Shown one piece after another: positions 1 to 64,000 of a DNA stretch of 64,000 nt. The notes below the pieces were generated by a model. The model worked only from the letters and a program-made list of their open reading frames with translations, made no database searches and had not been told where the DNA came from. Position 1 is the first letter of the stretch; every line of letters begins with the position of its first letter. Position numbers and translations under genes: made by a program. This stretch comes from Candidatus Binatia bacterium (GTDB taxonomy: Bacteria > Desulfobacterota > Binatia > UBA12015). The stretch covers positions 67,347 through 131,346 of the forward strand of contig JAXLXO010000007.1 of assembly GCA_046327915.1 (NCBI GenBank). The letters are read 5' to 3'.

Positions 1-1302
<1,302 letters not shown>

Positions 1303-1307
1303 GCCCG

Positions 1308-2027
1308 ATGCGTGATCGCTTTCGAAGCCTGTGCGCGCTCGCGGCCCTCGCCGCAGCGACCGTCGCGCCTTGTCCGGCGGCGGCGGAGGACTGCAACGCC
1401 TTCTTTCCGCTCAGGCAGGGCGCGCAGTGGGTGTACGAGGAGGGCGCCGTCGGCTCGAAGGAGCTGATGCGCCGCACGATCACCGTGACGTCCGTGACCG
1501 AGAGTGACGGAGTCACGACCGCCGATCTGCAGCAGCAGGTTGCCCTCCCCGGACGTCCGGACGCAACTGCGGGCACGGCGACCACCAGGGCGCGGTGCGA
1601 TGCAAGCGGCGTGAGTCTGTCGATCGACGGTTCGGGCGGCGGCACGTCGGGCGTGATCAAGGCGAAGCTTCCCGGTCTGCCGCCCGCGAGCGACATGAAG
1701 CCCGGCTTCAGCTGGCGCGGTGACACCGAGATCGAGACCATGGACGGTGGCACGCGCGTCGTCGCGCAGGGTGCTCGCGGGAGCCGCGTCGAGGGCGTCG
1801 AGAGCGTGACGGTTCCGGCCGGAACGTTTCCGGACGCGCTCAAGGTCGCGACCGTTCAGACGCTCACGCTGCACCGCGGATCGGACACGCGCTCCGCGCG
1901 CCAGCAGGTGCTCGAGTGGTACGCGCGCGGGATCGGGCTGGTGAAGCGCGAGACCCGCACCAGTCAGGGCAGTGACGCCACCGGCAGCATCGAGCAGCTG
2001 CAGAGCTACTCGGGCCTCGCGCGCTGA
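1308..2027 (+). CDS. Exported hypothetical protein with a signal peptide.
   Basis: N-terminus MRDRFRSLCALAALAAATVAPCPAAA is a classic signal peptide. High GC3. The start is 6 nt after the upstream stop. No recognisable domain. Confidence 0.55.
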   Translation: MRDRFRSLCALAALAAATVAPCPAAAEDCNAFFPLRQGAQWVYEEGAVGSKELMRRTITVTSVTESDGVTTADLQQQVALPGRPDATAGTATTRARCDASGVSLSIDGSGGGTSGVIKAKLPGLPPASDMKPGFSWRGDTEIETMDGGTRVVAQGARGSRVEGVESVTVPAGTFPDALKVATVQTLTLHRGSDTRSARQQVLEWYARGIGLVKRETRTSQGSDATGSIEQLQSYSGLAR

Positions 2028-2033
2028 CCCGCG

Positions 2034-3740
2034 TCAGGCACGGCGGATCGAGCCCCGTCCGCCGTCGACGACGACAAGCTCGCCGCTGGCGAGCTCGCGT
2101 GTCGCGTTCGCGACGTTGACGACCGCCGGGATCGCGAGCTCGCGCGCGACGATGGCGCCGTGGGACAGCGGTCCTCCCATTTCGAGGACGATCGCGCCTG
2201 CGAGGGCGAGCATCGACGTCCAGCTCGGGTCCGTGGCCGCCGCGACGACCACCTCGCCCGCCTCGAGATCCTGCAGCTCGTCGAGCGACCGCACCACCCG
2301 CACCGTGCCGGTCGTGATGCCGGGCGACACACCCACCCCCGACAGCGCCCCACCGGACCGCGAGCGATCGTGGAGATCGGCCGCCGGCTCGGCCGCGACC
2401 AGGGCCGCGCCGTCGTCGCCGAACAGACACTCCGGAGGATCGACGGCGGCGCAACGAACGTGCTCCGCGCGCCGCGCGGACGCGCGCTGCGCCAGCGCGC
2501 GCGGCTCCTCTCCCGTCCCGACGAGCTGGGAGTGCACCTCGTCCACCTGCAGGAAGAACACGTCGTCGATCCGGTCGATCGCACCTGCGGCGGTGAGTCT
2601 CTCCGCGGCGGCGAGCGCCAGGAAGCGCAACGCCGCGAGGAAGAGATCGGCGTGGTAGCGCATGTTCTCGCGCAGGACGTAGTACTGCTCGCAGAAGCCG
2701 AGCACGCGCTCGAACGCGAGCCGCTTGACGGTTCCGCCGAGCCCCGTCGCGATGCGCTCGCCGGTGCGCCGTACCGCTTCGCGACGCTTCGCACGCCTGC
2801 CCTCCGGAGACTCGCGCGTTCCCGAATCGAGCAGCTTGCGAACCATCTCGACGACGACCGCGGGCTGCTCGCGCCAGGTCGGCTGCGACAGATCGCGAGC
2901 GACGAAGCGGTGGCCGTGTCGCGCGAGGATCGTCCGGATGCCGTCCGCGAACGCGCCAGGGGCTCCCGCGACGCACGAATCCGCGACACCGTGCGGATCA
3001 GCGGCGAGATCGCGACGCAGGCTTTCGTCGGCTCGGGCGAGAGCCGCGCACGCGAGCACCTCGTCGTGCACCTCGAAGGTCCGGATGCCGCCCAGGCCCA
3101 TCGTCAACTCCGACATCGTCGCGGCCGCATCGAGATCCGGCGCCCAGCGCGCGATCAGCTCGCCGGTGAGATGAAAGAACACGTAGGCGTGGATCATCCC
3201 CCAGCTCACCACCTCGAGGAACGAGCCCAGCCGGCCGCGAACACGCTCGATCGCATCGGCGAGCGCGGCGTCCGAGGCCGACCCGGCCGGCGCGAGCGCG
3301 GCCAGATCGGCGGCGATCCGCGAAGCCGCATCGCGGAACAGGTCGGCCCGCGCCCAGGGCATCCAGGCCGTCTCGTGCAGGCCGAGTCGAGCGAGGATCA
3401 CGGCGAGCGACACCGACAGCACCGATCGCGCGCGCGTCCGCAGCGGCTCGCGCAGCGGCGCGGGCAGCAGATCGAGCAGCCCGTCGCTCAGGAAGACGTT
3501 CGGGACCTCGGCCATGACGTCCGCGATCAGCGACGCGTTGACGTACACGTGGGACGACGAGAGGCGGAAAACCGGCTCACGCGACAGCGCGACGAGCCCC
3601 GCATTCTCCAACCGACGACGCACCAGGTGCTCGGCCATCGGATCGGCGAGCATGGTGAAGCTCAGCGGCGTGACGACTCCGGACCAGAGCTCGTCGGCGA
3701 TGCGCCTGCTCCACACGCGCTCCTCGGGCACGAAGCTCAC
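2034..3740 (-). CDS. PEP-utilizing enzyme mobile (swivel His) domain protein. It is PpsA/rifampin-phosphotransferase-like at the C-terminus only and has no ATP-grasp domain.
   Basis: The C-terminal block ...EMGGPLSHGAIVARELAIPAVVNV... is the phosphohistidine swivel-domain signature. The N-terminal 450 aa are not recognisable. Confidence 0.75.
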   Translation of the reverse strand: MSFVPEERVWSRRIADELWSGVVTPLSFTMLADPMAEHLVRRRLENAGLVALSREPVFRLSSSHVYVNASLIADVMAEVPNVFLSDGLLDLLPAPLREPLRTRARSVLSVSLAVILARLGLHETAWMPWARADLFRDAASRIAADLAALAPAGSASDAALADAIERVRGRLGSFLEVVSWGMIHAYVFFHLTGELIARWAPDLDAAATMSELTMGLGGIRTFEVHDEVLACAALARADESLRRDLAADPHGVADSCVAGAPGAFADGIRTILARHGHRFVARDLSQPTWREQPAVVVEMVRKLLDSGTRESPEGRRAKRREAVRRTGERIATGLGGTVKRLAFERVLGFCEQYYVLRENMRYHADLFLAALRFLALAAAERLTAAGAIDRIDDVFFLQVDEVHSQLVGTGEEPRALAQRASARRAEHVRCAAVDPPECLFGDDGAALVAAEPAADLHDRSRSGGALSGVGVSPGITTGTVRVVRSLDELQDLEAGEVVVAAATDPSWTSMLALAGAIVLEMGGPLSHGAIVARELAIPAVVNVANATRELASGELVVVDGGRGSIRRA

Positions 3741-3890
3741 TTAGCGTCACCCCGGAGCCTCCGCCATGGTCGAGGCGCGTCACGGGTCGGACTTGTCACC
3801 AACCGGCTGCGCGAGTAGCATCGGCGTGGACTTGCGGGGCCAGTCCACGCATCGGCCACGAGCCGCGTCGCGTCGCAAGTCTGCGCGGCC

Positions 3891-4418
3891 ATGTCGACTG
3901 AACACGAACGCACCCCGCACAAGCTCGTCTACCTCCGCGATCATTCACCGCGGCCGAAGGCGCGCAGCACGCGCACGGACCGCAAGCCGCCCGTCGCGCA
4001 TCCCGAGCTCGCCGGCGAAGCGGCGTGGCTGGGACGCATGCTCCTCGCGGCGTCGGGGATGATCGTCATCCACTGGTTGCTGGTGCTCAGCGGCGCGGTC
4101 GAGGTCGAGGGCGACGCCGCGACGAACTGGACGGCGTCGCGCCTGCTCGCGCACGCGTACGTCGTGGCGATCGCCGCCTTCTCCGCCCGCCAGCTGCTGC
4201 GCGGCAACGCGCGCGCCCCGCTGCTCCTCGCGTTCGCCGCGAGCGGGCTCGTGCTGGTCTCGATCGAGGGGCTCGCGCATCTCGTCGTCAGCACCGACCT
4301 GTCGCGGATCTCCCTCGCCGCGCGGACGGACATCCTGACGCGCTCCGCGATGCTCGGCCTCGGCATCTGGTCGGCATCGTACGCGCTGCGGGCGGATCGG
4401 CGCTCGATCGCGCCCTGA
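3891..4418 (+). CDS. Hypothetical integral membrane protein.
   Basis: 175-aa ORF with about 4 predicted TM helices (IVIHWLLVLSGAV, AYVVAIAAFSA, LLLAFAASGLVLVSI, AMLGLGIW). A -35/-10-like pair (TTGTCA...TAGCAT) lies about 60 nt upstream. Confidence 0.45.
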   Translation: MSTEHERTPHKLVYLRDHSPRPKARSTRTDRKPPVAHPELAGEAAWLGRMLLAASGMIVIHWLLVLSGAVEVEGDAATNWTASRLLAHAYVVAIAAFSARQLLRGNARAPLLLAFAASGLVLVSIEGLAHLVVSTDLSRISLAARTDILTRSAMLGLGIWSASYALRADRRSIAP

Positions 4419-4540
4419 GGCGCCCCCGCCGCGGTTTCCTGCCCCTACCGTGTCGAGTATAGGTGGCTCGTGAGGCTCCATCGCACACGGAAGGCCACAC
4501 CGCGGAGGCCGAGGGCCTAGCCGGAACCGGGGCGGTGACG

Positions 4541-5086
4541 ATGCAAGCGGAGATCGCCGTTCTCGCTCGTCGTTATGGCCGCCCGCGCGCGGTCGCGCAC
4601 ACCCTGCCCAGCCTTCGCTTCTCGCCGCTCAATCGCCGGCGCGACGGCGAGGTCGCGATGGCGATCCGGCGGCGCAACGGCCTCTACCTGCTGCAGACGA
4701 AGGGCACGTATCCCGAGAGCACCTTCCGGCTGCCCACCGGCGGCATCATGCGCGGCGAGACCATCGAGCACGCGCTGCTGCGCGAGACGCGCGAGGAGAC
4801 CAGCCTCGACGTCGAGATCAGCCGCTTCGCAGCGGTGCTCACGTACCGCGCGCCGAACTCCCGCCACGCGTTCGCGAGCTACCTGTTCATCCTCGAGGAG
4901 CAGGGCGGGGAGCTTCACCCGATGGACGAGAGCGAAGGGATCACCGGCTGGCTGGAGGCCGACCTGCCGACCCTGAGCGACGCCGCCGAGCGGCTGCGCT
5001 CGTGCACCGGACAGTGGCGTCCGTGGGGCCAGTTCCGCGCGCTCGTGCTCGACGCGCTGCGGGACGCGCTCGCACACCGGAACTGA
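4541..5086 (+). CDS. NUDIX hydrolase.
   Basis: Complete Nudix box GGIMRGETIEHALLRETREETSL (G-x5-E-x7-REUxEExGU). The ATG at 4541 is preferred over the in-frame GTG at 4463. Confidence 0.8.
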   Translation: MQAEIAVLARRYGRPRAVAHTLPSLRFSPLNRRRDGEVAMAIRRRNGLYLLQTKGTYPESTFRLPTGGIMRGETIEHALLRETREETSLDVEISRFAAVLTYRAPNSRHAFASYLFILEEQGGELHPMDESEGITGWLEADLPTLSDAAERLRSCTGQWRPWGQFRALVLDALRDALAHRN

Positions 5087-5117
5087 GCGGCGACCCTCGC
5101 CGCGCGCGGCGCAGGTG

Positions 5118-7052
5118 TCAGGCGACGAGCGTCGTACCCTCCGCGCCGGGCGGCGTACGATCCGCGTCGCGGACGCGCGCCGCGGCGAGCGCCCGGTCGA
5201 GCGTGTCGCCCTCGAGCGTCTCCTCCTGCTCGAGCGTCCGTGCGAGGCCGGCGAGACCTTCGCGCCGCTCGGAGAGGAGCTGGCGCGCGGTCGCGTGCGC
5301 GCCGCGGACGAGGGTCGAGACCTCGGCGTCGATCGCCTCGTTGGTCGCCTCGCTCGCCGCCTGGGAGCGGCCGAGAAAGCCGTCGCCGAGAAAGATCGAC
5401 TCGCGCCGCCCGTAGCTCAACGGACCGAGGCGATCGCTCATGCCGAACAGGCAGACCATCTGACGAGCGAGCTGCGATGCGCGCTCGAGATCGTCCTGCG
5501 CGCCGGTGCTGACGTCGCCGAACACGAGCTCCTCCGCGACGCGGCCACCGAGCATCACGGCCAGACGATCCACCAGCTCGCTGCGACGCATGAGGACCTT
5601 GTCCTCGGTCGGCAGCTGCATGGTGAAGCCGAGCGCGCCGATCGAGCGCGGGATGATCGTGATCTTGCTCACCGGATCGCAGTTCGGCAGCAGTGCCGCG
5701 ACGAGCGCGTGGCCGGACTCGTGATGGGCCACGAGCGTGCGGTCCTGCGGGCGCAGCACGCGGCTGCGGCGCTCGAGTCCGGTCATGAGACGGTCGGCCG
5801 CGAGCAGGAAGTGCCGCGTCTCGACCGCGTCCGCGCCCTGCTGCGCGGCGAGCAGCGCCGCTTCGTTGACGAGGTTCGCGAGATCCGCGCCGGAGAGGCC
5901 CGGCGTGCGCGCGGCGAGACCGTCGACGTCGACGTTCGACGCCGCCTTCACGTTCTTCAGATGCACCTGCAGGATCTTCGCGCGCCCGACGCGATCCGGC
6001 AGCTCGACGATGATGCGCCGGTCGAAGCGTCCGGCGCGCAGCAGCGCGGGATCGAGCACCTCGGGACGATTCGTGGCGGCCAGCAGCACGACGCCCTTCG
6101 ATGCGTCGAAGCCATCCATCTCGACCAGCAGCTGGTTGAGCGTCTGCTCCTGCTCGTCGTGACGGCCCATCTGGAGACCGGCTCCGGCGCGCGACTTCCC
6201 GACCGCGTCGAGCTCGTCGATGAACACGATGCACGGCGCCTTGCCCTTCGCCTGCTCGAACAGGTCGCGCACACGCGCCGCGCCGAGCCCGACGAACATC
6301 TCGATGAACTCGGAGCCGCTGATCGAGAAGAACGGCACGTGCGCCTCGCCGGCGATCGCGCGCGCGAGCAGCGTCTTGCCCGTGCCCGGCGGACCGACCA
6401 GCAGCACGCCCTTCGGGATGCGGCCGCCGAGACGCTGGAACTTTGCCGGATCGCGCAGGAACGAGACCACGGCCTCGAGCTCGGCCTTCGCCTCGTCGAT
6501 GCCCGCGACGTCGCCGAAGCGCGCCGCGACGTCGTTCTCGCCGTAGATTTTTGCCTTGTTGCGGCCGAACGACAGCGCGCCCGCCGCACCGCCCGGCCCC
6601 ATGCGGCGCGCGACGAGATTCCACATCAGCATGATCAGGCCGAACGGCAGCAGCCAGCCGAGCAGAAGCGTGCGCCAGAAGTTGTCCGCGATCTCGCCCG
6701 AGAACGTGACGCCGTGCTCGGTGAGAATCTTGACGAGCGTGGAGAGGTCGAGCCCAGGCGGACGCGTCGCGACGAACGTCGGCCGCTGGTCCGGCGAGAG
6801 GCTGCCCATCATGCCGCGCGCCTTCTCGACCTGCTTCTGCAGCTCGCCCTCGAGCGGCGTGTCGGGACGCAGCTGGAAGCGGATCTCGTCGGTGGTGATC
6901 ATCGCGCGCTCGACGTGATTCTGGTCGGCGAGGCGCTGCAGCTCGCTGTAGCTGACCTGGACGGGGCGCGGCGCGACGAAGATCGTCTGCGCGAGCAGGA
7001 TCAGCAGGAGCGCCGCCGGCAGGTACCACAACGAGAGCTTCAGGTTCTTCAT
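5118..7052 (-). CDS. ftsH: ATP-dependent zinc metalloprotease FtsH.
   Basis: N-terminal TM segment, Walker A GPPGTGKT, second region of homology, and zinc site HESGHAL. Length 644 aa. Confidence 0.95.
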
Positions 7053-7187
7053 TCGCTTCGAGGATCTCCTCGTGAACGGGAACGGGCGCGCGTCCGGTCG
7101 GGGATCAGAGGAAACGCGCGGCCTTCGGGCGAGCGCGGAGCGGGACGCGGAAAGGTGAGCTTCAGGTTAAGGCCACCGGCGCCTGTG

Positions 7188-7787
7188 TCAACGCGGGACC
7201 ACCGTCTGCCACAGCCCCGTGAGGCGAGTACGCAGGTCGTCGAGCGATCCCGCGTTCTCGATCACGACGTCGGCGACGGCGCGCCGCTCGGCGTCGGTCA
7301 TCTGCTTCGCCATGCGGGCGTCGGTCTCTGACGCCGCCATGCCGCGCTGGGCAGCGAGCCTCTCGACGACGTCCTCGCGGCGCGCGGAGATGACCCAGAC
7401 CTGATCGACGAGCGAGCGCCAGCCCGCCTCGAGCAGGATCGCCGCCTCCACCACGACCGCGCGCACGGCGCCCTTCTCGCGCGCCCGCGTGATGCGGCGC
7501 TCGATCTCGGCGCGGATCAGCGGGTGCACGATCGCGTTCAGCCGCTCGAGCTTCGCACCGTCGGCGAACACGATCGGTCCGAGCCTCTTGCGGTCGACGC
7601 GTCCGTCCGCACCGACGACGTCGGCGCCGAACTCGGCGACGATGGCGTCGAAGCCGGGCTTGCCGGGCTCGTAGACCTCGTGTCCGACGAGGTCGGCGTT
7701 GACGACCTCCGCTCCGAGCTCGGCCATCATCGCCGACGCGACGCTCTTGCCCGAGCCGATGCCTCCGACGAGGCCGATGACGAGCAT
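7188..7787 (-). CDS. coaE: Dephospho-CoA kinase.
   Basis: MLVIGLVGGIGSGKS P-loop at the N-terminus. 199 aa, typical CoaE length and layout. Confidence 0.9.
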   Translation of the reverse strand: MLVIGLVGGIGSGKSVASAMMAELGAEVVNADLVGHEVYEPGKPGFDAIVAEFGADVVGADGRVDRKRLGPIVFADGAKLERLNAIVHPLIRAEIERRITRAREKGAVRAVVVEAAILLEAGWRSLVDQVWVISARREDVVERLAAQRGMAASETDARMAKQMTDAERRAVADVVIENAGSLDDLRTRLTGLWQTVVPR

Positions 7788-7842
7788 GCGTCGGTTCTCG
7801 CAACCGGCCGGCGCAGGCGCAAGCGCGGCGGCCGCCTCCGTC

Positions 7843-9141
7843 TCAGGGCGTCAGGCGCTCGAGCATGCGCGGGAACGGGATCGTCTCGCGCACGTGGTGC
7901 AGGCCGCAGAGCCAGGCCACCATGCGCTCGATGCCCATGCCGAAGCCGGCGTGCGGCACGGATCCGTAGCGCCGGAGGTCGAGGTACCAGGAGAAGGCGG
8001 ACTCGGGCAGCTCGTGCTCCGCGATCTTGCGCTGCAGCGTGGCGAGGTCGTCCTCGCGCTGTCCGCCGCCGATGATCTCGCCGTAGCCCTCCGGTGCGAG
8101 CACGTCGACGCAGAGTGCGAGGCGCGAATCCTCGGGATCGCCCTTCATGTAGAACGCCTTCACCTGCGCGGGGTAGCGGTGCACCAGCACCGGACGGTCG
8201 AACTGGCTCGCGAGGACCGTCTCCTCGTCGGCGCCGAAGTCGTCGCCCCACTCGACCGGCTTGCCCGCGTCGCGCAGCCGTACCAGCGCCTCGTCGTACG
8301 TGATGCGCGGGAAGGGCTTCGCGACGCGCTCGAGGGCAGCCACGTCACGCTCGAGCGCCTCGAGCTCGACGCGCCGCTCGCGCACCACCCGTCCGACGAC
8401 CTCGACCAGGAAGTCCTCGGCGAGGTCCATGTCGCCCTGCAGGTCCATGAAGGCCACCTCGGGCTCGACCATCCAGAATTCGGTCAGGTGCCGGCGCGTC
8501 TTGGACTTCTCGGCACGGAACGTGGGCCCGAAGCAGTACACCTTGCCGAGCGCCATCGCCGCGGCCTCGATGTACAGCTGCCCGCTCTGCGTCAGGTACG
8601 CGGGCTCGCCGAAGTAGTCGACGGCGAACAGCGTGGTCGTGCCCTCGCACGCCGCGGGTGTGAAGATCGGAGCATCGACCAGCGTGAAGCCGCGATCGTC
8701 GAAGTACTCGCGGCAGGCGCGGACGACGCTCGAGCGGACGCGAAGGATCGCGTTCTGCCGCCGCGAGCGCAGCCAGAGATGGCGGTGATCGAGGAGGAAG
8801 GCCGTGCCGTGCTCCTTGGGGCTGATCGGGTACTCCGCGGCCGGAAGCGACACGACCCGAAGGTCCCGGACCGACAGCTCGTAGCCCCCTGGTGCACGCG
8901 GGTCCGGCCGGACCTCGCCATCGACCTCCAGGGACGTCTCCTGCGCGAGGTGCGCCGCGGCCTCGAAGACCTCGGGGGCGACCTCCGGCCGGAACAGGGT
9001 GCACTGGATGGTCCCGGAGCCGTCCCGGACCTGCAGAAACTGCAGCTTGCCGCTGGAGCGACGGCCGCGCAGCCATCCCCGCAGGGTGACCGTTTCCCCT
9101 GCATGGTCCCCGATCTGCCCGATGGTCGTCACCGTCGCCAT
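7843..9141 (-). CDS. asnS: Asparagine--tRNA ligase (class IIb aaRS).
   Basis: Motif 2 region [28 protein letters not shown] is AsnS-like (compare [21 protein letters not shown]). Motif 3 [11 protein letters not shown]-terminal OB-fold region. 432 aa. Confidence 0.85.
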
Positions 9142-9206
9142 GGTCCGCCCTTACGAGAGGTGCCCCTGGAAGTGCAACGGGGCCGTGGCTTTTCGACGAT
9201 GCCACC

Positions 9207-9235
9207 TTGACTGCCTCGAGCCGCTCTCCTACTAA
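9207..9235 (+). promoter_or_regulatory. Candidate sigma70-type promoter for the isc operon: -35 TTGACT, 17-nt spacer, -10 TACTAA.
   Basis: Read directly: ttgact gcctcgagccgctctcc tactaa, about 70 nt upstream of the iscS ATG, in the divergent asnS/iscS intergenic region. Confidence 0.3.
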
Positions 9236-9259
9236 ATCCTACCAAGCAGGTCGGATTAA
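9233..9259. promoter_or_regulatory. Imperfect palindrome TAAATCCTACC-AAGCA-GGTCGGATTAA overlapping the candidate -10/+1. Candidate Rrf2/IscR-type operator.
   Basis: The arms match in 9 of 11 positions as inverted repeats. Its position across the -10 element is typical of a repressor site. An Rrf2 regulator is encoded at the 3' end of the same operon. Confidence 0.3.
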
Positions 9260-9304
9260 TCCCTGGTGACGGATGACCGGGAGCGCCCGGTCCGGGAAGC
9301 AGAG

Positions 9305-10555
9305 ATGAGCGTGTCGAAGCGGATCTACATGGACAACCACGCCACGACCCCGATGGACCCCCGGGTCCTCGAGGCGATGCTGCCGTACTTCCGGGAGCAC
9401 TTCGGCAACGCGGCGAGCCGGAACCACGCCTTCGGCTGGGAGGCGGAAACCGCGGTGGACCAGGCCCGCGAGCAGATCGCGGACGTCATCGGCGGCAAGG
9501 CGAAGGAGGTCATCTTCCTCTCCGGCGCCACCGAGTCCGACAATCTCGCGATCAAGGGCGTCGTCGAGTTCTACAAGGACAAGGGCAACCACATCATCAC
9601 CGCCTCCACCGAGCACAAGGCCGTGCTCGACACGTGCAAGGCGCTCGAGCGCAAGAAGCTCGCGACGGTGACGTACCTGCAGGTCGACCAGCAGGGCAGG
9701 GTGAGCGCCGATCAGGTTCGCGAGGCGATCACCGACAAGACGATCCTGATCTCGATCATGGTCGCCAACAACGAGATCGGGACGATCCAGCCCATCGCCG
9801 AGATCGGCAAGCTCGCGAAAGAAAAGGGCATCCTCTTCCACACCGACGCGACGCAGGGCTTCGGCAAGCTGCCGCTCGACGTCAACGAGCTGGGCGTCGA
9901 CCTCGTCTCCGGCACCGGCCACAAGATCTACGGCCCCAAGGGCTGCGGCTTCCTGTGGGTGCGATCCAAGGGCCCGCGCGTGCGCTTGACGGCACAGATG
10001 GACGGCGGCGGTCACGAGCGCGGCATGCGCTCGGGAACCCTGAACGTGCCGGGCATCGTCGGACTCGGCCTCGCCGCGCAGATCGCGAAGGCGGAGATGG
10101 CGACCGAGTCGGCGCGCGTCGTGGCACTGCGCGACCGTCTGCACCGGCTGATCACGGACGAGCTCGACGAGGTGTACCTCAACGGACACCCGACCGAGCG
10201 CCTGCCGGGCAACCTGAACCTGAGCTTCGCGTACATCGAGGGCGAGTCGATGCTCATGGGCCTCAACGGCTCCGCGCACGGCGACATGCCGGCGATCGCG
10301 GTCTCGTCGGGATCGGCCTGCACGTCGGCGACGCTCGAGCCGTCGTACGTGCTGAAGGCGCTCGGCGTCGGCGACGAGCTCGCGCACACGTCGATCCGCT
10401 TCGGCCTCGGACGCTTCAACACGCAGGAGGAGGTCGACTACGTCGCCCAGCGCGTGATCTCGGAGGTCAAGCGCCTGCGCGAGCTGTCGCCGCTCTACGA
10501 GATGGCCAAGGAAGGGATCGACCTCAAGCAGTACTTCGCCGGCGTCCAGCACTGA
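9305..10555 (+). CDS. iscS: Cysteine desulfurase IscS.
   Basis: PLP-dependent class V fold with the IscS consensus ([29 protein letters not shown] active-site Cys loop). It sits at the head of iscU-iscA-hscBA-fdx. Confidence 0.92.
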
Positions 10556-10594
10556 CCGCCGGACAACGAGCAAAAGCGACACGGAGAGCGAATC

Positions 10595-11017
10595 ATGGCC
10601 GAGTACAGCCCGAAGGTGATCGATCACTACAGCAACCCGCGCAACGTCGGATCGTTCGGCAAGGACGAGGAGAACGTCGGCACGGGCATCGTCGGCGCGC
10701 CGGAGTGCGGCGACGTCATGAAGCTGCAGCTCAAGATCAGCGACGACGGAATCGTCGAGGACGCGAAGTTCAAGACCTTCGGCTGCGGCAGCGCGATCGC
10801 GAGCTCGAGCTACGTGACCGAGCTCGTCAAGGGCAAGTCGGTCGAGGAAGTCGCGCAGATCAAGAACTCGCTGATCGTCGAGGAGCTGTCGCTTCCGCCC
10901 GTCAAGATCCACTGCTCGGTTCTCGCCGAGGACGCGATCAAGGCGGCCGTCAAGGACTGGCAGGAGCGCCACGACGCGAAGACCGGCGGCAAGAAGGACG
11001 ACACCGCCGCCGCCTGA
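10595..11017 (+). CDS. iscU: Fe-S cluster assembly scaffold IscU.
   Basis: GAPECGDVMKLQ...FKTFGCGSAIASSS...HCSVLAEDAIKAA gives the three conserved Cys and the LPPVK motif. Confidence 0.95.
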   Translation: MAEYSPKVIDHYSNPRNVGSFGKDEENVGTGIVGAPECGDVMKLQLKISDDGIVEDAKFKTFGCGSAIASSSYVTELVKGKSVEEVAQIKNSLIVEELSLPPVKIHCSVLAEDAIKAAVKDWQERHDAKTGGKKDDTAAA

Positions 11018-11067
11018 CGGACGCGCACGCTCCGCATCGCGCAGACACGAACGAGAAGGACCGAGCC

Positions 11068-11403
11068 GTGGCATCAGCAGCCGGAATCACGTTGACCGAC
11101 AACGCCGTCCAGAAGATCCTCGCCCTGGTCGCGAAGGACCAGAGCGACGAGAAGGGTCTGCGCGTCAAGGTCGTCGGCGGCGGCTGCTCCGGGCTGTCCT
11201 ACAAGATGGACCTCGACCAGAAGCGGGACGGCGACCGCGTGTTCGAGCGCGACGGCGCCCGGATCATCGTCGACCGCAAGAGCTACCTCTACCTGAACGG
11301 CACCGAGCTCGACTACGCGGACGACCTGATGCACGCCGGCTTCAACCTGCGGAACCCGAACGTCAAGCGGAGCTGCGGCTGCGGGGCGTCGTTCGGGGTC
11401 TGA
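11068..11403 (+). CDS. iscA: Fe-S cluster insertion protein IscA/ErpA (HesB family).
   Basis: Ends in ...KRSCGCGASFGV (HesB C-x-C). A central GGGCSG block is present. Starts at GTG. Confidence 0.85.
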   Translation: MASAAGITLTDNAVQKILALVAKDQSDEKGLRVKVVGGGCSGLSYKMDLDQKRDGDRVFERDGARIIVDRKSYLYLNGTELDYADDLMHAGFNLRNPNVKRSCGCGASFGV

Positions 11404-11404
11404 C

Positions 11405-12073
11405 GTGCGCGCGATCCGCTGCCGGAGCTGCAGCGAAGTCCAGCCGCCGGCGTTCTTCTGCCGGAGCTGCGACGCCATCCAGGCGCTGCCGCAGGACACC
11501 GACTACTTCGCGGTTCTCGGCCTGCCGCCGCATCCCGGCGTCGACGTCGCCGCGCTCGACCGCCGCTACTACGAGCTGAGCCGCAAGCTGCACCCCGATC
11601 GCTACCAGACCCGTAGCGCCGAGGAGCAGCGCGCGAGCGTGCAGGCGACGGCGCTGCTCAACGCCGCGCACAAGACGCTGCGCGACCTCGAAGCGCGCGG
11701 CCGCTACTGGCTCGCGCGCTCCGGCGACAGCCTCGGACGCGAGAACCAGAGCGTCCCGCCGCGCCTCGCCGCCTACGTCTTCGACGTGCAGGAGAAGCTC
11801 GGCGAGCTGCGCGCGTCGGTGAACGGCTCCGCTGCCGCGCTGCGCAGCGAGCTGGTCGAGACGCAGCGCGAGCTGACCGAGCGTCTCGATCGGCAGCGCA
11901 CGGCGCTCGGCGACCTGCTGCGCGGGTGGCCCGTGCAGGACGCCGGGGCGCAGGCATCGCTGACACCGGACGAGCGCGGCCCTGCGGCGCTGCGCGAGCT
12001 CAAGGGCGTCCTCTCGGAGCTCTCCTACCTGCGGACGCTCGATCGCGACCTGCAGAACGCACTCGAGGCTTGA
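11405..12073 (+). CDS. hscB: Co-chaperone HscB (J-domain).
   Basis: J-domain with HPDR tripeptide ([14 protein letters not shown]) and a C-terminal helical domain. The GTG start is 1 nt after the iscA stop. The stop abuts the hscA start. Confidence 0.8.
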
Positions 12074-12074
12074 C

Positions 12075-13904
12075 GTGGCACGCATCGTGGGAATCGACCT
12101 GGGGACCACCAACAGCCTCGTCGCGGTCATGCGCGACGACCGGCCGGAGATCCTGCCGGATCCGCACAGCGGCTCGCCGCTGCTGCCGTCGGCAGTGTCG
12201 CTGCTTGCGGACGGAAGCTTCCTGGTCGGCGAGTCCGCGCGGCGGCGCGCGGCGCTGCATCCGCACGCGTCGATCCTGTCCGTCAAGCGCTTCATGGGCG
12301 TCGGCGTCGAGCACGTCGACGACACCGACCGCCGCGAGCACGAGTTCGATCATTCGACTGGCGCGCTCGGCATCGTGCTGCGGGATGCGGGCGGCGCGGC
12401 GCAGAAGCTCTCGCCGCCGGAGGTGTCGTCGCTGATCCTGCGCGAGCTGAAGCGTCGCGCCGAGAGCGCGCTCGGCGAGGAGGTCACGCGCGCGGTCATC
12501 ACCGTGCCGGCGTACTTCAACGACAGCCAGCGCCAGGCCACGCGCGATGCGGGACGCCTCGCCGGACTCGACGTGCTGCGGCTCGTGAACGAGCCGACCG
12601 CCGCCGCCCTCGCCTACGGCCTCGACAAGCAGGAGGAAGCGCTGGTCGCGGTCTTCGACCTCGGCGGCGGGACCTTCGACGTGTCGATCCTGCAGCTGCG
12701 CGAAGGACTCTCCGAGGTTCTCTCGACCGGCGGCGACACGCGCCTCGGCGGTGACGACTTCGACCGCCGCCTGATGACGCTGCTGCAGCAGGAAGTCGGC
12801 GGCGACGCGGCCGACTGGTCCGCCGAGGACCTCGCGATCCTGCGCGACGCCGCCGAACGCGCGAAGCGCGAGCTGTCCGGCGCGGACGCCACCACCGTCG
12901 AGCTTCCGCTCGCGGGCGGCACCCGTGTCGTCCGCATCACACGCGACGCGTTCGAGGCCGCGAGCGCCGACCTGGTCGAGCGCACCCTCGCCCGCTGCCG
13001 CCAGGCGCTCAAGGACGCGGGCAAGCAGCCGCGCGACGTCGATCACGTGATCCTCGTCGGCGGCGCGACGCGGATCCCCGCCGTACGCCGCGCGGTCGAG
13101 AGCTTCTTCGGCAAGGCGCCGCACGCCGACATCGACCCGGACGCGGTCGTGGCGCTCGGCGCCGCGGTGCAGGCAGGCATCCTGTCCGGGGGCGCGACCG
13201 ACATGCTGCTGCTCGACGTCGTCCCGCTGTCGCTCGGCATCGAGACCATGGGCGGAGTGTTCACGCGGCTCATCGACCGCAACACGACGATCCCGGCGGC
13301 GGCGCGCGAGCAGTTCACGACCGCGGTCGACGATCAGACGCACGTCGAGGTGCACGTCCTGCAGGGTGAGCGCGAGCTGGCGAAGGACTGCCGGAGCCTC
13401 GCGCGCTTCCGCATCCCGATCGAGCCCGCGACCGCGGGACTGCCGCGCGTCGAGGTCACGTTCCTGATCGACGCGAACGGCATTCTCTCGGTGTCGGCGC
13501 GCGACGTGCGCACCAACCGCGAGCACTCCATCGAGGTGAAGCCGAGCTACGGGCTCACCGAGGAGCAGATGGAGAACATGCTCGAGGAGGCGTTCGACCT
13601 CGCCGAGGAGGACTTCGCCCAGCGCCAGCTGCTCGAGGCGCGGGTCGAGGCCGAGTCGATCCTGCACGCGACGCAGAAGGCCGAGAAGCTGCACGAGCAG
13701 CACCTCGACGCCTCCGAGCGCGCGGTCATCGACCGCGCCGCGGCGGAGCTGCGCGAGGCGTGCTCCGGCACGGATCACAACCGCATCCGCGACCTCGTCG
13801 AGGCGCTCAACGAGGCGAGCCGTCCGTTCGCGCAGCGGATCATGGACGCCTCGATCAAGGTCGCGCTCGAGAGCCGGAGCGCCTACGAGATCGCCGGATC
13901 ATGA
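12075..13904 (+). CDS. hscA: Fe-S protein assembly chaperone HscA (Hsp70 family).
   Basis: [27 protein letters not shown] and [11 protein letters not shown] are Hsp70 signatures. 609 aa. Operon position fits HscA rather than DnaK. Confidence 0.93.
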
Positions 13905-14224
13905 AGCACAAGGTCACCTTCCTGCCGATGAACGTCACCGTCGAGGTGGACGACACGGACTTTCCGTACGGCGACCACGGCCTGCCGGGGTCGATCCTCG
14001 ACATCGCCCTCAAGAACAATATTCGACTCGACCACAACTGCGGTGGCAACTGCGCCTGCACGACCTGCCACGTGATCGTGCGCGCCGGTGCCGAGAACCT
14101 CTCCGAGATGGACGAGTGCGAGGAGGACAAGCTGGACCAGGCGCCAGGCTTGACGCCGTACTCGCGGCTCGGTTGCCAGTCGGTCGTCACGGGCGACGTG
14201 ACCGTCGAGATTCCCGATGTGTGA
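13901..14224 (+). CDS. fdx: [2Fe-2S] ferredoxin Fdx of the ISC system.
   Basis: [12 protein letters not shown] ... LGCQ gives the four Cys of the adrenodoxin-type fold. The ATG overlaps the hscA stop (ATGA). Confidence 0.88.
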
Positions 14225-14302
14225 ACGGACGATCGAGCGCCCGCACGGCCACGCCGCGACGAGCGCTGAAGAGATGATCGCTCAGGACAAGGAGCAGGGC
14301 CC

Positions 14303-14809
14303 ATGGCATTGATGCAGGTGAGCCGGCGGGTCGACTACGCACTTCGTGCCGCGATCAATCTCGCGCGCCAGAACCCCGGGCGCGCATCCTCGGTCGGCGA
14401 GATCTCGCATCAGGAAGCGATTCCGAAGAAGTTCCTCGAGAAGATCATCCAGGACCTGATCCACGCCGGAATCGTGGTGTCGCGGCGCGGCGCGCACGGC
14501 GGCTACACGCTCGCGCGCGACCCCGGCGACATCTCGTTCCGCGACGTCATGGAGGCGGTGGAGGGTCCGATCGCACTCAACGTGTGCGTGGGCGATCGCA
14601 CGCTCTGCTCGGTCAGCGTGACCTGCGGCATGCAGCACGTGTGGGCGGAAGGCCAGCGGCGCCTGATCGATCTGTTCGCGGCGACGAAGCTGTCCGCTCT
14701 GGCGGGTCAGGCGCCGCTCGGCGAAGGCCTCGCCCTCGCCGCGGCACGGCCGACACAGCAGATGCGGGCCGAGGCCGATTCGGCGCCTCGCACGGATTCC
14801 GTCGAATAG
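14303..14809 (+). CDS. Rrf2-family transcriptional regulator (IscR-like), encoded at the 3' end of the isc operon.
   Basis: N-terminal wHTH RVDYALRAAINLA...SSVGEISHQEAIPKKFLEKIIQDL. Three Cys (CVGDRTLCSVSVTC) fit an Fe-S cluster-ligating Rrf2 protein. AGGAG lies 9 nt upstream. Confidence 0.8.
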   Translation: MALMQVSRRVDYALRAAINLARQNPGRASSVGEISHQEAIPKKFLEKIIQDLIHAGIVVSRRGAHGGYTLARDPGDISFRDVMEAVEGPIALNVCVGDRTLCSVSVTCGMQHVWAEGQRRLIDLFAATKLSALAGQAPLGEGLALAAARPTQQMRAEADSAPRTDSVE

Positions 14810-14837
14810 CGCTCGAAGGCCCCCGTCCAACGGGGGC

Positions 14838-15260
14838 ATGGAATACTCCCTCCTCACGCGAGACGATCGTGGCACCGAGTTCCTCGAACCGGATGTCATG
14901 ACCCCGGACCAGTTCTTCGGACTGCTGCGGCAGCGCTCCTGGCAGGACGGTGAGCGGCGGCTGATGGCGGCCGTGCTCCAGGACGGCATCGAGAACTTCC
15001 AGAAGTACGCCTTCGCGACGGACCCCCTGGGAAGAGAAATCTTCGACGTCGAGAAGAGCTGGGTCGTCGCACGCAGCGATCACTCGCTGTTCGCATTCAA
15101 CACGGTGTGCGAGGTGCTCGACATCGACCCCGACTGCCTGCGCGCCGGCCTGCTGCGCTGGCTCGAGCAGCGCAGGCACGATCCCGTTCGGCTCCAGGCA
15201 CGCCACCTCGACGACCCGCGCCGCCGCGTCGAGCGCGTTGCGATGGCCGCGGTCGGCTGA
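14838..15260 (+). CDS. Hypothetical protein.
   Basis: 140-aa ORF in high GC3 with no recognisable motif. Confidence 0.4.
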   Translation: MEYSLLTRDDRGTEFLEPDVMTPDQFFGLLRQRSWQDGERRLMAAVLQDGIENFQKYAFATDPLGREIFDVEKSWVVARSDHSLFAFNTVCEVLDIDPDCLRAGLLRWLEQRRHDPVRLQARHLDDPRRRVERVAMAAVG

Positions 15261-15340
15261 GCGTCCGACCGGGCTGACGGCACGCGCGGCGACTACCGCG
15301 CGTGCCCGGAACCGGTAGACTGGGCTCCCGGGAGTCCACG

Positions 15341-15658
15341 ATGCCGGTCCACAACTACCCTCCCTGCCCCGGTTGCGGCGAGAAGCTGATCCGCAAGCCC
15401 GCGGGCCGGTGTCCGCACTGCGGCGCCGAGGTCGCGCAGTTCGTCGCCGACGAGCGCGACCGCGAGACGCGCATCGAGCAGGTGGTCGCGGTGATCTCGA
15501 CGATCCTCGTCGTGACCGTGATGGTGCTCGGGGGCGGGCTCGGACTCTTCGAGGGCGTGCTGATGTACGCCGCCGCCGGAGCCTTCGTCTGGTATCTCGC
15601 GAAGGGCACCTTCTGGAGCCGGCGCTCCGACCAGACCGGCGGACAGCCCGGCGAGTGA
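15341..15658 (+). CDS. Hypothetical zinc-ribbon plus two-TM small protein.
   Basis: CPGCGEK...CPHCG zinc-ribbon followed by two hydrophobic helices. The ATG at 15341 is preferred over the GTG at 15302. Confidence 0.45.
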   Translation: MPVHNYPPCPGCGEKLIRKPAGRCPHCGAEVAQFVADERDRETRIEQVVAVISTILVVTVMVLGGGLGLFEGVLMYAAAGAFVWYLAKGTFWSRRSDQTGGQPGE

Positions 15659-15662
15659 TCCC

Positions 15663-16577
15663 CTACTCGCGCTCGTAGCGCGCGCCGAGCGCACGCGGCG
15701 CGCTCGCCCGTCCCGACGACAGCAGCAGCACCACCAGCGTCAGGACGTACGGCAGCATCAGGAAGAGCTGGTAGGGGATCGTCAGTGCCGCCGCCTGGAA
15801 CTGGAACTGCAGCGCGCTCGCGAGACCGAAGAGCAGCGCACCGCCGAGAACGCCCCAGGCGGACCAGCGTCCGAACACGACGACCGCGAGCGCGATGAAG
15901 CCCCGTCCCGCGGTGATGCCCTCGACGAAGGTGTTGGTCGCGGCGAGCGTCAGCGCGGCGCCGCCGAGTCCCGCGAGCGCGCCGCCGACGGCGAGCGCCA
16001 GAGTGCGGTCGCGCCGCACGGGCAGCCCGAGGCTCGCCGCCGCCTGCGGGTGATCGCCGAGCGCACGCAGCCGCAGACCGAGTCCGGTACGCGTCAGGAC
16101 GAACGCCAGGATCGGCGTCAAGCACAGTCCCAGGTAGACCAGCGCGTTCTGGCCGAACAGCGCCTGGCCGAGGACCGGCAGGTGGCGCAGGACCGGCACG
16201 TCGATGGCCGGCAGCGTCGGCAGCACGAGCGCGGTGCCGGTCGCGCCGAGGACGGCGCGGTAGAGCGCCCCGGTGACGCCCAGCGCGATCAGGTTCAGCG
16301 CCGCACCCGCGATGATCTGATCCGCGCCGAGACGGACCGTCGCGAACGCGAACAGCAGCGCGAGCGCCGTGCCGGTCGCAGCCGCGGCGACGACGCCGAC
16401 GGCGGCACCGCCCGACGCCCACGCACCGAGCGCGGCGGCGAACGCACCACCGAGCATCACGCCCTCGACGCCGATGTTGAGGACGCCGCTGCGCTCGACC
16501 AGCAGCTCGCCGAGCGCCGCGAGCAGGATCGGCGTCCCGAGCACGAAGCCGGTCGCGAGGAAGCTCTCGAGCAGCAT
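15663..16577 (-). CDS. ABC transporter permease, BMP/CUT2-type (YufQ/NupC-like).
   Basis: Polytopic. GVLNIGVEG and LGxRLRAxG motifs of the branched-chain-AA/ribose-type permease superfamily. Its start overlaps the stop of the upstream permease. Confidence 0.85.
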   Translation of the reverse strand: MLLESFLATGFVLGTPILLAALGELLVERSGVLNIGVEGVMLGGAFAAALGAWASGGAAVGVVAAAATGTALALLFAFATVRLGADQIIAGAALNLIALGVTGALYRAVLGATGTALVLPTLPAIDVPVLRHLPVLGQALFGQNALVYLGLCLTPILAFVLTRTGLGLRLRALGDHPQAAASLGLPVRRDRTLALAVGGALAGLGGAALTLAATNTFVEGITAGRGFIALAVVVFGRWSAWGVLGGALLFGLASALQFQFQAAALTIPYQLFLMLPYVLTLVVLLLSSGRASAPRALGARYERE

Positions 16578-17611
16578 CACCCCTCCTCGCCGTCCGCCGT
16601 CTCGAGCCGCGCGAAGCGCCGCAGCAGCGACACGTTGAGCATCGCGATCGCGAGCAGCGTGGCGCCCTGCACCGCGAGCACCAGCACCGACGACACGCCC
16701 GCGCTGCGCTCCATCGCGCTCGCGCCCGCGGACAGCGCCGCGAAGAACAGCGCCGCCGCGATCACGCCGCCGCTGCGCAGCCCGCCGAGCAGCGCGATCG
16801 CGATCGCGGTGTAGCCGTAGCCGGGCGAGATGCGCTCGTAGAGACGACCCGTCACCCCCGCGACCTCCACCGCGCCGGCGAGGCCGGCGATCGCGCCCGA
16901 GAGCGCGAACGCGACCGTCAAGTCGCGCAGCACCGGAAACCCGGCGAGCCGCGCGGCCGGCGCATTCGATCCCGCGGCGCGCAGCCGGAGGCCGAGCGCC
17001 GTGCGCGACAGCAGCACGCCGACCAGCAGCGCCACGCCGAACGCGAGCGCGACCCCGACGTGCAGGCGCGACCCCGCGATCGGACGCCAGAGCATGGCCC
17101 CGTCGCGCAGCAGATCCGATTGCGGATACTGCCCCGCCGCCTCCTGCAGCGGACCGTCGACGGCGTACGAGACCAGGTAGAGCGCGACGAAGTTCAGCAG
17201 GATCGTCGTGATGACCTCGTTCACCTCGCGGCCGATGCGGAAGCCGGCCGCGATCGCCGCCCATCCCGCCCCGGCGGCGGCACCCGCCGCGAGCACGAGG
17301 AGCCAGCGCCCGGTCTCGGGCCCGGGTGCTGTGCCGACCACCGTCGCCGCCAGCGCGCCGACCAGGAACTGTCCCTCGGCACCGATGTTGAAGACCCCGC
17401 TCCGGAACGCGAGCATCACCGCCGCTCCGGTGAGCAGCAGCGGCGTCGCGCGCAGCAGCGTGGCCGCGACGTTCGCCGTCGAACCGACGCTGCCCACGAC
17501 CAGCGCACGGATCGCGTCGCCCGCGTCCGCGCCGCCGACGCGAGCCACGGCCGCGGCCAGCACGACGGTCACGCCGAGCGCGACCAGCACGGGTGCGAGC
17601 AGGCGCACCAC
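16577..17611 (-). CDS. ABC transporter permease, second permease of the same system.
   Basis: GVFNIGAEGQFL...RTALGLRLRAAGSNAPAA. The start is assigned to a GTG 21 nt after the ATPase stop, so the exact start is uncertain. Confidence 0.75.
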   Translation of the reverse strand: MVRLLAPVLVALGVTVVLAAAVARVGGADAGDAIRALVVGSVGSTANVAATLLRATPLLLTGAAVMLAFRSGVFNIGAEGQFLVGALAATVVGTAPGPETGRWLLVLAAGAAAGAGWAAIAAGFRIGREVNEVITTILLNFVALYLVSYAVDGPLQEAAGQYPQSDLLRDGAMLWRPIAGSRLHVGVALAFGVALLVGVLLSRTALGLRLRAAGSNAPAARLAGFPVLRDLTVAFALSGAIAGLAGAVEVAGVTGRLYERISPGYGYTAIAIALLGGLRSGGVIAAALFFAALSAGASAMERSAGVSSVLVLAVQGATLLAIAMLNVSLLRRFARLETADGEEG

Positions 17612-17631
17612 GGCGGCGGTCCATCGGTTCT

Positions 17632-19167
17632 TCAGGCGGCCGCTCCCAGCCCGGCCATGAGCCGTCCGATCTCGAGCCGGCTCGCCGACGCCGGCAACGG
17701 CCCCAGCAGCCGGCCACGGTAGAGCACGTGGACGTCGCCGCCGAGGGCCGCGACCTCGTCGAGATCGGTCGAGAGCACGAGGATCGCGACACCCGACGCG
17801 GCGAGCGCGCGGAGCCGTCCGTGCACCGCCGCAGTCGCCGCGAGGTCGAGCCCGCGCGTAGGGTTCGCCGCGATCACCGCGCGCAGCCGAGCGCGGCCGA
17901 GCTCGCGGGCGAGCACGACGCGTTGCTGGTTGCCGCCCGAGAGCGACGCGACCGGTAACGTCGGATCGGGCGGCCGAACGCCGAACGCACGCAGCCGCTC
18001 GTCGGCCCGCGCGATCTCCGCGTCGCGCGCGATCCAGCCTCGCGGTGCCGTGGCGCGCAGCTCGTCGCACGCGAGCACCAGATTCTCCCACAGCTCGAGC
18101 GGACCGACGATGCCGTCGCGCTGCCGGTCCGGCGGCACGACCGCGAGCCCCGCGTCGCGCGCGTCGGCCGGGGTCCGGACGACCCGACCGTCGATCGCGA
18201 CGCTGCCGCGGAGGCCGCGCAGCGTGCTCGGCGCGACGCCCGCGACGACCTCGACGAGCTCCGTCTGCCCGTTGCCCTCCACCCCGGCGATCACGACGAC
18301 CTGTCCCGCGCCGACGCGCAGCGTGACGTCGTCGAGCACGCGCACGCCGCGCACGTCGTCGGCCGAGACGCCCTGCACCACCACGACCGGCTCGCGGAGA
18401 CCCGCGTCCTCGATCGATGCCGGAGCGCGCGCGGCGGCGTCGGCCGGCGGCGCATCGACCATCAGAGCCGCGAGCGACGCCTCGTCGAACTCGCTCGCGG
18501 CACCACCCCCCACCACGCGCCCCTGCCGCAGCACGGTGACGTGATCCGCCAGCGACAGCGCCTCGGCGAGCTTGTGCGTCACGATCACGATCGCGGTGCC
18601 GGCGGCGGCGAGGTCGCGCAGCAGCGCGAACAGGTCGTGCACCTCGTCCGGCGTGAGCACGGCGGTCGGCTCGTCGAGGATCAGCACGCGCGTCGGTCCG
18701 ACCAGCGCCTTCAGGATCTCGACCCGCTGCTGCTCGCCGACCGACAGCTCGCCGACGACGCGACCGGGGTCGCCGATCGCGAGACGCCGTTCGGATGCGA
18801 GCCGCGCGACGTCGGCTGCGAGGCGCACCGGGCGAAAGATGCCCCGGTCGCCGCGCGCCAGCGCCACGTTCTCCGCGATGGTCATGGTCGGCACGAGCAT
18901 GAAGTGCTGGTGCACCATGGCGATGCCGGCCCGTCGCGCCTCCTCCGGCGAGCGCCACGCCACCGGCGTTCCGCCGAGGCGCATCTCGCCCGCGTCGGGC
19001 ACGTACAGTCCCGACACGACCTGCATGAGCGTCGACTTGCCGGCGCCGTTCTCGCCGAGCAGCGCGTGTACCCGGCCGCGCTCGCAGCGGAAGTCGACGC
19101 CGGCCAGAGCCTGCACCGAGCCGAAGCGCTTGCGGATGCCGGTCAGCTCGAGGACCGTCTCGCTCAC
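17632..19167 (-). CDS. ABC transporter ATP-binding protein with two fused ABC domains (RbsA/MglA-like).
   Basis: Two Walker A sites (GENGAGKST, GVEGNGQTE) and two signature motifs (LSVGEQQR, LSGGNQQR). 511 aa. Confidence 0.92.
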   Translation of the reverse strand: MSETVLELTGIRKRFGSVQALAGVDFRCERGRVHALLGENGAGKSTLMQVVSGLYVPDAGEMRLGGTPVAWRSPEEARRAGIAMVHQHFMLVPTMTIAENVALARGDRGIFRPVRLAADVARLASERRLAIGDPGRVVGELSVGEQQRVEILKALVGPTRVLILDEPTAVLTPDEVHDLFALLRDLAAAGTAIVIVTHKLAEALSLADHVTVLRQGRVVGGGAASEFDEASLAALMVDAPPADAAARAPASIEDAGLREPVVVVQGVSADDVRGVRVLDDVTLRVGAGQVVVIAGVEGNGQTELVEVVAGVAPSTLRGLRGSVAIDGRVVRTPADARDAGLAVVPPDRQRDGIVGPLELWENLVLACDELRATAPRGWIARDAEIARADERLRAFGVRPPDPTLPVASLSGGNQQRVVLARELGRARLRAVIAANPTRGLDLAATAAVHGRLRALAASGVAILVLSTDLDEVAALGGDVHVLYRGRLLGPLPASASRLEIGRLMAGLGAAA

Positions 19168-20495
19168 GCAGGCGCCCCGCGGTCGGGAGCGGGATAGCGC
19201 TCGCGAAGCCAGGCGCGCGCCGCGTCGGCCGTCGTGATGTCGCCCTCGAGCTGGGCGTCGAACGCGCGCTCGAGGATCTCGCGGAACCGCGGTCCCGGAC
19301 GGTGGCCGAGCTCGATGAGGTCCTTGCCGCGCAGCAGCGGCTCGGGGAGCGGCTCCTCGTCGAGCAGCTCGGCGCGCTTGACGACGCAGAAGTCGTACGC
19401 GGACAGGTCACCGGACGCGGACAGAGTGTCGATGCGCGTCAGCTCGAGCAGCTGCTCGATGTGCTCCAGTCCGAGGAAGCGCTTGAGCTTCGCGAGCCGC
19501 ATCTGCGGGGCCTGCACGTGGTGCAGGTGGTGCCCGACCAGCCACGCGACGCGCTCCGCCGTCTCCCGGCTGCGTCGCAGCCGCAGACAGATCTCCTCCG
19601 CGATCGCAGCACCGCGCTCGCAGTGGCCGTGGAAGGTGATGCGGCCGTCCGGACGCCGCTCCGCGCAGGCCGGCTTCGCGACGTCGTGCAGCAGCACCGC
19701 GAGCCCCATCACCTCGTCGTGCCGTCCGGCCTCCAGCTTCTCGAGGCACAGCATCGTGTGCGTGAGGACGTCGCCCTCCGGATGGTGGTCCGGCGACTGC
19801 TGGACACCGTGCAACGCCGCGACCTCGGGCAGCAGGACGTCCAGCAGGCCGCAGTCGGCGAGCAGCTCGAAGCCGCGCCGCGCACGCCCCTCGGTGAGGA
19901 TCTTGACGATCTCGTCGCCGATCCGCTCCCAGGCGATCCCGGTGATGCTCGGCGCGAGCCTGGCGATCGCGGTAAAGGTCGCCGGCTCGATGCCCCAGCC
20001 GAAGCGCGCCGCGAAGCGCACCGCGCGCAGCAGCCGCAGACGGTCCTCGTCGAAGCGCGCGTACGGATCGCCGATCGCGCGGATCACGCCGGCCGCGAGG
20101 TCGTCGCGGCCGCCGACGTAGTCGATGACCTCGCCGCTCTCCGGGTCGAGGAACATGCCGTTGATCGTGAAGTCGCGGCGCTCGGCGTCGTGCCGCGCGT
20201 CGGAGAACTCGACCGACACCGGGTGCCGGTGGTCGACGTAGGCGCCGTCGCGGCGGAAGGTCGCGACCTGGAACGGGTCGCCGTCCTGCAGGACGAGCAC
20301 CACACCGAACTGCACCCCGACCGGGACCGTGCGCGGGAACAGCTGCTGCACGACGCTCGCCGGGGCGGACGTCGCGATGTCGTAATCGTCGGGGTCGATG
20401 CCGAGCAGCTCGTCGCGAACGCACCCGCCCGCGAACAGCGCCTGGTGACCGGCCCGGCGCAGCCGGCGCACGACGTCCACGGCGCGCTCGCGCAT
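19164..20495 (-). CDS. cca: CCA tRNA nucleotidyltransferase or poly(A) polymerase family protein (class II NT with HD domain).
   Basis: FAGGCVRDELLG...DYDIAT head domain, RDFTINGM motif, and an HD-type C-terminal region (LLHDVAKP). The stop overlaps the ABC ATPase start by 4 nt. Confidence 0.85.
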   Translation of the reverse strand: MRERAVDVVRRLRRAGHQALFAGGCVRDELLGIDPDDYDIATSAPASVVQQLFPRTVPVGVQFGVVLVLQDGDPFQVATFRRDGAYVDHRHPVSVEFSDARHDAERRDFTINGMFLDPESGEVIDYVGGRDDLAAGVIRAIGDPYARFDEDRLRLLRAVRFAARFGWGIEPATFTAIARLAPSITGIAWERIGDEIVKILTEGRARRGFELLADCGLLDVLLPEVAALHGVQQSPDHHPEGDVLTHTMLCLEKLEAGRHDEVMGLAVLLHDVAKPACAERRPDGRITFHGHCERGAAIAEEICLRLRRSRETAERVAWLVGHHLHHVQAPQMRLAKLKRFLGLEHIEQLLELTRIDTLSASGDLSAYDFCVVKRAELLDEEPLPEPLLRGKDLIELGHRPGPRFREILERAFDAQLEGDITTADAARAWLRERYPAPDRGAPA

Positions 20496-20645
20496 CCGGG
20501 ACGCGGCGCCGCGGGATGGGCTGCCCTCGGCCGGCGACGCGTCTCGCTGCACGCGCGGATCGTCGCACGCAGGTCCGGGGGACGCAATTTTCCGGGCTCC
20601 TGCGCTCGCCGCGGGGGCTCGCTCGAGCCTGCGTCCGGCGATACG

Positions 20646-23600
20646 GTGGACGGCGTGCAGCAGGACGAGACGACGCCGGGGGTCCGGTTCGATCCGCTCG
20701 TCGCGGGCTGGTTCGCCGACACGTTTCGTGGCGCGACGCCGCCGCAGGAGGCGGGCTGGCGTCACATCGCCGCCGGCCGCGACACGCTGATCGCCGCGCC
20801 GACCGGCTCCGGCAAGACGCTCGCCGCGTTCCTCTGGGCGATCGACGAACTGGTGCGCGAGGCGCGCGCGGGGACGCTCGCCGACGCGACGTCGGTGGTC
20901 TACGTCTCGCCGCTGAAGGCGCTCGGCAACGACATCGAGAAGAATCTCGCCGGGCCGCTCGCCGCGATCCGCGAGCGCGCCGACGCGGCCGGCGTCGATC
21001 TGCAGGGCATCCGCGTCGCCGTGCGCAGCGGCGACACGCCGCAGGCCGAGCGGCAGGCGATGCTGAAGCACCCGCCGCACGTGCTGATCACGACGCCGGA
21101 GTCGCTCTACATCCTGCTCACCGCGGAGAAGAGCCGTCAGATGCTGCAGTCGGCGCGGACGGTGATCGTGGACGAGATCCACGCCGTCGCGGGGGACAAG
21201 CGCGGCGCGCACCTGGCATTGACGCTCGCGCGACTCGACCTGCTCGCCGGACGCCGCCTGCAGCGCATCGGGCTGTCCGCGACGCAGAAGCCGATCGAGG
21301 AGATCGCCTCGCTGCTGGTCGGCACGGATCGCGTCGCCGACGACGGCACGCCCGACTGCGCCATCGTCGACACGGGCCACAAGCGCGCGATGGAGCTGTC
21401 GATCGAGACCACCGATCTCGAGCTCGGCGCGATCGCGTCGCACGAGCTGCGCGCGACGGTCTACGACCGCGTGGTCGAGCTGGTCGGACAGCACCGCACG
21501 ACGATCGTCTTCGTCAATACCAGACGCCTGGTCGAGCGCGTCGCGCACGCGCTCGGCGAGCGGCTCGGCGCGGAGCGCGTGGTCGCGCACCACGGCAGCC
21601 TGTCGCGGCGCATCCGGCTCGCGGCGGAGGAGAAGCTCAAGTCGGGCGAGGTCCCGGTCGTCGTCGCGACGGCGTCGCTCGAGCTCGGCATCGACGTCGG
21701 GCACGTGGACCTGGTGTGCCATCTGGGCGCGCCGCGTGCGCTGGCGACGCTCCTGCAGCGCGTCGGACGCTCGGGCCACTGGCTCGGCAGCGTGCCGAAG
21801 GGAGTCTTCTTCCCGTTCACGCGCGACGAGCTGATGCAGACCGCGGGGGCCGTGCGCGCGATCCGGCAGGGCGAGCTCGACCGCATCCGGATGCCCGAGA
21901 ATCCGCTCGACATCATGGCGCAGCAGATGGTCGCGACCGCGGCGTCGGAGGAGATCCGCACCGACGACCTGTTCGACCTCGTGCGCCGCGCCTGGCCGTT
22001 CCGGAATCTCGCACGCGAGGAGTTCGAGGAAATTCTCGAGATGCTCGCCGAGGGCGTCAGCACGCGGCGCGGACGCCGCTCCGCGCACCTGCACCACGAC
22101 CGCGTGCAGGAGCGCATTCGCGGCCGCCGCGGCGCCCGCCTCGCCGCGATCACCAGCGGCGGCGCGATCCCGGAGACCGCCGACTACGACGTCATCGAGG
22201 ACCCGACCGAGGCCAGGGTCGGCAAGGTCAACGAGGACTTCGCGATCGAGAGCATGCGCGGCGACATCTTCCTGCTCGGCAACCACTCGTGGCGCATCCG
22301 CCGCGTGGAGGCGGGAAAGGTTCGCGTCGAGGACGCCGGGCAGACGCCGCCGACCATCCCGTTCTGGATGGGCGAGGCGCCGGCGCGGACGCGCGAGCTG
22401 TCGCAAGCGGTCTCGGACCTCCGCCAGGCGATCCTCGACCGGCTGCAGGATCAGGAGGAGGCGGTCGCGTTCCTGATCGAGGAGTGCGGGCTCGATGCGG
22501 GCGGAGCGCAGCAGCTCGTCGAGTACGTCGCGGCGACGGTCGCGGTGCTGGGAACGGTCCCGACCTGCGAGCGCGTGGTCGCCGAGCGCTTCTTCGACGA
22601 GAGCGGCGGCATGCAGCTCGTCCTCCACGCGCCGTTCGGCGGTGCGATCAACCGCGCGTTCGGGCTCGCGCTACGGAAGTCCTTCTGCGTCGGATTCGAC
22701 TTCGAGCTCCAGGCCGCCGCGACCGACGACGGCATCGTGCTCTCGCTCGGCGAGCAGCACAGCTTCCCGCTCGACGGCGTGTTCGGCATGGTGCGCCGCA
22801 ACCGCCTCGACGACGACCTGATCCAGGCCGTGCTGCAGGCGCCGATGTTCGGCACGCGCTGGCGCTGGAACGCGAGTCGCGCACTCGCGCTGCTGCGGCA
22901 CCAGGGCGGCAAGAAGGTTCCGATGAACATCCAGCGCATGCGGGCGGACGACCTGCTCGCGGCGGTGTTTCCGGCGCAGCAGGGCTGCGGCGACAATCGC
23001 ACCGGGCCGATCGAGCCCGTGGATCACCCGCTGGTCAACGAGACGCTCGACAACTGCCTGCACGAGGCGATGGACACCGAGGGCCTGCGCGCGATCCTGC
23101 AGCGCATCGACGCGGGCGAGATCCGCACCGTCGCCGTCGAGACCGCGGCGCCGTCGCAGATGGCGCACGAGCTGCTGAACGCCTACCCGTACGCCTTCCT
23201 CGACGACGCGCCGCTCGAGGAGCGTCGTGCGCGCGCCGTCAATCTCAGACGCACCGACACGAGCCTCGCACAGGGGATCGGCGCGCTCGATCAGGCCGCG
23301 ATCGACGAGGTGCGCGAGCAGGCGTGGCCCGACGTCCGCGACGCCGACGAGCTGCACGACGCGCTCCAGGGCTTCGGCTGGCTGGCGCTCGACGAGGTGA
23401 GCCCGGAGTGGCGCGGCTGGCTCGACGAGCTGATCGCCACGCGACGTGCGACCGTCGCGCGCTGGACGGCGGCCGACGGCACGGAGCGCGCGGCGGCGGT
23501 GAGCGCCGAGCGCAGCCTCGTCATGCGCCGCGCGCTGCCCGAGGTCCGCTTCGCCTCGGCGATCGAGGCACCGCGCGGATCGCCGGATCCGGCCGAGGAG

Positions 23601-25004
23601 GAGGGAGCGCTCGACGCCGTCGTGCGCGGCTGGATGCAGTGCACGGGCCCGATCACGACGGCCCGGCTCGCGCAGCGGCTCGGGCTGCGAACGACGGCGG
23701 TCGAGGCCACGCTCGCGCGCTGCGAGCTCGACGGGTGCGCGCTGCGCGGACGCTTCACCCCGGGCGGCACGGAAGAGGAGTGGTGCGAGCGCCGCCTGCT
23801 GGCGCGCATCCACCGCCTGACGCTGGGCCGGCTGCGGCGCGAGATCGACCCTGTCTCGATCGCCGACTTCACGCGCTACCTGTTCCGCTGGCAGCACGTA
23901 GCGTCCGGCACGCAGCTGCACGGGCGCGACGGGCTGGCGACCATCGTCGCGCAGCTGCACGGAATCGAGATCCCGGCGCCGGCGTGGGAGCGCAGCGTGT
24001 TCCCGCTGCGGGTCCACGAGTACGCCCCGCACCTGCTCGACGACCTCTGCTTCTCGGGCGTCGCCGCGTGGGGCCGCTTCTCGCCGCCGGCGTCGGAGTC
24101 GGGCGCGTTGCCGGGACAGCGCCGGCGCCGCACGGCGCCGACGCGCAACGCACCGCTCGCGGTGGCGCTGCGCGAGGAGCTCGGCACGCTGCTCACGGCG
24201 GCGGCGCTGCGCGAGCCGGACGCAGGTGTCACGAGCCGGCTTTCGCGCGCCGCGCGCGACGTGCTCGACGTGCTGCGCCGCGACGGCGCGTCGTTCCTCG
24301 GGGACGTCGCACGCGCGGCCGGCCTCCTGCCGACGGCCGCGGAAGAAGCGCTCTGGGAGCTGGTCGCGCGCGGCCTCGTCACCGGCGACGGCTTTGCGGG
24401 CCTGCGCACGCTGCTGACACCCGAGGAGAAGCGCCGCCCCGAGCGCCGCCTGCGCGCGCTGCGCGGCGGACGCGCGCCGGCGCGCACGCTGCCCGTCGGA
24501 CGCTGGGCGCTGCTGCGTCCGCGCGCCGCCGACGTCGAGCTCGTCAAGCACGATCCGCGCGACCCGCGCTTCGAGCAGCGTACGGACGAGAACGCCGAGG
24601 CGATGGCGCGCGTGCTGCTGCGCCGCTACGGCGTCGTGCTGCGCGAGCTGACGGTCCGCGAGGCGCTCGCGCCGCCCTGGCGGCATCTCCTGGTCGCGCT
24701 GCGGCGCATGGAGGCGCGCGGCGAGATCCGGGGCGGACGCTTCGTGTCGGGGCTCATCGGCGAGCAGTTCGCCCTGCCGGAAGCGGTCGAGGCGCTGCGT
24801 GCGACGCGGCGGCTGCAGGACGAGGGCGGGATCGTCATGATCGCCGCCGCCGACCCGCTGAACCTGGTCGGCATCCTGACGCCGGGCGCGCGCGTGCCGG
24901 CGACCAGCGGACAGGTGATCGCGTTCCAGCGCGGCGTGCCGATCGAGTCCGGCGAGCTCGGCGCGGTGCGGAGCCGTCTGCAGAGCCACGCGCAGGGTGC
25001 TTGA
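20646..25004 (+). CDS. lhr: Lhr-family ATP-dependent DEAD/DEAH helicase, about 1450 aa.
   Basis: Walker A APTGSGKT, DEIH box, SATQ, helicase-C motifs (HHGSLSR, VVVATASLELGIDV, QRVGRSGH), plus the long Lhr C-terminal extension. The GTG start at 20646 is inferred. Confidence 0.88.
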   Translation: MDGVQQDETTPGVRFDPLVAGWFADTFRGATPPQEAGWRHIAAGRDTLIAAPTGSGKTLAAFLWAIDELVREARAGTLADATSVVYVSPLKALGNDIEKNLAGPLAAIRERADAAGVDLQGIRVAVRSGDTPQAERQAMLKHPPHVLITTPESLYILLTAEKSRQMLQSARTVIVDEIHAVAGDKRGAHLALTLARLDLLAGRRLQRIGLSATQKPIEEIASLLVGTDRVADDGTPDCAIVDTGHKRAMELSIETTDLELGAIASHELRATVYDRVVELVGQHRTTIVFVNTRRLVERVAHALGERLGAERVVAHHGSLSRRIRLAAEEKLKSGEVPVVVATASLELGIDVGHVDLVCHLGAPRALATLLQRVGRSGHWLGSVPKGVFFPFTRDELMQTAGAVRAIRQGELDRIRMPENPLDIMAQQMVATAASEEIRTDDLFDLVRRAWPFRNLAREEFEEILEMLAEGVSTRRGRRSAHLHHDRVQERIRGRRGARLAAITSGGAIPETADYDVIEDPTEARVGKVNEDFAIESMRGDIFLLGNHSWRIRRVEAGKVRVEDAGQTPPTIPFWMGEAPARTRELSQAVSDLRQAILDRLQDQEEAVAFLIEECGLDAGGAQQLVEYVAATVAVLGTVPTCERVVAERFFDESGGMQLVLHAPFGGAINRAFGLALRKSFCVGFDFELQAAATDDGIVLSLGEQHSFPLDGVFGMVRRNRLDDDLIQAVLQAPMFGTRWRWNASRALALLRHQGGKKVPMNIQRMRADDLLAAVFPAQQGCGDNRTGPIEPVDHPLVNETLDNCLHEAMDTEGLRAILQRIDAGEIRTVAVETAAPSQMAHELLNAYPYAFLDDAPLEERRARAVNLRRTDTSLAQGIGALDQAAIDEVREQAWPDVRDADELHDALQGFGWLALDEVSPEWRGWLDELIATRRATVARWTAADGTERAAAVSAERSLVMRRALPEVRFASAIEAPRGSPDPAEEEGALDAVVRGWMQCTGPITTARLAQRLGLRTTAVEATLARCELDGCALRGRFTPGGTEEEWCERRLLARIHRLTLGRLRREIDPVSIADFTRYLFRWQHVASGTQLHGRDGLATIVAQLHGIEIPAPAWERSVFPLRVHEYAPHLLDDLCFSGVAAWGRFSPPASESGALPGQRRRRTAPTRNAPLAVALREELGTLLTAAALREPDAGVTSRLSRAARDVLDVLRRDGASFLGDVARAAGLLPTAAEEALWELVARGLVTGDGFAGLRTLLTPEEKRRPERRLRALRGGRAPARTLPVGRWALLRPRAADVELVKHDPRDPRFEQRTDENAEAMARVLLRRYGVVLRELTVREALAPPWRHLLVALRRMEARGEIRGGRFVSGLIGEQFALPEAVEALRATRRLQDEGGIVMIAAADPLNLVGILTPGARVPATSGQVIAFQRGVPIESGELGAVRSRLQSHAQGA

Positions 25005-25025
25005 CGGCCGGCTTCGCGCCGCGGG

Positions 25026-25913
25026 TCAGCCGCGCGCGGCGCGAACCCGGGCGACGAACACGAGGCCGAGGGCCAGCAGAGGGAGGCAGGCCCACTGCGC
25101 CGGCGTGAGCCCCGCGTAGGTCGCGTCGCGCACGCGCAGGAAGTCGAGCGCGAAGCGCACCGGCGCGTAGCTGGTCGCGGCGACGGCGACGACCCAGCCG
25201 GCCGGCCGCCGGACGCGCGTGCCGAGCTGCACCACGGCGAACAGCACGATGGTGTACAGCAGCTCGTACAGGCCGAGGTCGTGCCGCACGACGCCGCCCA
25301 TCGACACGCCGAGCGGGAACGTCGTCTCGAGCCCCGGGTGGTCGTGCACCGAGAAGCACGCGAGGCGTCCGAACAGCCAGCCGCCGATGAAGCCGTACAG
25401 CGTGCACTCGAGCCCGCGCAGCAGCGGCACGCCGTGCCGCCGGAACGCGATCGCGGCGGTCAGGCCGCCGCAGACGAAGCCGCCGAAGGACGAGTAGTCG
25501 CTGCGGAAGTCGAGCAGCACGGACGGCTCGAAGAAGCGGCGCGGCTGGTAGAACGCGACGTCGAGCACGTGCGAGCCGACGAAGCCGATCACCAGCATCC
25601 AGCCGACGGCGGCGAAGACGTCCTCCCAGACGAGCCCGAAGCGGTCGGCCCAGCGGTGCATGAGGTGGATGCCGAAGAGCACCCCGAGAGAGACCAGGGG
25701 TCCGAACGGCGCGAGCGTGAGGGGTCCCAGGTGGATCAGTCCGATCTCGCTCGCGCCGAGCACGAAGTTCCGCACGAGGAGTGCTGCGAAGAGCGTCGCG
25801 AACAGCGCAAGCCACAGCGCGGTCGCGACATCGCGTCCCGCCCCAGCGCCGGACTCGGCCGTGGCACCGGTCGCAGCACTCGTCGGATCACCGCTGCGCC
25901 GCGTTCCTGCCAC
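25026..25913 (-). CDS. lgt: Prolipoprotein diacylglyceryl transferase.
   Basis: Polytopic, with Lgt-like blocks (LGPLTLAPFGPLVSLGVLFG, FGGFVCGGLTAAIAF, LGLYELLYTIVLFAVV, RFALDFLRVRDA). Confidence 0.8.
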   Translation of the reverse strand: MAGTRRSGDPTSAATGATAESGAGAGRDVATALWLALFATLFAALLVRNFVLGASEIGLIHLGPLTLAPFGPLVSLGVLFGIHLMHRWADRFGLVWEDVFAAVGWMLVIGFVGSHVLDVAFYQPRRFFEPSVLLDFRSDYSSFGGFVCGGLTAAIAFRRHGVPLLRGLECTLYGFIGGWLFGRLACFSVHDHPGLETTFPLGVSMGGVVRHDLGLYELLYTIVLFAVVQLGTRVRRPAGWVVAVAATSYAPVRFALDFLRVRDATYAGLTPAQWACLPLLALGLVFVARVRAARG

Positions 25914-25993
25914 CCGAGAACTCTACGCAGATCCGGTTCACGTTGCGATCCACCGCACGGCGAAGCGCTGCCGTCTCTGCTAGTTCGACCGGG

Positions 25994-27928
25994 ATGCAGC
26001 CGGCCACCATCGGCACCGCCGGTCCCGCCGGCCACGGCAAGACCGCGCTGGTGCGCGCCCTGTCCGGGCTTCCCGCGGGCGGAGGCGACGCACCCGCCGA
26101 GCCGACGGTCGACCTCGGCTTCGGCTACCACGAGATCGCCGGTCGGCGCTTCGGCGTGGTCGATCTGCCCGGTACGTCGCGTCTCGTCCGGGGGCTCATC
26201 GCAGACGTGCACGGCATCGACCTCGTCCTCCTGGTGGTCGCGGCCGATGCCGGGGTCCTGCCGCAGACCGGGGAGTGCCTCGACATCCTGCACCTGCTCG
26301 ACGCGCGCGACGTCGTCTTCGTGATCACGAAGACGGACCTCGCGGACGCGGCGCGCGTCGACGAGGTCCGCGCGCAGATCGCGACGCTGGCGCGCAGCTC
26401 GCGCTTCGAGAGCGCTCCGGTGCACGCGGTGTCGTGCGTCGATGGAGCGGGCATCGCGGACCTGCGGGCGGAGATCCAGCGCCGTACGGCGCAGCCCGCA
26501 CCGCGTCCCGCCGACGGCTGGTTCCGGATGTTCATCGACCGCTGCTTCCACGTCGCGGGGCGCGGCTTGACGGTGACCGGCACCGTTCTCGCGGGCCGCA
26601 TCCGCCCCGGCGACCCGGTCGCGCTGCGGCCGGGCGGTGTCGTCGGCGACGTGGCGAGCGTGCAGGTGCACGGGCAGAGCGTGCCGGAGGCGACGGTCGG
26701 GCAGCGCGTGGCGGTCCGGCTCGCGGGCACCGATCGCAAGATCGTGCGGCGCGGCGTCGTGCTCGCGGACGCCCGCGTCGAGTTCGCGACCGATCGCGTC
26801 GACTGCTGGATCGAGGTGCGGCCGGGCGCGCAGAAGCCTCTCAAGTCGTTCGAGCGCGTCGAGATCGACCTCGGCACGGTCGAGACCGCCGGCAGCGTGG
26901 TCGTGCTCGAGCCCGGCGACACCCTTGCCCCCGGATCGGCCGGCTTCTGCCAGGTGACGCTCGATCGCGAGATGATTCTCGCGCTCGGCGACCGCTTCGT
27001 GCTGCGTCCGCAGAACGGCACGCGCACCTCTGCGGGCGGCGTGGTCGTGCATCCGTTCGCGGTACGGCACGCGAGCACCGAGCGCAGCGTGACGGAGCGT
27101 CTCGCGCGGCTGCGTTCTTCCGCTCTGCCCGCGCGCGTGCTGGCGTTCCATCAGTTGCTGCCGGAGCTCGCCTCGCCCGTCGCGTACGCCGCGCAGGCGC
27201 TCGGCTGCACGGTCGAGGACGTCCGTCGCGCGGCCGGCGGGATTCCCGACCTGCTCGCGCTGCCGGGCGAGCCGGCCGACGCCTACGCGCTGCGCGAGCG
27301 CTGGGCGAAGCTCGCGGCGAGCGCCGAGGACGTCCTCGGACGCCAGCACCGCGCGCACCCGGAACAGACCGGCATCGACGCCGAGGCATTGCGCTCGGGC
27401 CTGCGCGTACCCGTCCCGCCGCGCCTCCTCGATGCGGTCATCGCCCGCCTGACGACGGAGCGCGTGATCGCCCGCGACGGCGACCTGCTGCGGCTGCCGC
27501 AGCACCAGCCGAGCGCGGCGCCCGTTCCGCCGCCGCCGCGCAAGTCGGTCGCACGCTCGGTGCCGGCCGGCGATCCCGTGTCCCGCATCCGCCGCGCGCT
27601 CGACGCCGGCGGTGCGACGCCGCCCGATCTCCGCCAGCTCGCCGAGGCGACCGGCCTCGCGATCGAACGGGTCACCGAGATCGTCGAGGAGCTCGTCCGC
27701 ACCGGAGACGCGGTGCGGATCAGCGACGACGTCGCCTTCGGCCGCGACGCCTACGCCCGCGCCCGCGAGCAGATCGTCGAGCTCCTCGCGACGAAGCCCG
27801 AGATCACCATGGGCGAGTACCGCACGCGCATCGGCTCGAGCCGCAAGTACGCCCTCGCCCTCCTCGAGCACTTCGACGCCGACGGCCTCACCGTCCGCAT
27901 CGGCGACGCCCGCCGCCTCAAATCCTGA
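25994..27928 (+). CDS. selB: Selenocysteine-specific translation elongation factor SelB.
   Basis: G-domain GHGKT...DLPG...TKTD, EF-Tu-like domains II/III, and C-terminal winged-helix SECIS-binding modules (SSRKYALALLEHFDADGLTVRIGDARRL). Confidence 0.9.
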   Translation: MQPATIGTAGPAGHGKTALVRALSGLPAGGGDAPAEPTVDLGFGYHEIAGRRFGVVDLPGTSRLVRGLIADVHGIDLVLLVVAADAGVLPQTGECLDILHLLDARDVVFVITKTDLADAARVDEVRAQIATLARSSRFESAPVHAVSCVDGAGIADLRAEIQRRTAQPAPRPADGWFRMFIDRCFHVAGRGLTVTGTVLAGRIRPGDPVALRPGGVVGDVASVQVHGQSVPEATVGQRVAVRLAGTDRKIVRRGVVLADARVEFATDRVDCWIEVRPGAQKPLKSFERVEIDLGTVETAGSVVVLEPGDTLAPGSAGFCQVTLDREMILALGDRFVLRPQNGTRTSAGGVVVHPFAVRHASTERSVTERLARLRSSALPARVLAFHQLLPELASPVAYAAQALGCTVEDVRRAAGGIPDLLALPGEPADAYALRERWAKLAASAEDVLGRQHRAHPEQTGIDAEALRSGLRVPVPPRLLDAVIARLTTERVIARDGDLLRLPQHQPSAAPVPPPPRKSVARSVPAGDPVSRIRRALDAGGATPPDLRQLAEATGLAIERVTEIVEELVRTGDAVRISDDVAFGRDAYARAREQIVELLATKPEITMGEYRTRIGSSRKYALALLEHFDADGLTVRIGDARRLKS

Positions 27929-28075
27929 CGCCGCGCGCCGTCGTCGAGTACGTGCGGGGGCACGCACCCGGGCACGACCTCCCACCGCCACCACCTCGTG
28001 CACGCGAGGCGAAGCCGAGCGCCGAGCGAAGCGAGCGCGGGGAGTGGGACCCTGCGCGGCTTCGCCGCGCAGGGC

Positions 28076-28100
28076 GAGGGGCGCGTGGCCCCTCGTTTGA
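28076..28100 (+). terminator. GC-rich hairpin GAGGGGC-GCGTG-GCCCCTC followed by GTTTGA. Candidate intrinsic terminator in the convergent selB/ppiC gap.
   Basis: Read directly. It lies 2 nt from the stop of the minus-strand PPIase gene and about 148 nt after the selB stop. The U-tract is weak. Confidence 0.3.
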
Positions 28101-28101
28101 A

Positions 28102-29073
28102 TCAGTGCCCGCCGTGCGGCGGCATCGTCACGGCGCCGGGGCTCGGCTCCGGAATCGACGCCGCGACGCGCTCGACGACGGCATCGTCGATCTGCAGGTT
28201 CGCCGCCTGCTTCAGCTGGTCGTAGTACGCCTTCGTCTTGTCCTGCATCGCCTCGTTGCGCAGCGTGGCGCGGATCTGCTCCTTCACCTGGTCGAACGGC
28301 CGCTGGTCGCCGTCGCGGCGCTCCTCGAGCTGGATGATGTGGTAGCCGTACGGCGTCTTGACGACCTCGCTGATCTCGCCGGGCGACTTGAGCGCGAACG
28401 CCGCGACCTCGAACTCGGGAACCATGCGGCCGCGGCCGAAGAAACCGAGATCGCCGCCCTTGCGCGCCGACGCGGTGTCGGCGGAGTTCGCCTTCGCGAG
28501 CTCGGCGAACTGGTCGGGAGCCTGCTTCAGCTGCGCCTGCAGCTCGTGCGCCTTCGCCTCGTCCTTGACGAGGATGTGCCGCGCCTTGATCGTCGTGGTC
28601 GAGTACTTGTCGCCGTTCGCGTCGTAGTACGCCTTCACCTGCTCGTCGGTCACCGGCGGCAGATCCTGCAGCTTCTTGACCACGCGCTGCACGACCAGGC
28701 GGCGGCGCAGGTCGTTCACCTGGCGCTCGATGTCCGGATCGTCGCCGAGCCCCTGCTTGACGCCCTCCTGGTAGAGGAGGTCGTTCAGCACGTAGTTCTC
28801 GATGAAGCGCTGGCGGGCGTCGGCGTCCATGGTGGCCCGCGACCGGGCAGGAAGACGCTGCAGCTCGACGACCAGCTCGTCGGACGTCAGCTGACCGCCG
28901 CCGTAGCGGGCCACGACCTCGCCGCCCTGCTTCGCCGGCGCGGGCGCAGCGGGCGCCGCGGCCGGCGCCTCGTGCGCGTGCAGGGCCGCGGGCGGCGGCG
29001 GGGCGCCACGGTCGCAGCCGCCGAGCACGAAGCCGGCAATGAGTCCCAGACAGAGCGAGATGCGCGCGAGCAT
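28102..29073 (-). CDS. Peptidyl-prolyl cis-trans isomerase, parvulin (PpiC) type. Lipoprotein, PrsA/SurA-like.
   Basis: Lipobox LIAGFVLGGC, then a chaperone-like helical region and a parvulin domain (ARHILVKDEAKA...GDLGFFGRGRMVPEFEVAAF...TPYGYHII). Confidence 0.85.
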   Translation of the reverse strand: MLARISLCLGLIAGFVLGGCDRGAPPPPAALHAHEAPAAAPAAPAPAKQGGEVVARYGGGQLTSDELVVELQRLPARSRATMDADARQRFIENYVLNDLLYQEGVKQGLGDDPDIERQVNDLRRRLVVQRVVKKLQDLPPVTDEQVKAYYDANGDKYSTTTIKARHILVKDEAKAHELQAQLKQAPDQFAELAKANSADTASARKGGDLGFFGRGRMVPEFEVAAFALKSPGEISEVVKTPYGYHIIQLEERRDGDQRPFDQVKEQIRATLRNEAMQDKTKAYYDQLKQAANLQIDDAVVERVAASIPEPSPGAVTMPPHGGH

Positions 29074-29231
29074 GCTCCAGCAATTACTGGAAAGCCGAAG
29101 GCGTTCAACGGTCGCGGGACGCCTCCACGCCCCATGCCGGAGCAACCGCTGCAGGAATTGACCGGGCGCGACCCACTCGGCTAAACCTCGCCTCGGTCTG
29201 GCCCGACGCGGCCCGTGCGCGCCGACTCGCG

Positions 29232-30560
29232 ATGCGTTTCCCGAGCGAACAACGGTTCCTCAAGTACTGCGTCAGCAAACGGCGCACGTACCTGAAGCAA
29301 CTGTTCGAACGCCGGCAGGTACGTGCCTTCTTCGACCTCTGGCAGGCCGAGCTGCGTCTGTCGCAGAGTCCCTTCGAGATCGACGGACTCTCGAACGAGC
29401 AGACGGCGCGTCTCGGCACGCAGATGCGCTGGCTGCTCCTGCAGGATCTCCACCAGGTCGTGCGCATGGTGGTGCCGGACTTCCCGCCCGCCCCGCCGAG
29501 CGTGCTCGCAGCCCTGCCCGGCGGACTGCACCAGGTGCGCGTCGCGCGCTCGATGCTGATCGCCGGTGAGCGCGGCGTCGGGAAGGAGCAGCTCGCGATC
29601 CTGCTGCACGTCCTCGCCGGACGCCCCGGAGCGCTGGTGCGGCTCGCGAGCGCCGAGCTCGGCGGACCCGGCGCACCACCGACGCGGCAGCTGATGCCCG
29701 AGCGCGGCACGGTCTTCATCGGGCAGCTCGAGCAGATCCAGGAGGCGGCGCAGGACGACTTGCTCGCGTTCCTCAACGGCGAGGCGCGGCGCCGCGACCT
29801 GCTGTTCATCTTCTCGACCTCGGCGGAGCCGCGCGAGCTGGTGTCGCGGCACGGCGTCCGCCGCGACCTCTTCGTGCGCGTCAGCCAGACCGAGGTCCGC
29901 CTGCCGCCGCTGCGCGCGAAGCCGCGCGACGTTCCGGTCTACGTCGGGGACGTGCTGTACGATCTGCTGCGCGTTCCGGCCGAGCGGCTCGCCGAGCTGC
30001 GCACGGAAGCACGCGCGGTCGCGGAGAGCTGGCGCGGCGAGCAGCTCGATCCCGACCGCGAGGGCTACGACTATTTCTCGGAGGCGCTTTCGTTCGTCAT
30101 GTGGGGCGAGCGCAAGGAGCTCGCGAGCCGCAAGGTCGAGGAGCCGTGGTGCGCGCGCCTCGTCCAGAAGCAGTGGCCGGGCAACTTCGCCGAGCTGCGC
30201 GACCAGGTCGCGCGCACCTTCGACCGCGGCGAGGAGCGCCTGCCGCTGCGCACGCCGTTGCGCACGGTGGAGAGCTACGAGTCGAAGCGGCCGATCGAGC
30301 GGCCACGGCCCGAGCCGTCCAGCCCCGAGCCGGCCAGCGCGCCGGTCCGGGACGCCGAGAATACCCTTCCGACGCACCTGAGCCGGGACCAGCTGCTGCG
30401 CGAGTACTATCTGGCGCTGCTGCGCGAGGAGCGCGGCGACCTGCGGCGTGTGGCGCTGCGCGCCGGACGCCGTCTGCGCAGCCTGCACGCCGAGCTCGCC
30501 CGGCTCGACGTCCGCGTCACCGGCTTCGACCCGTTCGCGCCCCCGCCGACCGAGTCCTGA
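29232..30560 (+). CDS. Sigma-54-activator (bEBP)-like AAA+ protein with a degenerate active site and a C-terminal Fis-type HTH.
   Basis: bEBP-type Walker A GERGVGKE (compare GESGTGKE). The Walker B DE is replaced (GTVFIGQLEQI versus GTLFLDEIGEL). The GAFTGA loop is absent (ELGGPGAPP in its place). C-terminus QLLREYYLALLREERGDLRRVALRAGRRLRSL resembles HTH_8. Confidence 0.65.
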   Translation: MRFPSEQRFLKYCVSKRRTYLKQLFERRQVRAFFDLWQAELRLSQSPFEIDGLSNEQTARLGTQMRWLLLQDLHQVVRMVVPDFPPAPPSVLAALPGGLHQVRVARSMLIAGERGVGKEQLAILLHVLAGRPGALVRLASAELGGPGAPPTRQLMPERGTVFIGQLEQIQEAAQDDLLAFLNGEARRRDLLFIFSTSAEPRELVSRHGVRRDLFVRVSQTEVRLPPLRAKPRDVPVYVGDVLYDLLRVPAERLAELRTEARAVAESWRGEQLDPDREGYDYFSEALSFVMWGERKELASRKVEEPWCARLVQKQWPGNFAELRDQVARTFDRGEERLPLRTPLRTVESYESKRPIERPRPEPSSPEPASAPVRDAENTLPTHLSRDQLLREYYLALLREERGDLRRVALRAGRRLRSLHAELARLDVRVTGFDPFAPPPTES

Positions 30561-30754
30561 CCCCCTCCCGCGGGACCGTTCCGGGGCCGCAGGAATGGTT
30601 TGCGCGCGGCGTGTCCATCCGACACGATCCCTGACTCGTGAGCTTGTGGTTCCTGCTCGCGTCCGACGATTTTCCGAGCAATCCGTTTTCCGAACCCGCA
30701 CCGGCAGCAGCTCTGCCGCCGGTCACCTGTGATCAGACTTCGAGGAGTTTCGAG

Positions 30755-31018
30755 ATGGACGACGTCCTGCGTCAGGCAGAGGCCCTGCTGCGTTTTTCCG
30801 GCGAGGTGGAGAACCGGATGGTCGAGAGCGGCCTCGGTGGGGTGAACGGCGTCATCGAGCGCTACATCCAGCTTCGCCAGGCGCTCGACCGTCTGAGCCA
30901 GCGCGAGCTCGACTGGGCGAAGGGCGAGGTCGACCGTCTCATCGCGACGCTCACGGGCGTCGCCGAGCAGCTCGAGCAGCTGCGCGCGATCAAGCTGGCG
31001 ATCGTCGACCAGCGCTGA
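30755..31018 (+). CDS. Small hypothetical coiled-coil protein (87 aa).
   Basis: GAGGAG sits 8 nt upstream of the ATG. GC3 rises at the ATG. The longer GTG-initiated ORF (30638) has low GC3 and is rejected. Confidence 0.4.
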   Translation: MDDVLRQAEALLRFSGEVENRMVESGLGGVNGVIERYIQLRQALDRLSQRELDWAKGEVDRLIATLTGVAEQLEQLRAIKLAIVDQR

Positions 31019-31460
31019 CGCGCGGCGTCCACGTCACGAGCCGGACGGCGAGGCCGAGCGCCGCACCGAAGGTATCGAGCGCCACGTCGACCGGCGACGG
31101 GCCTCGGCTCGGAACGAAGCTCTGGTGCAGCTCGTCGAAGGACGCGTAGAGCGCGCAGAACGCGAGCGTCGCGAGCGCGAGCGTCATCGCCGTGCGTCCG
31201 GGCCGCTCCAGGGCCCGGAACACCAGCACCGCGAGCACGGCGTACTCGGTCACGTGCGCGAGCTTGCGGGTGACGGCGTGCGCCGTCTCGATGGTCGCCG
31301 GCGCGGCGCCGGGCAGCAGCACCTCGAACACCGGCCGCAGCAGCGACGCCGTGTGCTCGCCGCTGAACGAGTCGCTCGACAGGACCGAGATGACGACGGC
31401 CCAGAGCGCGACCGGCAGCCAGCGCGCGATCACGTCACGCGTCGTGAAGGGTGGGCTCAT
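30990..31460 (-). CDS. VanZ-like family membrane protein.
   Basis: Four-TM small protein with VanZ-like conserved region (...SFDELHQSFVPSRGPSPVDVALDTFGAALG...). Confidence 0.6.
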   Translation of the reverse strand: MSPPFTTRDVIARWLPVALWAVVISVLSSDSFSGEHTASLLRPVFEVLLPGAAPATIETAHAVTRKLAHVTEYAVLAVLVFRALERPGRTAMTLALATLAFCALYASFDELHQSFVPSRGPSPVDVALDTFGAALGLAVRLVTWTPRVSAGRRSPA

Positions 31461-31490
31461 GCGCGTCGTGAAGACCGCGGCCCGTGCGCG

Positions 31491-32741
31491 TCAGGGCTTC
31501 GCCGGCGCAGTCTTGCTCGCGTCGTCCCGCTGGGCGCGCTCGATCGCGAGCGCGTACTGGAAGTGCTCCGGACGGAGGCTGCCGGGAACCTTGCGGCCGT
31601 TGATGAAGAAGGTCGGCGTGGACTCGACGCCGACGGCCGCGCCGGCCGCGACGTCGGCCGCGACCTTCGCCGCGGCGGCGGGCGACGCGAGGCAGCGCTC
31701 GAACTCGCCTTGGTCGAGACCGAGGCGCGCCGCGTAGCCGACGAGGCTCGGCGTATCGAGCGCGCTCTGGTTCTGGAACAGCGTCCGATAGTACTCCTTC
31801 TGCTTGCCCTGCGCGGACGCGCACTCGTAGGCGACCGCGGCCTGGCAGGCGTGCGGATGCCCCTCCTGCTTGACCTGCGGATTGCAGCCGGAGCTCAGCG
31901 GGAAGTTGCGGTGCACCAGCTTCACCGGAACGCGCGCGGCGTCGAGGATCGGCGTCAGGTCGAGGAACGCGCGGCCGCAGGCGGGACACTCGAAGTCGGA
32001 GAACTCGACCAGCGCGATCTGGTCGGCCGACGCACGATCCTTCTCGTCGAGCTGAAGGTCGATGACCGGCTGCGAGATGTACCAGGCGTAGAAGCGCGGG
32101 TCCTTCTCGCGGATCTCGTCGACCGACATGATCTGCGTGCTGCCGCTCTTCGGCATCTGGATGAAGAGCAGCACGACGACCAGTGCCGCGATCGCGCCGG
32201 CGGTCGGGATCCAGAAGCGGGTCGGCGTCCAGCCCGGCGGAGCCGCGGCGTTCAGCGAACGGACGATCGCGACCGCGGCGCCGAAGAGCGCGATGTTGAC
32301 CGCGTCGAGGCTCAGGCACAGCGGGCACGCGACGCCGATCACGAAGGTCGAGACGGCGAAGAAGTAGAGCGACACGACGAGCATCGCCGCGGTGAACGCC
32401 GCCAGCGTCGCCGCGGCCCGGGTGCGCGCCTCGCTGCGCGCATTGCGCAAGGAGAATGCGAGCGCCGCCGTGGCAAGGTATGCGGCGAGTGCCCAGCCGG
32501 CCACGGGGATGCCGAGGACCTTCGCGTACGAGCTCGCCAGCACCACGTCGCACGACAGGTGGGCCGAGACGTCGCAGAAACTCGTGTAGCCACCCTGGCC
32601 ACTCGAGATCTGATGATGGATATAGAGCACCACCGCGCTCAGGGCGGCGCCCAATCCAGCTAGGACGATGACCAGGACAGGGAGGATTCCGATGTCGGGC
32701 GCCGCTTTCGGGGCTGCAGGGGAGCGACGCGCCGTGCTCAT
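31491..32741 (-). CDS. Vitamin K epoxide reductase (VKOR) domain fused to a periplasmic thioredoxin/DsbA-like domain.
   Basis: VKOR four-helix core with CxxC (ACPLCLSL), and a C-terminal Trx-fold with FECPACG. Confidence 0.85.
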   Translation of the reverse strand: MSTARRSPAAPKAAPDIGILPVLVIVLAGLGAALSAVVLYIHHQISSGQGGYTSFCDVSAHLSCDVVLASSYAKVLGIPVAGWALAAYLATAALAFSLRNARSEARTRAAATLAAFTAAMLVVSLYFFAVSTFVIGVACPLCLSLDAVNIALFGAAVAIVRSLNAAAPPGWTPTRFWIPTAGAIAALVVVLLFIQMPKSGSTQIMSVDEIREKDPRFYAWYISQPVIDLQLDEKDRASADQIALVEFSDFECPACGRAFLDLTPILDAARVPVKLVHRNFPLSSGCNPQVKQEGHPHACQAAVAYECASAQGKQKEYYRTLFQNQSALDTPSLVGYAARLGLDQGEFERCLASPAAAAKVAADVAAGAAVGVESTPTFFINGRKVPGSLRPEHFQYALAIERAQRDDASKTAPAKP

Positions 32742-35700
32742 GACAACGGGCGACTCTACCCAGCCCCCCCATGCGTTTCAACGCGGCCGTCGCGTTCTGC
32801 GAACTCTCTTCTTCGGACTGCTGATTCTGCTGCTCCCGGGGCTCGCGCAGGCGCAGAACCTGGTGCGCAACGGCGGCTTCCTCGAGGCCGACGGCGAGCA
32901 GCCGGCCGGATGGACCACCGAGCAGTGGAGTCCGACCCTCGGCACGACCTTCGGCTGGGAGAAGGGCGTCAGCGGGCTCGGCGCGGTGACGATCCGCAAC
33001 CCGGTCGGCAACGACGCCCGCTGGATCCAGAACGTCCGCGTGCAGCCCGAGACCTGGTACCGCCTCTCGGGCAGCGTCCGCGCGATCGGCGTCACCGCCG
33101 GTTACGGCGCGAGCCTCGGCGTCATGGGCGGCTTCGAGCAGGCCCGCGAGATCAAGGGCGAGGACAGTGGCTGGCAGCAGGTCTCGATGTGGTACAAGAC
33201 CAAGCCCGGCCAGAACCAGCTCACGATCGGCTGCCGTCTCGGCAACTACGGACAGATCGCCGCCGGCGAGGTGCGCTGCACCGGGATCGAGCTCACCGCG
33301 GTCGCGACGCCGCCGCTGAATGCGGACTTCGTCTACGGCCCGCTCGACGAGTCGACGACGCCGGTCGGCGTGCCCGCCGCGCTCGGCATCGTGGCGCTGC
33401 TCGGCATCGCACTCTGGCTCTACGGACGGCTGCCCGCCGAGGTGCCGCTCACCGAGCGGCTCGCGCTGCACGGCGTGCTGGTCGCGCTGCTGATCGCGAA
33501 GTTCCTCGTCGCGCCGTACTTCTCGTACAAGGTCGACATCGGCTCGTACTCGGCGTGGGCTCTGAAGCTCGCGGCCGAGGGACCGGCCCGCTTCTACGCC
33601 CCCGGCTACTTCGCCGACTACCCGCCGGGCTACATGTACGTGCTGTGGGCGGTCGGGCTCGTGAGCCGCCTGTTCCGCGCCGGATGGCAGTCGCCGTGGT
33701 TCGTGGCGCTGCTCAAGCTGCCGGCGCTGCTCGCGGACCTCGCGGTCGCGCGGCTGATCTTCGCGCGGCTTCGTCCGGGGCGGAAGCGCGTCGCGTGGCT
33801 CGCCGCGATGGCCTTCGCGCTGAACCCCGCGCTGCTGCTGAACTCGACCATCTGGGGCCAGACCGACTCGGTCCTGGCACTGCTCGCGCTGCTCGCATTC
33901 CTCGCGCTGGGAGACCGACGCTTCGAGCTCGCGTGGAGCCTCGCGGCGCTCGCGATCCTGACCAAGCCGCAGGCGTTGCTGCTCGTGCCGCTGTTCGTGC
34001 TCTGGCCGTGGGGCTGGTGGAAGAGCGGACGTCCGCTGTCGGCGCTGCTCGCGATCCTCGCGACGGTGTTCGTCGTCGCCGACCCGTTCCGCGGCGAGCG
34101 TCCGTGGACCTGGCTGGTCGAGCTCTACACCGGCACGACCGGCTACTACGCGGAGACCTCGGTCAACGCGATGAACCTGCCGGCGCTGCTCTTCGGCATG
34201 CGCGGCAACGACGCCGAGCGCTATCTCGGCGTCGGCACGCAGACGTGGGGCTTCGCGATCGGGCTCGTCGTCGGCCTGATCTTCCTCGTGCCGTACCTGC
34301 GGCGGCGCACGCGCTCGCTGCACGCGGGGCTCGTCGCCGCGGCGACGCTGGTCGCGTTCATGTGCTTGACGCGCATGCACGAGCGCTACCTCTACCCGTA
34401 CTTCGTGTTCGCCGGCCTGATCGGCGTCACCGGACGGTGGGGCGTCCTGTACTGGGTGCTGTCGGCGCTGTTCTTCGCCAACGAACTGCTGGTCTACCTC
34501 TACCAGGCCGACGCGACCGCCGGTCCCGTCTGGCTGTGGAAGACGCTGTCGGTGCTCGGCGTCGCGTGCGTCCCGGTGGCGGCCTGGCTGTACTGGCGGC
34601 TCGCCGGACGGCAGGACGACCCGCCGGGCGCGGCGGCGCTCGACGAGGACGATGCGCGCTGGCAGCAGTCGCTCGAGACCGCGCAGGCGGCCGCGGCTAC
34701 GCGCGCACCGGCGGAACGTCCGGTGACGGCGGGCACGCCCGACGAGGGCACCGGACCGTCGTGGCGCTGGCACGAGGTCGCGTTCCTTCTTGTGCTGACC
34801 GCGGCGTCGCTCGGACTGCGCCTGCACGACCTCGCCAATCCGACCGACCTGGTGTTCGACGAGGTCTACTTCGTCGAGCAGGGCCGGGACTACCTCGAAG
34901 GCAAGGACTTCATGGACCCGCACCCGCCGATCGCGAAGCTGACGATCGGCCTCGGGATCAAGCTGTTCGGCGACACGCCGACCGGCTGGCGGACGATGAA
35001 CGCGATCGTCGGCACGGCGCTGGTGCCGCTCATGTACCTGCTCGGCCGCGTGCTGTTCCGCCGCCGCCTCGCCGCGGCGTTCGCCGCGTTCTTCGTCGCG
35101 TTCGACGGGCTGTGTCTCGTCGACTCGCGCATCGCGGTGATCGACATCCACTACGTCACGTGGGGCGTCGCGGGCTACGTGAGCGCGCTCTACATGGTCC
35201 GCAAGCAGGAGTGGGAGCGAACGTGGCGCCTGCTCCTGACCGGCGTCCTGATGGGGCTCTCCGTCGCGGCGAAGCTCTACATCCCCTTCTTCAGCTTCCT
35301 GCTCGTGCTCGGCACGATCGGGCTCACGGCGTGGGGCTTCGCCAAGCAGCGCGGCATCGCGCCGCTGCGCTTCGCGCTGTGGCCGGTGTTCGTCGTCGGG
35401 CTCGTCGCGAGCGTGGTGTACGTGCTGTCCTACACGCCCCACTTCTGGTGGGGCTGGTGGCACTCGCCGCTCGACCTCGTCAAGTACATCGTGTTCCGCG
35501 TGCCCGAGTACCAGGCCGCGGTGAAGGACGCGACGCACCCGTACAGCTCGAAGTGGTGGACGTGGCCGCTGCTGCTGCGTCCGGTCTGGTACTACTGGAA
35601 GGATCCCGGACCGGCGCCCGGCATGGTCGTCGGCATCTGGGGCTCGGGCAATCCGCCGGTGTGGTGGGCGGCGCTGCCCGCGCTGATCCTGTGCACGTAC

Positions 35701-36183
35701 TACGCCGTGCGCGAGCGGCGGCTCGCACTGATCTTCGTGGTCGCGGGCTGGGTCATCCACCTCGCGCCGTGGGTCGGCATCAGCCGCACGCTGTTCCTCT
35801 ACCACTACCTGCCGTCGCTGCTGTTCGCGTTCCTCGCGCTGTCGTGGACCCTCGACCGCATCTGGAACGGCGAGGGCAGCACGATCGAGCGCGGGCTCAT
35901 CGGCGCGACGCTGCTGGCGAGCATCCTGCCGGTCGCGATGGCCACGCTGGGCAGCTGGGGGCCGCTGGTCTTCCTCGCCCTGCTGCTCGCGTACGAGGGC
36001 CTGCTGTTCTCCAGCGAGCGCGACCAGCTGCGCGTCGGGCGCGCGGCCGTCGCCCTCTACTGTGTCGCGATCCTCGCGGTCGCGATGTACTTCCTGCCCA
36101 TCTGGCTCGGGACCCCGGTCACCAAGCGCGCCTGGGAGGCGCGCATGTGGATCTCGGGCTCGAAGTTCATGAACTGGATATGA
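32740..36183 (+). CDS. Large fused GT-C glycosyltransferase: signal peptide, CBM4/9-like module, DUF2029/GT87-like GT-C domain (DYPPGY), then PMT/GT39-like GT-C domain.
   Basis: N-terminal NGGFLEADGEQPAGW... beta-sandwich signature, then about 11 TM segments with YFADYPPGYMYVLWAV. A second polytopic half opens with DEVYFVEQGRDYLEGKDFMDPHPPIAKLTIGLGIKLFG (PMT family). Start at 32740 (MTTGDS..., signal peptide). Confidence 0.8.
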   Translation: MTTGDSTQPPHAFQRGRRVLRTLFFGLLILLLPGLAQAQNLVRNGGFLEADGEQPAGWTTEQWSPTLGTTFGWEKGVSGLGAVTIRNPVGNDARWIQNVRVQPETWYRLSGSVRAIGVTAGYGASLGVMGGFEQAREIKGEDSGWQQVSMWYKTKPGQNQLTIGCRLGNYGQIAAGEVRCTGIELTAVATPPLNADFVYGPLDESTTPVGVPAALGIVALLGIALWLYGRLPAEVPLTERLALHGVLVALLIAKFLVAPYFSYKVDIGSYSAWALKLAAEGPARFYAPGYFADYPPGYMYVLWAVGLVSRLFRAGWQSPWFVALLKLPALLADLAVARLIFARLRPGRKRVAWLAAMAFALNPALLLNSTIWGQTDSVLALLALLAFLALGDRRFELAWSLAALAILTKPQALLLVPLFVLWPWGWWKSGRPLSALLAILATVFVVADPFRGERPWTWLVELYTGTTGYYAETSVNAMNLPALLFGMRGNDAERYLGVGTQTWGFAIGLVVGLIFLVPYLRRRTRSLHAGLVAAATLVAFMCLTRMHERYLYPYFVFAGLIGVTGRWGVLYWVLSALFFANELLVYLYQADATAGPVWLWKTLSVLGVACVPVAAWLYWRLAGRQDDPPGAAALDEDDARWQQSLETAQAAAATRAPAERPVTAGTPDEGTGPSWRWHEVAFLLVLTAASLGLRLHDLANPTDLVFDEVYFVEQGRDYLEGKDFMDPHPPIAKLTIGLGIKLFGDTPTGWRTMNAIVGTALVPLMYLLGRVLFRRRLAAAFAAFFVAFDGLCLVDSRIAVIDIHYVTWGVAGYVSALYMVRKQEWERTWRLLLTGVLMGLSVAAKLYIPFFSFLLVLGTIGLTAWGFAKQRGIAPLRFALWPVFVVGLVASVVYVLSYTPHFWWGWWHSPLDLVKYIVFRVPEYQAAVKDATHPYSSKWWTWPLLLRPVWYYWKDPGPAPGMVVGIWGSGNPPVWWAALPALILCTYYAVRERRLALIFVVAGWVIHLAPWVGISRTLFLYHYLPSLLFAFLALSWTLDRIWNGEGSTIERGLIGATLLASILPVAMATLGSWGPLVFLALLLAYEGLLFSSERDQLRVGRAAVALYCVAILAVAMYFLPIWLGTPVTKRAWEARMWISGSKFMNWI

Positions 36184-36881
36184 GCGCGCGTCCGACCCGA
36201 TCGTCCCTGGTGCTCGCCGTCCTCGCGGCGGTGCTCGCGCTCGCGCCCGCGGCGCACGCGTCCACCGAGCTGGTCAAGAACGGACTTCTGGCCGACGGCA
36301 CCGACGGCAAGCCGAAGGACTGGCGCAACGACGCCTACTCGGCGGACGCGAGCCGGCTGACGTGGCTCGTCGACCCGAGCGGGCTCGGCGTGCTGTCGAT
36401 CGACAGCGACCAGCCGAACGACGCGCGCTGGGTGCAGACCGTCCCGGTCTCGCCGAACACCTGGTACCAGGTGTTCGGCTGGCTGCGCGCGGAGAAGGTC
36501 GGCGCTCAGGCGATGGGCGTCTACCTGTCGGTGCTCGACACGTTCTACAACTCGCGCGACCTGCGCGGCGATGCGCCGTGGCAGCCGGTCTCGTTCTGGG
36601 TGAAGACCGGCTCGATCGACACGTCGCTGCAGATCGCCTGCCGCGTCGGCGGCTACAGCTCGCTCAACACCGGCCACGGCTGGTGCACCGGCATCTCGGT
36701 GATGGCCGCGGGCACGCCGCGCTCGGGCGATCCGTTCGTGTTCGGCGGCACCGCGCCCGGCGGCGAGGGGGGATCGCAGGACCTGCCGGTCGCGAAGGGC
36801 GTCGCGGTGCTCGTCGTCGTCGGTATCGTGCTGCTGGCGTGGCGCTACCTGGCACCGCCGTCGGTGCGCATCCCGCGGTGA
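36180..36881 (+). CDS. Exported CBM4/9-like module protein with a C-terminal TM anchor. It is a paralog of the N-terminal module of the upstream glycosyltransferase.
   Basis: Signal peptide MSARPTRSSLVLAVLAAVLALAPAAHA, then LVKNGLLADG...DW...NDARWVQTVPVSPNTWYQVFGW...WCTGISV aligning block-by-block with residues 40-200 of the upstream protein, then VAVLVVVGIVLLAW. The start overlaps the upstream stop (ATGA). Confidence 0.65.
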   Translation: MSARPTRSSLVLAVLAAVLALAPAAHASTELVKNGLLADGTDGKPKDWRNDAYSADASRLTWLVDPSGLGVLSIDSDQPNDARWVQTVPVSPNTWYQVFGWLRAEKVGAQAMGVYLSVLDTFYNSRDLRGDAPWQPVSFWVKTGSIDTSLQIACRVGGYSSLNTGHGWCTGISVMAAGTPRSGDPFVFGGTAPGGEGGSQDLPVAKGVAVLVVVGIVLLAWRYLAPPSVRIPR

Positions 36882-38449
36882 GACGCGCGCGGGCCGCGGC
36901 GCTGCTGCTGCTCACACTGGTGGGCGGCGTGCTGCGCTTCTCGTCGACCGACTTCGGGCTGCCCGACAAGTACCGGCCCGACGAGGAGTACATGGTGTCG
37001 CGCGCGCTCGGCTTCGACCGCGACTGGAATCCACACTTCACGGTCTATCCGGCTGCGCAGATGTACGTGCAGCACGGCGTGCTCCGCGCGTACGCGCTGC
37101 TGCACGGCTACAAGCGCAACTTTCGCGAGGTCTACGCGACCGACAAGCAGGCGCTGGCCTGGCTGATCGCGCGTCGCACGTCGGCCGCCTTCGGTACCGC
37201 CACGATCCCCGCGACCTATCTCGCCGCCGCGCAGGCGTTCGGGCCGCAGGCGGCCCTCGCCGCCGCGACCATCGTGACGTTCTCGACGATCCACGTGCGC
37301 GAGTCGAAGTACGCGACGACCGACGCCGCGACGACGTTCTGGCTGACCATCGTGCTGTGGCTCGTGCTGCGCGTGATCCGGCTGGGGCGCGTGCGCGACT
37401 CGCTGCTCGCCGGACTCTTCACCGGCTTCGCGATCGCCAACAAGTATCCCGCGGGCGCTGCGATGGTGGCGCTCGGCCTCGCGCACTTCGAGGCACGCTG
37501 GCGCGAGGGACGCTCGCTGTGGCGCACCGTGCGCGACATCCGCCCGTACGTCGCGGTCTACGCGGCGGTGGTCGCGTTCCTCTGCGCGACGCCGTACTTC
37601 GTCCTCGACTGGGACCAGACCGCGAAGGACTTCGCCTACCAGCGCGGATTCGTGCAGAACGGCGTCGGCAACGTCGCGGCGGGCTACGGCTGGTCGTGGC
37701 TCGCGTACAAGGTCCTGCCGCACTCGTTCGGCACGGCGCTCGCGCTGCTGCTGGTCGCGGGGCTGGTGTGGGCGCTGATCCGTCCCGCGCTCGGCACGCT
37801 GCCGATCCTCGCGTTCGTGCTGGTCGCGTTCGCCGGCATGGCCGGCAGCCGCTACTCGTTCTACCGCTACGTCATGGTGCCCCTGCCGGGGCTCGTGCTG
37901 CTCGGCGGACGGCTCGTCGCGAGCGTCGGCGACGGTCTCGCGCGCCGCATGACGGAGCGACGCGCACACGCGGTCGTCGCGGCGGCGCTGCTCGCCCTGC
38001 TCGTGCCGTCGGTGATCCGCGACGTGAAGCTGAACCGCATCCTCGCGCGGCGCGACACGCGCACCATCGCGCGCGAGTGGATCGAGCAGAACCAGCCCGG
38101 GGGCGGTGCGGTCGCGGCGAGCGACCACGGCACGCCGTACGGCAAGCCGCAGCTGCCGCCGAACTACACATGGGTGCCGATCGAGGACGTCGCGACGCTG
38201 CGCGCGAAGGGCGTGCGCTTCGTCGTCGCCGACACCTCGCCGCTGGAGTTCTACTCGCACGGCCCGACGCCGGAGCAGCTCGCCGACCTCGAGAAGAACG
38301 CGAAGCTCGTGCTCGACGAGGATCCGGTCGACCCGGACGGTCCGCCGCCGGTGTTCGACATGGCCGACGCGTTCTACGCACCCCTGCAGCACGCCTCGAG
38401 CATGTCGCGGCCCGGACCGCGCATCCGCATCTGGCGCATCGATCCTTGA
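36878..38449 (+). CDS. Glycosyltransferase family 39 / ArnT-like (PMT_2) GT-C membrane protein.
   Basis: FGLPDKYRPDEEYMVSRALGF... plus 10-12 TM helices and a C-terminal soluble domain. The GTG start overlaps the upstream stop (GTGA). Confidence 0.8.
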   Translation: MRRARAAALLLLTLVGGVLRFSSTDFGLPDKYRPDEEYMVSRALGFDRDWNPHFTVYPAAQMYVQHGVLRAYALLHGYKRNFREVYATDKQALAWLIARRTSAAFGTATIPATYLAAAQAFGPQAALAAATIVTFSTIHVRESKYATTDAATTFWLTIVLWLVLRVIRLGRVRDSLLAGLFTGFAIANKYPAGAAMVALGLAHFEARWREGRSLWRTVRDIRPYVAVYAAVVAFLCATPYFVLDWDQTAKDFAYQRGFVQNGVGNVAAGYGWSWLAYKVLPHSFGTALALLLVAGLVWALIRPALGTLPILAFVLVAFAGMAGSRYSFYRYVMVPLPGLVLLGGRLVASVGDGLARRMTERRAHAVVAAALLALLVPSVIRDVKLNRILARRDTRTIAREWIEQNQPGGGAVAASDHGTPYGKPQLPPNYTWVPIEDVATLRAKGVRFVVADTSPLEFYSHGPTPEQLADLEKNAKLVLDEDPVDPDGPPPVFDMADAFYAPLQHASSMSRPGPRIRIWRIDP

Positions 38450-38499
38450 CGCCGCGGCGAGCCATTGCGTCACGCGCCGCGCAGCGGTAGCGAGCCCGC

Positions 38500-38862
38500 A
38501 TGGCGACGGCGAAGAAGGTCACGGTCTACCACAACCCGGTGTGCGGCAAGTCGCGCGGCGCACTCGAGATCCTCGATCAGCGCGGCATCGACCACGAGGT
38601 GATCGAGTACCTGAAGTCCCCGCTCGATCGCGCGACGCTCGAGCACTTCCTCGATCTCCTGCCCGGCGCACCCGCGGAGCTGCTGCGCAAGGACAAGCGG
38701 TTCAAGGAGCTCGCGCTGAACGAGGCCGACTACCAGACGCGCGCGCAGGTCGTGGACGTCCTGCTGAAGCACCCGGAGCTCATGGAGCGTCCCGTCGTGA
38801 TCCACGATGGCCGGGCGATCATCGCGCGACCGTCCGAGAAGGTGCTCGAGCTGTTCGATTGA
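38500..38862 (+). CDS. ArsC/Spx-family protein (YffB-like, glutaredoxin fold).
   Basis: VTVYHNPVCGKSRGALEIL N-terminal active-site Cys context. 120 aa. Confidence 0.85.
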   Translation: MATAKKVTVYHNPVCGKSRGALEILDQRGIDHEVIEYLKSPLDRATLEHFLDLLPGAPAELLRKDKRFKELALNEADYQTRAQVVDVLLKHPELMERPVVIHDGRAIIARPSEKVLELFD

Positions 38863-40283
38863 AGGATCTTCCGGCACACCCGGCGTCCGAGCCCGACGAG
38901 CACGCGACGTCGTACGCACCCGCCGAGGACGGCTCGCTGCTGCACGGCGGCGCGCTGGTGTTCTTCGACGGTCCGATCGAGCGCCTCGACGTCGTCCGCG
39001 CCGTCGCGCGCGCGGCGCTGGTGCACCCGCAGCTGCGGAACCGCCCGGTGACGGTCCCGCTCGCCGCGGACCTGCTCGCGTGGACGCCGGATGCGACCTT
39101 CCGCGCGAGCCGCCAGGTGCGCGTCGTGGACCTCGACGACGTGCGCGACCGCGCGGCGCTGCAGCGCGCCGTCGCGATGGTGTGGTCGGAGCCGCTGCCG
39201 GCGCAGCGTCCGCCGTGGCAGGTGGTCGCGTTCAGCGACGGGCACGGCGGTCCGACCGTGGTGCTCGTGAAGGCGCACGTCGCACTGGTGCGCGCCTTCG
39301 GCGTCGCCGGCCTCGCGGACGTCCTCCTCGGCACGCCGATCGACGCGACGCCGCCGCCGGCGCCGCTGCGACGCGAGCGGCCCGGTGTCGTTCCGGCGCT
39401 GCTCGATACCGCCGCGTCGCTGGCCGAGGAGGGAGCGCGCCGCTCGCGCGCGCTCGCGGGCGAGGTGCGGGCCATGCTGCGCCCGGGTGTCGCGCTCGAG
39501 CGCACGCGCGAGGTCGGACGCATCCTCGAGTCGGCCGGTACTCTGCTGTCGTCGCCGGCGCCGGAGACGCCGTGGAACGCGGAGCTCGGCGCCGAGCGCC
39601 GCGTCGCGTGGCTCGCGCTGTCTCGTGACGTGATCGCCGGGATCGAGGACATGCTCGGCGGCGACTGGGAGGACGCGTGGCTGACGATCGTCGCCGACGC
39701 GCTCGGACGCTACCTGCGCGACGGCGGGCGCTCGACGATCGGCCTCACGCTGCTCGCCTACGTGCCAGGAGAGGAGCACGGCCACGGCGCCTCGGTGCTG
39801 TCGTCCGCGGCGATCCACGCGACGGCGCGTCTGGTGGCGCTGCCGGTCGACGAGATGTCGCCGGGCGCCCGTCACGCCGAGATCCGCCGCAGCCGCCAGC
39901 ATCCGCTCTCGGCGGCACGCGGCTCCGGTGTCGAGCAGCTCGCGCGCATGTCGCACCGTCTGCCGGGACCGCTGCAATCGCTCCTCGGATCGCTCTGCTA
40001 CCAGGCGGCGAATACCGTCGTGCTCGACGAGGAAGCTCCCGCGCGATGCTTGACGCTCGGGCTTCGGTCCGCGACGAGTCTCGTGCCGCTCGCGATGCTG
40101 CCGTGGCATGTCGGACTCGCGATCGCCGCATGCGTCTCGGCCGATCGCGACCTGATGGTCGGCGTGACCGCAGACGCGGCGCTCGTCCCGTCGGTCGCCG
40201 ACGTGGTGCGTGCCCTGCACGACGCCTACGTCGACACCGCCGCCGCGGCGGGCGTGCCGCCGATCGAGCCGCACGCGCGCTGA
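38859..40283 (+). CDS. Hypothetical protein, faintly WS/DGAT- or condensation-domain-like.
   Basis: 474-aa ORF with high GC3. A possible TTG start overlaps the ArsC stop. The block TVVLVKAHVALVRAFGVAGLADVLLG is reminiscent of an HHxxxDG acyltransferase motif but is not canonical. Confidence 0.4.
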   Translation: MKDLPAHPASEPDEHATSYAPAEDGSLLHGGALVFFDGPIERLDVVRAVARAALVHPQLRNRPVTVPLAADLLAWTPDATFRASRQVRVVDLDDVRDRAALQRAVAMVWSEPLPAQRPPWQVVAFSDGHGGPTVVLVKAHVALVRAFGVAGLADVLLGTPIDATPPPAPLRRERPGVVPALLDTAASLAEEGARRSRALAGEVRAMLRPGVALERTREVGRILESAGTLLSSPAPETPWNAELGAERRVAWLALSRDVIAGIEDMLGGDWEDAWLTIVADALGRYLRDGGRSTIGLTLLAYVPGEEHGHGASVLSSAAIHATARLVALPVDEMSPGARHAEIRRSRQHPLSAARGSGVEQLARMSHRLPGPLQSLLGSLCYQAANTVVLDEEAPARCLTLGLRSATSLVPLAMLPWHVGLAIAACVSADRDLMVGVTADAALVPSVADVVRALHDAYVDTAAAAGVPPIEPHAR

Positions 40284-40307
40284 TCGCGTGAGCGGCGGCG
40301 CGCGACG

Positions 40308-41633
40308 TCAGCGGCGCGCGGTTCCCGCGTCGAGCGTCGCGAGCGCCTCGCCGACGCGCCGACGTCGCGCCTGCAGCCACTCGTCCTCGGGCGACGTGCG
40401 CGCCAGGTACGTCCCGTAGAGCACGCGTGCGAGGGCGCGCGGGCTCTTTCCTGCCGCACCGGCCACCAGCTCGCGCGTGGCCGGCCGGCTGCCGAGCACC
40501 GCGACGACGTCACGCCACGACTCGCGCTGCTGCTCGACGTCGGTGCGCAGCACGACGAGGCTGTCGGCGAGGTCGAGCAGCACGCCGTCGTCGCGCGGCG
40601 CGAGCGCCAGCGCCATGGCGAGCGTCCGCGCGGCACCCGGCTTGCCGGCCTCGAACTCCAGACGACCCAGAAGCCGCCATGTCTCCGGGGCGCAACCGTC
40701 CACCGCGAGCGCGTCGCGCAGGCGTGCCGTTGCGGTGTCGCCGTCGAGCCCGCTGGCGGCGCGCGTCGCCGACTTCGTCAGCGTCCGGACGGTCTCCTGC
40801 TGCCACGTCGCCAGCGTCTGACGGCCGGCCTGCTTCCACGCCTGGTCCAGCGGGGTGCCGAGACAACGGAAGCTGTCGGTCTCCTGCCACTGGCCGTCGG
40901 CGAAGTGCAGCACGCGGCCGCTCGTGCGGGCGCCGCTCGCGGTTGCGTTGCCGCCGAGCGCGTCGACCTGCCACGTCTCGACCAGCTGACCGTCGTGCGT
41001 CTCGAAGCGCGACGTCGGCGTGAGGCGGGGCGCGCAGGCGAACATCGCGCGGCGTCGGCGCAGCCACCAGCCGCACGCCCCGACCAGCGGCTGGCGCGCG
41101 TCGTCGGGCTGCAGCAGCTCCGCGAGCACGACCGGCTCGTCGCGCGACGACGCGTCGAGCAGCAGCACGCGGCCGATGCGCGCCGGCGCCGGCGTGTCCG
41201 ACCCGGCGTCGCCGAAGTCGTGCTCGGCAATCAGCAGACCTTCCGGCGCCGAGACGTCGAAGAGCAGCAGGTGCGGCGCGCCGCTCGGGCCGTCGCGCTT
41301 CGCCGACGCCAGCGCCATCGCCCAGTGCGTGCCGTCGCCGGCCGCGACCAGCTTGCCGAGGTCCGTGCCGGGCGGCAGAGCCTTCGCCGCTCGCGCGCGC
41401 CGCTCGGCGTCGTCGCGCGGCGGGATCGGCGGCGGGCCGGGCGGCGTCTTCGCCGCCGCATCCGCGCTGTCGGCAGTCTGCGTGGCCTGCGTCGCGAGCT
41501 GGCGCTGGATCGCCTCGAACTCGGCCATGCCGAGCTGCTGCTTCTTCGGCGCGCACGCTCCGAGAGCCGCGCACGCGGCGAGAAGCGCGACGATCCGTCC
41601 GGCGCGTCGCGCGGCGCGTACGCTCGTCGTCAC
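40308..41633 (-). CDS. Hypothetical lipoprotein.
   Basis: Lipobox ALLAACAALGAC followed by a Pro-rich linker (PPGPPPIPPRDD). No known domain. Confidence 0.55.
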   Translation of the reverse strand: MTTSVRAARRAGRIVALLAACAALGACAPKKQQLGMAEFEAIQRQLATQATQTADSADAAAKTPPGPPPIPPRDDAERRARAAKALPPGTDLGKLVAAGDGTHWAMALASAKRDGPSGAPHLLLFDVSAPEGLLIAEHDFGDAGSDTPAPARIGRVLLLDASSRDEPVVLAELLQPDDARQPLVGACGWWLRRRRAMFACAPRLTPTSRFETHDGQLVETWQVDALGGNATASGARTSGRVLHFADGQWQETDSFRCLGTPLDQAWKQAGRQTLATWQQETVRTLTKSATRAASGLDGDTATARLRDALAVDGCAPETWRLLGRLEFEAGKPGAARTLAMALALAPRDDGVLLDLADSLVVLRTDVEQQRESWRDVVAVLGSRPATRELVAGAAGKSPRALARVLYGTYLARTSPEDEWLQARRRRVGEALATLDAGTARR

Positions 41634-41691
41634 CGCTCCACAGCTACTCCGCGCCGCGGCTCCTGACCAGCATGCACGTCGCGACGGCGGC

Positions 41692-43668
41692 TCAGGGCTG
41701 CACGGGGATGGTCGCGACGTCCTCGTACGCGAGCGAGTGCATGAAGGCGGTCCACTGCGCGCGCGCCGGCTCGAAGTTGAAGAACGGGAAGTGGCCCTGC
41801 GCGTCGTAGAGCGCGAGCCCGCCGGTCGCCGTCTTCTTTCCCTTCACGAGGTTGCCCGACACCGGCGGCGACAGCGTCGGCAGCCCCGCGAGGTCGAACG
41901 CCTCCTGGTACTGGTAGCCCGGCAGCTCGGGGAACGAGATCGGCGGGAACGTCGGCGCCAGCAGCGGATAGCCCGCACCGACGACCATCGCGGTGACCAT
42001 CGGCGTCGGCACGTAGCCGTCGGCGGTTCCGTGCGTGAACAGGATCGACAGCGGCGCGCCCTTGCGGCGCTTCGCGAACAGCGGCGAGAACACCGCCGGG
42101 TCCGAGACCTCGCTGCCCATCTGCAGCAGGTGCAGCGCGGGGTGGAAGAGATCGACCGGACCGCCGAGCAGGATCTCCACCAGGTCGCGCAGCTTGAGCC
42201 CGGCGTAGAACTCCTGCTCGCGGCTCAGGATGTTGACTAGCAGGTGCCCGCCACCGGCCGAGATCACTCCGCCGAGGACTCCGTGCGCGACGCCGAGGAA
42301 GAGCGGTCCCGTGGTCGCTCCCTGCGAGTGGCCGACGTACATGACGCGCTTGCGGTCGAAGCGGATCGTCTTCGACGTCGTCGTGAAGCCTGCACCGGGG
42401 ACGGCGGACGCGAGCAGGTCCGGGTCGAGCGTCAAGCGCCGCACGAGCTCGTGCACGGCGAGCGAGTCGGTCGCCGCCTGCAGCGGGTTGTCGCGCAGCG
42501 CGTCCGGATTCAGCGGGTTGTAGAAGTTGGTGCCGTCGGCGGTCGCGCCGGGCCGAAGCCCGTGCAGCGGCTGGTCGATGCCGATACCCGCGATGCCCTG
42601 AGCCGCGAGGCGCCCCGCCGTGCCGTCGTTCACGAAGCTGTTCCGGCTGCCGCCGGTGCCGTGCATGTAGGGCGCGATCGGCCAACCCTTCTTCGGCAGC
42701 GGCAGCGTGCCGTCGTCGCGCTCCTTGGGCACGGTCAGGACGAAGCTCAGCACGTCGTGACGCTGCACGAGCGGGCGTCCCTTGCCGTCGAACTGGTAGA
42801 TGCCGGAGCCGGCGGCGGAGAACGGCGGCGTGCCGGTCTGGAACTGCGGCGCGAGAAACGTTCCCGTGAAGGTCCAGTAGGCGCCCGTCGAGCGCGCCGC
42901 GTCGAGCGCAAGATTCGTCGCCTCCGGACGCACCTTCGCGCGGACGAAGCGCTCGACCGACTGCATCGGCGCCGTCGGGTCGCCGGTGCGGAACACCGTG
43001 GCTCCGACCACGTGCTCGCGCGACAGCCCCTCCTCGCGCTCGAGCTGCTTCCACAGCTTCTCGAAGAGAGGCAGCGCTGCCGCCTCGAACGACGTCGTCG
43101 CGGCCCCCGCCCGCATCTGCTCGACGAACGGCGAGGCCGTGACCGGAGCCGCGTCTGCGCCGTGCAGGTCGTCGGTGACCACCAGCGCGTAGAGCGTGTC
43201 GGGCTCGAGCGGCAGCCCCGGGACCGGCATCGCCGCGAGCAGGTGATCGTCACGCCACGCGTCGCCCGTGTCGCGAAACTCGATCCACAGCGGCGTGCGT
43301 GTCCCGCGCGCCTTCGAGCGCGGGTCGATGTCGATCAGGAAGAGGCTCGAGCCGGGCGCCGCGCTGGCGGCGGGGTCTGCGGGCAGCGTCGCGGGATCGA
43401 TCGCGCCGTCGAACTTGAGGAACACGCCGGACGCGAGCCCGAAGCCGCGCGTCCGCTCCAGGGCGACGCGATACGACTGCACCAGCGCGTTCGCCGGAAA
43501 CGGAAAGCTCGCGAGCGACACGCTGCCGTCGCCGTCGCGACGCAGCTCCATGGGGAACGGCACGTCGTAGAACGAGGCTCCCTCCGGGTCGAAGATCTGC
43601 TGCACCGCGGGCGCAGGCGTCGCGGCGAGGACGAGCAGAAGGAGGGCGAGCGGGGCGCGGAGCGGCAT
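41692..43668 (-). CDS. Secreted alpha/beta-hydrolase (lipase/esterase-like) with a long N-terminal domain.
   Basis: Signal peptide MPLRAPLALLLLVLAATPAPA. Nucleophile elbow VGHSQGATTG about 430 aa in. GGAGG RBS upstream. Confidence 0.7.
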   Translation of the reverse strand: MPLRAPLALLLLVLAATPAPAVQQIFDPEGASFYDVPFPMELRRDGDGSVSLASFPFPANALVQSYRVALERTRGFGLASGVFLKFDGAIDPATLPADPAASAAPGSSLFLIDIDPRSKARGTRTPLWIEFRDTGDAWRDDHLLAAMPVPGLPLEPDTLYALVVTDDLHGADAAPVTASPFVEQMRAGAATTSFEAAALPLFEKLWKQLEREEGLSREHVVGATVFRTGDPTAPMQSVERFVRAKVRPEATNLALDAARSTGAYWTFTGTFLAPQFQTGTPPFSAAGSGIYQFDGKGRPLVQRHDVLSFVLTVPKERDDGTLPLPKKGWPIAPYMHGTGGSRNSFVNDGTAGRLAAQGIAGIGIDQPLHGLRPGATADGTNFYNPLNPDALRDNPLQAATDSLAVHELVRRLTLDPDLLASAVPGAGFTTTSKTIRFDRKRVMYVGHSQGATTGPLFLGVAHGVLGGVISAGGGHLLVNILSREQEFYAGLKLRDLVEILLGGPVDLFHPALHLLQMGSEVSDPAVFSPLFAKRRKGAPLSILFTHGTADGYVPTPMVTAMVVGAGYPLLAPTFPPISFPELPGYQYQEAFDLAGLPTLSPPVSGNLVKGKKTATGGLALYDAQGHFPFFNFEPARAQWTAFMHSLAYEDVATIPVQP

Positions 43669-43724
43669 GGGAACCTCCGTGTTTCCGGAACCGGATCCGG
43701 ACCGCCCTGCTATCAGGCATGCGC

Positions 43725-43740
43725 GGGGTCGCGCGACCCC
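43725..43740. repeat. Perfect 16-nt GC palindrome GGGGTCGCGCGACCCC between the FecR-like gene and the hydrolase gene. A second palindrome CCGGATCCGG lies about 30 nt further on.
   Basis: Read directly from the 81-nt intergenic region. There is no U-tract on either strand. Confidence 0.35.
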
Positions 43741-43749
43741 TCGTTCGCG

Positions 43750-46734
43750 TCAGCCGCCGCGACCTCCGAACGAGCCGCCGCCCATGGAGCGGCCGCCACC
43801 GAAGCCGCCGCCACCCATCGAGCGCCCGCCGCCGAAGCCGCCGCCCGTGCCGCCGCCGAAGCTGCCACCGCGCGAGAAGCCGCCGCCACCACCGGTGCCG
43901 CCGAAGGAGCGGCCGGCGCCCGGCGCGGATCCGGCGGAGTACGCGCGACTCATCCCCGAAGACAGCGAGCGCGACGCGGCACCGCTGCCGCCACCCGAAA
44001 GCGACGGCGTGGAGCGCCCGTACGACGGCGCGGCACTCGGTGCGCGGGTGCCGTACGACGTCGGCGCACGCATCTGGCCGTAGGGCGCGCTGCGCGCCTG
44101 CGGCGTGCCGCCGTACGTCGCGTACGAGCGGCTCCCCGACGGAGCGCCGTACGACCCGCTCCGCGTGGGATACGCGGGCGCCGCGCGCGACGCCGTCCGC
44201 GGTGCCGAGAAGTAGCTGCGCGAGCCGCGGTCCGGGGCCGGCGCTGGCGCCGAGCGCATCGACGGCGAGTACGCCGACGGGGCCGAGCCGCCACGCGACA
44301 CGGACGGGGCCGAGGGAGCGGAAGGTGCGGTGGGCGCGGACGGCATCGTGCGCGTCACGGTGCCGCCGGGGAGTGCGCGCGCATTCGTGCCACCGCCCGA
44401 ATTGCTGCCGCTCGCGTCGGACGAGCGCACCGTCGGGTTCGACGGCACGCGGCCGTAGGTCGGCGCACCACCCGGCGCGGTCACGTCGGGCATCGTCGCG
44501 GCGCGGCCGCCCGACGGATTGCCGTCGCGCGGCGAGCCGTAGGTCGTGCGCGGCGCGTACGTGCCACGTCTGGTCTCGTTCTGGCCGGTGCTCGCGCCAC
44601 CGCTGCCCGGCATCGCCCCCCCCGTGGTGCCGCCGCTGGGCGGACTCCACGCAGGTCGGCGTGCGACGTACGGCTGGTGCGCCGCACCGCCGCCCTCGCG
44701 CGGCGCGACCGGCATGGCACGGCCGCCGTCGTCCACGGTGGACGGCGGGCGTGCGACGTTCCGCGACCCGTAGGCCGGAGCTGGAGCGTCGCCGTTCCGC
44801 GCGCCGTACACCGGCGCCGTACCGCTGCCGCCGCGCGAGCCGTAGACGGGCGCGGAGCCGCCGTCCGCAGGCGTACCACCCGCGCCGCCGTTGCCGTCGG
44901 GCAGCGTGCGCGAGCCGCCGTACGTCGTGGTCTGCCGCGGGACACCCGCACGATCCTGGCCCGCACGATCGAAGCCGGTGCCCGGGTCGGTTGCCGGACC
45001 TCCGTTCGCCGTGCGCGGCACGGCGCCGTTGCCGCCGAACGGTGACGTGCGTCCGGAGGTATCGCTCGCCTCGAGGCCCGGGGCGCGGCCCGTGTCCGGT
45101 GTGGTCACCGCGGGCAGCGTCCGTCCTTGACGCCCGCCGCCGGTCGGCGTTCGCACCGTCTGAACGGCCGGTGCGCGGCCGCCCTCGCTGCCGAGCTGGC
45201 GCAGCGTCGTCGGCGTGAGCGGCGTGCCCTGCCCGCGCTGGATCTGCGGCAGCTTGCGATCGAAGCTCGGCTGACCAACCGTGGTCGGCGTGCGTGCGGC
45301 CATCACGCTGCGCCCCTCGACGCCCGCTGGCGGCTGCACGACGCGTCCGCCGAAGCCGCGCGACGGATTCGTCGCGGGCAGGCTGTCGCGCGTCGGCGTG
45401 ACCGGCACGCGTCCACCGAGCGCGTGGAAGCTGTCCTGACGCTGCGTGCCGACCGGCACGGGGCGACCGCGGCCGTTCTGGAAGTCGCCGATCGGCATGC
45501 TCGAGAAGCCGCCCGGGTGACGCAGGTTGCCGTAGTTGTAGTTGTTGATCGTGATGTTGGTGACGTTCTTCTGGTAGAAGCGCGGGCCGCCCCAGCCGCC
45601 CCACCACGGGTTGCCGACGGCGACGCCGCCCCAGCCACCCCACCACGGGAAGCAGGGCTCGCCCCAGCCGAGCGGCGTCCAGCCGATCGCGCCGAAGCCG
45701 ACCGAGACCGAAACGCCGCCCCAGCCGCCGCCGTACCAACCGACGAGCGCGGGCGCGTAGATCGGCGCCGGAACGATCGGACCCGGCGCCCAGCCCCACC
45801 AGCCGCTGGTGTACACCCAGCGGCCGTAGTGGAACGGCGCCCAGCCCCAGGGCGAGTAGTCGAGCCACGTCCAGCCCCACGGGTCGACCCAGACCCAGCG
45901 GCCGTCGGTGTACGGCGCCCAGCCGGACGCGACGCGCGGCCGCCACACGGCGCCGTAGTCGCCGGTGTTCTCCCAGTCGCCGTAGTCGTCGAGATCCTCG
46001 ACGCCGTAGATGCCGTCGCTGACGTACTGCGTGCTGACCGCGTTCTCGATGCGGCCCGCGCGCTGCGACTCCCACTCGTCCCAGCCGTCGGCACCCGACG
46101 CGGCGTAGATGCGCGGACGTGCCGCGTCACCGATGCCGTCGATCGCGACGCCGCGGCCGTCGCCGATCTGGTACTCGTCGCCGGCGACGTAGGCCGTCAC
46201 CTCGCCGCCGCGCACCTGCACGTTGGTGTCGCCGTTGCGCTCGACGTTGACCCGGTAGGCGCCCGCCTCGCGCACGACGAACGCGCCGCCCGGAGTGTCG
46301 ATCTCGACGTGGCGTCCGTCGGGATTGCGGCGCACGCGGAACGTCGCGAGGCCGAGCGTCATGCGGACCTGCGTCACTTCAGGACCGAGCTCGAGCATGC
46401 TGACCTCGGTCTCGCTCGACAGGCGCGCGTACGTGACGGGGTCGAGCTGGATCTCGGCACGGCTGTCGGCGGCGGTATAGAGCCGGTCGCCGGTGACCAG
46501 GGGCGCGTTGACCGCGACCCCGGTCCAGTCTTCGGCATCTCCGCGCAGGTACGAGGCGTCGCCCTCGATCAGGCTGACGCGGGCCACTCCGGGCTCCTCG
46601 TCCGCCGCGCCGGCGCGCGCGGACCGGACGCTTCCGGCCAATGCGGCGCACGCGGCGACGGCGCAAAGCACGACGGACAGCCCGCGGCGCCACGTGCGCT
46701 GCGGGCTCGACATCCCAGACTCGCGGGATCGCAT
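43750..46734 (-). CDS. Exported FecR-domain protein with a Trp-rich (WGW) repeat region and a roughly 550-aa Gly/Ser/Pro/Arg/Tyr low-complexity C-terminal tail.
   Basis: Signal peptide LSVVLCAVAACAALAGSVRSARA. FecR-like domain (VSLIEGDASYLRG...VTGDRLYTAADSRAEIQL). W-rich block DPWGWTWLDYSPWGWAPFHYGRWVYTSGWWGWAPG...PWWGGWGG. The tail is dominated by G/S/P/R/T/Y with YG, RGG and FGGG repeats ending GGFGGGRSMGGGGFGGGRSMGGGSFGGRGG. Confidence 0.7.
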   Translation of the reverse strand: MRSRESGMSSPQRTWRRGLSVVLCAVAACAALAGSVRSARAGAADEEPGVARVSLIEGDASYLRGDAEDWTGVAVNAPLVTGDRLYTAADSRAEIQLDPVTYARLSSETEVSMLELGPEVTQVRMTLGLATFRVRRNPDGRHVEIDTPGGAFVVREAGAYRVNVERNGDTNVQVRGGEVTAYVAGDEYQIGDGRGVAIDGIGDAARPRIYAASGADGWDEWESQRAGRIENAVSTQYVSDGIYGVEDLDDYGDWENTGDYGAVWRPRVASGWAPYTDGRWVWVDPWGWTWLDYSPWGWAPFHYGRWVYTSGWWGWAPGPIVPAPIYAPALVGWYGGGWGGVSVSVGFGAIGWTPLGWGEPCFPWWGGWGGVAVGNPWWGGWGGPRFYQKNVTNITINNYNYGNLRHPGGFSSMPIGDFQNGRGRPVPVGTQRQDSFHALGGRVPVTPTRDSLPATNPSRGFGGRVVQPPAGVEGRSVMAARTPTTVGQPSFDRKLPQIQRGQGTPLTPTTLRQLGSEGGRAPAVQTVRTPTGGGRQGRTLPAVTTPDTGRAPGLEASDTSGRTSPFGGNGAVPRTANGGPATDPGTGFDRAGQDRAGVPRQTTTYGGSRTLPDGNGGAGGTPADGGSAPVYGSRGGSGTAPVYGARNGDAPAPAYGSRNVARPPSTVDDGGRAMPVAPREGGGAAHQPYVARRPAWSPPSGGTTGGAMPGSGGASTGQNETRRGTYAPRTTYGSPRDGNPSGGRAATMPDVTAPGGAPTYGRVPSNPTVRSSDASGSNSGGGTNARALPGGTVTRTMPSAPTAPSAPSAPSVSRGGSAPSAYSPSMRSAPAPAPDRGSRSYFSAPRTASRAAPAYPTRSGSYGAPSGSRSYATYGGTPQARSAPYGQMRAPTSYGTRAPSAAPSYGRSTPSLSGGGSGAASRSLSSGMSRAYSAGSAPGAGRSFGGTGGGGGFSRGGSFGGGTGGGFGGGRSMGGGGFGGGRSMGGGSFGGRGG
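43760..43900 (-). repeat. Imperfect in-frame tandem DNA repeats (units about 24-27 nt, GCC/GCCGCC-rich) that encode the terminal GGFGGGRSMGGG repeats of the FecR-like protein.
   Basis: Plus strand shows gagcgcccgccgccgaagccgccgcc / cgtgccgccgccgaagctgccacc / gcgcgagaagccgccgccaccacc in series. Confidence 0.5.
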
Positions 46735-46882
46735 GATCGTTCTCTTTCTCGTCCGCCGGCGCGGGCGGTCATTGCCCGGATCGCGGCGGATACCCCTTCA
46801 ACACGCGGTTGCGCGAAAGGATGCACTGATTCTGCGCCTTCCGTCCGGACCGCGCGAGATGCTTCCGCACGCTGGCCCGGTG

Positions 46883-47935
46883 TCACGACAGCGGCTGGAG
46901 CCAGCTGATCGTGCCGGGGTGGCGGAGCTCGCCGGCCACGCGCTCGCCGCGGTCGTCGGCGCCGCAGAAGAGGTCGAGGCGTCCCGGGCCGGTGATCGCC
47001 GTGCCGGTGTCCATGGCGATCACGAGGGAGTCGAACGTGCCGCCGTCGGGAAGGGGCACGACGAGCCGTCCGATCGAGCCCAGGGGAACCACCTTCGGGT
47101 CCACCGCCACCGAGCGCCACGGCACCAGCGGCACGCCGAGAGCGCCCGGCGGACCGTCGTCGCCGCCGCCCGGACGGGCCGAGAAGAACACGTAGCGCGG
47201 ATTGGTCCGCATCAGCTCCGGGGCTTCCGACGGATTCGCGCGCAGCCACGCCTTGATCACCGGAGCGGTGACCTCGTCGCGCCGGTAGACGCCGCGCTCG
47301 ACCAGGACCGACCCGATCGCGCGGTACGTGCGGCCGTTGTTGCCGGCGTAGCTCACGCGCACGACGCTGCCGTCGTCGAGGCGCAGCCGACCGGAGCCCT
47401 GCACCTGCAGGAAGAACAGCTCGACCGGGTCGTCGGTCCAGAACAGCTCGAGGCCGCGGCCCGCAAGCGCACCGTCGTCGATCTCGGCGCGCGTCGGCAG
47501 CGGACCACCGGTCGCAGGCGGCATGCGGTAGAGCGGGAAGCGGAAGGTCGCGTCCGGCTTGCGGCGCGCCGTGAGCGTCGGCTCGTGATAGCCGGTGACG
47601 AAGACCTCGCGCACCGGGCCGGCGCGAAAGCTCTTCGCGAGCGCGTCCTGCAGCGGCGGCGTCGACGGTGAGCGCAGCGCTGCCGCCAGAAGTTCGAGGC
47701 CACGCGCCGTGCGGATCGTCTCCGCGGTCGCGTCCGACCGGGCCGCGCGCTTCGCCAGCACCGCTCGCGACGCGTCGGCCGCGCGCGCGAGCGCCGCGCG
47801 CGACGCCGCATCGTCCGCAGCGACGGCCCCGGGCGACGCGGCATCCGCGTCCGTCGCGGACGCGCCGCGGCGCGCGGGCAGCGCGGCGTCCGGCGCCGCG
47901 GCACAGCCCGCGGCGAGCAGCGCCGCGAGCACCAC
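46883..47935 (-). CDS. mltA: Membrane-bound lytic murein transglycosylase A (MltA family).
   Basis: MltA-type 3D/barwin blocks (YHEPTLTARRKPD, YAGNNGRTYRAIGSVLV, FCGADDRG...). The start is uncertain: GTG at 47935 or upstream CTG/ATT giving a lipobox LAAGC. Confidence 0.8.
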   Translation of the reverse strand: MVLAALLAAGCAAAPDAALPARRGASATDADAASPGAVAADDAASRAALARAADASRAVLAKRAARSDATAETIRTARGLELLAAALRSPSTPPLQDALAKSFRAGPVREVFVTGYHEPTLTARRKPDATFRFPLYRMPPATGGPLPTRAEIDDGALAGRGLELFWTDDPVELFFLQVQGSGRLRLDDGSVVRVSYAGNNGRTYRAIGSVLVERGVYRRDEVTAPVIKAWLRANPSEAPELMRTNPRYVFFSARPGGGDDGPPGALGVPLVPWRSVAVDPKVVPLGSIGRLVVPLPDGGTFDSLVIAMDTGTAITGPGRLDLFCGADDRGERVAGELRHPGTISWLQPLS

Positions 47936-47948
47936 CCGGCGAGCGGCG

Positions 47949-49121
47949 TCAATCAGCGGCGAGCACCCGCTCGACGGCTCCGAGCGCCGCGCCGCCGGAC
48001 GACGAGCCCAGCGTCTCCGCCAGTGCCGCCAGTACCAGCAGGACGTTCGCCGGCGTCGACGAGTCGCCCATGAGCCCGATGCGCCAGACCTTGCCCTTCC
48101 ACGGCCCGAGGCCGGCGCCGATCTCGATGCCGTGCCGGTCCAGCAGGCGCTTGCGGACACCCGCCTCGTCGACGCCGTCGGGCACCAGCACGCTGTTCAG
48201 CATCGGCAGCCGGTGTTCGGGTGCGACCGGCATCGCGAGGCCGAGCGCCTCGATCCCCGCGACCAGCGCGCGGTGGTGCTTGACGTGGCGCGCGAAGCGG
48301 GCCTCGAGGCCCTCCTCGTGCACGATGCGCAGCGCCTCGTACAGCGCGTACACCATCGTGATCGGCGCGGTGTGGTGGTAGACGCGGTCGGTGCCCCAGT
48401 ACTGCTCGAGCAGGCTGACGTCGAGATACCAGCTCTGAACCTTGTGCTTGCGGGAGCGGACGCGCTCGAGCGCCCGCTCGCCGAAGGTCACCGGCGACAG
48501 CCCCGGCGGACACGACAGGCACTTCTGCGTGCCGCTGTACGAGGCGTCGATGCCCCAGGCGTCGACCTCGAGCGGGGTTCCGCCGAGCGACGTCACCGTG
48601 TCGACGACGAAGAGCGCGCCGCGCTCGTGCGCGATGCGCGACAGCTCCTCGAGCGGCTGCCGCGCCCCCGTGGACGTCTCGGCGTGGACGCACGCGACCA
48701 GCCGCAGCGGTGCGTTCGCAGGCAGCGCCGCGAGCATGTCGCGCAGCACGTCGGCGTCGATCACCTGCCCCCACGGCACCTCGACGGTCGTCACCTCGGC
48801 GCCGGCGCGCTTCGCGATCTCGACCATGCGGCCGCCGAACACGCCGTTCACGCAGATCACCGCGTGGTCGCCGGGCTCGAGCAGGTTCACCAGCACCGCT
48901 TCCATGCCCGCGCTGCCGGTCGCCGACAGCGGGAACGTCAGCCGGTTCGCGGTGCGGAAGGTCTGCCGAAGCAGCTCCTTCACCTCCTCCATCAGCGCGA
49001 CGAAGGACGGATCGAGGTGGCCGACCAGCGGCGTCGACATCGCGCGCAGGACGCGCGGTCCTACCTCGCTCGGTCCGGGGCCGAGCAGGATCCGGCGCGG
49101 CACGTTCAGCTCGTGGGGCAT
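47949..49121 (-). CDS. Class V aminotransferase (serine--pyruvate / alanine--glyoxylate aminotransferase-like).
   Basis: AGXT-family layout, with PLP-lysine context [12 protein letters not shown] and an N-terminal [10 protein letters not shown] block. 390 aa. Confidence 0.88.
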
Positions 49122-49195
49122 GCGTCCTCCCGAAGCCGGTCGTGCGGAAGCGCGCGGCCGGACGATTCACGGCGCGCAGCGTAAGGGAAAAGGCG

Positions 49196-50755
49196 CTAGC
49201 CGAGAAGGGGCCGCTTGAGCGACAGCCACATCCACGAAGCGATGCGCTTCAGGATGGTGTCGGCGGCGAAGCGCTCGACGTCGACCGTGGTCTGCACGTT
49301 GGGCCACGTGCCGGAGACCGAGAACGGAACCGAGATCTCGCCGTCGTCGTTCACCAGAGCGCCCGCGAGAGGGGCCATCGCGACGAGGTCGCGCGACAGG
49401 TCCGACGACACCTCGAGGCGTCCCGTGAACGCGACCTTGCCGTTCATGTCCAGCGAGCCGCGGCCCGCGACCTCGTAGCCGTTGCCGGCGAGACGCAGGT
49501 CGCTCGCGTTGATCTGCGAGTCGGCGATCGTCACGGGGCTCGCGATCTGGTCGAACGACGTGTTCTTCGCGGTGAAGAGCGCGCCCAGGCGCGACGGCGC
49601 CTCCTGCTCGCCCAGCACCGGCTGCACCACGTCGGCGATGAAGTTGTGGCCGGTGATCGCGCCCGACACGACGGTCATCTCGCCGCCGCCGGACACGCGA
49701 TTGGTGATGTCGTTCCAGGTCTCGCCCTTCGTCGCGAGCCGGCCCTCGAACGTGAGCCCGCCGCCGACGACGCTCCCGACCTGCGGGAAGGCCCGCAGCG
49801 GAACCGCGTTCAGAGCGACGCGGTCGAGCTTGTAGCTCGGCGTCTCGCCCTTGCCCCACGGCCCGACGTCGCCCTGGAAGACGACGTTGTGCTTCGTCGA
49901 CTCGAAGCCGGCCTTCGCGTCGAGGTGCACCGGCGTGCCCTCGCCGAAGCCGTGCAGCTCCGCGTCGACCGACGCCATGCGGATCTCGCGCGGCTGTCCG
50001 CTCGCGCGGTCGATCACGCGGATCGTGCCGCCGGCGATCTCGACGTGGTGCACCGCGCGCTTGCTCGCGATCGCGAAGATGTCCTCCGCGCCAACCGAGT
50101 GCGGCAGCAGCGCGTCGACGTTCACGCGGCCCGACGGGTCGCGCACGATGTTGATCACCGGCTGGTCGAGCTTCAGGCTGCCGCTCAGCTCGCCGTGCGC
50201 GAGGGCCCCCATGTCGACGCTGAAGCTCGCGTTCGACGCGGTGAGCATCGGCTCGCCGCCGTCCGGGTCCTTGACGGTGAGTCCGGAGAGGTCGACCGCA
50301 GGGCCGCCACGCAGGCTGAGCGAAACGTTCTCGATCTTCGCACGGTCGCCGAAGGCCGACTGCAGGCGCGCGACCGCGGCCGACTCGAGACGGTCGCCGA
50401 GCGCGCGTCCGCCGAGCAGAGCCGACAGCAGGCCCGCGGAAACGAGCGCGACGCTCGCCGCGATCTTCCACATGCGGCTCGGTGCGGCGTCCGTGCGGAC
50501 GACGCCACCGCGGCGCGCGAGCACCAGCTCCTGCGCGCAGTTCGGACAGAACGCGACGTGACGCTCGAAGACCTCTTCCTCCGATCCGGAGAGGCCGCCC
50601 TCGAGGTAGGTCGCCAGGGTGTACTCGGAAGGATGGACGGTCGCAGCGGCAGCGTCCGCGACCTGCTGGTCGGGAGTGCCATTGAGCATGAGATCGCGCA
50701 TGGCCTCCTGGACCATCGCGCGAACTCTCTGCTCTTCCTGATCGACCTTCAGCAT
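49196..50755 (-). CDS. Anti-sigma factor (zf-HC2) fused through one TM helix to a periplasmic AsmA-like domain.
   Basis: HVAFCPNCAQEL (HxxxCxxC), TM helix IAASVALVSAGLLSALLGG, then a roughly 400-aa beta-rich domain with AsmA-like character. The start is 2 nt after the sigma factor stop. Confidence 0.75.
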   Translation of the reverse strand: MLKVDQEEQRVRAMVQEAMRDLMLNGTPDQQVADAAAATVHPSEYTLATYLEGGLSGSEEEVFERHVAFCPNCAQELVLARRGGVVRTDAAPSRMWKIAASVALVSAGLLSALLGGRALGDRLESAAVARLQSAFGDRAKIENVSLSLRGGPAVDLSGLTVKDPDGGEPMLTASNASFSVDMGALAHGELSGSLKLDQPVINIVRDPSGRVNVDALLPHSVGAEDIFAIASKRAVHHVEIAGGTIRVIDRASGQPREIRMASVDAELHGFGEGTPVHLDAKAGFESTKHNVVFQGDVGPWGKGETPSYKLDRVALNAVPLRAFPQVGSVVGGGLTFEGRLATKGETWNDITNRVSGGGEMTVVSGAITGHNFIADVVQPVLGEQEAPSRLGALFTAKNTSFDQIASPVTIADSQINASDLRLAGNGYEVAGRGSLDMNGKVAFTGRLEVSSDLSRDLVAMAPLAGALVNDDGEISVPFSVSGTWPNVQTTVDVERFAADTILKRIASWMWLSLKRPLLG

Positions 50756-50757
50756 CT

Positions 50758-51432
50758 TCAGAATCTGCCTTCGAACTTCTCCGAGGCGAGCCTTCTCAGC
50801 TTCTCGTGCAGCCGCATCTTGCGGACGTACGCCGCATTCGTGGTGATCCCGATCGTGTTGGCGACCTCTTCGATCGGCAATCCCTGAAAATAGAATAGCT
50901 GGACGAACAGCTGATCTTTCGGCGCCAGCTGCGCGATCAGATCGCGCACCCTGGACGCACGTTGGGCCTCCTCTACCAGCGGCTCGGGTCCCGGCCTCGT
51001 GTCCGGATGGGTCTCCCGAACCCGCCAACTCTCACTGTTGTTCGGATCGTCGAGAGAAACCGTCCGACCCTCCCGCCGCAGCCGGTCGATCGTCAACCGG
51101 TTGGCCACCACCCTGAGCCAGCTCGCCAAGGAGCAGCCGTTCCGCCCCTGGTACTGGCGGAGCTTGCGTGCGTCCTGATCGAACAGGGCCAGGAAGACGT
51201 CCTGGCAGATGTCCTCGATTTCCTCTCGTCTTGATGGACGGCCGAACTGCTGAAAAATTACAGAGACGCCGTACGAGACGATGCCGGAATATTCGGCGAC
51301 GAGCCGGCGGCGCGCGTCCACGTCACCGCGGATGCAGCCCTGCAGCAGCTCTGTGGTCGCGTCGGCGCCTTCCGAGCCGGGCGAAGGCGGCAGAATCGCG
51401 ACCCGATCGGCACCGGACGGGTAACCGCTCAT
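50758..51432 (-). CDS. ECF (group IV) sigma-70 family RNA polymerase sigma factor.
   Basis: Region 2 (AEYSGIVSYGVSVIFQQF...EDICQDVFLALF) and region 4 HTH (LPIEEVANTIGITTNAAYVRKMRLHEKLR). The ATG is at 51432. The longer upstream ORF is low-complexity and rejected. Confidence 0.85.
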   Translation of the reverse strand: MSGYPSGADRVAILPPSPGSEGADATTELLQGCIRGDVDARRRLVAEYSGIVSYGVSVIFQQFGRPSRREEIEDICQDVFLALFDQDARKLRQYQGRNGCSLASWLRVVANRLTIDRLRREGRTVSLDDPNNSESWRVRETHPDTRPGPEPLVEEAQRASRVRDLIAQLAPKDQLFVQLFYFQGLPIEEVANTIGITTNAAYVRKMRLHEKLRRLASEKFEGRF

Positions 51433-51528
51433 GGCCGGTAACGCCTTGTACGGGCCGGTATCGGAAACAGCAAGGGAATCTCCCGGTCGTGACAGCAAGG
51501 ACGGAGCGCCGCGTCTCTTTCTGTCGAC

Positions 51529-51825
51529 GTGGGTGCGACTGCCGTTTTCATCATCTGCTCGTCCGTGGCCGCCGTGGTCGGTGGGGTGGTCTGGTCGATT
51601 GCCTGGCGGGTCGGCTTCGGGGAGGGCCGTCTGACCATTCCCCTGCGACTCGTCCACGCCCTCGCCGAGCACGAAGTGACGTGCCGCGGCCGGAATCCCG
51701 ACCAGGTCGTCCGCGAATTGATCCGCGTCCTCGCGCTGCCGGAGCGTGAAAGCCGTCGGCTCATCGCGAGCAAGCTCCGTTCCGCCGCCTCTTCGCCCGC
51801 GCCGACCACGCTGCGCTCGGCCTGA
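51529..51825 (+). CDS. Candidate small protein (98 aa) in the 530-nt gap: N-terminal TM helix plus an RHH/CopG-like helix.
   Basis: GC3 is about 85%, like neighbouring genes. The sequence ...RLTIPLRLVHALAEHEVTCRGRNPDQVVRELIRVLALPE reads as a beta-strand plus helix. There is no RBS evidence and the start is unclear (GTG). Confidence 0.3.
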   Translation: MGATAVFIICSSVAAVVGGVVWSIAWRVGFGEGRLTIPLRLVHALAEHEVTCRGRNPDQVVRELIRVLALPERESRRLIASKLRSAASSPAPTTLRSA

Positions 51826-51963
51826 GGCCCGTCCTCGCGAAACCCGACGCGCCGTTACGGGGCCCGGAACGGCTCCGTTCGTCAACGCGGCGCGACAGGT
51901 GTCGCCCCCGGGCGACGCGCCGGCCCTGCGCCGCGCGGGAAATCCCCCGCCGCAGAGGCTCGT

Positions 51964-53091
51964 TCAACGCAGGGGCGAGAACGTCTTTCCCGTCCCCGTG
52001 AGGCCCGGACCCGGCAGCACCATCTTCCGCTCGGCGTCCGCGACCGCCCGACCGAGCACCGTCGCCCTCGGCTCGATGGGACGCAGGATCCCCAGCGTCC
52101 GCTCCAGATCGGCCTCCGGGACGACGATGCAGAAGCCGATGCCCATGTTGAAGGTCGTGTACATCTCGGCCGGCGCGACGCGCGCGGCTTCGGCGAGGAG
52201 GCCGAAGATCGGCTCGGGCTCGGGCAGCGCGTCGAGCACGAAGCCGACGTCCGGGGCGGCGATGCGCGACAGGTTGAGCAGTCCGTCGCCCGTGATGTGC
52301 GCCAGCGCTTTCACCGGGACGCCGGCGTCGAGCAGCGCCATCACCTCGTTCACGTAGATGCGCGTCGGACGCAGCAGCTCGTCCCCGACGGTCGCGCCGC
52401 CCAGCGCCGACGGCCGCTCGCGATACCCTTCCGGTCCGCGCTCGCCGACCAGCACGCGACGCGCGAGCGTCAGCCCGTTCGAGTGGATGCCGTTCGACGG
52501 CAGCCCGATCACGACGTCGCCCGGCTTCACGTCGCGTCCGACGACGATGCGGTCCATCGGCACGACGCCGACTGCCGTCGCGACGACGTCGAAGCTCTCG
52601 CCGTGCGGCGGGTGCGGACGGAGCAGCTCGCGCACCTGCGCGATCTCGCCGCCGGGGATGCTGATGCGCGCCTGGCGCGCGCCGTCGACGAGACCCGTCG
52701 CGAACTCGTCGAGCAGCTTCCGGTCGGTGGTCGAGATCGCGATGTAGTCGACCACCGCGATCGGCTCCGCGCCGACGCACAGCACGTCGTTGACGTTCAT
52801 CGCGATCAGGTCGATGCCGATGGTGTCGAAGCGCTCCATCGCGAGCGCGACCAGCAGCTTGGTGCCGACGCCGTCGGTGCTGATCGCGAGCCCCTGTCCG
52901 GTGCCGAGGTCGAGGACGTTGGCGAAGAAGCCGTTCGGCAGCGCGGGCCGTCCGACGCGCGGGAACGCGGTGGTCGCCGCGAGGCGCTGCACGAGGCTGC
53001 CGAGACCCGGCTCGAGGCCGACGACGTCCACACCCGTTGCTGCGTAGGTCGCAGCGTCGCCCGTCTTTCCACCGTCCCGTCCCGTGCTCAC
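51964..53091 (-). CDS. purM: Phosphoribosylformylglycinamidine cyclo-ligase (AIR synthetase, PurM family).
   Basis: AGVDVV, GLASTDGVGTKLLVA, IGIDLIAMNVNDVLCVGAEP and HSNGLTL are the PurM family blocks (DGVGTKL is PurM-specific versus SelD/HypE). The GTG start overlaps the upstream stop (GTGA). Confidence 0.85.
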   Translation of the reverse strand: MSTGRDGGKTGDAATYAATGVDVVGLEPGLGSLVQRLAATTAFPRVGRPALPNGFFANVLDLGTGQGLAISTDGVGTKLLVALAMERFDTIGIDLIAMNVNDVLCVGAEPIAVVDYIAISTTDRKLLDEFATGLVDGARQARISIPGGEIAQVRELLRPHPPHGESFDVVATAVGVVPMDRIVVGRDVKPGDVVIGLPSNGIHSNGLTLARRVLVGERGPEGYRERPSALGGATVGDELLRPTRIYVNEVMALLDAGVPVKALAHITGDGLLNLSRIAAPDVGFVLDALPEPEPIFGLLAEAARVAPAEMYTTFNMGIGFCIVVPEADLERTLGILRPIEPRATVLGRAVADAERKMVLPGPGLTGTGKTFSPLR

Positions 53092-55487
53092 GCGATCACT
53101 CCTTCGGCCCTGAGAGTCGCCAGGTCCGCCTCCCGAAGCCCTAGCAGATCGCGCAGCACGAGGTCGGTGTGCTCGCCGAGCAGCGGACCGGGCGCCGCCA
53201 CCCGTCCCGGGAGAGACGAGGCCCGGAACGGAATGCCGTCGAAGGTCTCGCAGCCACCCTCCGGCGTCGCGACGGTCTCGAAGTAGCCGCGCTCCGCGAG
53301 CTGCGCGTCGCGCGCCAGATCGGCACCGTTCGCGACCAGCCCCGCCGCGACACCTGCTGCCTGCAGGCGCGCCTCGAGATCCTCGGCGCGCCGCGTCCGC
53401 GTCCACGCGGCGAGACGACGGTCGATCTCGGCACGGGCCGCGATGCGTCCGCCGAGCGTGCGCAGCTCGGGACGCGCGGCCCACGCCTCGCCATCTGCCG
53501 CGAGCACCGCGGCGCAGCGCTGCCACGCCTCGTCGTCGAGCACCGCGATCGCGAGCCAGCGATCGTCGTCCGGCTGACCGGCGGGATCGGTCTCCGCGGC
53601 GCAACGCCAGATGCCGTGCGGCACCGCGTCGCCCTCCTGCGAGTCGTTGCCCGGCGCCGCGACCGGCTGTCCGCGCAGCAACGTGGACGTCGCCGGGCCG
53701 AGCAGCGCCGCGAGGTTGCCGTACTGTCCGAGGTCGACGAGCTGGCCTTCGCCGGTGTTCGCGCGGTGCCAGAGTGCCGCGAGCGTTGCGAGCGCCGCGG
53801 TCATGCCGCCGAGCATGTCGGACCACGAGTAGCCCCAGCCGACGGGCGGACCGTCGGGCAGGCGCATCAGGAACGGGAAGCCGAGCAGCGCCTGCAGCGT
53901 GGGGCCGTAGCTCACGCGCTCGCGTCCCGGACCCGTCAAGCCAAAGCCGGACATCGCGACCGCGATCACGTCCGGGTTCAGTTCGCGCAGCCCGTCGTAG
54001 TCGAGCCCCCAGTTGCGCATGACGCGCGCGGAGAAGTTGTCGATCACGACGTCGGCGATGCGCGCGAGGCCGCGCACGAGGTCGAGGCCGCGCGGATCGG
54101 CGAGGTTCAGCACGACGCTCTGCTTGCCGCGGTTCAGGTTGCCACTGAGGCCGCCGCGCCGGTTGCCGAAGTCCATCGCGTCGCGGCGCTCGATCTTGAC
54201 GACGCGCGCGCCCTGGTCGGCGAGCAGCCGCGTCGCGATCGGACCCGCGACGACCCAGGTGAAGTCGAGGACCAGCGTGCCGTCGAGCACGCGGCCGGGC
54301 AGCGGCTCGGATGCGAGCACCGGTGGCGTGCCCGACGACGATGCGGCGTCCGCGCGCCACGCAGGATCTGCCGCGACCTCGGCGTCGTGCTCGCCGACGA
54401 GCGCCGGCGCACGGCGCACACGGAGCGGCGTCGCGGACGACAGGAAGGCGGGGCCGGGGAAGGGGACCGCGCCGCCGTCACGCTTCGCGAGCGCCTCGGG
54501 AAAGCCGCGCGCCGCGAGCTGCTCGTCGCTCGCGATCGTCTCCGGCTGGCGCACCTCGGCGTACGGCAGCCGCCGCAGCTCGGCGCCCTCCATCAGCTCC
54601 GCGACGGTATGCTCGACCGCCCACTGGTCGAGGCAGTCGAAGAGGTGCCCGCAGTGCTCCTTGCGGTTCTGCGGCTCCTCCCAGCGCTCGTCGAAGAGGT
54701 CCCAGGCCTCGCCGTCCATCGCGACCCAGCCGGCGAGCGTCGTCCAGTCGCCGATGGTCGAGTGCAGCACCCAGCCGTCGGCGGCCGGGCCGATGCGGAA
54801 GTAGCGGCTCCAGTGCAGCGTGCCGCGGCGGCGCTCGACGTTGCCGGTCTGCCGGAAGAATCCGCCGACGTGCTCGACCGCGCCTGCGGTCGCCTCGGTG
54901 ATCGAAACGTCGACCAGGCCGCCGCGTCCGGTGCGACGGCGCGCGAGCAGCGCGACCAGGGCACCGATCGCGGCGAACACGCCCGCGCTGTTGTAGGCCT
55001 GCAGCCCGAACGGCGCGATCGGCGACGTCTCGGGATGCCCGTTCACGTACGTCATGCCGGCGCGCGCCGCGCACACGAGGTCGGAGCCGCGCCAGCCGGC
55101 GCGCGGTCCGGTCGCGCCGAACGGCGACACGTCGACGAGGATCGTCCGCGGCTGCGCGCGGCGCAGCTCCTCACGATCGACGCCGGCCGCCGCGAGCACG
55201 TCCGGGAAGCGCGCCGCGACCACGACGTCCGCCGCGGCGAGCAGTGCACGCAGGCGCGCGCGGCCCGCCTCCGTCGCGACGTCGAGCGTCACGCAGCGCT
55301 TGTTCAGGTCGTGGAGCCAGTGCGCGTGGCTCGCATCCTCACCCGGCTGCGCGCCGGGCTCGAACGGCGGCAGACGGCGCAGCGACGCGCCGCCCGGCGG
55401 CTCGACGCGCACCACGTCGGCGCCGAGATCGCCCATGAGACGCGCGCAGAGCGCGCCCTGCACGTCGGTCAGGTCGAGCACGCGCAC
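53088..55487 (-). CDS. Family III CoA-transferase (CaiB/BaiF) with two tandem CoA-transferase domains, 799 aa.
   Basis: Two repeats of the family III N-terminal signature (MRVLDLTDVQGALCARLMGDLGADVVRVE and GTLVLDFTWVVAGPIATRLLADQGARVVKIE). Confidence 0.88.
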   Translation of the reverse strand: MRVLDLTDVQGALCARLMGDLGADVVRVEPPGGASLRRLPPFEPGAQPGEDASHAHWLHDLNKRCVTLDVATEAGRARLRALLAAADVVVAARFPDVLAAAGVDREELRRAQPRTILVDVSPFGATGPRAGWRGSDLVCAARAGMTYVNGHPETSPIAPFGLQAYNSAGVFAAIGALVALLARRRTGRGGLVDVSITEATAGAVEHVGGFFRQTGNVERRRGTLHWSRYFRIGPAADGWVLHSTIGDWTTLAGWVAMDGEAWDLFDERWEEPQNRKEHCGHLFDCLDQWAVEHTVAELMEGAELRRLPYAEVRQPETIASDEQLAARGFPEALAKRDGGAVPFPGPAFLSSATPLRVRRAPALVGEHDAEVAADPAWRADAASSSGTPPVLASEPLPGRVLDGTLVLDFTWVVAGPIATRLLADQGARVVKIERRDAMDFGNRRGGLSGNLNRGKQSVVLNLADPRGLDLVRGLARIADVVIDNFSARVMRNWGLDYDGLRELNPDVIAVAMSGFGLTGPGRERVSYGPTLQALLGFPFLMRLPDGPPVGWGYSWSDMLGGMTAALATLAALWHRANTGEGQLVDLGQYGNLAALLGPATSTLLRGQPVAAPGNDSQEGDAVPHGIWRCAAETDPAGQPDDDRWLAIAVLDDEAWQRCAAVLAADGEAWAARPELRTLGGRIAARAEIDRRLAAWTRTRRAEDLEARLQAAGVAAGLVANGADLARDAQLAERGYFETVATPEGGCETFDGIPFRASSLPGRVAAPGPLLGEHTDLVLRDLLGLREADLATLRAEGVIA

Positions 55488-55650
55488 GCCGTCGAGCGCG
55501 CCGGGGCGTCGATCGGCGCTGGATGGGATGGTCGCGAACAGACCTCACGGCCTAGCGCGCGGCGCCCGGCACCGGCAAGCGAAGAGCGCTGCGCGACCCG
55601 GCTCCGACGGCCGCGTGCAGCGGCCCACTCCGCTGCGCGTCTGGTCCGCG

Positions 55651-56253
55651 TCAGCGCGGCCGGGCGAGGATCTGCTCGACGCTCACCTGCAGCGCGGGCA
55701 GCACGTGCGAGACGATCGCGCCCGACGTGAACGCGCGCGGCTCGTCGAAGCGGTCACCGAGCGTCGCGTACACCGCGACCTCGTTGCGCTCGGGATCGAC
55801 CACCCAGTACTCGCGGACACCGGCGCGCGCGTAGGCGATCCGCTTCTCGATGCGGTCACGACGCACGCTCGTCGGCGACACGATCTCGATCGCGAGATCG
55901 GGCACGATGCGCGTGAAGCCCTTCTCGTCGTCGCGCGGCTTCGGGCCTGCCTCCCAGCGCTCACGCGAGATGAACGAGAAGTCGGGCTCGAGCGTGTCGC
56001 CGGTCGGGAGGTCGAAGCCTGCGCTGGAGCCGAGGACGATGCCCGGCGAACGCTCGTCGATGTGACGACCCAACGTGCGGTGCAGATTCGCCTCGACCCA
56101 CCCGTGCCGGAGCTTCGCCGGCGGGCTCATGACGATGCGCCCGTTGAGCAGCTCGTAGCGATTGACGTCGGACGCCGGCACCTGCTCGAGCCAGCTCCAG
56201 AACTCCTCTTGGGTGAACGTTTCCTCCGAGCGGAACGCCGTTTCCATCGCCAT
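55651..56253 (-). CDS. Uma2-family (DUF820) PD-(D/E)xK endonuclease-like protein.
   Basis: YELLNGRIVMSPPAKLRHGWVEANLHRTL...PDLAIEIVSPTS...AGVREYWVVDP gives the Uma2 conserved blocks. Confidence 0.8.
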   Translation of the reverse strand: MAMETAFRSEETFTQEEFWSWLEQVPASDVNRYELLNGRIVMSPPAKLRHGWVEANLHRTLGRHIDERSPGIVLGSSAGFDLPTGDTLEPDFSFISRERWEAGPKPRDDEKGFTRIVPDLAIEIVSPTSVRRDRIEKRIAYARAGVREYWVVDPERNEVAVYATLGDRFDEPRAFTSGAIVSHVLPALQVSVEQILARPR

Positions 56254-56363
56254 CCTCCGCGCAACATAGCCCCTCGCCCCGGGGGCCGGAAGTACCGTCG
56301 TGCGGCGCTTCCCGCGATGGCACGGAATGCATTTTCGCCACGACGGACGCGTGGCGGCGAGAG

Positions 56364-58274
56364 TCACGGCTCGACGATCGGGAACCAGAAGCGAAAGGTG
56401 TCGAGCAGTCCGAGCAGCATCTCGACCGCCGATCGATCACCGTCGATGGTGACGGCGCCGGCCGCCTCGAGGTCGGCGAGCGCCTTCGTGCCCGTGACCA
56501 GCCCCAGCAGCGCCTCGTGCGCGAGCGCGACCGTCGCCCGTGCGCCGCGCGCGGCGCGGCCGTGGACGTGGTGCAGCGCGCCGTTGGAGACGCCGACCGC
56601 GTGCAGCTCGTCGCGGTCGGTGACGCGGAACGTGAGCTCGAGCGACGTCCCGGCCGCGCGGTCGCCGTCGAGGCGCACGCCGAGGTAGTCGAAGAGCATG
56701 TCGCTGGTCATCGCGCGCGCGACGTCCGCGGCGACGCCGGGGCCGTTGCCGAACGCAGGCACGCCGTTGCGCAGCTCCTGCGCCGCGGTCAGGTAGAACG
56801 CGCGCCACGGCCCCGATTCCGCCTGGTAGCCGAGCTGCTCGAGCGCGTCGGCCTGCAGGAGCCGAGCGTCGCGGTTCGCCGGGTCGGCGAACACGAGGTG
56901 ATTGACGAGCTGCGCCACCCAGCGGAACTCGCCGCGCGCGAACGCCTCGCGCGCGTGGGCGAGGAGAGCGTCGGCGCCGCCGGCGAGCGCGACGTAGCGC
57001 TTCCCGGCCTCGACCGGCGGCAGCGCGTGCAGGTTCGCGGGGTTGCCGTCGAACCAGCCCAGGTAGCGCTGGTAGACCGCCTTCACGTTGTGATTGACGG
57101 TGCCGTAGTAGTCGCGCGCGAAGAACTCGTCGCCGAGCCCGCGCGGCAGGCGGACCTCCTCCGCGATCTCGAGCATCGTCATGCCCTGGTTCGCGCGCCG
57201 CATCGTCTGGTCGTGCAGGAAACGGTACAGGTCGCGCTGCGCCTCGAGGTAGCGGCGGACGTCGTCCGCGCCCCAGCGCGGCCAGTGATGGCTCGCGAAC
57301 ACGACGTCGCTCCGGTCCGCGAAGAGCTCGAGCGACTCGTCGACGTACTTGCTCCAGGCGAGCGCGTCGCGCACCTGCGCCCCGCGCAGCGTGTAGAGGT
57401 TGTGCAGGTTCGCGGTGCAGTTCTCCGCCATGCACAGCACGCGCAGGTCCGGGAACAGGAAGTGCATCTCCGCCGGCGCCTCGGTGTCGGGCGTCAGCTG
57501 GAAGACGAAGCGCACGCCGTCGATCGTGCGCTCTGTGCCGGTCGCGGTGATCTCGTCGGTGGGCGCGATCAGGCCGGCGGTCGCGAGCAGCGGAACGCCC
57601 TTGCCGAGCCCGGCGTCGACGTGGCCACGCGGACCGCGCGGCAGCAGCGTGCCGTACATGTACGACGCGCGCCGGGTCATGACGTTGCCCGCGATGACGT
57701 TCTCGCTGACCGCGGCGTGCAGGAATCCCTCGGGCGCCACGATCTGCACCCGCCCCGCGCGCACGTCGGCCTCGTCCACGACGCCGCGCACGCCGGCGAA
57801 GTGGTCGATGTGGCTGTGCGTGTAGAGCACCGCGCGCACCGGACGATCACCGAGGTGCGTCCGCACCAGCTCGAGCGCCGCGCGCGCGGTCTCCTCGGAC
57901 GTCAGCGGGTCGATCACGATCCAGCCGGTCGCGCCGCGCACGAACGTCACGTTCGACAGGTCGAGGCCGCGCACCTGCCAGATGCCGTCCACGACCTCGA
58001 AGAGCCCGGCGTGGCGGTTGAGCTGCGCCTGCCGCCAGAGGCTCGGATTCACCGTCGGCGGCGCCTCGCCGTCGAGGAACGCGTAGTCGTCGAGGTTCCA
58101 CACCGGGAACCCCGCGGCGCTCATGACCTGCGGCGACGCGGGCGGTGCGACGCGTCCGCGCTCGGCGAGCGCGAAGTCGGCGCGATCGCCGAGCGGCAGC
58201 GCATGACGCACGGCCTCGTTCGCCGCGCGCGTCGCGGGTTGTGCGTCCTTCGGTGCTGCCGGATCTTCACTCAC
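56364..58274 (-). CDS. Alkyl/aryl-sulfatase (MBL-fold, SdsA1/Bds1-like, with a C-terminal SCP2-like domain).
   Basis: MBL motif YTHSHIDHFAG, a dimerisation domain and a C-terminal sterol-carrier-like region. 636 aa, typical for this family. Confidence 0.88.
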   Translation of the reverse strand: MSEDPAAPKDAQPATRAANEAVRHALPLGDRADFALAERGRVAPPASPQVMSAAGFPVWNLDDYAFLDGEAPPTVNPSLWRQAQLNRHAGLFEVVDGIWQVRGLDLSNVTFVRGATGWIVIDPLTSEETARAALELVRTHLGDRPVRAVLYTHSHIDHFAGVRGVVDEADVRAGRVQIVAPEGFLHAAVSENVIAGNVMTRRASYMYGTLLPRGPRGHVDAGLGKGVPLLATAGLIAPTDEITATGTERTIDGVRFVFQLTPDTEAPAEMHFLFPDLRVLCMAENCTANLHNLYTLRGAQVRDALAWSKYVDESLELFADRSDVVFASHHWPRWGADDVRRYLEAQRDLYRFLHDQTMRRANQGMTMLEIAEEVRLPRGLGDEFFARDYYGTVNHNVKAVYQRYLGWFDGNPANLHALPPVEAGKRYVALAGGADALLAHAREAFARGEFRWVAQLVNHLVFADPANRDARLLQADALEQLGYQAESGPWRAFYLTAAQELRNGVPAFGNGPGVAADVARAMTSDMLFDYLGVRLDGDRAAGTSLELTFRVTDRDELHAVGVSNGALHHVHGRAARGARATVALAHEALLGLVTGTKALADLEAAGAVTIDGDRSAVEMLLGLLDTFRFWFPIVEP

Positions 58275-58312
58275 GCGGCGATGTCCTGTCGCGTGCGCAC
58301 GGGCTCACGCGG

Positions 58313-59815
58313 TCAGAGGATGCCGGCCCACGCCTGCCGCTCGGCCGACTGCGGGTCGTGTGCGATCGAGGACTCTGCGTCGAGCACGACGGTAGTGCGC
58401 TTCTCCGCCTCGTACGGCTTCCAATAGGCGAGTCCGTCGAGGTCGCCCTGGTCGCCGCTCGCGAAGCGCAGCCAGATGTCCATCACCACCTGCGACAGCT
58501 GCTCGGCGCGCGATCCGCTGCCCGAGAAGCCCGCCATGTTCGGTGCGTCGAGCGTGCCGAAGACGAACGGCAGCTCGATCGCGTGGCACGCGCCGAGCAG
58601 TCCTCCCGCGGCCGGCGACGGCCACGTGAAGACGTACATGTACGTGTGCTCCTGGTGCGCGCACTGCGACTCCGCGAGGCGGATCGCGGGAATGCGGAAG
58701 TGGCGGTCGGACTCGATCGCATCGAAGATCTGCCACGCCGGCGCGTTCGGCCGCCCCTTCCGGTAGGTGCCGATCATCTCCTGCGCGTTGCCGTGTCCGA
58801 TCGCCTCGAGGCGGCGCCCGATGCGCTTGACGAGGGCGGCCTCGTCGAGCTCGCGGTGCTTCGGGGTCATGAACGTGAACAGGCGCCACTCGTCGAGCGT
58901 CGTTCCCGTCAGGAGCGGAACGTCCTTCGCGACGCCGGACGCGATCGCCTCCGACGGCGAGAGCGGCAGGTTCACCGGATCGACCACCGGCGCCCACGGC
59001 AGGAACACCTCGCGGCCGAGCTTCATCGTCACCGTGGTCTGCGCGACGACCAGATCGTCCGCCGGCACGTCGCGCAGCTTCGCGACCGTCGCCTTCGTGA
59101 TGCCGAGCTCGGCGAGCAGCAGCTCGGTCACCTGCGTCGCGTCGGTGAGCGAGGACGTCGCCTGCGCAGCACCGCTCTGCGCGATCGCGCGGCGGAAGAG
59201 GCCCTTCGCCGCGGGCATCGCGAGCAGCGTCGTCACCGACATCCCGCCCGCCGACTCGCCGAAGATCGTGACCTTCCCGGGATCACCGCCGAAGGCCGCG
59301 ACGTTGTCGCGCACCCAGCGCAGCGCTGCGACCTGATCGAGCATGCCGGCGTTGTCCGCCGCACCCGGCAGGTCGAGGCCGGCGGCGCCGGGCGCGAGGA
59401 ATCCGAGCGCGCCGAGACGGTAGTTCGCCGTCACGACCACGACGTCGCCGCGCACCGCGAGGCGGCTCGCATCGTAAAGAGCCTGGTTGCTCGAGCCGGT
59501 GATGAAGCCGCCGCCGTGGAACCACACCATCACCGGGCGACGTCCGCGACCGGCGGACGGCGTGAAGACGTTCAGCGTGAGGCAGTCCTCGCCGATCGGC
59601 CCCGGCGCCATTCCCGGCAGCGGGCTCGCCGGCTGCGGACACGCGTGTCCGGGCTCCTTCGCCGCGCGGACGCCGGTCCACGCCGCGGGCGGCGCGGGCG
59701 GCGCGAAGCGCAGCGCGCCAACCGGGTTCGCGGCGAACGGGATGCCGAGGAACGTCTGGTGCGTCGGGGACTCTCGGCCCTCGACCTTTCCGGAGGTGGT
59801 TTCGACGACTGCCAT
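58313..59815 (-). CDS. Carboxylesterase type B (para-nitrobenzyl-esterase-like).
   Basis: VWFHGGGF oxyanion-hole block and GESAGG nucleophile elbow. 500 aa. Confidence 0.9.
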   Translation of the reverse strand: MAVVETTSGKVEGRESPTHQTFLGIPFAANPVGALRFAPPAPPAAWTGVRAAKEPGHACPQPASPLPGMAPGPIGEDCLTLNVFTPSAGRGRRPVMVWFHGGGFITGSSNQALYDASRLAVRGDVVVVTANYRLGALGFLAPGAAGLDLPGAADNAGMLDQVAALRWVRDNVAAFGGDPGKVTIFGESAGGMSVTTLLAMPAAKGLFRRAIAQSGAAQATSSLTDATQVTELLLAELGITKATVAKLRDVPADDLVVAQTTVTMKLGREVFLPWAPVVDPVNLPLSPSEAIASGVAKDVPLLTGTTLDEWRLFTFMTPKHRELDEAALVKRIGRRLEAIGHGNAQEMIGTYRKGRPNAPAWQIFDAIESDRHFRIPAIRLAESQCAHQEHTYMYVFTWPSPAAGGLLGACHAIELPFVFGTLDAPNMAGFSGSGSRAEQLSQVVMDIWLRFASGDQGDLDGLAYWKPYEAEKRTTVVLDAESSIAHDPQSAERQAWAGIL

Positions 59816-59876
59816 GGACTCGCTTTCGACGGACGAGGGGTGCGGCTTTACGCCGCACACCCCGTCTCGCCCGGAT

Positions 59877-61139
59877 TCAGCGCGCGGACTCGATCAGCGC
59901 GGCGATCGTGAAGAACTGCTCGGTCGTGCCCGACTTCTCGCCCTGGTTGAAGTAGGTGCCTTCCTCGCCGGGAAAACGCGGGCTCGGCAGCGCGGCCTTG
60001 GTCGCGTGCGCGCCCTGCACGTCGATCATCATGATCGCCGGGCCGAAGCCCATCTCGTCCTCGTACTGGATCTTGCCGACCGGAGTCTGCTTGCGGAACG
60101 AGTAGTCGTTGACCCAGACCTTCCACAGGTTGCCGGCGCGATCGTAGATGTCCGAGTAGAGGACGACCCACGCCTCCTTGTCGATGTACAGCACGCGCTT
60201 CGAGTAGGCGTACTGCGGGAACTTCGACACCGCCTCGACGACCCAGACCTTGCGCTTCTCCCAGTTGTCGTCGAACGAGAAGCTGCCCTTCCCCTCGGTC
60301 CACTTGACCGGGTAGTGCTCCGCGTGGACCACGCCGAGAACTTCCTTCTCGCCGATCAGCTTCCACTCCATCCACGCCGGGTGGCCGTCGTAGCCGTAGT
60401 AGCTGTCGAGGTCGGAGTCCTGTCCGAAGAGCGCGTCCGAGCGCTGCGCGGACGACAGACGGCGCACGCGGCGCAGCGACGGCAGGTACAGCCAGCTGTC
60501 GTCCTGCTTGTCGGGATCGACGTAGCGGTAGCTGGTGACGCCGACGCCCTTCAGGTCGAACGGCTCGAGGATCGGGTGCAGTGATTGACGGTACTGCACG
60601 CCGTCGGTGCTGGGCATCGTCGGCTTCGGATCGACCTGCAGGCGGCCGACGTACATGAGGCGGCGCAGGTGATCGAGCAGGTAGTGACGCTCGACGCCCA
60701 TCTCGCGGTCGCTCTCGATCGTCCCGACGTCCGCGTCGAAGTTGCGGCTGTCGAGGTCGTCGGTGATCAGCGGCTTGCGGTCGAAGTTCCAGGCGATCTT
60801 CTGCGCCGCCATCGGGTCCGCGGGATCGATCTTCGGGAACGGCAGGCCGGCGACCCAGCCTTCGAGGCGGCGTCCGTCGGCCGACAGCTTCACCTGGCCC
60901 GAGTACTTCTCGGTCGCCTCCTGGTACTTCTTCGGCAGCGGGATCGACTTGGTCTCGACGACGGTGATCGGCATGCCGTGCTGCACGAGCCATTCGATCC
61001 CCGGCGAGACCAGGTCCTTGATCTGCGCGACGTTCGACGCGTCGATCTTGTCGCCCGGCTTGACGTCGGCGCGCGAGAGAGCGGGCGCGACCAGACACGC
61101 CACCGCCATCAGCCCCAGCATGGGCGTCAGCTTCTTCAT
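59877..61139 (-). CDS. DUF1329-family exported protein (LolA-like / outer-membrane lipoprotein-sorting-like fold).
   Basis: Signal peptide MKKLTPMLGLMAVACLVAPALSRA, GGAGG RBS, length 420 aa, and conserved C-terminal blocks typical of DUF1329 (…YIDKEAWVVLYSDIYDRAGNLWKVW…). Confidence 0.7.
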   Translation of the reverse strand: MKKLTPMLGLMAVACLVAPALSRADVKPGDKIDASNVAQIKDLVSPGIEWLVQHGMPITVVETKSIPLPKKYQEATEKYSGQVKLSADGRRLEGWVAGLPFPKIDPADPMAAQKIAWNFDRKPLITDDLDSRNFDADVGTIESDREMGVERHYLLDHLRRLMYVGRLQVDPKPTMPSTDGVQYRQSLHPILEPFDLKGVGVTSYRYVDPDKQDDSWLYLPSLRRVRRLSSAQRSDALFGQDSDLDSYYGYDGHPAWMEWKLIGEKEVLGVVHAEHYPVKWTEGKGSFSFDDNWEKRKVWVVEAVSKFPQYAYSKRVLYIDKEAWVVLYSDIYDRAGNLWKVWVNDYSFRKQTPVGKIQYEDEMGFGPAIMMIDVQGAHATKAALPSPRFPGEEGTYFNQGEKSGTTEQFFTIAALIESAR

Positions 61140-61258
61140 CGAGACCTCCAGGGGTGAAGCCACGCTCGGACGAGGTGGTACAGCACGAGCGGGTGTCCGG
61201 TCATACCATGGGATGGCCGACCCGCCAAGTAGGCAGTTTGCGCAGCGCCCGGGCCGCG

Positions 61259-62989
61259 TCAGGCGGCGCGGCGGCGCTTCTGCTCGGCGAAGATGTGCCG
61301 CGTGTCGGCGCGCAGGTCGGACACCAGCGACACGCGGTCCGACAGCGCGCGCACGGTATCGGCCTGGGCGTCGCGGACGTCGATGAGGATCGAGTAGAGC
61401 GCGAAGTTGCGCTTGCGCTTTCGTGCGAGGAAGTCGGCGCGCCACTCGGCATCGACCTCGCACTCGCCGTCGGTGATCAGCACGAGGTCGCCGCGCCGCA
61501 TGTCGCGCTCCGAGAGCAGGCGTGCCGCCGTGTCGAGCGGCGGACGGAAGTCCGTGCCGCCGCCGGAGAAGTGCTCGGCGAGATCGAGCGTGCGGTCGAG
61601 CGCCACGGCCCACGGGCTGCCGGGATTCATCTCGAAGTGGCGCAGACCGCGCTCGCCCGACGAGAAGCAGACGACGTGGCAGCGGCGGCGCTTCCGCCGC
61701 GCGAGCTCGACGAAGGTCAGCGCGACCGCCTTCGACCACAGCTCCTTCTCGCCGGCCATCGACGAGCTGGTGTCGAGGCACACGACCAGCGGACCGTGAC
61801 CACGCTGGTCCGTGCCGCGCAGGGCGTACGTCAGGACGCCGCCGTCGAGCAGGCGGCGCTGGAAGTCGCGCCGCAGAAGCGGATGCGACAGCGCCACCAG
61901 CTCGTGCGGAATCAGGCGCCCGAGGTCCTCGAGGCCGCGTCCGGGGCGGACCTCGTGCAGCTCCTCGTCGGTCCGGTCGAGCACCCGCCGGCGAACCGAC
62001 AGCGCCTGGTCGCGGATGCGCCCGAACACCGCGAAGAGCTTTCGCATCTTCTCGTTGTCCGCGAGGCGCCGGCCGAGATCGATGCTCTGCCCGGGATCGC
62101 GCGCGCCGCCGGTGCCGAGCCCGCGACCCCACGCCTGCAGCGACTCGTTCAGATCGGCGACCTTGCCGGCCGCCGACGCGGCGGCGCCGAGCAGCTTCTG
62201 GTCGAGCTTCTTCTCGACGCGCGCGAACGAGGCCTCGACGCGACGCCGCTTCTGCTCGCGCTGCGCCGCGACGCCGCGCGCGGTGAGGCGGGCCTTGTCG
62301 GCCGCGGCGCGCATCGCGCGCGCGTCGGCGCGCGTCGCGCGTCGCGTGCGCTCGCTGCCCGGGTCGGGCTCGCCGTCGGCGTCCTCGCCGTGCTCATCGA
62401 CCGCGTCGTCGGCGTCCTCGTCGGGCGCGTCCTGCTCAGCCGCCGCGTCGCTCTGCTTCTCCGCCTCGGGCGCACGCGACTCCTCGCGCGCCTCGTCGGC
62501 GAGCTCGCGGCCGACCTCGGCCTCCTCTTCCGCCTCGCGTGCAGCCTGCTCCTCGCGCTCGAGGTTCCACAGGTCGAGCAGGTCGCCGCTGGTGAGCACG
62601 CGGTCTTCGCGCAGCGCGCGCAGCACGGACTCACCGATCAGCACCGCGCCGAGACCGGCGCGCGCCTCGTCGAGCGGCGTGTCGAGGCGCAGCCGCTCGT
62701 ACGCCGGGCCCGTGAGCACACCGCGCAGGACGCGGCGGTTGAAGGCGGCGCTCACCGGGACGTCGGCGTCGTCGCGCAGCACGACGTTCATCTTGAAGAG
62801 CGCGCAGAACAGGTCCTCGACCAGTGCCGGAAAGTGCGGCACGAGCTTCGCGCCGGCGTCGTCGAGCGCGCGCCAGGCGTGCGAGGCGCGGCGCAGGCGG
62901 ACGATCGCGGCGCGGTCGTAGGCGTCGGACGCGACGACGTTCGCCGCCGCGCGCGGCGTGCGGTCGCCCGCGTCGTCCGCGCCCGCCAT
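61259..62989 (-). CDS. VWA (von Willebrand factor A) domain protein, the partner of the adjacent MoxR-type ATPase (CoxE/VWA-like).
   Basis: MIDAS LVVCLDTSSSM...SGGGTDFRPPL...ITDGE. A long acidic disordered linker (EEEAEVGRELADEAREESRAPEAEKQSDAAAEQDAPDEDADDAVDEHGEDADGEPDP) is present. The ATG overlaps the MoxR stop (TGATG). Confidence 0.8.
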   Translation of the reverse strand: MAGADDAGDRTPRAAANVVASDAYDRAAIVRLRRASHAWRALDDAGAKLVPHFPALVEDLFCALFKMNVVLRDDADVPVSAAFNRRVLRGVLTGPAYERLRLDTPLDEARAGLGAVLIGESVLRALREDRVLTSGDLLDLWNLEREEQAAREAEEEAEVGRELADEAREESRAPEAEKQSDAAAEQDAPDEDADDAVDEHGEDADGEPDPGSERTRRATRADARAMRAAADKARLTARGVAAQREQKRRRVEASFARVEKKLDQKLLGAAASAAGKVADLNESLQAWGRGLGTGGARDPGQSIDLGRRLADNEKMRKLFAVFGRIRDQALSVRRRVLDRTDEELHEVRPGRGLEDLGRLIPHELVALSHPLLRRDFQRRLLDGGVLTYALRGTDQRGHGPLVVCLDTSSSMAGEKELWSKAVALTFVELARRKRRRCHVVCFSSGERGLRHFEMNPGSPWAVALDRTLDLAEHFSGGGTDFRPPLDTAARLLSERDMRRGDLVLITDGECEVDAEWRADFLARKRKRNFALYSILIDVRDAQADTVRALSDRVSLVSDLRADTRHIFAEQKRRRAA

Positions 62990-64000
62990 CAGCCGACCTC
63001 GGCGATCGCCTGCCGCAGCGCCTCGATCTCGCGCCGCGCGGCTTCGGCGCGCGCGACCTCGCGCCCCGACTCGCGCGCCGCGCGCTCGATCGCCGCGATC
63101 TGCTCGAGGATGCGCCGCAGCTTGGTCTCGACCTCGATGCGCGCCCGCGCGCGCTGCTCGCGCGAGTCCCAGGTCTGCTCGATGTACTCGCCGAGCTCGC
63201 GGCCCTGGTAGAGCAGCTCCTGCACCTGCTCGTCGTAGCCGCGCACGAGGCGGCGCAGCGTGTCCCGGACCGTCGGCTGCTCGGCGGGATCGCGCCACAG
63301 CACGTGCTCGAGGAAGAGCACCTCGTCGTCGCCGACGGACTCGCGTCCGCGCAGCAGCGCGAGCGCGCGCAGCAGCGTGACGCTCTGCCGGAAGCGGCGG
63401 TCCGACGGCACGATCTGCTGCTCGCCGAGCGCGCGGCGCAGATCGGCGATGCTGCGCAGGACGCCGTCGGGGAGCGCGACGTCCTCCACTGCGTCCTGCA
63501 GCAGTGCGAGCTCCGCGAGCGTGATGCGCGTGCCGTCCTCCGGCGCCGTCGCGCGCAGCATGCGGAGAAAGCGCCAGTCCTCGACGACGTAGCCGACCAC
63601 GAAGCGCACCAGGAAGCGGTCGTAGATCGCCGACAGCTCGTCCTCCTCGGGCAGCTCGTTCGCGGCACCGAAGACGGACAGCAGCGGGACGTCGACGCTG
63701 TCGCGCCCGTTGTCGAAGCGGCGCTCGTTGAGCAGCGTGAGCAGCGCGTTCAGGATCGACGAGCTCGCCTTGAAGATCTCGTCGAGGAAGGCGATGTGCG
63801 CCTCGGGGAGCTTGCGCGTCGTGACGCGGCGGTACTCGTCGTTCTCGAGCGCACGCAGGCTCACCGCGCCGAAGACTTCTTCCGGCGTGGTGAACTTGGT
63901 GAGCAGCCACTGGAAGTAGGCGGCGCCGTCGATGCGCCGGCAGAGCTCGTCGGCAAGCATGGATTTCGCCGTGCCCGGCGGTCCGAGCAGCAGCACGTGC
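62989..64000 (-). CDS. MoxR-family AAA+ ATPase. 5'-partial: the N-terminus lies beyond the window end.
   Basis: Walker A LLLGPPGTAKS, Walker B IAFLDEIFKAS, and a sensor region. The frame is open through nt 64000. Confidence 0.88.
   Translation of the reverse strand, partial: HVLLLGPPGTAKSMLADELCRRIDGAAYFQWLLTKFTTPEEVFGAVSLRALENDEYRRVTTRKLPEAHIAFLDEIFKASSSILNALLTLLNERRFDNGRDSVDVPLLSVFGAANELPEEDELSAIYDRFLVRFVVGYVVEDWRFLRMLRATAPEDGTRITLAELALLQDAVEDVALPDGVLRSIADLRRALGEQQIVPSDRRFRQSVTLLRALALLRGRESVGDDEVLFLEHVLWRDPAEQPTVRDTLRRLVRGYDEQVQELLYQGRELGEYIEQTWDSREQRARARIEVETKLRRILEQIAAIERAARESGREVARAEAARREIEALRQAIAEVG

Follow-up and report, generated by a model that had tools for sequence, protein, structure and literature searches.

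An operon of three genes in an uncultured Candidatus Binatia bacterium, located within a stretch of DNA of 64,000 nucleotides that was analysed as a whole (the window), most likely encodes a so far uncharacterised form of the mycobacterial and yeast protein O-mannosyltransferase complex, and not a complex of a wholly new kind. Its product most likely glycosylates secreted proteins on the outer side of the membrane. With a probability of about 0.55, it is a PMT-type periplasmic glycosylation complex with covalently fused partners and with carbohydrate-binding modules (CBMs) as lectin-like caps, which agrees with the bacterial protein O-mannosylation-like pathway suggested in the original prediction, made from the DNA letters. 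The evidence consists of the domain identities, the folds, the logic of the topology, the conservation of catalytic-type residues, and the conservation of the operon.

Organization of the Operon

The three genes are tightly packed on the forward strand (Table 1), and the coordinates first proposed for them, including the ATGA and GTGA overlaps, are borne out by the ORF calls and translations. Homologs of gene 3 are likewise 523 residues long and share the identical 4-nt overlap with gene 2, and the tight packing is conserved in related loci. The overlaps between starts and stops support co-translation in one operon, but the stoichiometric co-expression that had been deduced from them goes further than they allow, as they do not demonstrate a 1:1 ratio. 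The three genes form a genuine operon.

Table 1. Coordinates of the operon, its domains, and the divergent neighbour (positions in the window).
Feature	Positions	Strand	Basis and remarks
VKOR-DsbA fusion oxidoreductase, divergent neighbour	31491–32741	-	Pfam; start may instead be near 32654
Gene 1, CBM-TM-GT87-like-PMT fusion	32692–36183	+	ORF and translation; AF2 model, pLDDT 84
Sec-type signal peptide region, gene 1	32740–32853	+	Hydropathy scan, sequence reading; cleavage inferred
CBM4/9-type β-sandwich, gene 1 residues ~39–200, predicted periplasmic	32854–33339	+	Gene 2 similarity, AF2, Foldseek
CBM-anchoring TM helix, gene 1 residues 208–229	33361–33426	+	Hydropathy scan, AF2 model
GT87-like (DUF2029/PimE-like) GT-C domain, gene 1 residues ~235–625	33442–34614	+	Pfam, Foldseek, PDB profile search, conservation
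Inter-GT-C linker, acidic, Ala/Pro-rich, gene 1 residues ~626–675	34615–34764	+	Low confidence in AF2 model
GT39/PMT domain and PMT_4TMC C-terminal module, gene 1 residues ~676–1147	34765–36180	+	Pfam, PDB sequence search, Foldseek
Gene 1/gene 2 overlap, ATGA	36180–36183	+	Gene 1 stop TGA 36181–36183, gene 2 ATG 36180–36182
Gene 2, membrane-anchored CBM paralog, 233 aa	36180–36881	+	ORF, family alignment, topology
Gene 2/gene 3 overlap, GTGA	36878–36881	+	Gene 2 stop TGA 36879–36881, gene 3 GTG 36878–36880
Gene 3, PMT-superfamily GT-C enzyme, 523 aa	36878–38449	+	Pfam PMT and PMT_2

The reading frame of gene 1 was recognized correctly at the outset, but its start was placed at ATG 32740 (1147 aa), whereas ATG 32692 (1163 aa) is the likelier one, since it is preceded at 6 nt by GGGAGG (32680–32685) and yields the same length as that of a 98% identical protein (P0001, 1163 aa). 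The longer form adds 16 residues ahead of the signal peptide and alters nothing else. The hydrophobic core of the signal peptide comprises residues 19–37, and its AQA end is followed by QN. Owing to the signal peptide and the transmembrane anchor, the CBM is placed outside the cell. The anchoring helix leads through a short cytoplasmic turn to TM1 of the GT87-like domain. Asp266 of that domain and Asp707–Glu708 of the PMT domain sit in the first loop after TM1 of the respective domain. The linker between the two domains is poorly conserved, with pLDDT below 50 at residues 655–670. The predicted fusion of two different GT-C enzymes, one GT87/DUF2029-like and the other GT39/PMT, is confirmed by Pfam matches above the cutoffs for both.

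The CBM Modules and Gene 2

Gene 2 consists of a signal peptide, a CBM4/9-type β-sandwich (residues ~29–180), a linker, a C-terminal transmembrane anchor (203–224), and a cytoplasmic tail with the conserved sequence WRYLAPPSxRIP. As had been proposed, it is a stand-alone paralog of the N-terminal module of gene 1, to which it is 38% identical over 160 residues (E = 1e-31). All 77 of its close homologs come from Binatia-like MAGs, and the wider family found by profile comprises 2405 representatives. The assignment of these modules as CBM4/9-like stands by way of intermediate sequences, the AF2 model, and Foldseek, but not by a direct Pfam match, since neither gene 2 nor the N terminus of gene 1 has one at E ≤ 1, CBM_4_9 included; a sequence search of the PDB found no match for either module. 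Remote relatives reached with the gene 2 profile carry Pfam CBM_4_9 (PF02018) over the same residues (for example, P0337 and P0335), and 29 of 63 multidomain relatives contain CBM_4_9 and 12 contain CBM_4_9_1. The module of gene 1 is all-β in the AF2 model and matches 4d0q and 1gui in Foldseek, and both modules have the β-sandwich (jelly-roll) fold of CBM4, 9, 16, and 22. Through the intermediate sequences, both are assignable to the CBM4/9 superfamily. Trp, Tyr, Gln, and Arg residues that are invariant in the alignment of the gene 2 family hint at carbohydrate binding, although they are only suggestive.

Relatives of the CBM module are found mostly within glycan-active proteins, alongside CBM_4_9, PA14, and F5/8 domains, and about one third of the multidomain relatives sampled carry it on PMT_2, PMT, or GT87 proteins. 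Dedicated periplasmic CBMs on a GT-C enzyme are thus not as unprecedented as was originally supposed. Other periplasmic or lumenal sugar-binding modules known on such enzymes are the CBMs that EmbA/B/C and AftD carry and, in eukaryotic PMTs, the MIR domains.

The PMT Domain of Gene 1

The C-terminal half of gene 1 matches Pfam PMT (PF02366) at residues 685–903 (E = 1.4e-26, 94 bits, cutoff 22.7) and PMT_4TMC (PF16192) at residues 925–1139 (E = 1.2e-24, 87.4 bits, cutoff 32.4). Its DE motif, Asp707–Glu708 within DEVYFV, lies directly after TM1 of the domain and is followed by His728–Pro729–Pro730; all 80 sequences compared keep Asp707, Glu708, His728, and Arg751. A sequence search of the PDB matched Pmt4, Pmt2, and Pmt1 of yeast and fungi, and Foldseek found Pmt4 (9i5k_A, E = 4.9e-12, TMt 0.74), as well as 6p25 and 9e61. 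To our knowledge, the combination of PMT and PMT_4TMC with a DE motif has so far been seen solely in protein O-mannosyltransferases. The domain is not an ortholog of actinobacterial Pmt by the NCBIfam equivalog NF058602, for which it scores 59.5 bits versus a cutoff of 800; it is therefore a distant member of the family, and its acceptor could differ.

The GT87-Like Domain and the Number of Active Sites

The N-terminal GT-C domain matches Pfam GT87 (PF09594) at residues 294–543 (E = 2.5e-8, 34.4 bits) and, when isolated, with 37.5 bits, both above the cutoff of 25, and 15 of 16 family members have this match. Its Foldseek matches include PimE (9dm7_A, TMt 0.66; 9dm5, TMt 0.58), but GPI-MT-I (9wno_A, TMt 0.64), ALG3, and ALG6 are comparably close, so the PimE-like fold does not discriminate among GT-C families. 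A profile search of the PDB matched GPI-MT-I (E = 2.9e-6), with no detectable sequence match to PimE.

In an alignment of sequences from several phyla at ~27% identity, Asp266, Asp293–Tyr294, Tyr298, Asp333, Trp372, Asp376, Lys409–Pro410, His547–Glu548–Arg549, and Asn581 are invariant in all 81 sequences, and Gln374 is kept in 80. Asp266, Tyr270 (+4), Tyr300 (+34), Lys409, and His547 are spaced like Asp58, Tyr62, Tyr92, Lys195, and His322 of PimE, an equivalence based on spacing and helix position and not on a residue-level structural superposition. In PimE, a GT87 polyprenol-phosphate-mannose:PIM4 α-1,2-mannosyltransferase (PDB 9dm5, 9dm7), these five residues are essential or important (PMC12041525). 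Since the PimE-like catalytic residues are kept in 81 of 81 sequences, the GT87-like domain is probably an active enzyme, as extrapolated from residue conservation alone, and both GT-C domains of gene 1 look catalytic.

Gene 3 was predicted to be a second PMT-like GT-C enzyme, and Pfam PMT and PMT_2 matches of 38 and 37 bits, both over cutoff, bear this out. These are its only family matches, as no ArnT (GT83) match was found in NCBIfam and no sequence match in the PDB. The first outer loop contains an invariant PDEE motif; the invariant residues are Pro34, Asp35, Glu36, Glu37, Lys144, Asp149, Lys189, and His203. A jackhmmer run connects the protein to the PMT domains of GT87-PMT fusions, and all of its 142 homologs come from Binatia-like MAGs. 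The C-terminal soluble domain of ~140 residues is presumably periplasmic.

This conservation bears on whether there is more than one active site. Modelled on the proposals for Rv0051 of mycobacteria and for Pmt2 in the yeast Pmt1–Pmt2 structure, the GT39 domain could be the sole enzyme, with the GT87-like domain, and perhaps gene 3 as well, contributing structure and acceptor recruitment but no catalysis. Rv0051 is reported to lack catalytic residues and yet is important for Pmt function (bioRxiv 10.64898/2026.07.15.738315), and the fusion of the domains argues mainly for obligatory dimerisation. What makes such an arrangement improbable is that the GT87-like residues at positions analogous to the base, the phosphate-binding Lys, and the His of PimE do not vary in the 81 sequences, and that gene 3 retains its loop motif together with Lys, Asp, and His; conservation of this kind would not be expected of a scaffold.

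Distribution of GT87-PMT Fusions and Their Partners

Relatives of gene 1 numbering 589 were confirmed in GTDB species-representative genomes, with GT87-PMT fusions in at least seven phyla, and a Paenibacillus fusion (UniProt V9WAU2) has been mentioned as a counterpart of the Pmt–Rv0051 pair (bioRxiv 10.64898/2026.07.15.738315), so that the dual GT-C fusion, contrary to the original claim, is not without described parallels. Eighty loci from Binatia, Bacillota, Patescibacteria, Planctomycetota, Spirochaetia, Cyanobacteria, and proteobacterial MAGs were examined, and both GT-C domains are present in every one. The partnership is ancient, because the two domains are fused in most of these loci, split into adjacent genes in three (L039, L041, and L061), and paired in mycobacteria.

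The comparison of gene neighbourhoods, which had been proposed as a check, identifies the CBM as a recurring subunit of these systems. It is fused N-terminally in 30 loci, nearly all from Bacillota, and, in all 24 Binataceae-type loci with a CBM-less fusion, encoded by the next gene downstream, and the clade of the window has it in both forms. In three clades, the gene after the CBM gene or after the fusion encodes a putative third GT-C enzyme, namely gene 3 in the clade of the window, a PMT_2-like protein of 657 aa that includes a PA14 domain in Binataceae (at least 15 distinct loci), and a 394-aa LA_3751-like protein in UTPRO1.

The divergent VKOR-DsbA gene (Pfam VKOR, E = 1.9e-25, plus Thioredoxin_4 and DSBA) does adjoin the operon, as originally noted, and does so in loci of the clade of the window (the window, L001, L002, and L009–L014). 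It lies ~4 kb away in UTPRO1 and is absent from the Binataceae loci; the linkage is thus lineage-level synteny, providing context and not a core part of the system. Together with a PpiC-type rotamase, it places envelope protein-maturation factors next to the operon.

Comparison with Known Systems

The mycobacterial complex consists of Pmt (Rv1002c, GT39), Rv0051, the periplasmic β-propeller Rv3212, and Rv1209; when Pmt is purified, MSMEG_6899/Rv0051, which is GT87-like, and a periplasmic cap protein are recovered with it (bioRxiv 10.64898/2026.07.15.738315). Common features are the pairing of a GT39 PMT with a GT87-family GT-C protein, the DE motif, an accessory β-rich periplasmic domain at the outer face, and presumably a lipid-linked donor. 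In the Binatia bacterium, however, the GT-C pair is a single polypeptide, the GT87-like part retains catalytic-type residues that its mycobacterial counterpart reportedly lacks, the putative cap is a CBM4/9 β-sandwich in two copies instead of an eight-bladed propeller, a third GT-C enzyme is present, and the host is not an actinobacterium. Neither an Rv3212-type propeller cap nor an Rv1209 DivIVA-like bridge gene was found in the three-gene module.

The eukaryotic PMT dimers (yeast Pmt1–Pmt2 and the Pmt4 homodimer; 6p25, 9i5k, 9e61) share the GT39 fold, the DE motif, and PMT_4TMC with gene 1, which would also resemble them in the cooperation of two GT-C units and in a lumenal or periplasmic lectin-like domain over the active site. 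Their second unit is another GT39 enzyme, whereas in gene 1 it is GT87-like. Gene 1 also has no MIR β-trefoil in the TM7–TM8 loop, its place as lectin-like domain being taken by a CBM4/9 sandwich that is either N-terminal or the product of a separate gene.

The fusions of Bacillota (such as P0097 of Paenibacillus, 1286 aa) have the same CBM–TM–GT87-like–PMT order and the same invariant residues and are 27–33% identical to gene 1 over the whole length. They are single genes with neither a stand-alone CBM gene nor gene 3, although one locus (L057) does contain a further CBM ORF. In some of them, F5/8 or CBM_4_9_1 domains are present as well, and they are likewise uncharacterised. PimE resembles the GT87-like domain in its fold and, judged by spacing and helix position, in the Asp at the start of the first juxtamembrane helix and in Tyr, Lys, and His, but it is not fused to a PMT. 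The arabinosyltransferases EmbA/B/C and AftD also combine GT-C enzymes with periplasmic carbohydrate-binding β-sandwiches, with several GT-C subunits per complex, but they belong to family GT53, match the model of gene 1 weakly, have C-terminal or internal CBMs, and act on arabinans.

Proposed Mechanism and the Nature of the Acceptor

The products of genes 1–3 would form one inner-membrane glycosylation complex, with its active sites facing the periplasm and with polyprenol-phosphate-linked sugars as donors. We infer the donor sugar, the protein acceptor, the order of action, the physical assembly, and the binding of carbohydrates by the CBMs. Gene 1, as a fused GT-C pair, would correspond to mycobacterial Pmt plus Rv0051 and, architecturally, to the yeast Pmt1–Pmt2 dimer. 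Its PMT domain would begin the glycan by transferring a hexose, most probably mannose, from the polyprenol-phosphate donor to Ser/Thr of proteins entering the periplasm, after which the GT87-like domain could append a further sugar and gene 3, with its intact acidic loop motif, could add or vary another residue. The two CBM4/9-type sandwiches, kept at the membrane surface, may act as lectin-like caps that recognize the acceptor or the nascent glycan, by analogy with what has been proposed for MIR domains and Rv3212. The fullest form of this scheme, a self-contained multi-step protein O-glycosylation machine with three active GT-C sites that builds an O-mannose-type glycan and with two substrate-selecting CBM caps, is put forward only tentatively.

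Several observations count against the proposed complex, among them the low NF058602 score of the PMT domain and the reported lack of catalytic residues in the mycobacterial GT87-like partner. In addition, the characterised GT87 enzymes that we are aware of have glycolipids and not proteins as acceptors, and no polyprenol-phosphate mannose synthase was found in the 64-kb window. Hints in its favour are the tight, conserved packing of the genes, the envelope protein-maturation factors nearby, and, within 3 kb of the UTPRO1 fusion, two GT2 enzymes that have polyprenyl or dolichyl-phosphate hexose transferases as their best matches.

In the manner of PimE, MptA-C, and Emb/Aft for LM/LAM, the three GT-C sites might instead use polyprenol-phosphate-sugar to lengthen a mannan-like polymer that is anchored in a lipid or linked to the wall. 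The CBMs would then hold the growing chain, and the acceptor would not be a protein. PimE, as a characterised GT87 member, is a glycolipid mannosyltransferase (PMC12041525); a set of three GT-C modules and two CBMs is reminiscent of processive polysaccharide machinery, the structural matches include Emb proteins, and the glycan-active company of the CBM relatives would also fit. A WS/DGAT lipid acyltransferase gene lies downstream of the operon in the sub-clade of the window, but it is not conserved in L002. No Emb/Aft-type match was found in the Pfam or NCBIfam searches, and the domain combination of the PMT half speaks for a protein acceptor. So far, experiments have shown a GT39/GT87 pairing only in a complex that mannosylates proteins (bioRxiv 10.64898/2026.07.15.738315), and we regard polymer elongation as rather unlikely.

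Implications for Protein O-Mannosylation

As far as we know, studies of protein O-mannosylation in bacteria have dealt almost solely with Actinobacteria. Not until 2026 was the machinery described as Pmt together with a GT87-like partner and a cap in the periplasm (bioRxiv 10.64898/2026.07.15.738315). The locus and its relatives provide independent gene-fusion ("Rosetta stone") evidence for an obligate GT39/GT87-like pair across many phyla. They suggest that the need for a lectin-like cap in the periplasm is general, met by MIR domains, a β-propeller, or CBM4/9 modules in different lineages, and that the GT87-like half of the pair can be an active enzyme as well. If the multi-step machine exists, the GT87 partner of PMTs would be ancestrally catalytic, and PMT-type protein O-glycosylation would be widespread beyond Actinobacteria, namely in Binatia, Bacillota, Patescibacteria, and Planctomycetota, for which we know of no studies of it. 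Paenibacillus carries the same CBM-GT87-PMT gene, and these ideas are therefore genetically testable in a cultivable organism.

Organization of the locus

The three plus-strand open reading frames named in the original prediction are present, and the ATGA and GTGA overlaps were found on reading the bases directly (Table). In homologous loci at 60% identity or less the genes are packed just as tightly, and because this packing is kept, it supports the view that genes 1–3 form one operon with coupled translation. Of the stoichiometric co-expression originally read from the overlapping starts, co-translation in one operon thus stands, whereas a fixed stoichiometry is not established by packing. 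The start of gene 1 at 32740 (1147 residues, used for numbering here) is possible, but ATG 32692 is favored by a GGGAGG motif 6 nt upstream and by the resulting length of 1163 residues, equal to that of a 98%-identical database protein; the difference falls upstream of the signal peptide. The chromosome segment around the operon has a G+C content of 70–75%, and the close relatives are all metagenome-assembled genomes (MAGs), labelled Candidatus Binatia or, formerly, "Deltaproteobacteria" or "Thermodesulfobacteriota".

The 5′ ends of gene 1 and of the divergent VKOR-DsbA gene lie at most 37 bp apart or overlap, depending on the start codons chosen. The sole sigma-70-like promoter match in this region is located inside gene 1, near the 5′ end of its coding sequence, and just upstream of the VKOR-DsbA ATG at 32741. 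On the other side of the operon, an ArsC/Spx-family gene and a WS/DGAT acyltransferase gene follow, with no terminator-like site in the gap after gene 3. Since the pair is placed in this way, and is also found in locus L001 (it is absent from L002), the transcription unit may be longer than genes 1–3 in the sub-clade comprising the window and L001.

Table. Coordinates of features in the window and, where a locus is named, in related loci
Feature	Coordinates	Strand	Remark
ORF with Lhr-type helicase	19029–25004		stop to stop, 1991 codons
SelB (selenocysteine elongation factor)	25721–27928		a few genes upstream of the operon
5′ ends of VKOR-DsbA gene and gene 1	32654–32781		
VKOR-DsbA candidate start codon (ATG)	32741		divergent from gene 1
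Sigma-70-like promoter match	32781–32753	−	
Gene 1	32692 or 32740 to 36183	+	ORF call
Gene 1/gene 2 overlap	36180–36183		ATGA
Gene 2	36180–36881	+	ORF call
Gene 2/gene 3 overlap	36878–36881		GTGA
Gene 3	36878–38449	+	ORF call
ArsC/Spx-family gene	38500–38862		50-bp gap after gene 3
WS/DGAT acyltransferase gene	38859–40283		4-nt overlap with ArsC/Spx-family gene
Two conserved exported proteins	40308–41633; 41692–43668	−	
SelB and SelA, L002	2134–5426		
Flanking paralogs, L003	6613–7851	−	
Flanking paralogs, L003	14961–19141		

Distribution among bacteria

With one genome scanned per GTDB species, at least 589 relatives were confirmed, and HMM searches of all ORFs in the best 80 of these loci, together with additional loci, distinguish five classes. 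In the window clade of Binatia (class a: the window, L001, L002, L009, L011, and L012), a divergent VKOR-DsbA gene is followed by the CBM-GT87-PMT fusion, the CBM-TM gene, and gene 3. Locus L010 has the VKOR-DsbA gene, the fusion, and gene 2, with no gene 3 homolog within 7 kb downstream; as other clades also carry non-orthologous third GT-C genes, gene 3 was dropped as a universal component. The Binataceae-type loci (class b) contain a GT87-PMT fusion without the N-terminal CBM, and in 24 of 24 a stand-alone CBM-TM gene comes directly after it, followed in at least 15 distinct loci by a 657-residue membrane protein that is PMT_2-like and has a PA14 domain. In the UTPRO1 type (class c), the CBM-GT87-PMT gene precedes a 394-residue LA_3751-like putative glycosyltransferase, and two GT2 enzymes are found nearby, with polyprenyl- or dolichyl-phosphate hexose transferases as their best matches. 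About 30 loci of Bacillota (class d: Paenibacillus, Bacillus, Gorillibacterium, Christensenellales, Oscillospiraceae) have a single CBM-GT87-PMT gene of 1250–1440 residues, and Patescibacteria, Planctomycetota, Cyanobacteria, Lachnospiraceae, and proteobacterial MAGs (class e) have a GT87-PMT gene of ~800–1000 residues and no CBM. A dual GT-C fusion with CBMs, originally thought to be undescribed, is therefore not unique to this locus. VKOR-DsbA adjacency is limited to part of Binatia, and its role as a functional partner was set aside as unproven.

In L039, L041, and L061, two neighboring genes encode the GT87-like and PMT halves, and the Spirochaetia locus L039 has the pair in split form only. 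Split halves occur in some Spirochaetia, Phycisphaerae, and Binatia-like genomes (those three and L077); in one Paenibacillus genome among them the split may be a frameshift. Such natural versions could serve to test if joining of the halves is required.

Domain architecture and topology

The domain identities proposed for genes 1 and 3 and for the VKOR-DsbA gene were borne out by Pfam, and their annotation is sound. Gene 1 contains GT87 (residues 294–543), PMT (685–903), and PMT_4TMC (925–1139) domains, all exceeding the curated cutoffs, gene 3 matches PMT and PMT_2, and the divergent gene is a VKOR-DsbA fusion. Each part of the AlphaFold2 model of full-length gene 1 (pLDDT 84) resembles solved structures: the N terminus those of CBMs, domain 1 those of PimE (TMt 0.66), GPI mannosyltransferase I, ALG3, and ALG6, and the PMT part those of fungal/yeast Pmt4, Pmt1, and Pmt2 (E 4.9e-12, TMt 0.74). 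Profile searches of the PDB with the GT87-like domain matched only GPI-MT-I and ALG6, PimE being absent from these matches. The PMT domain scores 59.5 bits against the actinobacterial Pmt model (cutoff 800) and, judged by sequence, is not an ortholog of that enzyme. An Emb/Aft-type arabinosyltransferase identity was dropped, as neither Pfam nor NCBIfam gave a family match.

The same order of elements in gene 1 emerges from a hydropathy scan and from the model: a signal peptide, an external β-sandwich, one transmembrane anchor, a short cytoplasmic turn, and the two GT-C domains. Because each of these domains starts from the cytoplasm, its first loop is predicted to face the periplasm; the loop of domain 1 bears D266, and that of domain 2 bears D707-E708.

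CBM-like modules

Gene 2 and the module at the N terminus of gene 1 share 38% sequence identity (E 1e-31) and are clear paralogs. The gene 2 model (pLDDT 88) consists of a β-sandwich followed by a C-terminal transmembrane helix, in agreement with Foldseek; the tail of the protein reads WRYLAPPSxRIP. Neither module has a Pfam or NCBIfam match, and PDB sequence and profile searches returned only noise, so that the CBM assignment rests on fold and transitive homology, which uphold the CBM4/9-like sandwich and its paralog as originally described. The gene 2 family profile finds 2405 cluster representatives among 1.84 billion proteins; its 63 multidomain hits carry CBM_4_9 (29), CBM_4_9_1 (12), PMT_2 (20), PMT (14), and GT87 (11). 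Since Pfam places CBM_4_9 or CBM_4_9_1 on many of these relatives, and in the database homologs P0337 and P0335 the CBM_4_9 and gene 2 profile matches span identical residues, both modules are classed as divergent members of the CBM4/9 superfamily, with putative sugar binding. Such modules are paired with GT-C enzymes commonly rather than by exception. In a rough neighbor-joining tree, the fused CBMs of the window clade are sisters to its stand-alone ones, which points to a duplication inside this clade. The possibility that genes 2 and 3 represent a split CBM-GT-C gene was rejected, as no fused form occurs among the long gene 3 homologs (P0313, P0314).

Active sites and proposed function

We put at slightly above one half (about 0.55) the probability that genes 1–3 encode a periplasm-facing, polyprenol-phosphate-sugar-dependent protein O-glycosylation complex. 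The PMT domain of gene 1 would start the glycan on Ser/Thr, the GT87-like domain and gene 3 would lengthen or diversify it, and the CBMs would bind the acceptor or the nascent glycan. Taking domain identities, folds, topology, and residue and operon conservation as established, we infer the sugar, acceptor, order of action, assembly, and lectin function of this model.

Among 80–81 non-identical sequences at ~27% identity, domain 1 conserves D266, D293, Y294, Y298, D333, W372, D376, K409, P410, H547, E548, R549, and N581 in 81 of 81 and Q374 in 80 of 81, and domain 2 conserves D707, E708, H728, P729, R751, W942, W1011, R1016, and H1022 in 80 of 80. Gene 3 has an invariant P34-D35-E36-E37 loop motif, with K144, D149, K189, and H203 likewise invariant. 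In PimE, the first juxtamembrane helix carries the catalytic base D58 at its tip; activity requires Y62, Y92, and K195, with H321/H322 also important (PMC12041525). In the gene 1 model, D266 begins the first helix after TM1, Y270 and Y300 follow at +4 and +34, and K409 and H547 are found at PimE-like distances; on spacing, not superposition, these five would be PimE-like catalytic residues. A variant that keeps the PMT model but makes the GT87-like domain a scaffold appears improbable, since a domain serving only as structure would hardly be expected to keep so many residues invariant in 81 of 81 sequences.

The main rival to protein O-glycosylation, a machine elongating a lipoglycan or polysaccharide, is unlikely, though less so than the scaffold variant. 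A polyprenol-phosphate mannose synthase was sought in the 64-kb window and not found. The original suggestion of either a protein O-mannosylation-like pathway or polyprenol-linked glycan elongation was reasonable; the accompanying claim of uniqueness is unsupported.

Comparison with mycobacterial and Paenibacillus systems

In mycobacteria, Pmt (GT39) is co-purified with a GT87-like protein, MSMEG_6899/Rv0051, that reportedly lacks catalytic residues, and with Rv3212, a periplasmic propeller of eight blades that was placed above the active site of Pmt by modelling and compared with MIR domains; Rv1209 is a third partner (bioRxiv 10.64898/2026.07.15.738315). The module in the window similarly combines GT39, a GT87-like partner, and a periplasmic β-rich cap. 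However, its GT39 and GT87-like partners are fused, the latter appears to be catalytic, the place of the cap is taken by two CBM4/9 sandwiches, and a third GT-C enzyme (gene 3) is present. One sentence of the same July 2026 preprint describes GT39 enzymes in Paenibacillus as being fused to an enzyme of the GT87 family (V9WAU2) (bioRxiv 10.64898/2026.07.15.738315), and the literature searched holds no further mention of a GT87-GT39 fusion; V9WAU2 is tied to the gene 1 family by architecture only. The locus is an uncharacterized form of a known type of machine in an uncultured lineage, made testable by cultivable relatives, among them Paenibacillus with homologs in L065, L078, and L082.

Additional genes

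In the UTPRO1-type locus L003, three paralogs that are secreted or lipoprotein-like (412, 569, and 804 residues; mutual identity 32–41%) and have no Pfam matches flank the fusion, and in the smallest a lipobox precedes a Thr/Pro-rich linker resembling known O-mannosylation target regions. These proteins are possible acceptor substrates. The conserved exported proteins downstream of the operon belong to no convincing Pfam family: the 441-residue one is lipoprotein-like with a weak TPR match, the 658-residue one has a signal-peptide-like N terminus and no Pfam match, and their L001 equivalents (407 and 658 residues) have no Pfam hit on record. SelB is encoded upstream of the operon, and SelB and SelA are encoded in L002. 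Among NCBIfam models, the one that best matches the thioredoxin portion of VKOR-DsbA describes thioredoxin-like (seleno)lipoproteins (E 2.5e-18, under the cutoff). As the Lhr domains begin near residue 570 of their ORF and the L002 homolog has 1434 residues, translation of this helicase probably starts far inside the ORF.

Follow-up and report, generated by a model that had tools for sequence, protein, structure and literature searches.

The question raised by this locus is what a single protein would do with a FecR domain, a tryptophan-rich block and several hundred residues of low-complexity sequence, and whether so unusual a frame is a gene at all. The coding sequence (43750..46734, minus strand; ATG start, 994 aa plus stop) lies in a window of 64,000 nucleotides from a Candidatus Binatia bacterium, the whole stretch of DNA analysed here, and has a full-length orthologue (protein P0121, locus L084). 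Its product is almost certainly Sec-exported to the envelope and a member of the FecR-DUF6600 family, which is widespread and has no characterised function; the localisation in the envelope is predicted by sequence inspection. The 994-aa protein is an extreme, previously undescribed member of this catalogued, unstudied family. As an overall explanation we lean, with somewhat less than even confidence, towards an exported binding head joined to a tail that is polycationic, disordered and sticky at its end.

Reading frame and family context

ORF length is weak proof of coding in this DNA because of its ~73% GC and the shadow ORFs of 941 aa (43250..46075, minus strand) and 933 aa (42244..45045, plus strand) that overlap the gene. 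Judged from GC3, Pfam matches and orthologue alignments, the 994-aa reading frame, including its tail, is a genuine gene. GC3 is 0.82–0.95 per 100-codon block across the whole ORF and 0.82–0.90 within the tail, and the tail can be aligned with those of the orthologues L084/P0121 (941 aa), L004 and L003, in which all indels are in-frame and stops are absent. L084 and the 994-aa protein have a C-terminal motif in common, the frame being kept to the same C-terminus. The ORF proposed by an earlier sequence-only reading is thus borne out, and the frameshift in relatives that this reading had considered did not appear.

The FecR-DUF6600-tail architecture is found in more than 10,000 50%-identity clusters spanning Acidobacteriota, Binatia, Methylomirabilota, Myxococcota and Betaproteobacteria, is almost wholly confined to diderm phyla and is unchanged in every variant checked. 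Among the best 150 matches, DUF6600 lies at about residues 200–400 of proteins that are mostly 600–985 aa long. Relatives known as DUF6600 or "FecR family" proteins, including P0001 and P0121 from Binatia MAGs and P0082 from Georgfuchsia toluolica, have the same order of putative signal peptide, FecR, connector, DUF6600 and basic tail as the query, with a head identity to it of 85–90% for P0001 and P0121 and ~40% across phyla. The literature, solved structures and named families yielded no explanation of function for any DUF6600 member.

Charge was surveyed in those 110 sampled top matches whose anchor could be recognised and whose tail reached 150 aa or more. All 110 combine an acidic head (median pI 4.7, net −14) with a basic tail (median pI 11.6, net +23.5), every tail exceeding pI 9. 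Their tails measure 166–427 aa (median 320 aa after the anchor), compared with 610 aa after the WWGGWGGP anchor in the query, which, with 994 aa, exceeds all others in length among 240 sampled proteins. The composition had earlier been described as unlike any bacterial periplasmic protein, a view that does not hold: thousands of bacterial FecR-DUF6600 proteins share a basic low-complexity tail of 250–430 aa, and the tail is therefore a family hallmark. Most family tails are rich in Pro, Ala, Arg and Gln, with ~1% aromatics and ~4% each of Ser and Thr. A near-C-terminal LPGxPANR[LMV][YF] motif occurs in 70/110 members and is not universal. The query does not match it; the whole close subclade lacks LPGxPANR, and a degenerate RALPGGTVTR at residues 785–794 is the sole vestige in the query. 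The query thus differs from its PF20245 plus PF04773 relatives in its longer tail, the lack of a clear LPGxPANR and a Gly/Tyr/Phe/Arg end.

The folded head

Residues 1–41 (46612..46734, minus strand) read as a signal peptide, with a basic n-region, the hydrophobic stretch VVLCAVAACAAL and then SARA/G. The Kyte-Doolittle value of the 12-aa window at residues 21–32 is 2.85, the AF2 model places a helix at residues 12–43, and 199/209 full-length family members have a hydrophobic segment at the N-terminus. These features agree with the signal peptide named earlier. A FecR-like all-beta domain follows at residues 46–215 (46090..46599, minus strand), modelled by AF2 with pLDDT mostly >90. Its PF04773 match covers residues 83–179 (46198–46488; 32.5 bits against a cutoff of 24), and Foldseek relates it to the C-terminal cell-surface signalling domain of PupR (6ovk, E 3.6e-7) and to BDI_1681 (4m0h), the two having E values of ~1e-6 to 1e-7. 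The Foldseek alignment has an rmsd of 2.7 Å over ~140 columns and covers 132–144 of the 213 target residues. Profile and fold together bear out the FecR domain that had been expected.

A conserved helical connector at residues 216–251 (45982..46089, minus strand; invariant D216, D219, W221, R225 and S234) leads into the Trp-rich DUF6600 module at residues 252–390 (45565..45981, minus strand). PF20245 matches residues 246–357 with 87.6 bits against a cutoff of 27, and with 92.1 bits when the region is isolated. The module contains three AF2 beta-hairpins (252–266, 278–292 and 305–316) and an internal duplication (GWAPYTDGRWVWVDPWGWTW / GWAPFHYGRWVYTSGWWGWAP), followed by PWWGGWGG twice. Residues 216–390 contain 26 Trp; 64 columns of the head are invariant across 43 homologues (~40% identity), and 17 of these are Trp. 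The aromatic cluster noticed from the sequence is therefore a conserved feature, and of the two identities put forward for it DUF6600 is the one that matches. The YXWGXW repeat (PF12779) was rejected, as residues 216–400 gave no profile match even at E≤10, and so were the choline- or cell-wall-binding aromatic hairpin repeats (CW_binding_1), for which neither a profile match nor a solenoid fold similarity was obtained. Because no solved-structure relative of the DUF6600 fold was found, no ligand can be transferred to it. The head as a whole is modelled at pLDDT 83.5 and pTM 0.82, evolves with a dN/dS of 0.07–0.19 (about 0.16) against orthologues, and has a pI of 4.3–4.6 in the query.

The basic tail and its C-terminal end

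Residues 391–520 (45175..45564, minus strand) form a conserved basic extension (pI 11.75) that is partly ordered against the head. Their dN/dS of 0.18–0.27 is comparable to that of folded domains, residues 400–460 reach pLDDT 83–91 in the AF2 model, and a consensus GxxPVxPxxASLxP...RPP...VVATRxP is found family-wide. With domain-like conservation here and confident modelling of residues 400–460, the truly low-complexity part amounts to ~475 aa; the core-less tail described earlier exists, and its length of ~550 aa was overestimated. Residues 401–994 contain G 22%, P 12%, S 12%, A 11%, R 10% and T 9%, ILVMFWC together making up 11%.

The low-complexity basic tail proper spans residues 521–994 (43753..45174, minus strand; pI 11.5, net +29, GRAVY −0.68). 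No Pfam match was found in the tail, which includes PSAPTAPSAPSAPS. Residues 521–994 have a dN/dS of 0.40–0.57 and are in-frame in L004 and L084; the tail is thus held under weak purifying selection, with its frame kept and its sequence evolving fast. APxYG(S/A)R tandem units at residues 626–658 (44761..44859, minus strand) are a lineage-specific in-frame insertion missing from the L084, L004 and L003 alignments, and a conserved island, RPPS..GGRxxPVAPR..PYVARRPAWSPPSGG, at residues 659–702 (44629..44760, minus strand) is kept in all three. P[YFH][VIA]AxRP occurs in 14/264 family members, every one from the close subclade.

Residues 815–994 (43753..44292, minus strand) make up a sticker-like end, a Gly/Ser spacer that bears evenly spaced Tyr/Phe residues and Arg (SYGAP, APSYGRS, FSRGGSFGGG). 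These 180 residues include 17 Y/F (9.4%), 10% R, 28% G and 0.6% D+E, and aliphatics are almost absent. The coefficient of variation of the Y/F gaps is 0.56 versus 0.87 in shuffles, 2% of which are that even. Near the terminus, a 33-bp tandem repeat of 2.4 copies detected by TRF (43766..43845, minus strand) encodes GGFGGGRSMGG, with exact copies at residues 965–975 and 976–986, as the earlier description of GGFGGGRSM repeats had it; the orthologue carries a degenerate version, GGGFGGGSMGAGRASGGGMGGGRSFGGG. The C-terminus, GGGSFGGRGG, lacks a hydrophobic stretch and gave no Pfam/NCBIfam match to a sorting signal (PEP-CTERM, T9SS CTD or LPXTG-type).

The sequence-only reading had likened the tail to FUS/hnRNP-type regions or to silk and adhesive proteins. 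This holds for the last 180 residues, which are prion- or elastomer-like in composition and share with the prion-like/RGG regions of FUS and hnRNPA1 a Gly/Ser spacer with ~9% even aromatics and Arg. It is weak for the tail as a whole, where 604 aa contain 7 [SGA]Y[SGA] and 4 RGG motifs; the FUS LC domain has 27 [G/S]Y[G/S] motifs in 214 aa. The query is moreover bacterial, predicted to be exported and devoid of an RNA-binding domain (RRM or zinc finger), and in contrast to FUS its tail is Pro/Thr/Ala-rich and strongly basic, with 10% R throughout. A FUS/hnRNP-type domain identity was accordingly rejected. The motifs SYGAP, APxYG, GGFGGG and GGSFGG are reminiscent of extracellular elastomeric or adhesive proteins (the resilin repeat GGRPSDSYGAPGGGN, glycine-rich wall proteins of plants and keratin glycine loops), with which the query would also share an extracytoplasmic location. 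A relationship to elastomeric proteins was not found: Pfam gave Keratin_2_head at E 0.51, and a search of 5.8 billion sequences with the C-terminal 152 aa gave zero matches at E≤1e-3. TonB and the domain II spacer of TolA offer another parallel, a long non-globular, Pro-rich, charged envelope segment on a folded interaction domain. The query has the reverse order, however, with the folded domain N-terminal after a cleavable-looking signal instead of a membrane anchor; it has no TonB_C or TolA domain (Pfam), and no ExbBD/TolQR genes lie alongside.

Such an end could suggest that the protein is itself a self-assembling extracytoplasmic material, in which the head/tail charge and the Tyr/Phe/Arg stickers would produce a coacervate, gel or elastomer, in the periplasm or at the surface, with a matrix or adhesive role. 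The opposite charges of head and tail in 110/110 members, the composition of the last 180 aa, the apparent likeness of SYGAP and APxYG to resilin and the stronger aromatic evenness of P0126, P0150, P0199, P0241 and P0158 (≤0.2% of shuffles as even) are consistent with this idea. We nevertheless consider it unlikely, as the Gly/aromatic end is present in only ~10/239 sampled members (~4%), whose nearest neighbours do not share this flavour, and most tails have other compositions with few aromatics. The closest full-length orthologue is far poorer in aromatics (4.4% of its last 180 aa), the neighbourhood shows neither a cross-linking enzyme nor a secretion system other than Sec, and no sequence similarity to known material proteins was found. 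Given this labile composition, the sticky end may lack functional importance.

Function and gene neighbourhood

The reading we prefer is of a two-part protein, an acidic folded head (residues ~46–455, with FecR, connector and three-hairpin DUF6600) followed by a polycationic, intrinsically disordered tail. The conserved head would be a binding module for a ubiquitous diderm envelope component, either a glycan (e.g., peptidoglycan) or a conserved protein. The tail may work electrostatically, as a flexible tether or spacer whose basic charge engages polyanions (for example LPS, anionic lipids or exopolymers). In the query lineage the tail would have been lengthened and its last ~180 residues turned into the Tyr/Phe- and Arg-bearing spacer described above, which would bring multivalent self-association or adhesion. 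Regulators of extracytoplasmic signals probably control expression, an ECF sigma factor here and sigma-54 or OmpR-type two-component systems elsewhere. That the head binds an envelope component, the tail tethers and the end self-associates is a possibility with the chances against it.

Pfam and NCBIfam matches agree with the co-directional neighbours listed earlier: ECF sigma, zf-HC2, class-V aminotransferase, MltA+3D, a 658-aa hydrolase and a TPR protein. The ECF sigma gene lies ~4 kb upstream and the ECF sigma/zf-HC2 pair ~2.5–5 kb upstream. The gene order ECF sigma, zf-HC2/DUF748, aminotransferase, MltA and family gene is kept in L001/L002 (54% identity) and L003. This ECF sigma/anti-sigma neighbourhood is kept only among close Binatia relatives, the window's ECF sigma adjoining the family gene in just 3/83 related loci, and the MltA adjacency, the sole peptidoglycan hint, is likewise limited to close relatives. 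A histidine kinase with an NtrC-type or OmpR-type response regulator adjoins the family gene at 14/82 loci, and a −24/−12 motif is 12-fold enriched upstream of family genes. No universal gene neighbour was found across the family loci, and hence the FecR-DUF6600 protein appears to act alone.

A signalling role tied to the ECF pair had been suggested earlier; the FecR domain would then respond to a signal in the periplasm or at the outer membrane and act on the ECF sigma/zf-HC2 pair. The PupR-like fold, the kept gene order and the two-component systems adjoining the family gene in other phyla could be read in this way, and FecR/PupR anti-sigma regulators (6ovk, 4m0h) share the FecR beta domain and the predicted extracytoplasmic location with the query, near which an ECF sigma gene lies. 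Yet the query has only ~17 residues before the hydrophobic segment and no cytoplasmic anti-sigma domain, lacks the STN-like C-terminal subdomain (no STN/FecR_C in Pfam) and carries DUF6600 instead, so a FecR-type anti-sigma identity was rejected. FecR/PupR proteins in turn lack DUF6600 and the tail, and known FecR signalling gives no part to a basic tail of 475–600 aa. No TonB-dependent transducer or receptor was found among the ten Pfam-scanned large ORFs of the window (nine of at least 500 aa and one of 442 aa). Nor does the earlier picture of a FecR domain detached from the upstream zf-HC2 protein stand, as the latter carries a DUF748/AsmA-like extracytoplasmic part of its own and the sigma factor recurs so rarely beside the family gene. 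A signalling role is thus distinctly doubtful.

Regulator adjacency could also point to a stress-induced periplasmic protector or chaperone, which would act in a holdase-like or buffering manner by analogy with ZraP, CpxP and Spy, proteins controlled by envelope-stress regulators. Three envelope-type regulator classes occur in three lineages (ECF sigma; histidine kinase plus sigma-54 NtrC-type response regulator with −24/−12; OmpR-type two-component system), and disordered tails are frequent in ATP-independent chaperones. However, adjacency is seen at only ~17/83 loci, similarity to a known chaperone family is absent, and the rigid, Trp-rich conserved head is unlike the helical cradles of Spy and CpxP, all of which makes such a role a poor prospect.

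A glycoprotein scaffold, with the Ser/Thr/Pro-rich tail O-glycosylated by nearby GT-C glycosyltransferases into a mucin-like structure, would be compatible with our preferred reading of binding head and polycationic tail and is in itself improbable. The query tail has ~11% S, 9% T and ~11% P, and extracytoplasmic Ser/Thr-rich disordered regions of streptococci are O-glycosylated and so shielded from proteolysis (PMC12041528). Two PMT-type genes (32668–36183 and 36362–38449) are syntenic in L001/L002, and at 9 Bryobacterales loci the family gene and a YfhO-family GT-C gene are divergently oriented. The PMT genes, however, lie 5–11 kb off on the opposite strand, inside a general synteny block, and family tails are mostly Ser/Thr-poor.

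Least credible of all is that the tail is non-functional, a read-through or high-GC annotation artefact with only the first ~450 residues mattering: long spurious ORFs are common in the window, the tail evolves rapidly with drifting composition and its C-terminal 152 aa are matchless, but GC3 stays high throughout, dN/dS is below 1, indels are all in-frame, the C-terminal motif recurs in L084, all 110 anchored members bear a basic tail, and conserved islands and the LPGxPANR motif sit inside tails.

In the 148-bp leader between MltA and the gene (46735..46882, minus strand), a consensus scan found no sigma-70-like site or terminator. Its blocks conserved in Binatia relatives (alignment of the window, L003, L004 and L002) are GCATCCTT...CGCGTGTTGAA and a hairpin CCGCCG...CGGCGG that precedes the purine-rich ribosome-binding region.

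The FecR-DUF6600 head and its reading frame

The 994-aa product of the gene at 43750-46734 (minus strand) is almost certainly an exported envelope protein of the FecR-DUF6600 family. The ORF starts with ATG, but a long open frame alone is weak evidence because the window is about 73% GC, and the same DNA is also covered by shadow ORFs of 941 aa (same strand, other frame) and 933 aa (opposite strand). Three independent results show that coding runs in the annotated frame: GC3 is 0.82–0.95 in each 100-codon block, the whole tail included; two Pfam families score above threshold within the first 460 residues; and the frame is kept in relatives. In a Binatia relative with 82% head identity (L004), 863 codons run to the contig end with zero in-frame stops, and the tail of the complete 941-aa Binatia orthologue (L084/P0121) is alignable with the query up to the very C-terminus. 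Every length difference between the target and its orthologues is an in-frame indel. The sequence-only reading had allowed that the tail frame might be broken in related genomes; in both relatives it stays open through the tail.

Residues 1-41 resemble a signal peptide of the Sec type, with a basic n-region, the hydrophobic segment VVLCAVAACAAL, and then SARA/G. A comparable hydrophobic N-terminal segment is present in 199 of 209 full-length relatives. A lipobox-like VAAC29 and an RR pair were considered as lipoprotein and Tat signals, respectively; the Cys is not kept in two family members (P0001 and P0003) and the RR pair is missing in L004, so the N-terminus is not read as either.

Residues 1-460 were modelled with AlphaFold2 from 43 homologues, and the result is confident (mean pLDDT 83.5, pTM 0.82). 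In the model, residues 51-211 form an all-beta domain and residues 217-251 are helical; three beta-hairpins come next at 252-316 with more strands to 354, followed by a Gly/Trp stretch of lower confidence up to residue 390 and a small ordered piece at 400-440. The modelled beta domain is FecR-like: the target matches PF04773 (FecR) with 32.5 bits, and Foldseek pairs the domain with the C-terminal cell-surface-signalling domain of PupR (6ovk; E 3.6e-7) and with BDI_1681, a putative anti-sigma of Bacteroidetes. For the Trp-rich part, PF12779 and DUF6600 had both been put forward; PF12779 gave no match, and DUF6600 (PF20245) matches with 87.6 bits. This domain is internally duplicated (GWAPYTDGRWVWVDPWGWTW and GWAPFHYGRWVYTSGWWGWAP, then PWWGGWGG twice). 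Residues 216-390 contain 26 Trp, and 17 Trp are invariant in 43 sequences of about 40% shared identity. The search among solved structures returned no relative of this Trp-packed, duplicated module of three hairpins, and an NCBIfam scan gave no match.

A large family with an acidic head and a basic tail

The target is a member of a catalogued family, with the most extended tail seen. Pfam already names the domain DUF6600, NCBI lists such proteins as 'DUF6600 domain-containing protein' or 'FecR family protein', and public data already hold near-identical heads. An exact-sequence query of the contig index with the target and with the family member P0082 matched no record. In the library that was searched, no publication on DUF6600/PF20245 or tryptophan-rich FecR proteins was found. 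The head search retrieved at least 7,958 proteins at E≤1e-5, and the DUF6600 region alone at least 10,315 clusters at 50% identity (1,581 at E≤1e-30), with at least 597 matches in species-representative genomes. DUF6600 nearly always occupies residues about 200–400 in proteins of 600–985 aa, and proteins with the domain at unusual positions had no extra domains. Carriers include Acidobacteriota (Bryobacterales, Terriglobia), Binatia, Methylomirabilota/Rokubacteria, Myxococcota, Gemmatimonadota, and Betaproteobacteria such as Sulfuricella, Thiobacillus, Gallionellaceae, and Georgfuchsia; the nearest relatives of the query are Binatia MAGs. By its sequence distribution, the family lies almost wholly within diderm lineages, often beside envelope-type regulators. 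Some matches (L050, L053) carry archaeal (Nitrosocosmicus) and actinobacterial (Rugosimonospora) MAG labels, which probably reflect binning contamination rather than true presence outside diderms. The family ranks among the larger uncharacterised envelope-protein families of soil, sediment, and freshwater diderm bacteria.

A low-complexity tail follows the head in every sampled member (166–427 aa, median 320), so the tail is not unique; from the sequence alone it had been described as unlike any bacterial periplasmic protein that could be named. It is basic in 110 of 110 members (median net charge +23.5, pI 11.6), and the heads across the same 110 are acidic (median −14, pI 4.7). The query follows this pattern, with pI 4.3–4.6 for the head, 11.75 for residues 391-520, and 11.5 for the tail. 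The tail is the part that varies in an otherwise constant design of two halves, and the conserved charge pairing constrains function despite the drift of tail sequence. The motif LPGxPANR[LMV][YF] occurs in 70 of the 110 members (P0015-P0120), 21–91 residues before the C-terminus; its conservation inside otherwise unalignable tails suggests a docking site for a partner. The query subclade lacks this motif and keeps the remnant RALPGG. Paralogous FecR-DUF6600 pairs stand side by side or within 3 kb of each other in some Acidobacteriota genomes (L072, 5548-7803 and 7998-9905; L077, 7854-9824 and 12893-15082).

At 994 aa, the query is the longest among 240 sampled members, eleven others reaching at least 900 aa; its tail is the most extreme among the variants seen, but it does not amount to a new kind of system. 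The wider significance lies with the family rather than with the window locus: it is large and unstudied, and it combines a Trp-rich fold that has no solved relative with the acidic-head/basic-tail design. What the analysis adds to the database label is the DUF6600 architecture, the charge pairing in every sampled member, and regulators that vary among lineages.

Tail composition and a proposed mechanism

The aromatic cluster, low-complexity tail, and terminal repeats described from the sequence are all present in the target. Residues 401-994 consist of Gly (22%), Pro (12%), Ser (12%), Ala (11%), Arg (10%), and Thr (9%), with 11% hydrophobics. Two exact copies of GGFGGGRSM (residues 965 and 976) are encoded by a 33-bp tandem repeat. 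With Pfam, the Trp region plus tail gave no weak match except Keratin_2_head (E 0.51), the C-terminal 152 aa had no match at E≤1e-3 among 5.8 billion proteins, and the tail is not a known adhesin repeat.

The proposed likeness to FUS/hnRNP proteins is weak over the whole tail and closer at its end. The 604-residue tail has seven [SGA]Y[SGA] triplets and four RGG, with Arg and Pro high all along; the FUS LC has 27 such triplets per 214 residues. The last 180 residues (Gly 28%, Ser 19%, Arg 10%, Tyr+Phe 9.4%, acidic 0.6%, aliphatic 3.9%) have aromatics more evenly spaced than 98% of shuffles, the sticker-and-spacer arrangement known from prion-like domains. As the protein is exported, resilin-type elastomers are presumably the better comparison, since the tail motifs SYGAP and APxYG recall them. 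A Gly/aromatic end appears in about 10 of 239 sampled members, some more extreme than the query: aromatics reach 14% in P0199, and the aromatic evenness of P0150, P0241, P0158, and P0126 is matched by at most 0.2% of shuffles. This tail flavour is labile. Aromatics make up just 4.4% of the last 180 aa in the closest full-length orthologue, and the nearest head-relatives of P0128 and P0126 carry tails that differ from theirs in composition.

We tentatively propose, from sequence features, that the head may be a binding module for a component common to all carrier envelopes. We favour peptidoglycan or another envelope glycan as its ligand, a guess suggested by the invariant Trp, Gly, and Pro in the hairpins, which typify glycan-stacking surfaces, and by the position of the target gene after a lytic transglycosylase gene in the window's lineage. 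The tail would be a flexible polycationic tether to anionic lipids, LPS, or exopolymers, and the aromatic/Arg end in the window's lineage might add self-association or adhesion. As a whole, this mechanism is possible but on balance doubtful. Should the head bind a cell-wall component, with the tail serving as a polycationic tether or self-associating material, these proteins would add a new structural element to the Gram-negative envelope. They would also offer a tractable bacterial system for studying disordered proteins outside the cytoplasm. A condensate or elastomer formed by self-assembly, which the evenly spaced aromatic end favours and the labile tail flavour speaks against, is an unlikely reading.

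Gene neighbourhoods, regulators, and selection on the tail

The co-directional block described from the sequence was confirmed, all on the minus strand: an ECF sigma (50758-51885), a zf-HC2 protein fused to a DUF748/YhdP/AsmA-like domain (49196-51028), a class-V aminotransferase (47949-49121), an MltA+3D protein (425-aa ORF, 46883-48160), the target, an exported-looking 658-aa hydrolase (41692-43668), and then a TPR protein. Gene order is kept in the Binatia relatives L001/L002 (54% identity), L003, L004, and L084. The MltA ORF as called overlaps the aminotransferase gene end by about 210 bp; relatives have 347–402 aa, so its true start is probably farther downstream. Of the relatives, just the closest one, L084 (84% identity), keeps the hydrolase downstream of the family gene; L001/L002 lack it. 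Pfam has no match to the hydrolase, and its similarity to VolA/Pla-1 phospholipases is weak (TIGR03502, 60 bits where the cutoff is 384). The fusion of zf-HC2 with an AsmA-family, lipid-transport-type domain is odd for an anti-sigma factor and is kept in L001-L003.

Outside the clade of these Binatia relatives, the neighbours in the block do not recur; 4 of 83 loci have MltA and 3 of 83 the window's ECF sigma. A TonB-dependent transducer was absent among ten Pfam-scanned large ORFs (nine of at least 500 aa, one of 442 aa), and Pfam detected neither a cytoplasmic anti-sigma domain nor an STN-like subdomain in the target. These results do not support a FecR sensor that has become separated from the zf-HC2 anti-sigma, and a signalling role together with the ECF pair, suggested by the Binatia synteny, is distinctly unlikely.

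All-against-all clustering of ORFs from 82 loci, with frame-shadow ORFs of the family gene set aside, revealed no universal gene partner; what did recur (two-component systems, YfhO, and ABC ATPases) was lineage-specific. A two-component system lies upstream on the same strand in 14 loci. In Acidobacteria it pairs a histidine kinase with an NtrC-type sigma-54 activator directly upstream (L034, L043, L051, L053, L062, L064, L070, L071, L072, L077, L078, L080), and in two Betaproteobacteria (L023, L035) it is an OmpR-type pair. A −24/−12-like motif, GGCA[CT]-N5-NTGC[AT], is 12-fold enriched immediately upstream of family genes. A divergent YfhO-family (GT-C type) membrane protein of about 720–790 aa accompanies nine Bryobacterales loci (L027, L030, L032, L036, L058, L063, L065, L074, L081). 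This pairing with different extracytoplasmic-signal regulators in different lineages suggests conditional expression tied to envelope state. That the protein is a stress-induced, chaperone-like protector is likewise distinctly unlikely. What the analysis shows is an exported-looking protein, stand-alone in most genomes, in which a conserved acidic head of two domains is joined to a disordered, basic tail.

Around the target gene, scans for sigma-70 promoters and terminators found none, and Rfam (leader included) and tRNA scans of the window were also negative. The 148-bp leader (46735-46882) contains blocks GCATCCTT...CGCGTGTTGAA that three Binatia genomes conserve, and immediately ahead of the start it has a GC-rich hairpin (CCGCCG...CGGCGG); the leader may act as a promoter or regulatory element.

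Two protein-O-mannosyltransferase-type GT-C genes (32668-36183 and 36362-38449, plus strand), unusual in a diderm lineage, lie in the window; one encodes a 1171-aa GT87+PMT+PMT_4TMC fusion. They are syntenic in L001/L002 (64% identity), and their products could glycosylate Ser/Thr/Pro-rich exported tails. In streptococci, O-glycosylation of extracytoplasmic Ser/Thr-rich disordered regions protects from proteolysis (PMC12041528). This precedent and the nearby synteny favour a glycoprotein scaffold, a reading compatible with the others and in itself improbable. Equally improbable is a broader view of the whole family, in which FecR-DUF6600 proteins would be widespread exported scaffolds whose conserved acidic head and polycationic disordered tail drive an extracytoplasmic condensate or elastomer-like network. 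Tail flavour would be tuned by lineage (Gly/Tyr/Phe/Arg in the target), GT-C enzymes might O-glycosylate it, and the head, with a previously unseen Trp-rich fold, would fix the network to the cell wall. Such proteins would be to the periplasm or cell surface what sticker-and-spacer proteins are to eukaryotes.

A functionless tail is scarcely credible. Against three relatives, dN/dS is 0.07–0.19 for the FecR and DUF6600 domains, 0.18–0.27 for residues 391-520, and 0.40–0.57 for residues 521-994, the last indicating relaxed but real constraint. Conserved islands (RPPS..PVAPR..PYVARRPAWSPPSGG; GSRSYFSAPRTA; SASRSLSxGMxRA; FSRGGxFGGG) are separated by drifting sequence and lineage-specific expansions, and three APxYG(S/A)R units are an expansion found in the window genome only.
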